Shown in pieces: positions 1 to 18,579 of a DNA stretch of 18,579 nt; position 1 is the stretch's first letter; each line of letters begins with the position of its first letter. Origin of the DNA: Candidatus Iainarchaeum sp. Its GTDB lineage: Archaea > Iainarchaeota > Iainarchaeia > Iainarchaeales > 0-14-0-20-30-16. The stretch spans positions 1-18,579 of the forward strand of contig CAIWXP010000114.1 in the NCBI GenBank assembly GCA_903916665.1, written 5' to 3'. Below the pieces are notes generated by a model. It was not told the DNA's origin and did not search any database. It saw only the letters and a list, made by a program, of their open reading frames with translations. Both the position numbers and the translations under genes were made by a program.

Positions 1-2
1 AA

Positions 3-971
3 ATGGTGCAAAAAGAGCAAAATAATTTACCCTGGGTAGAAAAATATAGACCCAATACTTTGGAGTCTGTTTTTGGAAATAAACAGGTTATTTCAAGATT
101 AAAAAAATATGGTGAAGATAAAAATTTGCCCAATATGATATTTGCTGGTAGCGCAGGTACTGGAAAAACTACTTCTGCTTTGGCTTTGGCAAGACTATTA
201 TTTAAAGAAAATGCAGAACGAAATTTTTTAGAATTAAATGCTTCCGATGATAGAGGAATTGATGTTGTTAGAAAAACAATAAAAGATTTTGCAAGAACTT
301 TGCCTTTAGATGCAGATTTTAAAATAATTTTTTTAGATGAGGCTGATGCTTTAACAAATGAGGCACAACAGGCTCTTCGTAGAACCATGGAAAAATATAC
401 AAAAACATGTAGATTTATTTTATCCTGTAATTATTCCTCAAAAATTATTGAACCCATTCAATCAAGATGTGTTGTTTTTCGTTTTAAACCCTTAGAAAAA
501 GAAGCAGTTATTGAAAGATTAGAAGAAGTTGTGAAATTAGAGAAATTAAAAATTGATTCTAAAGCAGCAAATGCAATATTCTATGTTTCTTTGGGGGATA
601 TGAGAAAAGCAATTAATATTTTACAAGCCTGCAGTACTTTGGATTCATCAATTAATGAACAGGATGTTTATAATGTTAGTTCAAGGGCAAGACCTGAAGA
701 AGTAAAGAAAATGATCCTATTAGCAAAGGATGGAAAATTTAAAGAATCAAGAGATAATTTATATAAATTAATGTTTGAATATGGAATGTCCGGAGAAGAT
801 ATAATTAATCAAGTTTATAGAGAAGTTATTGATTTTTCAGAAGATCAAATTAGTATAAAAGATAGAGTTAAATTAATAGAAATAATTAGTGAAATAAATT
901 TCAGAGTTTCTGAAGGTGCAAACGATAAATTGCAAATCGAAGCAATGCTTGCAATGTTTAATATAAAATAA
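3..971 (+). CDS. rfcS: Replication factor C small subunit (AAA+ clamp loader)
   Basis: 322-aa ORF with the RFC box 'PWVEKYRP', Walker A 'GSAGTGKTT', Walker B 'FLDEADALT' and the 'SRC' motif ('IQSRC'). Length and motif order match archaeal RfcS. The ATG at 3 makes it apparently complete. Confidence 0.93.
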   Translation: MVQKEQNNLPWVEKYRPNTLESVFGNKQVISRLKKYGEDKNLPNMIFAGSAGTGKTTSALALARLLFKENAERNFLELNASDDRGIDVVRKTIKDFARTLPLDADFKIIFLDEADALTNEAQQALRRTMEKYTKTCRFILSCNYSSKIIEPIQSRCVVFRFKPLEKEAVIERLEEVVKLEKLKIDSKAANAIFYVSLGDMRKAINILQACSTLDSSINEQDVYNVSSRARPEEVKKMILLAKDGKFKESRDNLYKLMFEYGMSGEDIINQVYREVIDFSEDQISIKDRVKLIEIISEINFRVSEGANDKLQIEAMLAMFNIK

Positions 972-995
972 AGAAATATATTTTTTGGTGATTTA

Positions 996-2672
996 ATGGG
1001 TGAAGTTTTAGGGGATCTTTTTAAGGATGAAAAAAAGAAATCAGTAAGATCAGTATCTAATGAAGATGTTGCAAGAGAATTGCAGGATGTTATTAATAGT
1101 CCCAAGAAAATAGTTTTGCCAGAGCAAGAAGAAGAACCAAAGGATGTTGAAATCCAAAAAATAGATTCAAAACATTTTGATGATTTAAAAAATGCAATTG
1201 ATGCAACAAAAGGAATTAAATCAGATTCTATAGATGATAGCCAAAAAACAATTATTGCAAAATATAACCAAGTAACAATTTTTAAAATTGCAAATTCTCC
1301 TCTTTTACACTACGAAATACCCGTACCAAAAGCAAACACCAGTGAACAGGACATTATCAACACAATAAAAGAAGCTGCAACAAGAATTATTTCTTTAGCG
1401 CCCTATAAAATTAGAGATGAAAAACAAAGATGGAATGTTTATTACCAAAAAGTAATGGAAATAATTACATCTAGTCCAGAATTAAAAATACCTGAAGGAA
1501 TGGCTAGTTTTTATGCAGAAAGTGTTGTTAGAGAAATGGTTGGTTTTGGTAAAATTGATTTGTTATTAAAAGATGATTTATTAGAAGAAATTATGATTAT
1601 TGGACCCAATGTACCAGTCTACGTTTTTCATAGACAATACGAAATGATGACTACAAATATTATTTTTTATACTGATAAAGAAATTCAGGATATTGTGGGA
1701 AGAGTAGCAAGATATGCTGGAAGAAGAATAGATTATTCTCAACCATTATTGGATGCTCGTTTACCAGATGGTTCAAGAGTAAATGCAACTTTACCTCCTG
1801 CTTCTGTTGAAGGTTCAACATTAACTGTAAGAAAGTTTAGAGAGGACCCCTATACAATTATTGATTTAATAAATCATAAAACTTTGGATTCCTATGTTGC
1901 TGGTTTTTTATGGACCTGTGTTGAAGGATTAAGTGTTAAACCTGCAAATATTGTTATTTCTGGAGGAACTGGATCTGGAAAAACAACAACTTTGAATGTT
2001 TTATGTTCTTTGATACCAGAATACGAAAGAATAATTTCAATTGAAGATACTGCTGAGTTAAACCTTCCTTTAAAACATTGGATTAGATTAGAAGCTAGAC
2101 CTCCTGGAATTGAAGGTACTGGTGAAATTACATTGGAAATGTTAACAAAGAATGCGTTGCGTATGCGACCTGATAGAATAATTGTTGGTGAAGTTAGAGG
2201 TCCAGAAGCAGAAGCATTATTTACTGCGATGAATACAGGACATGACGGTTCAATGGGAACGTTGCACGCAAATTCAAGTGATGAAACCGTTGTTCGTATA
2301 ACTAGTCCTCCAATGAGTGTTCCTAAAATGATGTTAGCTGGATTAGATATGATTATTGTTCAAAATAGATTACATGATAGACGAAAAGGAACAATAAGAA
2401 GAATTGTTGAAATTTCTGAAGTTTCGGGAGTAATAGAAGAACAGGTTAAAACACAAAGAATTTTTGAATGGGACCCAAAAAGAGATAAATTATTTGATAC
2501 ATCAATTCCTTCTAGAGTGTTAAAAAATATTTCAACCTATTCTGGAAGAACTTCTCAAAATATAAAAGATGAAATTGATAATAGAGCACAATTTTTTGAT
2601 TTATTATTAGAAAAAAATATTAGAAAAAAAGAAGAGTTAGCAACCTATATTGCAAAATATTTTGAATCATAA
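996..2672 (+). CDS. Type IV pilus / type II-IV secretion family ATPase (archaeal EpdL/PilB/ArlI, bacterial TadA-like)
   Basis: 558-aa ORF. Walker A 'GGTGSGKTT' (nt 1962-1988), Asp/Walker B region 'RPDRIIVGEVRG' and His box 'GHDGSMGTLHAN'. A 'GGTGAT' Shine-Dalgarno motif lies 3 nt upstream of the ATG. The N-terminal ~100 aa are K/E/D-rich and low complexity. Confidence 0.92.
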   Translation: MGEVLGDLFKDEKKKSVRSVSNEDVARELQDVINSPKKIVLPEQEEEPKDVEIQKIDSKHFDDLKNAIDATKGIKSDSIDDSQKTIIAKYNQVTIFKIANSPLLHYEIPVPKANTSEQDIINTIKEAATRIISLAPYKIRDEKQRWNVYYQKVMEIITSSPELKIPEGMASFYAESVVREMVGFGKIDLLLKDDLLEEIMIIGPNVPVYVFHRQYEMMTTNIIFYTDKEIQDIVGRVARYAGRRIDYSQPLLDARLPDGSRVNATLPPASVEGSTLTVRKFREDPYTIIDLINHKTLDSYVAGFLWTCVEGLSVKPANIVISGGTGSGKTTTLNVLCSLIPEYERIISIEDTAELNLPLKHWIRLEARPPGIEGTGEITLEMLTKNALRMRPDRIIVGEVRGPEAEALFTAMNTGHDGSMGTLHANSSDETVVRITSPPMSVPKMMLAGLDMIIVQNRLHDRRKGTIRRIVEISEVSGVIEEQVKTQRIFEWDPKRDKLFDTSIPSRVLKNISTYSGRTSQNIKDEIDNRAQFFDLLLEKNIRKKEELATYIAKYFES

Positions 2673-3815
2673 GTGAATCCTATGGCATATAATCAAACAT
2701 TTGTAAACGACACAAGTAAAAATAAAGTGGAAATTCAAGAACACTTGGACATGACTAAAGTCGATGCAATAGTTTCAAGAATAAAATCAAAATATGAAAA
2801 ACAGGGATTATTGGAAGATCCAGATTCAAAAAATTTGAGAGAATTGAGAGGGTTAATTGCAGAAGGTAAAAGAGCAAAAATAGAAATATTGAAACCATCT
2901 GATTTGAGCTATAGTTTTAATCCTTTAGTAAGAAAAGTTGGTGAAATTTATACTAAATTTAGCAAGTTCTTTGATTTCATTTCAAAGAAAATATTAAGTG
3001 CTATGCCAGAATCAAAACTATTGGCCTATGAACTATATTCTGCAGATATGAATTATAGTGTTTCACAATATTTGGCAATATCTTCTGTGATATTATTTTT
3101 TGTAAATACAATATTAATAATCGCATTTTTTGCAATATTTTTATTATTGGGCATTACATTTTTGGTTCCCTTAGCATTAACTATAATGTTATTTATTGCA
3201 AGTATATTTGTTGTTTTAAAATACCCTACGTCAGTTGCAAAAAAAAGAGCAAAGGAAATAGATACACAATTACCTTTTGCATTAAGACACATGGCAACAT
3301 TATTAAGAGCGGGTGTTGATTTATATAAAGTAATTAGAACAGTGGCCGTTGCAGACTACGGTGTTTTATCTCAAGAATTAACAAAAACAGTAATGGAAGT
3401 TGAGGAAGGGCAGGATATTAAAGATTCTTTAAGGGCTTTGGCATTAAGAACTAAGTCCTTTGCTTTAAAAAACGCAGTAAGTCATTTATTACGAGCATTG
3501 AAAAGCGGGGGAAATTTATCTGACGTAATGAATACAATTGCCGACGATGTATCCTACCAAATATTATCAGAAATAGAATCTTTTTCTGGTAAAATGAATT
3601 TTTTGGGAGTAATTTATATTTTTGCAGGAATTGTTGTTCCTGTAATGACTGCAATATTATCAGGAATAAGAAATGCACCATTAGGATCTGGGACTTCTTT
3701 CCTAGATGCTTTGCCATTAACTCCAGTAGTAATAATGTTATTATTTTTAGTTGCATTTCCAATTATGTTATTTGCAATAACAATGTATGTAAAAAGTATA
3801 AGACCAAATTTGTAG
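2673..3815 (+). CDS. Pilus platform membrane protein 1, single T2SSF domain (TadB/TadC/EpdJ-K-like)
   Basis: 380-aa ORF starting directly after the ATPase stop (TAA-GTG; alternative ATG at 2682). It has a cytoplasmic N-terminus, paired TM helices, the T2SSF-like segment 'LPFALRHMATLLRAGVDLYKVIRTVA' and C-terminal TM helices. Confidence 0.8.
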   Translation: MNPMAYNQTFVNDTSKNKVEIQEHLDMTKVDAIVSRIKSKYEKQGLLEDPDSKNLRELRGLIAEGKRAKIEILKPSDLSYSFNPLVRKVGEIYTKFSKFFDFISKKILSAMPESKLLAYELYSADMNYSVSQYLAISSVILFFVNTILIIAFFAIFLLLGITFLVPLALTIMLFIASIFVVLKYPTSVAKKRAKEIDTQLPFALRHMATLLRAGVDLYKVIRTVAVADYGVLSQELTKTVMEVEEGQDIKDSLRALALRTKSFALKNAVSHLLRALKSGGNLSDVMNTIADDVSYQILSEIESFSGKMNFLGVIYIFAGIVVPVMTAILSGIRNAPLGSGTSFLDALPLTPVVIMLLFLVAFPIMLFAITMYVKSIRPNL

Positions 3816-3822
3816 TGAGACT

Positions 3823-4731
3823 ATGTTTAATATAAAATTAATGATGGAAAAATATCAAACAATAATGTATAAAAATAAAATCAAGGTAAATATTAATCTT
3901 TGGTTTTTAATTGCAGGAATTTCTGGAATAGTCTTGATGATTTTGACCATGATTTTTGCAAACATAGTTTTAGGTTTGGTTGCTTTATTTTTTGTGGTAG
4001 ATTTATTTATTGGTTATCCATTAATTTTAGATGAGAAAAGAATTTCAGAAATAGAAAAGAATTTTCCAAATGCTTTAAGAGAAATTGCCTATTTATTAAA
4101 AACAGGTGGCACCTACGAATATGCTATAAGAGAATTAACTAGCTATGATTATGGCCCATTAAATGATGAATTAGAAAATGTTTTATTAAGATTAGAACAG
4201 GGATATAATTTTGAAGATTCATTAAATATAATTTCTGAAAATGTAGAATCAAATATTGTTAGAAAAACAATTGCTATTGTTATTGATTCTATTAAATCTG
4301 GTGCATCGTTGTCTGATATTTTAGAAGATCTTTCAGAAGATATGAGAAAATTATATAAATTAGAAATTGATAGAAAATCAAAAACAATAATGCAAATGTT
4401 ATTTATTTTCGCAGCGGGTGTATTAATTGCTCCCGCAATCTATGGATTAGTAGTAACATTAATTGATTTCCTAATGAGTGTAACCATAGGTGCAGGTTTA
4501 ACTTCTGCTGCAGTAGCTGCTCAAGCAGTTGGTGTTAGAGATCTATTAGAAAACGTTCTATTAATTTTTATTTTTATACAATCTTTGTCTTCGGCAGTAA
4601 TTGTAATATTAATGAGAGAAAGAAGCTATGCAAAAATTTTGTTATATTTGCCAATATTTTTGTTGTGTGCCTACACTGCGTTCTATGTTGTTATGTTTTT
4701 ATCGAAATATTTATTAATTGGAATGATGTAA
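3823..4731 (+). CDS. Pilus platform membrane protein 2, single T2SSF domain (TadB/TadC/EpdJ-K-like)
   Basis: 302-aa ORF with N-terminal TM pair, T2SSF-like 'FPNALREIAYLLKTGGTYEYAIREL' and C-terminal TM helices. It is a paralogue of the preceding gene, so the platform is split into two genes. Confidence 0.8.
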   Translation: MFNIKLMMEKYQTIMYKNKIKVNINLWFLIAGISGIVLMILTMIFANIVLGLVALFFVVDLFIGYPLILDEKRISEIEKNFPNALREIAYLLKTGGTYEYAIRELTSYDYGPLNDELENVLLRLEQGYNFEDSLNIISENVESNIVRKTIAIVIDSIKSGASLSDILEDLSEDMRKLYKLEIDRKSKTIMQMLFIFAAGVLIAPAIYGLVVTLIDFLMSVTIGAGLTSAAVAAQAVGVRDLLENVLLIFIFIQSLSSAVIVILMRERSYAKILLYLPIFLLCAYTAFYVVMFLSKYLLIGMM

Positions 4732-4746
4732 TTTTAGTGATAGTTT

Positions 4747-4926
4747 ATGAATAAAATTAAGTTTTTAAAGGAAAATAAAGCACAAACGGCTTTAGAAGTT
4801 ATTTTAATTGTTGGTGGCGTATTAGTATTGGTAACTGTCATAGGTTATTATTTAAAAACAAAGGTAGTAGAAACACAGGATACTAATAAACTTATTGACA
4901 TTATGAATAAAACAGCTGGAAAATAA
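4747..4926 (+). CDS. Mini-pilin 1, class III signal peptide protein (59 aa; not in ORF track)
   Basis: Hand translation: MNKIKFLKENKAQTALEVILIVGGVLVLVTVIGYYLKTKVVETQDTNKLIDIMNKTAGK. It has a basic leader, a predicted cut 'KA|QTALE' with Glu at +5, and a hydrophobic helix. A partial SD 'GTGAT' lies upstream. The 5' end is near-identical to the next gene. Confidence 0.8.
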   Translation: MNKIKFLKENKAQTALEVILIVGGVLVLVTVIGYYLKTKVVETQDTNKLIDIMNKTAGK

Positions 4927-4955
4927 TATTTATAAATTATATTGGGGGAATTAAA

Positions 4956-5165
4956 ATGGGAAGAGAAGCAATAAAATTTTTAAAAGAAAATAAAGCACAG
5001 GGTGCTTTGGAATATCTATTAATTATAGGTGGTGCGATAGTATTAGCTGCAATAGTAATTGCAATTGTTGTTAATGTTGCTAGTAAACCAAAAACAGATA
5101 TAAACACATATTCGAATCAATATGATCAAACATTAGCAGATGCAAATAAGAATTTACAAAAATAA
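4956..5165 (+). CDS. Mini-pilin 2, class III signal peptide protein (69 aa)
   Basis: 'MGREAIKFLKENKA|QGALEYLLIIGGAIVLAAIVIAIVV' shows a class III signal with Gln+1, Glu+5 and Tyr+6. A G-rich SD ('TGGGGGA') lies upstream. Confidence 0.85.
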   Translation: MGREAIKFLKENKAQGALEYLLIIGGAIVLAAIVIAIVVNVASKPKTDINTYSNQYDQTLADANKNLQK

Positions 5166-5177
5166 ATAGGTGCATTT

Positions 5178-5357
5178 ATGTTTTTAAAAGAAAAGAGGGC
5201 TCAGGTATCGTTTGAGTACCTCTTAACTATTGTTTTTGCAATTGTTTTGGTTGCAATAGTTACTGTGTTTGCTTTACAAATGCAGGGTATTGGAAACATC
5301 GCTAAAGATAGAATAGCAGAAACAAAAATAAAATATTTTGAGAAAATTTTTGGCTGA
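5178..5357 (+). CDS. Mini-pilin 3, class III signal peptide protein (59 aa; not in ORF track)
   Basis: Hand translation: MFLKEKRAQVSFEYLLTIVFAIVLVAIVTVFALQMQGIGNIAKDRIAETKIKYFEKIFG. Predicted cut 'RA|QVSFEY'. SD 'AGGTG' lies 6 nt upstream. Confidence 0.8.
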   Translation: MFLKEKRAQVSFEYLLTIVFAIVLVAIVTVFALQMQGIGNIAKDRIAETKIKYFEKIFG

Positions 5358-5362
5358 ATGAT

Positions 5363-6484
5363 ATGTATGAATATTTGGTTATTAATGCAGCAATTGTTTT
5401 TATTGCATTGTTTTATTCAACAATAACTGATATTCGTTCAAGAGAAGTTTCAAACTATATTTCTTTAGGATTATTAGCCTATGGAACAGTTGCGAATTCA
5501 ATTTATTATCTTATAACAAAAAGTTATTTGTCAACTATTTATTTTTTAATTTTTGTTGCATTAACTTTTTTAATTTGCTATTTATTTTGGAAGCTAGGAA
5601 TATTTGCCGGTGGTGATGCTAAATTATATTCTGGAATTGCCGCAACCATTCCCATATTAAATATTTCATTGATTAATAACGTGAGTTCACAGATTCCATT
5701 TGTATTGTCTTTATTTTTATTGTCAATTATTTTAATGTTGCCCATAGCTGTTGGAAAATTAATTATTGGTTATTTTAAGAGTGTTAAAATAAAAGAGTTT
5801 GTTTTAAAAAATATTAAAGAAAGTGCATTAAAGTTTATTTTAAATATAACCTACGTTGTAGCATTGTATTTTATTTTTTCATTTTTTCATTATCCTCTCT
5901 GGATGTTTTTAATAGTTTCAATAATATTGGGTTTTATACCCAAAATAATTAGATATCCTATATCAGTAATATTATTTGTTGTTTCTTTATTGTTAAATCC
6001 ATTAAATACATTTTATATTATGATATTTTCAATAATTGCAGCATTTATTTTAGGTTTAATAATAAAAATGTTTGTTTTGTCTAGATCTGGAGTATTAAAT
6101 TACTCTAAAAATGTTTCAGAATTAGTTGATGGTGACCTATTGGCACATCCTTTAATAAAAAACAATAAAGGGAAATATGAAGATTTAAAATTTAGTTTTT
6201 GGAATGAATTTAAGTTAGCCTTTAAAAAAAGCTTAAAAGAGGGCCCAAATGCTCTAAATTCTATGTTAAATAGGAGAAAGGATTTATATTCCAAAATTGT
6301 TATTAATAATAACTTGGCTTGCGGTTTAACTTTGGACGAGGTTAAATTATTAAAAATGCATTATATTGATGATAAAATAGAGTTAAAAGAAACTACTCCT
6401 TTGGTACCGAGTATTTTTTTAGCCTATGTTTTGATGATTTGTTTTGGTGATGTGGTATGGCTTCTGTTTTCTTTAATAAAATAA
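5363..6484 (+). CDS. Prepilin/preflagellin-type aspartyl signal peptidase (A24 family; EppA/FlaK/PibD-like) with long C-terminal extension
   Basis: 373-aa polytopic membrane ORF. The first catalytic Asp context is 'ITDIRSREVSN' and the second is the GxGD-type 'FAGGDAKLY'. It sits between pilin genes. About 280 aa follow the second Asp, including a K-rich soluble-looking stretch. Confidence 0.85.
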   Translation: MYEYLVINAAIVFIALFYSTITDIRSREVSNYISLGLLAYGTVANSIYYLITKSYLSTIYFLIFVALTFLICYLFWKLGIFAGGDAKLYSGIAATIPILNISLINNVSSQIPFVLSLFLLSIILMLPIAVGKLIIGYFKSVKIKEFVLKNIKESALKFILNITYVVALYFIFSFFHYPLWMFLIVSIILGFIPKIIRYPISVILFVVSLLLNPLNTFYIMIFSIIAAFILGLIIKMFVLSRSGVLNYSKNVSELVDGDLLAHPLIKNNKGKYEDLKFSFWNEFKLAFKKSLKEGPNALNSMLNRRKDLYSKIVINNNLACGLTLDEVKLLKMHYIDDKIELKETTPLVPSIFLAYVLMICFGDVVWLLFSLIK

Positions 6485-7038
6485 ATGACAAAGGACAACT
6501 AAGTGTTGAGTTTATTTTAATTATTTTGGTAGTACTAATTTTGATAGAAGTTATTATATTGCCTTTAAGAGATTATTCTGAAGCAAGTATGAAAGATATA
6601 ACTAATATTAGTTACTTAGAATCAAATATGCAAAAACTTCAACAAGCCATTAGTGATTTAAACAGTTATAGTGAAGGCAAATTAGAAGTTAAATTGCATA
6701 TACCCGAAGATAGTAATTTTTACATTCATTCCTATAGTCTTTTGTACACTGATGTTTGGACCTATGTGTCCTATAATCAAATAATTTATTCTAATGATAT
6801 AAATGTTTCTGATTGCAATAATAATATTTGTCAAAAAGATATTTTTATTGGTGCTCTAGGGATTAATGCGCCCGATACTTTTACTTCTAATAAAAGAACC
6901 TGTACAGGAAGTGGGCATTATATAAATTGTGTTTTAATACCGATTAGTGATAGTGGATATTTTTTTAATGGTCCATTAGATCAAACAATAATTATGCAAA
7001 AATCATCAGATGGAAAAATTACTTTATACAGATCGTGA
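6457..7038 (+). CDS. Pilin-like protein A (class III signal, Gln+1 type)
   Basis: 193 aa; 'MASVFFNKINDKG|QLSVEFILIILVVLILI'. SD 'GGTGA' lies 6 nt upstream. It overlaps the peptidase 3' end by 28 nt. The globular part has Cys and N-x-S/T sequons. Confidence 0.7.
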   Translation: MASVFFNKINDKGQLSVEFILIILVVLILIEVIILPLRDYSEASMKDITNISYLESNMQKLQQAISDLNSYSEGKLEVKLHIPEDSNFYIHSYSLLYTDVWTYVSYNQIIYSNDINVSDCNNNICQKDIFIGALGINAPDTFTSNKRTCTGSGHYINCVLIPISDSGYFFNGPLDQTIIMQKSSDGKITLYRS

Positions 7039-7042
7039 TTTT

Positions 7043-7366
7043 ATGAATAAAGGACAAATATCAATAGATTTACTTTTAGCATTGGTTATGTTTTTAGTAA
7101 TGATTGGGTTTTTATTAAATTACACCAATGATTTTGTTTCTGTTTCTCAAGATTATCAAAGCAATGTTTCTGGTTTTAATAGTTATATTAAAAGCTATGA
7201 TTTTATGAAAAGTGTGAATTTTTCGCCAAATACTCATTATTTAATAAATTTTAATCAGGATATAAATTATGATAATAATGCATTAATTTTTGATTTAAAT
7301 AATAATTATACCATAGACCTAAATTATATTAATTGTGATAGTTTAAATAGGACGTGTCAAAAATGA
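7043..7366 (+). CDS. Pilin-like protein B (class III signal, Gln+1 type)
   Basis: The track ORF starts at 7010, but the internal ATG at 7043 follows the upstream stop (7036-7038) and gives 'MNKG|QISIDLLLALVMFLVMIGFLL'. 'GTGAT' lies just upstream. Confidence 0.65.
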   Translation: MNKGQISIDLLLALVMFLVMIGFLLNYTNDFVSVSQDYQSNVSGFNSYIKSYDFMKSVNFSPNTHYLINFNQDINYDNNALIFDLNNNYTIDLNYINCDSLNRTCQK

Positions 7367-7890
7367 ATAGAAAAGGATTTTTTATTTCTATTGATTTAAT
7401 AATAACTTTGGCAACCGTTATTTTATTATTTGGGTTATTAGGTGCCTATTTACATGAAGGCATTCAAGATTATGCAAACTATAAAGAAGATATTAAAATG
7501 CAATCAACAATGAACATTGTTATGAATAGATTGGCAGATTCAAATTATTCCTGTGATTTATATTCTAACAATGATGAAATAATTAAAAAAGTAAGTTTTT
7601 GTATACCATTTGGTAACAATATTAAAGGATTATTTTCTGACTTAGATTATAATATAAGTATGGGTTGTTATAGTTGTTTTAAAGGCGCTTGTTCTTTTGC
7701 GGGTTGTTTTGGTTATGCGCCTTTAGATCCATCAAAATCTAGTAATTATATTGCGAAAGATATTTATTTAATGGCGCCTAAAGCAAAGGGTTTGGCAAAA
7801 TATAATTATTTAAATTGTTTTTTAAATAAATGTACGGATATTTCTGGAAACGATATAAATACATTAGTGAGAGTATATGTTTGGAAATAG
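7363..7890 (+). CDS. Pilin-like protein C (class III-like signal, Cys-rich)
   Basis: The preferred start is the ATG at 7363 (ATGA overlap with the upstream stop), giving 'MNRKG|FFISIDLIITLATVILLFGLL'. There are about 10 Cys in the C-terminal part. Confidence 0.6.
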   Translation: MNRKGFFISIDLIITLATVILLFGLLGAYLHEGIQDYANYKEDIKMQSTMNIVMNRLADSNYSCDLYSNNDEIIKKVSFCIPFGNNIKGLFSDLDYNISMGCYSCFKGACSFAGCFGYAPLDPSKSSNYIAKDIYLMAPKAKGLAKYNYLNCFLNKCTDISGNDINTLVRVYVWK

Positions 7891-8167
7891 TAAAGGTTTA
7901 ATATTTATTTTGGATTTGATTGCGGCAGTAGCCGTAATAACTATTGCGTTGATATTTATTGTGCAGGTTAAACCTGAAAATACTTTGAAACAACAAAATG
8001 ATTTAGTATATTTAGAAGCACAAAATTATTTGATGCACGTACCTTTAACAAATACCTACGATATAAACAAAAATTACATCTGCAGAAATTATACTAGGCT
8101 ATATATTGCAACTTTGAATACTATGGTTAGTGAAGATAAAAACATATGTACAAATGTGATCGGGTGA
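7877..8167 (+). CDS. Pilin-like protein D (class III-like signal)
   Basis: 96 aa; 'MFGNSKG|LIFILDLIAAVAVITIALIFIV'. It overlaps the upstream gene by 14 nt. Confidence 0.55.
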   Translation: MFGNSKGLIFILDLIAAVAVITIALIFIVQVKPENTLKQQNDLVYLEAQNYLMHVPLTNTYDINKNYICRNYTRLYIATLNTMVSEDKNICTNVIG

Positions 8168-8171
8168 AATT

Positions 8172-8729
8172 ATGAAAGGATTTTTTAGTGTGGCATTGAT
8201 AATATTTGTTCTTTTCATAACTATGTTTTATGTAACTATAAAAGAAACTTCAAAACCAATAATGTTTGACGACTCCCCTAGATTATTAGCATTAAAATCA
8301 GAAGAAGCATTTTTAACATTGGATCAAAATTTAACCTATAATTATATTGATTATAAATATTCTATTCCTTTTGATTGTAATACAAAAGGTACCAATAATT
8401 CTGATTTCTCACAATATTTGGTAACAAATTATTCTGGAACAAACATAAAAAAAGCCAATGATTATTGTACTGTAAAAGTAAGAAGTGGAAATTTTAGTAC
8501 AATAACATCAAATACTTTTGATGTGAACATATCTGCAAATATCAATTGTACATATGCTAAGGATTCTGATTTAAATTATAGCATGCAAATACAAACAGAT
8601 CTAAACTTTCATAAAAGATATCAATCCTATACTGATGGTGGGTTTTGTCATTTTATATTAACTGACTTAGATTCACAAACAGTCTATGTAGATAAAAATA
8701 ATCTAGTAGTAATAAATCTTTACCATTAA
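8172..8729 (+). CDS. Pilin-like protein E (very short class III-like leader)
   Basis: 185 aa; 'MKG|FFSVALIIFVLFITMFYV'. SD 'GGGTGA' lies upstream. I count seven N-x-S/T sequons by eye and four Cys. Confidence 0.55.
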   Translation: MKGFFSVALIIFVLFITMFYVTIKETSKPIMFDDSPRLLALKSEEAFLTLDQNLTYNYIDYKYSIPFDCNTKGTNNSDFSQYLVTNYSGTNIKKANDYCTVKVRSGNFSTITSNTFDVNISANINCTYAKDSDLNYSMQIQTDLNFHKRYQSYTDGGFCHFILTDLDSQTVYVDKNNLVVINLYH

Positions 8730-8736
8730 ATATTAT

Positions 8737-9657
8737 TTACATTGCTTCTAATACTTTGATTCTATCTTCTAAAGGCGGATGAGTACTAAATAAATTACTT
8801 AATGATTTTCCACTTATAGGTGATGCTAAAAACATATTTGCAACTGTTTTATTTGCAATTGTTTTATCATGTGTTTCATAGTATTTACCAATTTTTTTCA
8901 ATGCGCTAATTAACCCTGTATTATCTCTTGTTAATTGAACTGCACCTGCATCTGCCATATATTCTCTTTTTCTAGAAATAGCTAATTGAACTAAATTTGC
9001 AACAATTGGTGCCAATATTGCTAATACAATACCAATTATTAAAAAAACAATATTTTTATTTTCTCGATCTCCACTTGAAAACCAAAGCGATCTTAAAAAT
9101 ATTTCTGATATTATTGCTACTAGGCCAACTAGGATAACTGCCAAAGTAACAAATCTAATGTCAAAGTTTCTTATGTGCGTTAACTCGTGAGCTAGCACCC
9201 CTTCTAGTTCTTTATCTGTTAATAATGTCAAACAGCCCTCAGTAACACAAACCACTCCATTTTGAGGGTTTCTTCCTGTTGCAAAGGCATTGATCTCTTG
9301 AGAGGGCATGATATATACTTTTGGCATGGGCATTCCAGCAGCCAAAGTTAAACCGTTTACCAAAGAATTTAAGTGATTGTATTTTTTATCCGTTGTTTCA
9401 ATTGCTCCTACACTGGCCAATGCAATTTTATCTGAAAAATAATACCCTATCCAAACATATATTAGTGAGAATATTATTCCAACTATTAAAAATAAAAATG
9501 TTAATTCTGGATTATAAACTAAGGAAATAACATACATTAGTCCAACAATAATTAAAACTATGCCTATCAAAAGAATCCATGATTTTATTTTATTGTTTCT
9601 TATTTGATCATAGAAACTAATTTTTTTATAGGTTTCTGCATATTCCTTATAGTTCAT
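8737..9657 (-). CDS. htpX: HtpX-like M48 zinc metalloprotease (membrane)
   Basis: 306 aa with two N-terminal TM helices, HExxH 'AHELTHIRN' (His codons at 9187-9189 and 9175-9177), further TM helices and the C-terminal 'STHPPLEDRI' typical of HtpX. Confidence 0.9.
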   Translation of the reverse strand: MNYKEYAETYKKISFYDQIRNNKIKSWILLIGIVLIIVGLMYVISLVYNPELTFLFLIVGIIFSLIYVWIGYYFSDKIALASVGAIETTDKKYNHLNSLVNGLTLAAGMPMPKVYIMPSQEINAFATGRNPQNGVVCVTEGCLTLLTDKELEGVLAHELTHIRNFDIRFVTLAVILVGLVAIISEIFLRSLWFSSGDRENKNIVFLIIGIVLAILAPIVANLVQLAISRKREYMADAGAVQLTRDNTGLISALKKIGKYYETHDKTIANKTVANMFLASPISGKSLSNLFSTHPPLEDRIKVLEAM

Positions 9658-9669
9658 TCAAATCACTTT

Positions 9670-9709
9670 AAAAATAAAAAAGATAGGAAGTGGAATTAGA
9701 ATTCCACTT
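9670..9709 (-). terminator. Hairpin + oligo-T element between lemA and htpX (terminator or attenuator)
   Basis: A perfect 9-bp stem (9688-9696 pairs with 9701-9709, loop TAGA) overlaps the lemA stop codon. On the minus strand it is followed by CCTATC-T6-A-T5, only 13 nt before the htpX ATG. Confidence 0.4.
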
Positions 9710-10250
9710 TTACATTTTGTCTTTCTGTTTGTGTTATTTGTAAATAATCTTTTTGTGCTTTTCCAAATAATTTTGCAAACAACATACCAGGGAATAAAGT
9801 AACTGTGTTGTTATATACTAAAATTGAATCATTAAAAAATTGTCTAGTATACGCAATTTTACTTTCTATATCACTTAATTCTTGTTGCAATTGAGCAAAG
9901 TTTTCATTAGCTTTTAATACAGGATAATTTTCGGCAATTGCGAAAATGCTTTTTAATGCACTTGATATTGCATCGCTTGCTTTAAATTTTGCATCTAAAC
10001 TTTTTGCACCAACCATTGCAGCTCTTGCATTTGCTAAGTTTTCAAAAATTCCTTTTTCATGTTTTGCATAACCTTTAACAGTTGCAACCAAGTTAGGAAT
10101 TAAATCACTTCTTTTTTTCAATTGAACATCAATTTGACTAAATGCGTTATCTATTCTATTACTCAATACAACAATTTTATTGTAATAATATATTAATAAA
10201 ACTACTATTACTGCAATAATTGCTATAATAAGCCAAATCCACCAGAACAT
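9696..10250 (-). CDS. lemA: LemA family membrane protein
   Basis: 184 aa with a single N-terminal TM, then 'NAFSQIDVQLKKRSDLIPNLVATVKGYAKHE...NARA', typical of LemA. A strong SD 'GGAGGT' lies 6 nt upstream of the ATG. Confidence 0.88.
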   Translation of the reverse strand: MFWWIWLIIAIIAVIVVLLIYYYNKIVVLSNRIDNAFSQIDVQLKKRSDLIPNLVATVKGYAKHEKGIFENLANARAAMVGAKSLDAKFKASDAISSALKSIFAIAENYPVLKANENFAQLQQELSDIESKIAYTRQFFNDSILVYNNTVTLFPGMLFAKLFGKAQKDYLQITQTERQNVKVEF

Positions 10251-10315
10251 TCTGATACCTCCACACGAAAATTAGATAATAATAATATAAATTAGATATT
10301 TAAAAGTTTTTCTAT

Positions 10316-10348
10316 AAAAATAAAAAAAGAAGGAGTATTTTACTCCTT
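10316..10348 (-). terminator. Hairpin + oligo-T terminator after the large surface-protein gene
   Basis: A perfect 8-bp stem (10330-10337 pairs with 10341-10348, 3-nt loop) overlaps the stop codon. On the minus strand it is followed by C-T7-A-T5. Confidence 0.6.
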
Positions 10349-13300
10349 AATACAAGCACCTGCTTTGTCCATTACATTAAATTCAGGAATATTATAACTA
10401 ACATTATCGCAGACATATCCTTGCGGGCATTCTTTTGTAATTGTTAAAACATTTTTATCACTACTACAATAGGCTTCTTTAATAGTGGTGTTTGAAACAC
10501 AACTATCATTTTGACCGTCCACAATTTGACCATAGCTATTTTTTTGATAGGCTACACTAGGCGTAAATATATCAATTGATCCGTCAATATCAATACAAGA
10601 TTCTATTTTTGGATTATCAATTTTTTGTTTACATGCTGCGCCCTCTTGCATTTTTCCAGAATCTGTTGTAAATAATAAATGATCTAAGCAAACAAAATTA
10701 TTTGGGCAACTCAAGCTGTGTTGTGCAGGACCTTGACTTGAACAAAATGCTTCATTTATTGAATTATCGGTAGCGCAGGAATCAGAAAATGATGCTGTGT
10801 CTCCAATAGAATTAGTTCCAATTGTTATACCAGGTGTAAGGGTAGGATCAACAGAATTAGTATCAGAATCAATACAAGTTATTTTGTTGGGGTCAGGTAC
10901 TTTACAACTAGCAGTATTGTATTCAACACCATTATAATCAATGGTATCATAGCCACATAATTTTCCAGTAGTTTCACAGTTTATTTCTGATTCTTTAATA
11001 TTATTGCTATTATTAATTTCGCAGGTTCTTTGTATAGCAATATTCCCGCTACAATAATTTACATAATTATTTATGTTTCCAAATATATCTGTAATACTGA
11101 CACCCCAATCCAATGCATTACAAATTATTTTATCATTTACTTGTGGTTTACAAGCACCATTATCACAGCCAAATCCGCTTGGGCAATCAAAAGTTTTATT
11201 TGTTAATTCCAAACCATCACAATATGCTTTAGCTATTGCTTTATCAGAACTACAATAATCATAGGAATAACTTTCTTCTCCAAAAGAATCTGTATATGTA
11301 CCTTGACTTTGTTTTAATAAATTATTTTCGTCAGGAGCATTACATTTTTTTAGAGCTGGATTACCTATTGCACAACTACCACTAGTATATTGTCCAAAAG
11401 GAGTATTTAGACTACTTTCTTTACATTCTTTTCCATACAATGTACAATTAATTTCTTTAGATTTTGCTTCATTATTGTCACAGTAATATTCATTTAAAGT
11501 GGTGTGTGTTGGGCAAGTGTCCACATTAGTCATTTCTTCTCCAAATATGTTTTTAGAATTAATATAACCAGGATTATCCATGTCTATTTTATTATCAGAT
11601 TCTTTACAATATATTTTATCTTTGGAAATTGTGCTTTGGCATTTTCCGTTGTTACACAATGTGCCTGGTGAACAAGTATAATCTTTTTGTTTAACTTCTT
11701 TATTTTCACAATAATATTCAATTAATGTATTATCATCAACACAATTGTCATTTGCAGAAATATTTTTTCCAAATTGATTTGTTGCAGTTACATATCCAAA
11801 ATTTTCATAGTCTAAACCTTTATCAGAATCACTACATTGCATTAAATCTGGATTTGGTATTTCACACTTTCCTCCAGATAAATCGGTTCCAGGAATTGGT
11901 TCATCAACACAACCCATATTTTGATCAAAACAAGAATAATCTTTTTCGCCATCACAGGTTTGTTCATGCAGTATTGTACCGTATTGATCACACCAATCAG
12001 TTAGTTTACTAGATTCAAATGTTTTTTCAATACCTAAAATTGAATAGGTTGTTTTGTAAACTACAAATCCAGGCATATTGATATCAAAACCCTTATCTGA
12101 ATCTACACAGGTTGGTTTTATATCGCTAGAAACACATTTTCCACCCATACAAATTTTTCCATCCTGTGAACAATCATAGTTATAGTTTTCATAGTAATCA
12201 TGTCCAATAAATAAATCACTTTGAACACATTTTTGTTCGACTAATGTAAAATCATCATTTGCACCGGTTGCATCTTTTAAGCAAACATCATTTACTGTAA
12301 TTTTTGCAGAACTATCAGAAGTAGAATAAACTACAGAACTCGCATTGTCAGTTTCTTTAACACTAGGATTTTTTGAATCATTGTCAAAACAACTAGTAAA
12401 ATCATCATTGGTTGGAACACATTTATTTTCAACACATTTTCCTGATTTGAATCCTTGTAATTGCCCCACAATTCTACAATCAACATTCCATTTTTGGCCT
12501 AAAGGATTTGCAAAGAAACCATTATCTAATTTATACTGCGGTCTTATACAATAATTTTCTGTTAATGTGATTCCATTATTTTGACAAAAATCACTTTCTG
12601 TCCAAACCAAATCATTAAATTTATAGGCTACTTTTCCAGCTTCCAAATAACCATTTAAAGGAGCAGTTTCATCACTATCAAAACACCAAACATCACATTT
12701 TTCTGTACTGTCCAAAGTATAATACTTTCCACTATATACATTAGAAGTTAAACTATTATTATTTTCATTGGATTCTTTTACTTCGTTATCTGTATCCAAT
12801 GTTATTTTCACAGGATATGTTTTATCTAAATCCATATTAAATCTCATTGTATTTAATTTTAAATCATCAGAATAGGTAACACATTTTCCTGCAGCTATGG
12901 TTCCGTTTTCTAAAGCATATCTTATTTTAATATTTTGATCATTTGACGAAACAATAAAATTAAATTCTCCGTTAAAATCGTCTTTCCCATTATTACAAAT
13001 ATCAAAATAAATTGAATTTATACAATCTTGACTTTTTGCTGTTGAATAAATTTTACCTACGTTTAAATCGATATTTTTTATTTTGTTTTCCATACATATT
13101 CCAAAATTACAAGTTTTGTTTAAAGGGCAATCAAAATCTTTGTAACCAATGACTTCATTCAGTATATTATTAAATATTGATTCGTTTAATTGTTCTTTTG
13201 TTAATAATAAATATAATTGATTATAATTTCCATATTGTTTTTTAACTGCTGCAATAACTGCATCTGCCTGTTGTGTTGTCAATCCTTTATTATACATTAT

Positions 13301-13834
13301 TTGTTTTATTTTGTCTACTATTACTAAATCTAGTTTTGCTTTAAAAAGATCATAACTCATGGAATTTGTTTTACAAAAAGAATTTTTATTTTTATTTAAA
13401 TCGCAGGTGTCGGAATAGGTATAACAACCTTTTAAACCTTCAAATTCATAGTATACTGATGTGTTTCCTTTGTTATATATGTCAGGACTAATTTCAGAAT
13501 CATAGCAACCAATAATAGAATTTGGTTTTTTTGCAGCTTCTGCTTTTTTACAACCTTCTAAATCAATATAATTATCAGTAAATATGTTAAATAAATTATA
13601 ATCTGGTTTTAATCTAATTAGATTATTACTTATTCTTCCAGAATTAATTAGTGTTGTATTTATTGCATTATTTTTTAATATATTTACATCTATTTGCTTA
13701 ATTGGCACTGGTTTAATTGGCATAACAAATAGTCCTGTGTTTGTTATTCCATTGTTATCAAAAACATATATGCTTGCAAAAAATAAAACAAAAACTAGAC
13801 TAATAATTAAAACAGTATAAATTTGATATCTCAT
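10340..13834 (-). CDS. Large secreted/anchored Cys-rich surface protein (CARDB-like domain + 9 six-Cys modules)
   Basis: The 1164-aa frame is uninterrupted in AT-rich DNA. It has an N-terminal hydrophobic signal/anchor 'MRYQIYTVLIISLVFVLFFASIYVF'. SD 'GAGGGA' and TATA 'TATATAAA' lie upstream, and a hairpin plus T-run lies at the 3' end. Confidence 0.85.
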   Translation of the reverse strand: MRYQIYTVLIISLVFVLFFASIYVFDNNGITNTGLFVMPIKPVPIKQIDVNILKNNAINTTLINSGRISNNLIRLKPDYNLFNIFTDNYIDLEGCKKAEAAKKPNSIIGCYDSEISPDIYNKGNTSVYYEFEGLKGCYTYSDTCDLNKNKNSFCKTNSMSYDLFKAKLDLVIVDKIKQIMYNKGLTTQQADAVIAAVKKQYGNYNQLYLLLTKEQLNESIFNNILNEVIGYKDFDCPLNKTCNFGICMENKIKNIDLNVGKIYSTAKSQDCINSIYFDICNNGKDDFNGEFNFIVSSNDQNIKIRYALENGTIAAGKCVTYSDDLKLNTMRFNMDLDKTYPVKITLDTDNEVKESNENNNSLTSNVYSGKYYTLDSTEKCDVWCFDSDETAPLNGYLEAGKVAYKFNDLVWTESDFCQNNGITLTENYCIRPQYKLDNGFFANPLGQKWNVDCRIVGQLQGFKSGKCVENKCVPTNDDFTSCFDNDSKNPSVKETDNASSVVYSTSDSSAKITVNDVCLKDATGANDDFTLVEQKCVQSDLFIGHDYYENYNYDCSQDGKICMGGKCVSSDIKPTCVDSDKGFDINMPGFVVYKTTYSILGIEKTFESSKLTDWCDQYGTILHEQTCDGEKDYSCFDQNMGCVDEPIPGTDLSGGKCEIPNPDLMQCSDSDKGLDYENFGYVTATNQFGKNISANDNCVDDNTLIEYYCENKEVKQKDYTCSPGTLCNNGKCQSTISKDKIYCKESDNKIDMDNPGYINSKNIFGEEMTNVDTCPTHTTLNEYYCDNNEAKSKEINCTLYGKECKESSLNTPFGQYTSGSCAIGNPALKKCNAPDENNLLKQSQGTYTDSFGEESYSYDYCSSDKAIAKAYCDGLELTNKTFDCPSGFGCDNGACKPQVNDKIICNALDWGVSITDIFGNINNYVNYCSGNIAIQRTCEINNSNNIKESEINCETTGKLCGYDTIDYNGVEYNTASCKVPDPNKITCIDSDTNSVDPTLTPGITIGTNSIGDTASFSDSCATDNSINEAFCSSQGPAQHSLSCPNNFVCLDHLLFTTDSGKMQEGAACKQKIDNPKIESCIDIDGSIDIFTPSVAYQKNSYGQIVDGQNDSCVSNTTIKEAYCSSDKNVLTITKECPQGYVCDNVSYNIPEFNVMDKAGACIKE
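10343..12685 (-). repeat. Nine tandem protein-level repeats (~68-90 aa each) of a six-cysteine module
   Basis: Modules start at Cys 384, 482, 576, 667, 743, 831, 905, 987 and 1080. Shared pattern: C-x-[DE]-[SND]-D-x(1,2)-[GK]...G...D-x-C...[LI]-x-E-x-[YF]-C...C...C...G-x-C. An example is 'CSDSDKGLDYENFGYVTATNQFGKNISANDNCVDDNTLIEYYCENKEVKQKDYTCSPGTLCNNGKC'. The repeats are divergent at DNA level. Confidence 0.8.
12755..13081 (-). other. CARDB-like (cell adhesion related domain) segment of the large protein, aa ~252-360
   Basis: '...FDICNNGKDDFNGEFNFIVS...IAAGKCVTY...YPVKITLDTDNEVKESNENNN' matches the CARDB pattern as remembered (V.N.G..., aG, ...vDpdN.v.EsnE.NN). No search was run. Confidence 0.55.
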
Positions 13835-13875
13835 ATTATCCCTCTTTCATTACTTAATTATATTAGAGAAAAAGA

Positions 13876-13884
13876 TTTATATAC
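13876..13884 (-). promoter_or_regulatory. TATA box candidate for the large surface-protein gene
   Basis: The minus strand reads 'GTATATAAA', 42-50 nt upstream of the ATG at 13834. That leaves room for a short leader containing the SD 'GAGGGA'. Confidence 0.45.
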
Positions 13885-13899
13885 TGTTTGATATGAGAT

Positions 13900-13915
13900 A
13901 ATAAAAATAAAAAAA
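13900..13915 (-). terminator. Oligo-T terminator downstream of rpl40e
   Basis: The minus strand reads T7-A-T5-A-TT about 17 nt after the L40e stop. This is an archaeal-type oligo-T termination signal, positioned before the next promoter. Confidence 0.5.
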
Positions 13916-13931
13916 GGGAAGAAAGTAGATA

Positions 13932-14090
13932 TTACTTCTTCTTTATTTTGTGCTTAATTCTGAATTCTGCTCTGTCGCATTCTCTACATTTCAAAGGTTT
14001 GCCCTTTGGACTTCTTTGTTTTGCACCACAGTTCATGCAGATCCATACATCTTTAATTATTCTATCGTTTGCTTCTTTAAATACAACCAT
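13932..14090 (-). CDS. rpl40e: Ribosomal protein L40e (52 aa; not in ORF track)
   Basis: Hand translation of the minus strand: MVVFKEANDRIIKDVWICMNCGAKQRSPKGKPLKCRECDRAEFRIKHKIKKK. The CxxC...CxxC zinc ribbon and basic tail match archaeal L40e. SD 'GGTGAT' lies 4 nt upstream of the ATG. Confidence 0.8.
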   Translation of the reverse strand: MVVFKEANDRIIKDVWICMNCGAKQRSPKGKPLKCRECDRAEFRIKHKIKKK

Positions 14091-14111
14091 TAATATCACC
14101 AAGTATTTGAG

Positions 14112-14184
14112 TGCGCCTACCCGGATTCGAACCGGGGATATTCGCCTTGTAAGGGCGACATCTTAACCGCTGGATCATAGGCGC
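14112..14184 (-). tRNA. tRNA-Val (anticodon UAC)
   Basis: Minus-strand 73-nt cloverleaf. The acceptor GCGCCTA pairs with TAGGCGC. The D arm is ATCC/AGCGGTTAA/GAT (one mismatch). The anticodon stem TCGCC/GGCGA carries loop CTTACAA. The T arm is CCCGG-TTCGAAT-CCGGG and the discriminator is A. No CCA is encoded and there is no intron. Confidence 0.88.
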
Positions 14185-14206
14185 TCAAGCCACAATTAAC
14201 CAAAAG

Positions 14207-14215
14207 GAATATAGC
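14207..14215 (-). promoter_or_regulatory. TATA-like element upstream of tRNA-Val
   Basis: The minus strand reads 'GCTATATTCC', centred about 27 nt upstream of the tRNA 5' end (14184), which is the canonical archaeal spacing. Confidence 0.35.
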
Positions 14216-14299
14216 TTAGGTTAAACCGTTTTCAATAAAAACATATAATTAGGCTATATATAATGTGTACCCTAGGTTTTATAAAGTTTATTCTTATTT

Positions 14300-14830
14300 C
14301 TAAACTATGCCGTAAACTATTGCAAATAAGGCCAAAACATAGAATGCCCTTAAAATCTCGAATTTATCAAAAGCACTTACCAATTGGGCAATTATAATAA
14401 TTGGCAAATATAGTATTAATATTAGTATAATAATTGCAATTTTACTACCAAAGTTCTTTTTCCATTTCTTTTTTATGTGATCTTCAATGGTATTAAAAAT
14501 ATTTTTTGTGTCTTGTTTACTAGGTATGGAGTTATATAATACACAAATTCCTAAATAATTTAATACGAAAAACCAAAGCAAATTAGACCCAAATGCTAGT
14601 TTTGCAAAATAAAACAATATTGCTCCAATAACAAAACCTAAATAAAAAGGCGCCAAAGCTATTAATGACATTCTTATTGGACCTGTTTGATCATGCTTTA
14701 CATAGGATTCTCGCAAACCAAAACTTAGTTTACTTACCTTGACTCGTAATACCAAGCAGCTAATTAAATGTGAAAATTCATGCACTATGACTCCTGGATA
14801 AAATAAAAATCTAAACATATTTTCACTCAT
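14300..14830 (-). CDS. Small polytopic membrane protein with HExxH (minimal M50/S2P-like or 'putative zincin' membrane protease)
   Basis: 176 aa. HExxH 'VHEFSHL' (nt 14768-14782) sits in the first hydrophobic segment. A second motif 'N-S-I-P-S-K-Q-D' (aa 100-107) resembles the site-2-protease NxxPxxxxDG motif. There are 4-5 predicted TM helices. An alternative start at 14818 (M5) is preceded by 'GAGTGA'. Confidence 0.6.
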   Translation of the reverse strand: MSENMFRFLFYPGVIVHEFSHLISCLVLRVKVSKLSFGLRESYVKHDQTGPIRMSLIALAPFYLGFVIGAILFYFAKLAFGSNLLWFFVLNYLGICVLYNSIPSKQDTKNIFNTIEDHIKKKWKKNFGSKIAIIILILILYLPIIIIAQLVSAFDKFEILRAFYVLALFAIVYGIV

Positions 14831-15389
14831 TGGATTCTAGAATTTGTTTAACTCTTGTTTTTGTTTTACTTAAATGATAAAATCCCAAATTATCTGGTTT
14901 GTTTTCAAAAAATCTATTAACCAAATCATAGTAATTTTTGGCTTCATCTTCACTAAAATGTAATTTTACATCAAATCCTTGATTAATTTGTTTTTTAAAA
15001 TATTTTATAAATTCCACCAATATAAAATCAGAAGGATGTTGTCCAAGTTCTTGTCTAAATTTTTTACTTTCTTCTGTTTCTTTTTTTGCATCCCAAAATT
15101 TACCTTCTGCATCTTGAGAATATTGTGTTCGCATTCTTTGAATTGCGTAAATATTTATATTTGTTCCATGAACCTCAAAGCCAATAACTACTCGTGGCTT
15201 ACCTGTTGAATCTCGTAAAACAAAATGTGGTGCAAATCTTGTCGTGGGCACTATTGGATTTCTTATTTTTCTTTCCAAATCTCCATACCACCACAAAGAA
15301 TGCATATCTATTTTGTGTGTATCTTCACGCTTAACTTTTTGTTTTAAAAATGGTAAAATTTTTTTTGCTAATATTGCTAAATTTGGCAT
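14823..15389 (-). CDS. Hypothetical cytoplasmic protein (188 aa), no recognisable family
   Basis: The open frame is tightly coupled to its neighbours, with an 8-nt overlap downstream and a 19-nt gap upstream. There are no TM segments and no motifs I can assign. Confidence 0.6.
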   Translation of the reverse strand: MPNLAILAKKILPFLKQKVKREDTHKIDMHSLWWYGDLERKIRNPIVPTTRFAPHFVLRDSTGKPRVVIGFEVHGTNINIYAIQRMRTQYSQDAEGKFWDAKKETEESKKFRQELGQHPSDFILVEFIKYFKKQINQGFDVKLHFSEDEAKNYYDLVNRFFENKPDNLGFYHLSKTKTRVKQILESNE

Positions 15390-15408
15390 AGTGGTTCACT
15401 TTTTGGTT

Positions 15409-15948
15409 TTATTTTACGTTGATGTTTTTTCTACTTTCTTTCTTTAAAATATGTGTTGCTATTTTTAATGCTTTTATAGTTGAGTTATATTTTTCATTTT
15501 GTCCAATTTTAAAATGTAAAATTGCATTCTCATAATTAACCCATTTAACTGCTTCGATGTCTTTGTTTAATTTAAATTTTCCATTTCCAGAATAGTTTAT
15601 TAAATTATAAAAATATGTTTTTCCTTTTCTAAATTCGTTAGACTCTTTGTTTTCTATACGTTCATCTATAGTATTGTCAAAATATGCAAAATGTATATTA
15701 GTTATATCTGTGCCAAAATTAATTCCTAATTTTTCATTAATTTCTTTAGATAGGTTTTCTTTTAACGATTCATTTATTTTTATTTCTCTTTGGGGGAAAT
15801 ACCAATGACTTAAAGATTTTGCTGATTGAACAATTAAATATTGTATTTCTTTATTGTGTTCTCTGTATATTACTGCAACACTTACAGGTTGATAATTTTT
15901 ATTTTTGTATAGTTTTAATATTTGTGTTTTAATTTCATTATTATTCAT
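15409..15948 (-). CDS. Nudix-fold protein with divergent Nudix box
   Basis: 179 aa. 'FPQREIKINESLKENLSKEINEKLGI' aligns position for position with the MutT box 'FPGGKIEMGETPEQAVVRELQEEVGI', giving R-x5-E-x7-K-E-I-x-E-K-x-G-I (nt 15721-15789). The first Gly and the last Glu of the consensus are replaced. Confidence 0.6.
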   Translation of the reverse strand: MNNNEIKTQILKLYKNKNYQPVSVAVIYREHNKEIQYLIVQSAKSLSHWYFPQREIKINESLKENLSKEINEKLGINFGTDITNIHFAYFDNTIDERIENKESNEFRKGKTYFYNLINYSGNGKFKLNKDIEAVKWVNYENAILHFKIGQNEKYNSTIKALKIATHILKKESRKNINVK

Positions 15949-15963
15949 TTTATTTTCACAATC

Positions 15964-16323
15964 CTATTTTTGTTTTTTATCAATTTCTTTTGCTAATTCT
16001 TTTAATTCTTTCATTGTTTGTGCAGTTTGTGTTTCAATATATTGAACAATTTGAGTAAATTGTGTTCCAACCAAATGAAACTTATGATTATAGTGTTGAA
16101 CAATTCCTCTTGCTAAAAGAACTTCCAAATAGTAATTTAATGCATTTCTACTAATTCCTGTTGATTTACTCAATTCAGGAGAACTTTGAGGGTTTTTCTT
16201 CAATTCTTCAATAATTTTAGCAAATTTGTCTTTATTTTTATCAAAACCAAGAGCTTCTAAGAAAGCATATTCCAAAGATCCGGAATGTTTTTCATAGTGC
16301 ATAAATATTCTTATTTCTTGCAT
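15964..16323 (-). CDS. Winged helix-turn-helix transcriptional regulator (ArsR/TrmB-like size)
   Basis: 119 aa. 'SSPELSKSTGISRNALNYYLEVLLARGIVQH' is a typical HTH plus wing, followed by a C-terminal coiled-coil-like K/E tail. 'GGTGA' lies 5 nt upstream of the ATG. Confidence 0.7.
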   Translation of the reverse strand: MQEIRIFMHYEKHSGSLEYAFLEALGFDKNKDKFAKIIEELKKNPQSSPELSKSTGISRNALNYYLEVLLARGIVQHYNHKFHLVGTQFTQIVQYIETQTAQTMKELKELAKEIDKKQK

Positions 16324-16341
16324 TTTTTCACCAAATAATCG

Positions 16342-16355
16342 AAAAATATATATTT
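16342..16355. promoter_or_regulatory. Palindromic TATA element in the divergent intergenic region (wHTH gene / large 3' ORF)
   Basis: 'AAAAATATATATTT' is centred near 16349. That is about 26 nt from the wHTH ATG (16323) and about 30 nt from the GTG at 16379. Confidence 0.35.
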
Positions 16356-16378
16356 AAGGTTTAGTAATATAGTACTAA

Positions 16379-18579
16379 GTGTTTTTGTATAAACATAAGT
16401 TAAGAGAAAAAGATATTAAAAAGATTCCCTTTTTTGTTGTATTATTTTCTCTTATGACGTTAGTTTTGTATTTTTCTGGTTGTATATCGTTTTGTTCTTT
16501 AGATTCAAGCAAAGATAAAGAATGTATATCCTATACTGATGCAGTATCTGTTTGTGAAGATATTAGTAAACCAATACCTAATTATCCTATTTGTAGTGAT
16601 TTTTCAAAATCAAAGGGTTTTGATAGTCTATTTCAAAATGATTGTGAAAAGTTATTCGATGATAAAATATCCCCTGAATTACAATTTGATAATCTAAGTT
16701 TAAATACAGAACAATTATCAAACCAATTAAGACAACAAGTAATTAATTCTTGGAAATCTAGTGATAAGATTTCCTACGGTTATTATTTAATAAATAAAGA
16801 TTGTGATTCTTTTTTAACTAGCAATTTTTCTAATTATAAATATACAATAAAAAAAGAAGTAAGTAATTTAGATGCCTATAATAAAAATACTATTTTTTTA
16901 ATATTGAGTAGTATTTATTCAACAAGAAAAGATTTAATGGATAATAATATTGAATTATTGCAAGATACTTTGATATATAATGACTATATTGAATTAAATA
17001 ATATTATGAATGAATTTCAAAAATCTTTTGGAAAAGATATAGAAGTAAAACAGTCATTAATAACAAATACAATTTCATTTTATACAAAATATTATTCCAA
17101 TAATAAATCAAATATAGAATTTTCTAATGCACTATCAACATTAAGTTCAAACAATCAAGAAAATTCTCAAATATCTAGTTTTATTGGCTGGTCAGTTGCT
17201 TTAGGAGGTGTGATAGGGTTGGGAATAATTAATCCGGCTTCTGCTTTGGTTACCTATATGGTTAATGGTTTTAATTTGTCTGAAGATTTATCCTCAAAAG
17301 TATCTCAAGTTATAGATAATGCGTCCGAGAAAACAAATCTTAGTGAGTGGGAAAAATTAAATATTTTGAAGGAAATGTTAATAGATTATGAATCTGCTCA
17401 CGGAAAATATAGCTATGGAGATAAGGCATTGTTTGAATTGTTTAAAAATATGGATATTCATATATCTGATTTAAAGAAAAATAACTTAAAAATGGCCGAT
17501 CAATTAACTTCAAAAATTTTGGCTTTAGAAAATGAATTAAATAACAATATTATTGAGAAACAATCCTATGATATATTGTATTCTAAATATAATATTGTTG
17601 AATCACCATTAGATTTAAAACAAAAATTAGAAAATATAAAAAATGATGTAACTGCACTGGCCAAATTAAATTATGGTGAAACACATTATTATTTATTATT
17701 ATTTAATTCCGAATTTGATTCGTTAAAATTACAAACAGATAATTATTTTTCATCAGATTATAAATCATTAGTATCTCTATGTGCTTCAGATATTTTAACC
17801 TTAAAAGGTAAAATTATTGATTTGCCAGAATCTCAGGATAAAACAGTAGTACAAAATTATATTAATTTGTTTTTTGATTCCAAAGAGGATACAAAGAAGT
17901 TAAACTATTGCGCAAAGATATTAACTTTAATTACCAATAAACAAGATTATTCTTGTTTGTCATCATTTTCAAATTTGTCTTATAATTTAAACCTAAATAT
18001 GGATTTATCAAAATATACCGAATCAGAATGTTTGCAAGAAATAGATCATTATATAATAGATTCTGAGGACTCAGAAATATATCAAACAATTCAATCACTA
18101 TATTCAAAATTAAACTCTCAAATGTCCATTTTAAAAAATTTACACAATTCAAGCAACTGTATTTCCAATTCTGATTTTTTTGGATTTAGCTCAAAGGCAA
18201 ATAATTTATATTATGCCTCAAAATATACAAATAATAATACGTTGTCAGCAATAATCGATACAAACATATTTAAGTTAAATTTAGAGTTATCTAATTTAAT
18301 TGATAATTTGAATTTAACAATTTCTAAAACACTTAGTTGTTATTTTAAGGATAATTTTGAAATAAATAAAAATAACAAACAAATAATATTTAATAATCCT
18401 TTTGGAAATTTTATAAATGATTTTGATTTGAATATAAACAACTATGGCATTACAGATGTTAATAAATCAGATTGTTTAAATGGCTTTAATATATCAAAGG
18501 ATAAAATAGGTCTAAATTTCAAATGTATTTCCATACAAATGATTTATAGTATTAATTTTAAGAATCTAACTCCTAAAAC
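16379..18579 (+). CDS. Large secreted/lipoprotein-like protein of unknown function, 3'-truncated by the window end (not in ORF track)
   Basis: I translated every codon by hand. There is no stop from the TAA at 16376-16378 to the window end (733 codons). Candidate starts are GTG 16379, TTG 16385 and ATG 16454. From GTG the N-terminus is 'FLYKHKLREKDIKKIPFFVVLFSLMTLVLYFSGC', a basic n-region plus hydrophobic core plus lipobox-like 'FSGC'. The protein is N/K/S-rich with scattered Cys, many N-x-S/T sequons and one internal hydrophobic segment 'FIGWSVALGGVIGLGIINPASALV'. Confidence 0.8.
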   Translation, partial: MFLYKHKLREKDIKKIPFFVVLFSLMTLVLYFSGCISFCSLDSSKDKECISYTDAVSVCEDISKPIPNYPICSDFSKSKGFDSLFQNDCEKLFDDKISPELQFDNLSLNTEQLSNQLRQQVINSWKSSDKISYGYYLINKDCDSFLTSNFSNYKYTIKKEVSNLDAYNKNTIFLILSSIYSTRKDLMDNNIELLQDTLIYNDYIELNNIMNEFQKSFGKDIEVKQSLITNTISFYTKYYSNNKSNIEFSNALSTLSSNNQENSQISSFIGWSVALGGVIGLGIINPASALVTYMVNGFNLSEDLSSKVSQVIDNASEKTNLSEWEKLNILKEMLIDYESAHGKYSYGDKALFELFKNMDIHISDLKKNNLKMADQLTSKILALENELNNNIIEKQSYDILYSKYNIVESPLDLKQKLENIKNDVTALAKLNYGETHYYLLLFNSEFDSLKLQTDNYFSSDYKSLVSLCASDILTLKGKIIDLPESQDKTVVQNYINLFFDSKEDTKKLNYCAKILTLITNKQDYSCLSSFSNLSYNLNLNMDLSKYTESECLQEIDHYIIDSEDSEIYQTIQSLYSKLNSQMSILKNLHNSSNCISNSDFFGFSSKANNLYYASKYTNNNTLSAIIDTNIFKLNLELSNLIDNLNLTISKTLSCYFKDNFEINKNNKQIIFNNPFGNFINDFDLNINNYGITDVNKSDCLNGFNISKDKIGLNFKCISIQMIYSINFKNLTPK

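Follow-up and report, generated by a model that had tools for sequence, protein, structure and literature searches.

An operon likely to encode a complete Epd-like type IV pilus in an Iainarchaeota (DPANN) archaeon

The Epd (EppA-dependent) pilus of Methanococcus maripaludis belongs to a group of archaeal type IV pili that goes under three equivalent names: clade 1 (Makarova et al. 2016), 'Epd-like' (Denise et al. 2019) and 'System 1' (Sivabalasarma & Albers 2026). The M. maripaludis pilins follow a simple rule, combining a short signal peptide with Gln at position +1, Glu at +5 and a length of ~60-75 aa (PMC3875500). Four minor pilins are needed, together with further essential genes in an 11-gene operon, and there are five more pilin-like genes (PMC3875500; 2026 preprint). 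A long-form prepilin peptidase is found, according to Makarova et al. (2016), in clade 1 organisms only. System 1 loci in DPANN have already been published (2026 preprint, Sivabalasarma & Albers 2026); the locus described here is a further member of this known type, and its occurrence there is not new.

The window, that is the whole stretch of DNA analysed (18,579 nucleotides), lies on a contig from a MAG of Iainarchaeota (Diapherotrites, DPANN), a small-genome archaeon, which agrees with the DPANN-type host supposed in the initial annotation. Twelve co-oriented, tightly packed ORFs occupy positions 996-8729, each recovered where that annotation had placed it (Table 1): a T2SSE ATPase, two single-T2SSF platform genes, three mini-pilins (mp1-mp3), an A24 (GxGD) peptidase and five larger pilin-like genes (L1-L5). 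Pfam searches returned the anticipated profiles, namely T2SSE, one T2SSF in each of two genes, Peptidase_A24 and PF04021, the last above its gathering score in mp1 and mp2. Very likely, the cluster is a complete operon for an Epd-like ('System 1', Tad-related) type IV pilus. It is probably co-transcribed, as suggested by the tight spacing and by Shine-Dalgarno-like motifs. From the RFC-ATPase junction onwards, consecutive spacings are 24, 0, 7, 15, 29, 12, 5, -28, -29, -13, -14 and +4 nt; the starts that orthologues suggest for L2 and L3 convert two of the overlaps to +4 and -4 nt. Recurrent GGTGA motifs had been claimed, and 8 of the 12 starts do have a GTGA core 4-16 nt before them (0.36 expected), but exact GGTGA precedes only three (0.1 expected).

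Table 1. Genes of the pilus locus, with positions counted from the first letter of the window; a slash marks the predicted processing site.
Feature	Coordinates	Strand	Evidence
Assembly ATPase, EpdL-like	996..2672	+	Pfam T2SSE 3e-45
Platform protein 1, single T2SSF, N-half-like, TadC-like	2673..3815	+	Pfam T2SSF 4.7e-22, one domain (PF00482)
Platform protein 2, single T2SSF, C-half-like	3823..4731	+	Pfam T2SSF 6.4e-16, one domain (PF00482)
Mini-pilin mp1, 59 aa, ENKA/QTALEV	4747..4926	+	PF04021 31.6 bits, above gathering score
Mini-pilin mp2, 69 aa, ENKA/QGALEYLLIIGG	4956..5165	+	PF04021 29.6 bits, above gathering score
Mini-pilin mp3, 59 aa, EKRA/QVSFEYLLT	5178..5357	+	PF04021 19.3 bits, just below gathering score
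Dedicated prepilin peptidase, GxGD aspartyl protease, 373 aa	5363..6484	+	Peptidase_A24 4.9e-12 and Arc_PepC 25.4 bits
Pilin-like L1, 193 aa, NDKG/QLSVEF	6457..7038	+	PF04021 20 bits, just below gathering score
Pilin-like L2, MNKG/QISIDL, likely start 7043 (107 aa)	7010..7366	+	class III-like site and TM helix
Pilin-like L3, NRKG/FFISID, likely start 7363, 8 Cys	7354..7890	+	[KR]-[GA] site and hydrophobic helix, orthologues
Pilin-like L4, 96 aa, NSKG/LIFILD	7877..8167	+	[KR]-[GA] site and hydrophobic helix, orthologues
Pilin-like L5, 185 aa, MKG/FFSVAL	8172..8729	+	[KR]-[GA] site and hydrophobic helix, orthologues

The gene order is kept across the phylum, as a synteny check proposed at the outset has shown. 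ATPase, platform 1, platform 2, two to five mini-pilins, peptidase and L1 follow one another in loci L001-L023 of Iainarchaeota, which include Ca. Iainarchaeum andersonii and the complete AR10 genome, and an L1 orthologue comes after the peptidase in nearly all relatives. Orthologues of L2 are present in L001, L003 and L014, those of L5 in L003, L014 and L004.

The ATPase has Walker A (GGTGSGKTT) and Walker B (RIIVGEVRG) motifs and a His box (NTGHDGSMGTLHANS), and its PDB matches are afGspE (272 bits), CpaF (256) and FlaI (214). The closest labelled ATPase from outside DPANN is the EpdL orthologue of M. lauensis, P0199 (Methanocaldococcus), with 49-51% identity (51% by BLAST); over 360 aligned columns the value is 48.6%, against 33-40% for FlaI, afGspE and the Thaum, Bathy and Thermoprotei references. 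In the alignment, the ATPase of the locus shares an undeleted signature, 'LRMRPDRI ... NTGH-DGS', with EpdL, CpaF and VirB11/TrbB. FlaI, afGspE, Thaum, Bathy and Thermoprotei have in common 'LRQRPDY' and a 1-aa deletion, both of which it lacks here. In NJ trees, CpaF joins VirB11/TrbB with a support of 0.98; a clade of Iainarchaeota and EpdL to the exclusion of the other archaeal references has a bootstrap value of only 0.24, and the deep nodes are poorly supported.

The two platform proteins, the first of which may truly start at ATG 2682, correspond to the two halves of an unsplit platform. Platform protein 1 matches the N-terminal part of ArlJ, scoring higher with N halves than with C halves and with TadC than with TadB, while platform protein 2 matches the C-terminal part of ArlJ and, among two-domain platforms, the C half only. 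P0199 is likewise followed by two single-T2SSF genes. With this one genome as reference, the halves pair 1:1 and in the same order: platform protein 1 scores 38.1 bits to the first M. lauensis gene and 15.0 to the second, platform protein 2 41.2 bits to the second and 11.8 to the first. From this we infer that platform protein 1 is EpdK-like and platform protein 2 EpdJ-like.

These comparisons bear on whether the locus could be an archaellum (ArlI/ArlJ/ArlB with ArlC-H/X), a reading that we regard as virtually untenable. The two share a homologous ATPase, platform and GxGD peptidase core as well as class III signal peptides; among the NCBIfam models, FlaI gives the ATPase its highest raw score (309 bits), and the relatives are labelled 'FlaI' by JGI. 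That score is, however, far below the cut-off of 550, and both the NJ tree and the alignment signature, in which the FlaI-group deletion is missing, set the ATPase outside the FlaI group. The platform is split, whereas the archaellum has a single ArlJ, and ArlJ models match it only as halves. Archaellins and ArlC-H/X genes are absent from the window and from the relatives' flanks, and no archaellum accessory gene lies within 10 kb upstream in 84%-identical relatives, as the initial annotation had held for the window. An archaellum (motility) locus is refuted by these absences.

The peptidase gene encodes a long form of the enzyme, all homologues measuring 364-386 aa. D23 and GGD85 align with the catalytic Asp residues of FlaK, although the score against the FlaK NCBIfam model is 36 for a cut-off of 330. 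An AF2 model (pLDDT 81.6) predicts about nine TM helices plus a soluble alpha/beta insert of ~100 aa, and its sole structural match is the FlaK core. In this modelled architecture, the peptidase is EppA-like.

In all eight small proteins a hydrophobic helix comes after a [KR]-[GA] site, confirming the expected class III cleavage sites. Gln at +1 had been ascribed to the pilins generally; it is present in five of the eight (mp1-3, L1 and L2), but residue +1 is Phe or Leu in L3-L5. The three mini-pilins all have A/Q at the cleavage site and Glu at +5, and they fit the M. maripaludis rule (PMC3875500) except at position -1, which is Ala here and Gly there. Mature mp1 consists of ~47 aa and is helix only; its orthogroup motif, 'KA/QTSxEV', is kept across Iainarchaeota loci, and 'QVSFEYLLT' is conserved in the mp3 orthogroup. 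The mp2 type is the most conserved, its motif 'QGALEYLLLIGG' being near-invariant over 15 loci, and relatives often have duplicated or extended versions of it; mp2 is the probable major pilin. Both mp2 and mp3 align with the Flp pilins of S. meliloti and Caballeronia through the processing site and the E5-Y6 motif; the Pfam Flp family gives no match to the mini-pilins at E<=0.1.

Could the locus instead belong to another archaeal type IV pilus clade, such as subsystem 4A or the euryarchaeal clade 2, with an independent split of the platform gene? Many loci of clade 2 and some DPANN loci of subsystem 4A do have two platform genes, the deep nodes of the ATPase tree are weak, and the platform genes here stand in the order of the N and C halves of an unsplit gene, the arrangement that a recent fission in place would leave behind. 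Nevertheless, we judge this decidedly unlikely. The ATPase lacks the 'LRQRPDY' motif and the deletion of the afGspE, FlaI, Thaum, Bathy and Thermoprotei references and has an EpdL orthologue as its top labelled match; each platform half has its own specific counterpart in Methanocaldococcus, and the order of the two is the same; the pilins belong to the DUF361/PF04021 Gln+1 mini-pilins rather than to the PilA (DUF1628) type; and the peptidase is of the long form ascribed to clade 1 organisms. For subsystem 4A one would expect an ATPase of clade 4 and, downstream of the platform genes, a PilY-like adhesin; Pfam detects no adhesin domain in the cluster, which does not class as 4A. The Epd/Tad-like assignment made in the initial annotation, with its split platform, Flp-sized Gln+1 pilins and own A24 peptidase, has thus been upheld by the nearest EpdL orthologue, the 1:1 platform pairing and the predicted helices of the peptidase.

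Among the larger proteins, L1 has homologues labelled UPF0333/PF04021. Its AF2 model (pLDDT 83) combines a helix at residues 17-69 with eight strands in a pilin 'lollipop', and by this model L1 is a minor pilin in which a long N-terminal helix is joined to a beta head; a structural search with the model gave no significant neighbour, the best being an archaellin at E 0.09. L2-L5 have no family match in Pfam. L5 has an N-terminal helix without an acidic residue, seven N-X-S/T sequons and four Cys, and is by analogy with GspK/PilK-type minor pilins a candidate tip subunit or adhesin. The initial annotation had considered a block of five such genes larger than in described Epd loci. This is not supported: M. 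maripaludis needs four minor pilins and has five more pilin-like genes, so that five is nothing exceptional. The real difference is that here everything lies in one operon, against four or more loci in M. maripaludis.

Taken together, a scheme for assembly can be proposed. Eight pilin-like preproteins would enter the membrane, where the long GxGD peptidase would cut after [KR]-[GA], exposing Gln+1 on mp1-3, L1 and L2. A hexameric EpdL-like ATPase would work through a platform of two separate half-proteins, N-half-like and C-half-like, pulling the helix-only mini-pilins from the membrane and stacking them into a thin Flp-like filament with mp2 as its probable major subunit. L1-L5 would probably form a priming or tip complex, and L5, which is missing the conserved acidic residue, is the best candidate for the distal subunit. 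The filament may then serve in adhesion to surfaces or cells, in the capture of extracellular DNA, or in both.

DNA uptake is a serious alternative or additional function because of the neighbours of the locus in related genomes. In Methanococcus, the OB-fold gene MMJJ_13020 and the TctA-like gene MMJJ_13030 are essential for natural transformation, and the TctA-like protein has been proposed as a DNA transporter, its role as a channel being itself a hypothesis (PMC10133366). Of about 14 related loci that extend far enough downstream, 10 have a TctA-like gene after the pilin block, encoded on the same strand; in 7 of these an overlapping OB-fold gene lies upstream of it, and in 8 a JAB-domain gene comes after it. 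TctA and JAB even sit between pilin-like genes in L004 and L005, and the OB-fold protein of AR10 resembles MMJJ_13020 in having a single TM helix at its N terminus. It is therefore a real, if tentative, possibility that the pilus serves above all as the surface part of a DNA-uptake apparatus (natural competence or DNA scavenging) whose OB-fold and TctA-like partners are encoded elsewhere in the genome, and such a role can coexist with adhesion. Against it, the pair is absent next to the locus in the window and in its closest long relative, L014, where the pilin genes run up to a convergent gene for an M48 peptidase, and also in L007; moreover, the linked loci are of common ancestry and hence not independent observations, and no DNA-binding pilin was identified.

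A host-attachment organelle of an episymbiotic DPANN cell, raised in the initial annotation together with a self-contained adhesion pilus, is on the unlikely side. The carrier does belong to DPANN, contact between episymbiont and host is reported to be mediated by type IV pili in CPR, the analogous group of bacteria, and L5 and other Cys- and sequon-rich pilin-like proteins could act as adhesins. However, nothing in the window or in the relatives ties the locus to a host, and the same type of system is found in free-living methanogens and Thermococcales. In most relatives, the neighbouring genes speak for DNA uptake at least as strongly as for adhesion or host attachment.

Compared with bacterial Tad/Flp (type IVc) systems, the locus has CpaF/TadA as its nearest bacterial ATPase (45-51% identity in the core), shares with CpaF the 'RPPxxEGxG' and His-box motifs, and has the same succession of an ATPase and two platform genes, Flp-sized pilins in which the processing site is followed by E5-Y6, and an A24 peptidase without a methyltransferase domain. 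It differs in its archaeal host and in its ATPase, which has an archaeal-type C-terminal extension (residues ~494-557) that CpaF lacks and scores 247 against the TadA (TIGR03819) cut-off of 373. The platform order, N-half-like then C-half-like, is the reverse of tadB-tadC, the peptidase has more than double the length and the pilins have Gln+1. Domains of the secretin (RcpA/CpaC), CpaB, TadZ/CpaE, TadD and TadG are absent from the window, with the Tad loci L039 and L040 serving for comparison.

The likeness to Epd systems extends further, to the ATPase followed by two single-T2SSF genes ordered as in M. lauensis, pilins of Epd size (59-69 aa here) without a globular domain and with a DUF361/PF04021 signal, Gln+1 and Glu+5, several larger minor pilins, and a dedicated long peptidase distinct from the FlaK/PibD type. 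The ATPase, however, cannot be aligned with the M. lauensis protein over its N-terminal domain, and the mini-pilin signal peptides end in Ala rather than Gly. Among the window ORFs there is no MinD/TadZ/FlaH-like secondary ATPase, DUF2341 adhesin-like protein or other Epd accessory gene, features that are frequent but not strictly defining and that may be encoded elsewhere in the genome. The Epd-type pilus, single-TM OB-fold protein and TctA-like membrane protein of the M. maripaludis transformation set all recur in Iainarchaeota; they are encoded at separate loci in Methanococcus, but most Iainarchaeota relatives join them physically in one same-strand cluster, the window holding the pilus module alone. 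That module is a single 7.7-kb operon with three conserved mini-pilin paralogues inside it, whereas the M. maripaludis major pilin is encoded at a distant locus.

The window makes up a complete contig of 18,579 bp, with a G+C content of ~28%, and the pilus locus comprises 12 ORFs on its forward strand. The first starts 24 nt beyond the gene for an archaeal RFC small subunit, and the successive spacings thereafter are 0, 7, 15, 29, 12, 5, -28, -29, -13, -14 and +4 nt. Pfam assigns a T2SSE domain to the product of gene 1, the ATPase, and a single T2SSF domain to each of those of genes 2 and 3, the platform proteins. Three proteins of 59-69 aa, the mini-pilins mp1-3, were assigned to the class III signal family PF04021, as was, weakly, L1, the first of five pilin-like proteins (L1-L5) encoded after a 373-aa protein with Peptidase_A24 and Arc_PepC domains. 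Together, the ORFs, their spacings and their domains bear out the initial annotation of a tightly spaced, co-oriented pilus locus of 12 genes, with small corrections. Class III cleavage sites are present in all of the pilin-like ORFs, in that each of the eight small or pilin-like proteins has a hydrophobic helix after a [KR]-[GA] site. The description of these proteins as Gln+1 pilins is accurate for mp1-3, L1 and L2, which also have an acidic residue at +5, but not for L3 and L4, which have a hydrophobic residue at +1 and Asp at +6; L5 lacks an acidic residue in this N-terminal region. Recurrent GGTGA motifs had also been reported; a GTGA core does lie 4-16 nt upstream of eight of the 12 starts (0.36 expected), but the exact GGTGA precedes only three.

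Features in the window and in related loci (L018, complete AR10 genome; L001 and L047, other Iainarchaeota loci)
Feature	Sequence	Positions	Strand	Remarks
Archaeal RFC small-subunit gene	Window	Window start		Upstream of the pilus ATPase gene
Pilus operon	Window	996-8729	+	
M48 peptidase and LemA genes	Window	8737-10250	-	Convergent on the operon end, 7-nt gap to L5; same pair after the operon in locus L014
Gene for 1164-aa protein with CARDB domain	Window	10340-13834	-	
tRNA-Val (TAC)	Window	14111-14184	-	Sole RNA gene detected in the window (Rfam)
ORF of at least 733 codons	Window	16379-18577	+	No Pfam match; runs off the contig end
Intein-carrying pilus ATPase	L018	9779-12934		
Intein-carrying RFC small subunit	L001	670-2967		
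Second T2SSE ATPase gene	L047	8001-9575		
OB-fold gene (single TM helix, PF01336), TctA-like gene (PF01970) and Prok-JAB gene	L018	17809-20349	Same as pilus operon	After the pilus operon

The CARDB-domain protein and the product of the long terminal ORF are candidate surface proteins; neither gene was recorded as co-oriented with the pilus operon.

In the classification literature, the Epd-like group (clade 1, or System 1), which includes the EppA-dependent pilus of Methanococcus maripaludis, is characterized by two single-T2SSF platform genes, pilins of ~70 aa without a globular domain, a dedicated EppA peptidase with nine transmembrane (TM) helices and a clade 1 ATPase. Bacterial Tad, the Flp pilus system, is derived from this group according to the same literature. 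The identification of the window locus as Epd/Tad-like is correct, and is now better founded. An archaellum is excluded by the domain content, the NCBIfam scores and the flanks of the loci in relatives; the ATPase scores below the cut-offs for both FlaI and TadA in NCBIfam, and its nearest bacterial family is CpaF. An exhaustive search of representatives followed by cluster look-up yielded an Epd reference, the EpdL orthologue of Methanocaldococcus lauensis (P0199), which is 51% identical to the window ATPase and whose gene is followed by two single-T2SSF genes (343 and 299 aa) in the EpdL-EpdK-EpdJ arrangement. Over 360 aligned columns, identity is 48.6% to EpdL and 33-40% to the FlaI, afGspE, Thaum, Bathy and Thermoprotei references. 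The signature 'LRMRPDRI ... NTGH-DGS' is common to the window ATPase, EpdL, CpaF and VirB11/TrbB, while the remaining archaeal references have 'LRQRPDY' and a one-residue deletion in common.

Of the platform genes, gene 2 resembles the N-terminal half of two-domain platforms as well as TadC, and gene 3 resembles the C-terminal half only. Both pair in conserved order with the T2SSF genes of M. lauensis, at 38.1 versus 15.0 bits for gene 2 and 41.2 versus 11.8 bits for gene 3. A first ATPase tree, with PDB and plasmid references only, produced an uninformative three-way split because it contained no Epd reference. In a second, neighbour-joining tree, to which the EpdL orthologue was added, an exclusive clade of Iainarchaeota and EpdL received a bootstrap value of only 0.24 and the deep nodes were not resolved; the classification therefore leans on the percentage identity to the best hit, on the signature of motifs and indel, and on how the platform proteins pair. 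High-scoring ATPase 'relatives' of 800-970 aa were considered as a bridge to Epd and dropped. They are tandem double-T2SSE proteins, each a single polypeptide (P0038 of loci L043/L044, P0013, P0014, P0023 and P0040), encoded by stand-alone genes in uncultured archaea, some of which are labelled Hydrothermarchaeales.

The peptidase retains both catalytic aspartates, and its homologues are all 364-386 aa in length. Its structure model has about nine TM helices plus a soluble insert, with the FlaK core as the sole structural match. The mini-pilins align with bacterial Flp across the processing site and the E-Y motif; a search of the PDB with the mp2 sequence gave chance matches only. The structure model of L1 (pLDDT 83) has the lollipop shape of a pilin; a Foldseek comparison of this model with the PDB returned nothing significant, the best match being an archaellin (E 0.09). 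These pilin and peptidase features, together with the EpdL best hit and the platform pairing, uphold the original assignment to an Epd/Tad-like pilus as opposed to an archaellum.

Iainarchaeota (formerly Diapherotrites, DPANN) are the source of the closest ATPases, at 84-91% identity, and of 23 loci found in genomes of GTDB species, among them the complete AR10 genome and Ca. Iainarchaeum andersonii; no exact match to the window ATPase was found on other contigs. Every sufficiently long locus encodes the ATPase, platforms 1 and 2, two to five mini-pilins, the peptidase and an L1-like pilin in the same order, and one (L014) has all 12 operon genes along with the convergent M48 and LemA genes. 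A pattern scan revealed three phylum-wide mini-pilin orthogroups, 'KA|QTSxEV', the nearly invariant 'QGALEYLLLIGG' and 'QVSFEYLLT', and, after the peptidase, a block of pilin-like genes whose number varies from one to five. Thaumarchaeal and bathyarchaeal relatives (33-38% identity) have one platform gene of 480-570 aa, not two.

The contigs of three relatives with ~84% ATPase identity (L001, L048 and L049) all break within the pilin block, in its L3-L4 portion, which hints at strain-level variability there that disrupts assemblies. The pilus ATPase of many relatives (loci L013, L015-L018, L021 and L022) carries an intein with Intein_splicing, LAGLIDADG and HTH domains, located after ~residue 468-488 of the AR10 protein, equivalent to ~residue 420 of the window protein. 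The RFC small subunit carries an intein in the closest relatives (L001, L048 and L049). The window ATPase (558 aa) and RFC subunit (322 aa) are both free of inteins. Iainarchaeota also have a second T2SSE ATPase paralogue (P0311/P0189; 524 aa, ~46% identity), the gene for which, in locus L047, is solitary amid housekeeping genes with no adjoining platform gene.

Natural transformation in Methanococcus requires an adjacent pair of genes, encoding an OB-fold protein (MMJJ_13020) and a TctA-like protein (MMJJ_13030), the latter being the proposed DNA transporter (PMC10133366); the natural-transformation gene set of M. maripaludis also includes the epd pilus genes. In AR10, the pilin block is directly followed by genes for DUF2101, single-TM OB-fold, TctA-like and JAB-domain proteins. 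An OB-fold/TctA/JAB cluster also follows the operon on the same strand in loci L008, L009, L011, L015, L017, L022 and L023, often with a DUF2101 membrane protein gene first. Across all loci searched, a TctA-like gene lies immediately downstream of the pilin block, on the same strand, in 10 of the ~14 Iainarchaeota loci that were informative; L004 and L005 have it set between pilin-like genes. A link between TctA and such pilus loci is absent from both classification papers and was not found in the searchable literature, which also yielded no paper on 'DUF2101'.

The OB-fold/TctA neighbourhood of the relatives offers the most promising lead. A possible, though rather doubtful, reading of the gene order is that the Iainarchaeota Epd-like operon forms one half of an archaeal DNA-uptake machine encoded at a single locus, with the window carrying the pilus module. 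The filament would capture extracellular DNA, which would then be taken in by an OB-fold protein anchored in the membrane and a TctA-like channel; in most genomes, these two are encoded within the pilin block or directly downstream of it. The OB-fold/TctA pair was not found beside the pilus locus in the window or in L014, and DNA uptake by the window locus is therefore extrapolated from relatives rather than directly observed; the longer contigs of 84%-identical relatives end inside the pilin block and are uninformative on nearby OB-fold/TctA genes. If DNA uptake is the function, comparative genomics would independently support the idea that the long-sought DNA transporter of archaea is the TctA-like protein, and small-genome DPANN archaea may rely on a Tad-like pilus for scavenging DNA or nucleotides, instead of or besides host attachment. 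The link between pilus and TctA has so far rested on one transposon screen in Methanococcus. That OB-fold and TctA-like genes are repeatedly joined to the pilus operon across Iainarchaeota is independent genomic evidence for it, and bears directly on the still unsettled mechanism of DNA import in archaea. Host attachment by the window pilus is speculation, and the adhesion and host-attachment functions initially proposed for this locus are not supported.

System 1 loci have previously been reported in DPANN (2026 preprint), so the window locus belongs to an already known kind, and the presence of 'dark-matter' pilins at type IV pilus loci of DPANN was pointed out in 2019. Neither Iainarchaeum nor AR10 is assigned in the supplements of Makarova 2016 and Denise 2019. 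The minor-pilin block had been thought larger than in described Epd loci, a view that fails against M. maripaludis, with its four essential minor pilins, five more pilin-like genes and 11-gene operon (PMC3875500 and the 2026 preprint). The pilins of M. maripaludis have signal peptides of 5-13 aa, Gln+1 and Glu+5 (PMC3875500). Unlike that species, the window encodes three conserved mini-pilin paralogues in its operon, has Ala at -1 in its mini-pilins, and lacks MinD-like and DUF2341 genes. It has one operon, whereas M. maripaludis Epd is spread over four or more loci; the parts of the sole genetically studied example of the system are scattered. Here, the motor, the split platform, the peptidase, and both the pilins and the minor pilins fit into 7.7 kb. 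The locus is a compact form of the archaeal system from which bacterial Tad pili are thought to descend, and therefore a handy template for heterologous reconstitution and for modelling a minimal Flp-like filament together with its priming complex.

Follow-up and report, generated by a model that had tools for sequence, protein, structure and literature searches.

The nine six-cysteine modules encoded by a single minus-strand open reading frame (ORF) of the window, the whole 18,579-nucleotide stretch of DNA that we analysed (Table 1), belong to a large, unnamed six-cysteine family, for which an exhaustive profile search returned at least 1587 representative clusters (50% identity) at E≤1e-3, 448 at E≤1e-10 and 48 at E≤1e-30. 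Among full-length relatives, the best one found was the homologue P0005, at 27% identity.

Table 1. Features of the ORF carrying the six-cysteine array (nucleotide positions are those of the window; aa, amino acid residues).
Feature	aa	Nucleotides	Strand	Basis or remark
Whole ORF	1164 in total	10340..13834	minus	
MRYQ then hydrophobic stretch (IYTVLIISLVFVLFFASIYVF)	1-26	13757..13834	minus	sequence
Probable tenth module, split by insertion	110-247	13094..13507	minus	weak half-matches
CARDB (cell adhesion related domain found in bacteria)	256-363	12746..13069	minus	Pfam PF07705
Module 1	384-481	12392..12685	minus	external profile 15.9 bits
Module 2	482-575	12110..12391	minus	external profile 13.7 bits, iE 4e-6
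Module 3	576-666	11837..12109	minus	C5-C6 hairpin long, 14 residues
Module 4	667-742	11609..11836	minus	external profile 72.0 bits
Module 5	743-830	11345..11608	minus	C5-C6 hairpin long, 16 residues
Module 6	831-904	11123..11344	minus	degenerate acidic tetrad (Ala at 3, Lys at 40)
Module 7	905-986	10877..11122	minus	degenerate acidic tetrad (A3, N30, Q40)
Module 8	987-1079	10598..10876	minus	C5-C6 hairpin long, 18 residues
Module 9	1080-1164	10343..10597	minus	C5-C6 hairpin long, 18 residues

A sequence-only reading had placed nine modules at residues 384, 482, 576, 667, 743, 831, 905, 987 and 1080 and the array at nucleotides 10343-12685, and both placements hold: residues 384-1164 map exactly to nucleotides 12685-10343, and an external profile, built from 99 modules of other organisms without any window sequence, recovered 9/9 modules at those starts (10.1-72.0 bits, iE 5e-5 to 3e-24). 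Cut at these starts, the array yields segments of 98, 94, 91, 76, 88, 74, 82, 93 and 85 residues with exactly six cysteines each, so that the 54 patterned cysteines counted earlier are all present, out of 66 in the ORF. The whole protein scored 256.9 bits (E 5e-82) against the external profile, and 500 shuffles of residues 384-1164 scored at most -4.9 bits. Leave-one-out HMMs gave 17.7-58.3 bits for modules 3-9 (shuffles, 1000 each, at most 14.3 bits), 11.6 bits for module 2 (shuffles at most 10.0) and 7.6 bits for module 1, the last within the shuffle range. On these leave-one-out and external-profile scores relative to shuffles the periodicity is not due to chance, and it persisted in profile self-analysis as well as with the external profile.

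Among the ordered landmarks that had been proposed for the modules, the six cysteine columns, D5, D-x-C2, [LIV]-x-E-x-x-C3 and G-x-C6 stand, but only modules 3 and 4 show C-x-[DE]-S-D-x-G-x-D, the start motif in its strict form; [DE]-x-D is found in 7/9 modules, and modules 6 and 7 carry Ala at the first acidic position of the motif. Module 4 is the most canonical copy. Module 1 is a divergent subtype with a C3-C4 loop of 23 residues, the spacing C4-x13-C5-x4-C6 and an extra cysteine (Cys380) just upstream, and its C5 was misplaced in the MAFFT alignment; it aligns with the first module of P0005 with a score of 110 (its best paralogue scores 82) and is orthologous to that module. Module 2 is also divergent, its C1-C2 and C3-C4 loops being long, while module 7 combines a short C1-C2 segment with a long C5-C6 hairpin of 16 residues (external profile 10.1 bits, iE 5e-5; leave-one-out 17.7 bits). 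Module 9 closes the protein, which ends three residues past its C6. The C5-C6 gap is exactly 4 residues across 5-95% of the family and 14-18 residues in five window modules, and the window protein, with these long C5-C6 hairpins in five modules, is an unusual variant in the family.

Identity among the nine modules is only 17-30%, and the DNA shows no tandem repetition with the period of the modules, the only trace being a 60-nt stretch that modules 4 and 5 share at 75% identity, in keeping with the earlier statement that the DNA had diverged too far for a visible repeat. A recent tandem expansion is rejected on both counts. Eight of the nine modules are closer to a sister within their own protein than to any module of the nearest homologues, and the gene is missing from the syntenic site of the close relative L049, where the flanking proteins are 78-82% identical; the array is therefore lineage-specific, not anciently fixed. 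The description of an old, selectively maintained array thus stands with respect to age at the DNA level but not with respect to ancient fixation.

The ORF reads, from its N-terminus, as a hydrophobic anchor or signal, the probable split module, CARDB and the nine modules, and a C-terminal anchor is absent. Residues 1-26 are a signal peptide or signal anchor of Sec type and do not correspond to a pilin signal of class III. Within residues 110-247 the cysteines follow the layout C110-YDSE ... SDT-C144-x9-C154, an 81-residue insertion, then C236-PLNKT-C242-NFGI-C247, with spacing that agrees with the family medians. Against the external profile, residues 110-167 matched profile positions 1-50 (7.4 bits, iE 4e-4) and residues 212-249 matched positions 48-67 (6.6 bits, iE 7e-4); this weak evidence points to a probable tenth module copy. 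The CARDB assignment lies above the gathering score (25.0 bits, cutoff 22.7, E 2.3e-5), and the architecture of CARDB, divergent first module and array is common only to the window protein and two homologues, P0005 and P0010.

Matches in the exhaustive profile search bear 3-19 modules apiece, often 5-19. Of the 1081 module instances counted in the top 150 proteins, 971 are full modules, and all six cysteines are present in 861 of these; an N-terminal hydrophobic stretch occurs in 135/150 proteins. Carriers include Micrarchaeota, Bilamarchaeum, Anstonellales, Woesearchaeota, Iainarchaeota and other DPANN lineages, some Methanosarcinales metagenome-assembled genomes (MAGs) and CPR bacteria; carriers were also found in genomes with a degenerate DNA pattern (C-T-D-[ST]-D-G-G ... 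E-Y-Y-C). The same module is found, as arrays of 9-17 copies, in the DPANN hypothetical proteins A0A5E4LRB4 (Ca. Bilamarchaeum dharawalense), MBI5158676.1 (Micrarchaeota) and MEM3373085.1 (Anstonellales), with the consensus C-x-D-S-D-G-G...D-x-C...L-x-E-Y-Y-C...C-P-x-G-x-x-C-x-x-G-x-C; in contrast to these proteins, the window protein lacks a close orthologue. The family profile spans 68 positions with median Cys-to-Cys gaps of 29, 10, 11, 5 and 4 residues and the start consensus C-x-D(82%)-[ST]-D(92%)-x-G(83%)-x-[DN](75%). Partner domains in the family (CARDB, Big_13, PKD, Kazal, Somatomedin_B, Peptidase_M11, Kre9_KNH and T4SS_pilin) are consistently extracellular.

The suggestion that the module may be undescribed holds across Pfam, NCBIfam, PDB and BFVD. 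The module profile had no match in Pfam-A or NCBIfam even at E≤10, the family profile gave 0 matches to PDB sequences at E≤10, and Foldseek with the module 4 model found nothing significant in PDB and no match at E≤1e-3 in BFVD. With the whole protein as query, a word-index search of 5.8 billion proteins returned no homologue beyond itself and a comparison with GTDB genomes found no related locus; motif and keyword searching of the literature found no paper describing the module. Two candidates were discarded: a match among PDB sequences to the tick P2X receptor head domain (5f1c, E=0.12) disappeared with a better profile and was judged to be chance, and the 'cysteine-rich repeats' of a 2026 preprint on Neocallimastix are a different repeat. 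The domain may already stand in InterPro beyond Pfam/NCBIfam, CDD, AFDB clusters or ECOD.

The AlphaFold2 model of module 4 (pLDDT 97.6, pTM 0.82) has strands at positions 15-19, 25-29, 37-44, 47-54, 59-62 and 65-68, and the module is accordingly modelled as three β-hairpins; the model of the divergent module 1 (9 sequences) reached a pLDDT of 74.8 and gave no Foldseek matches. The six cysteines are conserved at 94-100% over 971 family modules, and where they are lost they go in pairs: joint loss was seen 14 times, in 10 proteins, for C4 and C6 (with F, I, L, V or Y in place of C6), twice for C1 and C3 and once for C2 and C5, all counts that are not phylogenetically independent. These pairs partition all six cysteines consistently. 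A C4-C6 disulfide is strongly supported by this pattern, and C1-C3 and C2-C5 disulfides are those we infer from two and one co-losses, respectively. The three disulfides per module postulated from the sequence are in this way supported indirectly, as they are by the N-terminal signal or anchor and by the even cysteine counts of all pilin-like proteins in the window.

Four acidic positions are conserved to a similar extent (D/E at D3 93%, D5 96%, D30 100% and E40 96% of family modules), all four being kept in 877/914 modules. Their losses are correlated (D5-E40, odds ratio 55, p 8e-8; D3-E40, odds ratio 29, p 9e-6; G7-E40, p 6e-10; not phylogenetically independent), while G58 and G64 showed no association with E40 loss (p = 1). 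Conserved and co-lost positions of this kind fit a putative Ca2+ site, and they strengthen the calcium hypothesis, which had been offered as a weak one from the start motif. In the window the tetrad (D/E3, D5, D30, E40) is found in modules 1-5, 8 and 9 but not in modules 6 and 7, which means that a Ca2+ role, if there is one, does not extend to every module.

Comparison with named systems places the module beside, not within, known families. LDL-receptor class A (LA, PF00057) modules are likewise small and extracellular, have six cysteines in three disulfides and an acidic Ca2+ cage, and occur in tandem arrays. Their connectivity is 1-3, 2-5, 4-6, and the map suggested by co-loss in the present family would be the same, with strong support for 4-6 (14 co-losses) and weak support for 1-3 (2) and 2-5 (1). 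However, LA modules are about 40 residues long with little regular secondary structure, whereas the present module has about 65 residues and three predicted β-hairpins; the LA Ca2+ ligands lie in a C-terminal D-x-S-D-E, whereas the acidic residues here lie in the N-terminal loop and at positions 30 and 40; and the whole protein, single modules and 9 homologues had no PF00057 match at E≤10. We conclude that the six-cysteine module is an analogue of LA, not a member. DxDxDG-type loops (EF-hand-like; TSP3 PF02412 and bacterial TSP3 PF18884) resemble the D-x-D-x-G start, and a D/N two residues past it (75% of modules) and a distant Glu/Asp could finish a Ca2+ site, but the module lacks the third Asp before Gly (consensus D-[ST]-D-x-G), a cysteine directly upstream tethers its loop, and there was no profile match to PF02412 or PF18884. 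The CBM14/peritrophin-A domain of Blo t 12 (PDB 2mfk) is also β-rich, extracellular, about 65 residues long and six-cysteine; it was the top Foldseek match, yet not a significant one (E=1.3, TM 0.40, probability 0.38, 14% identity), and Pfam CBM_14 gave no match.

The reading that we favour, with moderate confidence, is that of a cell-surface protein from a DPANN archaeon with probable kinship to Iainarchaeota/Diapherotrites, a membrane-anchored stalk or adhesin stabilised by disulfides and probably by Ca2+. The N-terminal hydrophobic helix would serve export and probably anchoring of the protein, and outward from CARDB would run a chain of nine (probably ten) all-β modules of about 65 residues, each consisting of three stacked β-hairpins pinned by C1-C3, C2-C5 and C4-C6. 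In 7/9 copies a buried acidic cluster would most likely hold a Ca2+ ion; its residues come from the C-x-D-[ST]-D-x-G-x-[DN] loop, from the Asp that precedes C2 by two residues and from the Glu that precedes C3 by three. Joined head to tail by linkers of 6-12 residues, the modules should form a rigid, protease-resistant stalk, with adhesion or spacing where the small archaeon meets its host or substrate as the most likely role.

A possible, though rather unlikely, alternative is that the module is no passive stalk element but a ligand-binding unit, i.e. a Ca2+-dependent lectin or carbohydrate-binding module, in which the acidic cluster, together with the E-[YF]-[YF] aromatics, would make up a site for sugars or cations that recognises glycans of the host S-layer or cell wall. 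The acidic positions do match the cysteines in conservation, and single or paired modules beside Peptidase_M11 and T4SS_pilin in the family are typical of binding modules; but the Y-Y pair lies in a β-strand beside C3 and may represent mere core residues, and long homotypic arrays, here with as many as 19 copies, are what one would rather expect of spacers. That the best Foldseek neighbour is the six-cysteine chitin-binding domain 2mfk would suit a lectin, but a match at E=1.3 is not evidence.

We regard as improbable the proposal that the array acts as a decoy or variable surface antigen under rapid diversification, its function being to evade viruses or host defences through sequence variability and not to provide specific binding or structure. 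The empty word-index search and the 27% identity of the best full-length relative, the closeness of 8/9 modules to their sisters rather than to orthologous modules, the absence of the gene at the L049 syntenic site, its position next to a tRNA gene in the window, and the hypervariable long C5-C6 loops in five modules are all in its favour; however, the framework positions are strongly conserved, and such diversification is compatible with an adhesin, not exclusive of it. Coordination of Zn or Fe by the cysteines, making the module a metal-binding or redox domain, was rejected as highly improbable, because, notwithstanding six invariant cysteines within about 65 residues and a putative metal-binding MopE motif in one family member, cysteines are lost pairwise to hydrophobic residues with the other four kept, which is the pattern of disulfides and not of a Cys4 site, two Cys4 sites are impossible with six cysteines, conserved His residues are absent, and the proteins have both export signals and partner domains of extracellular kind.

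Attachment to other cells is the way of life of both DPANN archaea and CPR bacteria, and to our knowledge annotation is available for very few of their surface proteins; precisely these proteins are rich in the module. Returning to the anchored stalk or adhesin, a further and speculative extension, which we think unlikely as a whole, is that the module represents a new fold, a triple β-hairpin locked by Ca2+ and disulfides, within an attachment toolkit shared and exchanged by DPANN and CPR/Patescibacteria, with variable loops (the long C5-C6 fingers) setting host specificity. With a name and a solved structure, the family would provide annotation for thousands of 'hypothetical' proteins, a handle on host-contact proteins and a marker for following genes exchanged between archaea and bacteria of ultra-small size; a very confident model with no PDB neighbour makes the module a cheap and attractive structural target.

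The gene lies at a synteny break, adjoining the tRNA gene. L049 retains the whole type IV pilus operon through LemA, and the neighbourhood is not conserved among homologues; together with the absence of the gene from L049, this means that context gives no functional clue. The idea that the gene is functionally tied to the neighbouring type IV pilus operon was rejected, since the operon is intact in L049 without the gene and the P0010 neighbourhood contains no pilus genes. P0010 has a VKOR gene at a distance of 7 kb, which agrees with an extracellular setting of the family. The gene context of the window is archaeal, the nearest named relatives of its RFC being from Iainarchaeum/Diapherotrites (62-66% identity).

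Residues 384–1164 of the protein encoded by the minus-strand ORF 10340..13834 (1164 aa; here the Cys-module protein), corresponding to nt 12685–10343, had been described in a sequence-only reading as nine consecutive six-cysteine modules, and this was confirmed, with an exact match of the nucleotide coordinates. Cut at the nine proposed starts, the array yielded segments of 74–98 aa with six Cys apiece, which together hold 54 of the 66 Cys of the protein. In a MAFFT alignment of the nine, the C1, C2, C3, C4 and C6 columns were invariant and the C5 column was conserved in 8/9, the real spacing in module 1 being C4-x13-C5-x4-C6, as also in its orthologue in P0005, a homologous protein of another organism. 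Leave-one-out profiles scored modules 3–9 at 17.7–58.3 bits, whereas 1000 shuffles per module never reached more than 14.3 bits; module 2 was marginal (11.6 bits, with shuffles reaching at most 10.0) and module 1 (7.6 bits) did not separate from its shuffles. An external profile of 99 modules taken solely from other organisms recovered all nine at the proposed starts (10.1–72.0 bits, total 256.9 bits; independent E-values 5e-5 to 3e-24), while the highest score among 500 shuffled versions of aa 384–1164 was -4.9 bits. On the strength of these profiles and shuffle controls, the periodicity is not due to chance. The start motif originally proposed, C-x-[DE]-S-D-x-G-x-D, was present literally in modules 3 and 4 only, its core [DE]-x-D being retained in 7/9; likewise, the statement that no nucleotide repeat is visible held for tandem repeats at the module period but not for one 60-nt stretch of 75% identity between modules 4 and 5.

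The only Pfam match in the whole Cys-module protein was CARDB (aa 256–363) and NCBIfam gave none; scans of each of the nine modules alone returned noise only, and nine homologues scanned against both libraries showed CARDB and nothing else. In these two libraries the module has no named family. An exhaustive HMMER search of 1.84 billion cluster representatives with the nine-module profile as query matched 1587 proteins at E<=1e-3, of which 448 reached E<=1e-10 and 48 reached E<=1e-30, each with 3–19 matched stretches, and a refined profile identified 1081 module instances in the top 150 proteins. The family consensus reads C1-x-[DE]-[ST]-D-x-G-x-[DN]-x4-G ... D-x-C2-x5-[VLI]-x-E-[YF]-[YF]-C3 in its first half and C3-x11-C4-P-x-G-x(1,2)-C5-x-[ND]-G-x-C6 in its second, with median spacings between successive Cys of 29, 10, 11, 5 and 4 residues. 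Family proteins are ‘hypothetical’ or ‘uncharacterised’ in their source records, one being named solely for an N-terminal Kazal domain. The earlier interpretation was supported: the module is real, widespread and nameless in every library queried, and we classify it as a new family of a known kind, the disulfide-rich, probably Ca2+-binding extracellular repeat.

Named organisms with family proteins include Micrarchaeota, Ca. Bilamarchaeum, Anstonellales and Woesearchaeota. A degenerate DNA-pattern scan over GTDB species genomes gave 45 loci, with modules confirmed by profile in 43, covering DPANN archaea (Woese-, Micr-, Iain-, Undin-, Aenigmat- and Nanohalo-archaeota, Nanoarchaeia), five ‘uncultured Methanosarcinales’ MAGs and CPR bacteria (Saccharibacteria, Paceibacterota and one 308-kb Patescibacteria contig). 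The Patescibacteria module gene, which encodes a fusion protein (see table), has bacterial genes for RecA and undecaprenyl-diphosphate synthase on either side, so the occurrence of the family in both domains is real. Partner domains across the family (CARDB, Big_13, PKD, Kazal, Somatomedin_B, Peptidase_M11, Kre9_KNH and a MopE-type metal motif) are all extracellular. New domain families as such are not rare; this one is notable for its abundance where the tree of life is most poorly annotated, for its presence in both DPANN archaea and CPR bacteria, and for combining a near-perfect predicted structure that has no PDB neighbour with a sharply conserved, easily tested putative metal site.

Coordinates of features in the window and at related loci
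Feature	Location	Strand	Remarks
Type IV pilus-like operon, archaeal, complete	window 996-8729	+	
Pilin, 69 aa, class-III signal	window 4956-5165	+	within pilus-like operon
Five further pilin-like ORFs	window 6457-8729	+	even Cys numbers 4, 2, 8, 2, 4
Probable tenth module, split	window 13094-13507 (aa 110-247)	-	81-residue insertion between C3 and C4
tRNA-Val	window 14111-14184	-	follows 3.5-kb Cys-module gene
176-aa multi-pass membrane protein	window 14300-14830	-	HEFSH (HExxH-like) motif close to N-terminus
ORF >733 aa	window 16379-18579	+	continues past window end
Patescibacteria fusion protein	L033 4074-5726, DATDRP010000006.1	+	N-terminal T4SS_pilin domain and two module copies
VKOR (vitamin K epoxide reductase family) gene	L001 639-1034, GCA_964604645.1	+	~7 kb upstream of P0010

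The AlphaFold2 model of module 4, built from an alignment of 105 modules (pLDDT 97.6, pTM 0.82; all five models above 96), is all-beta, with three hairpins (strands 15–19/25–29, 37–44/47–54 and 59–62/65–68) and a short bridge at 2–3. Foldseek found nothing at E<=1e-3 in the PDB and nothing significant in BFVD, and the 105-sequence profile had no match among PDB sequences at E<=10; by comparison with the PDB and BFVD, the predicted structure may possibly represent a new fold. The top PDB match, a six-Cys chitin-binding domain (2mfk, E=1.3, TM 0.40), was not significant, and so neither is the resemblance to CBM14. In functional terms the six-Cys module is most nearly analogous to the LDL-receptor class A module, which likewise has six Cys and occurs in tandem, whose connectivity would be the same if the map suggested below is right, and whose acidic Ca2+ cage parallels the putative site here; membership of that family is nevertheless excluded by size, by secondary structure, by where the acidic residues lie and by profile searches.

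All six Cys were kept in 861 of 971 near-full modules. Where Cys were lost, C4 and C6 disappeared together in 14 cases from 10 different proteins (full sequences confirming replacement of C6 by F/I/L/V/Y), C1 and C3 in two and C2 and C5 in one; these pairs partition the six Cys consistently and suggest a 1-3, 2-5, 4-6 disulfide map, within which 4-6 alone is well supported. Metal-thiolate sites were rejected, since paired loss with hydrophobic replacement points to disulfides instead. The setting of the Cys-module protein is extracellular, as indicated by its hydrophobic N-terminal segment (also found in 135/150 family members), the even Cys numbers of the pilin-like proteins in the window (5/5) and the VKOR gene near P0010, a second homologue with CARDB and a module array. 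This VKOR could be a disulfide-forming oxidase for such proteins; the window itself contains no VKOR gene.

Acidic residues were equally conserved landmarks, D/E occupying profile positions D3, D5, D30 and E40 in 93%, 96%, 100% and 96% of modules, respectively, and all four in 877/914, with D/N at position 9 in 75%. Loss of E40 co-occurred with loss of D5 (odds ratio 55, p 8e-8), D3 (odds ratio 29, p 9e-6) and G7 (p 6e-10), counts that are not phylogenetically independent, and the C-terminal glycines G58 and G64 showed no association with E40. This conservation and the correlated rare losses point to a cation site, most plausibly for Ca2+, in which an N-terminal loop would be joined by two distant carboxylates. 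The start motif is similar to calcium loops of the DxDxDG and TSP3 types, although the module lacks their third Asp. The tetrad is present in window modules 1–5, 8 and 9 and jointly lost in modules 6 (A3, K40) and 7 (A3, N30, Q40).

A word-index search with the Cys-module protein found no homologue besides itself. The nearest full-length relatives found, P0005 (27% identity over 850 aa, E 2e-56) and P0010, share with it CARDB and, next in order, a divergent first module whose C3–C4 insert is long. Module 1 alone was closer to its orthologue than to its sisters; modules 2–9 resembled each other more than any P0005 or P0010 module, and the array has therefore undergone remodelling within the lineage. 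The C5–C6 spacing, exactly 4 residues across 5–95% of the family, was 14–18 in modules 3, 5, 7, 8 and 9, which is expected to extend the third hairpin into a finger. The linkers following long-hairpin modules 3, 5, 7 and 8 (for example aa 657–667, 821–831, 977–987 and 1068–1080) share the pattern C6-x-[IVG]-[PG]-[ND]-P-x-[LK]-x-x-C1, which is absent after modules 4 and 6, both of the short canonical type; this suggests two alternating module subtypes. Upstream, aa 110–247 probably contain a tenth module: there the external profile gave complementary half-hits (positions 1–50, 7.4 bits; 48–67, 6.6 bits), and the spacing of the Cys agrees with that of the family; with it counted, Cys numbers are even throughout (8 + 4 + 54). 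Its insertion is helical in appearance. Inter-module linkers are 6–12 residues long, several having an x-P-[ND]-P-x motif, and the protein lacks a C-terminal anchor; it is accordingly read as probably a rigid, cross-linked stalk or putative adhesin, anchored at its N-terminus.

The window (G+C ~28%) has an archaeal gene set, comprising an RFC small subunit, the type IV pilus-like operon (whose components include a T2SSE ATPase, a pair of T2SSF platform proteins and an A24 prepilin peptidase carrying the archaeal Arc_PepC domain), HtpX, LemA and a NUDIX protein. The closest named relatives of its RFC were from Candidatus Iainarchaeum/Diapherotrites (62–66% identity), with metagenomic relatives reaching 90%; the window accordingly comes from a DPANN archaeon. 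A related locus, L049 (JGI 3300033757), is collinear with the window without a break between RFC and LemA, the flanking proteins being ~78–82% identical, and synteny ends exactly at the Cys-module gene (window 10191-14184 vs L049 20112-20963): L049 lacks the gene and carries tRNA-Leu, tRNA-Gly and a methyltransferase at that position. The gene has the look of cargo that varies between lineages, at a site flanked by tRNA genes. The ORF running past the window end has a hydrophobic N-terminal segment with ‘FSGC’ at its end, and 15 Cys but no copy of the six-Cys module in its in-window part; it may encode another large exported protein. The 176-aa membrane protein, which had no Pfam match, may be an uncharacterised membrane metalloprotease.
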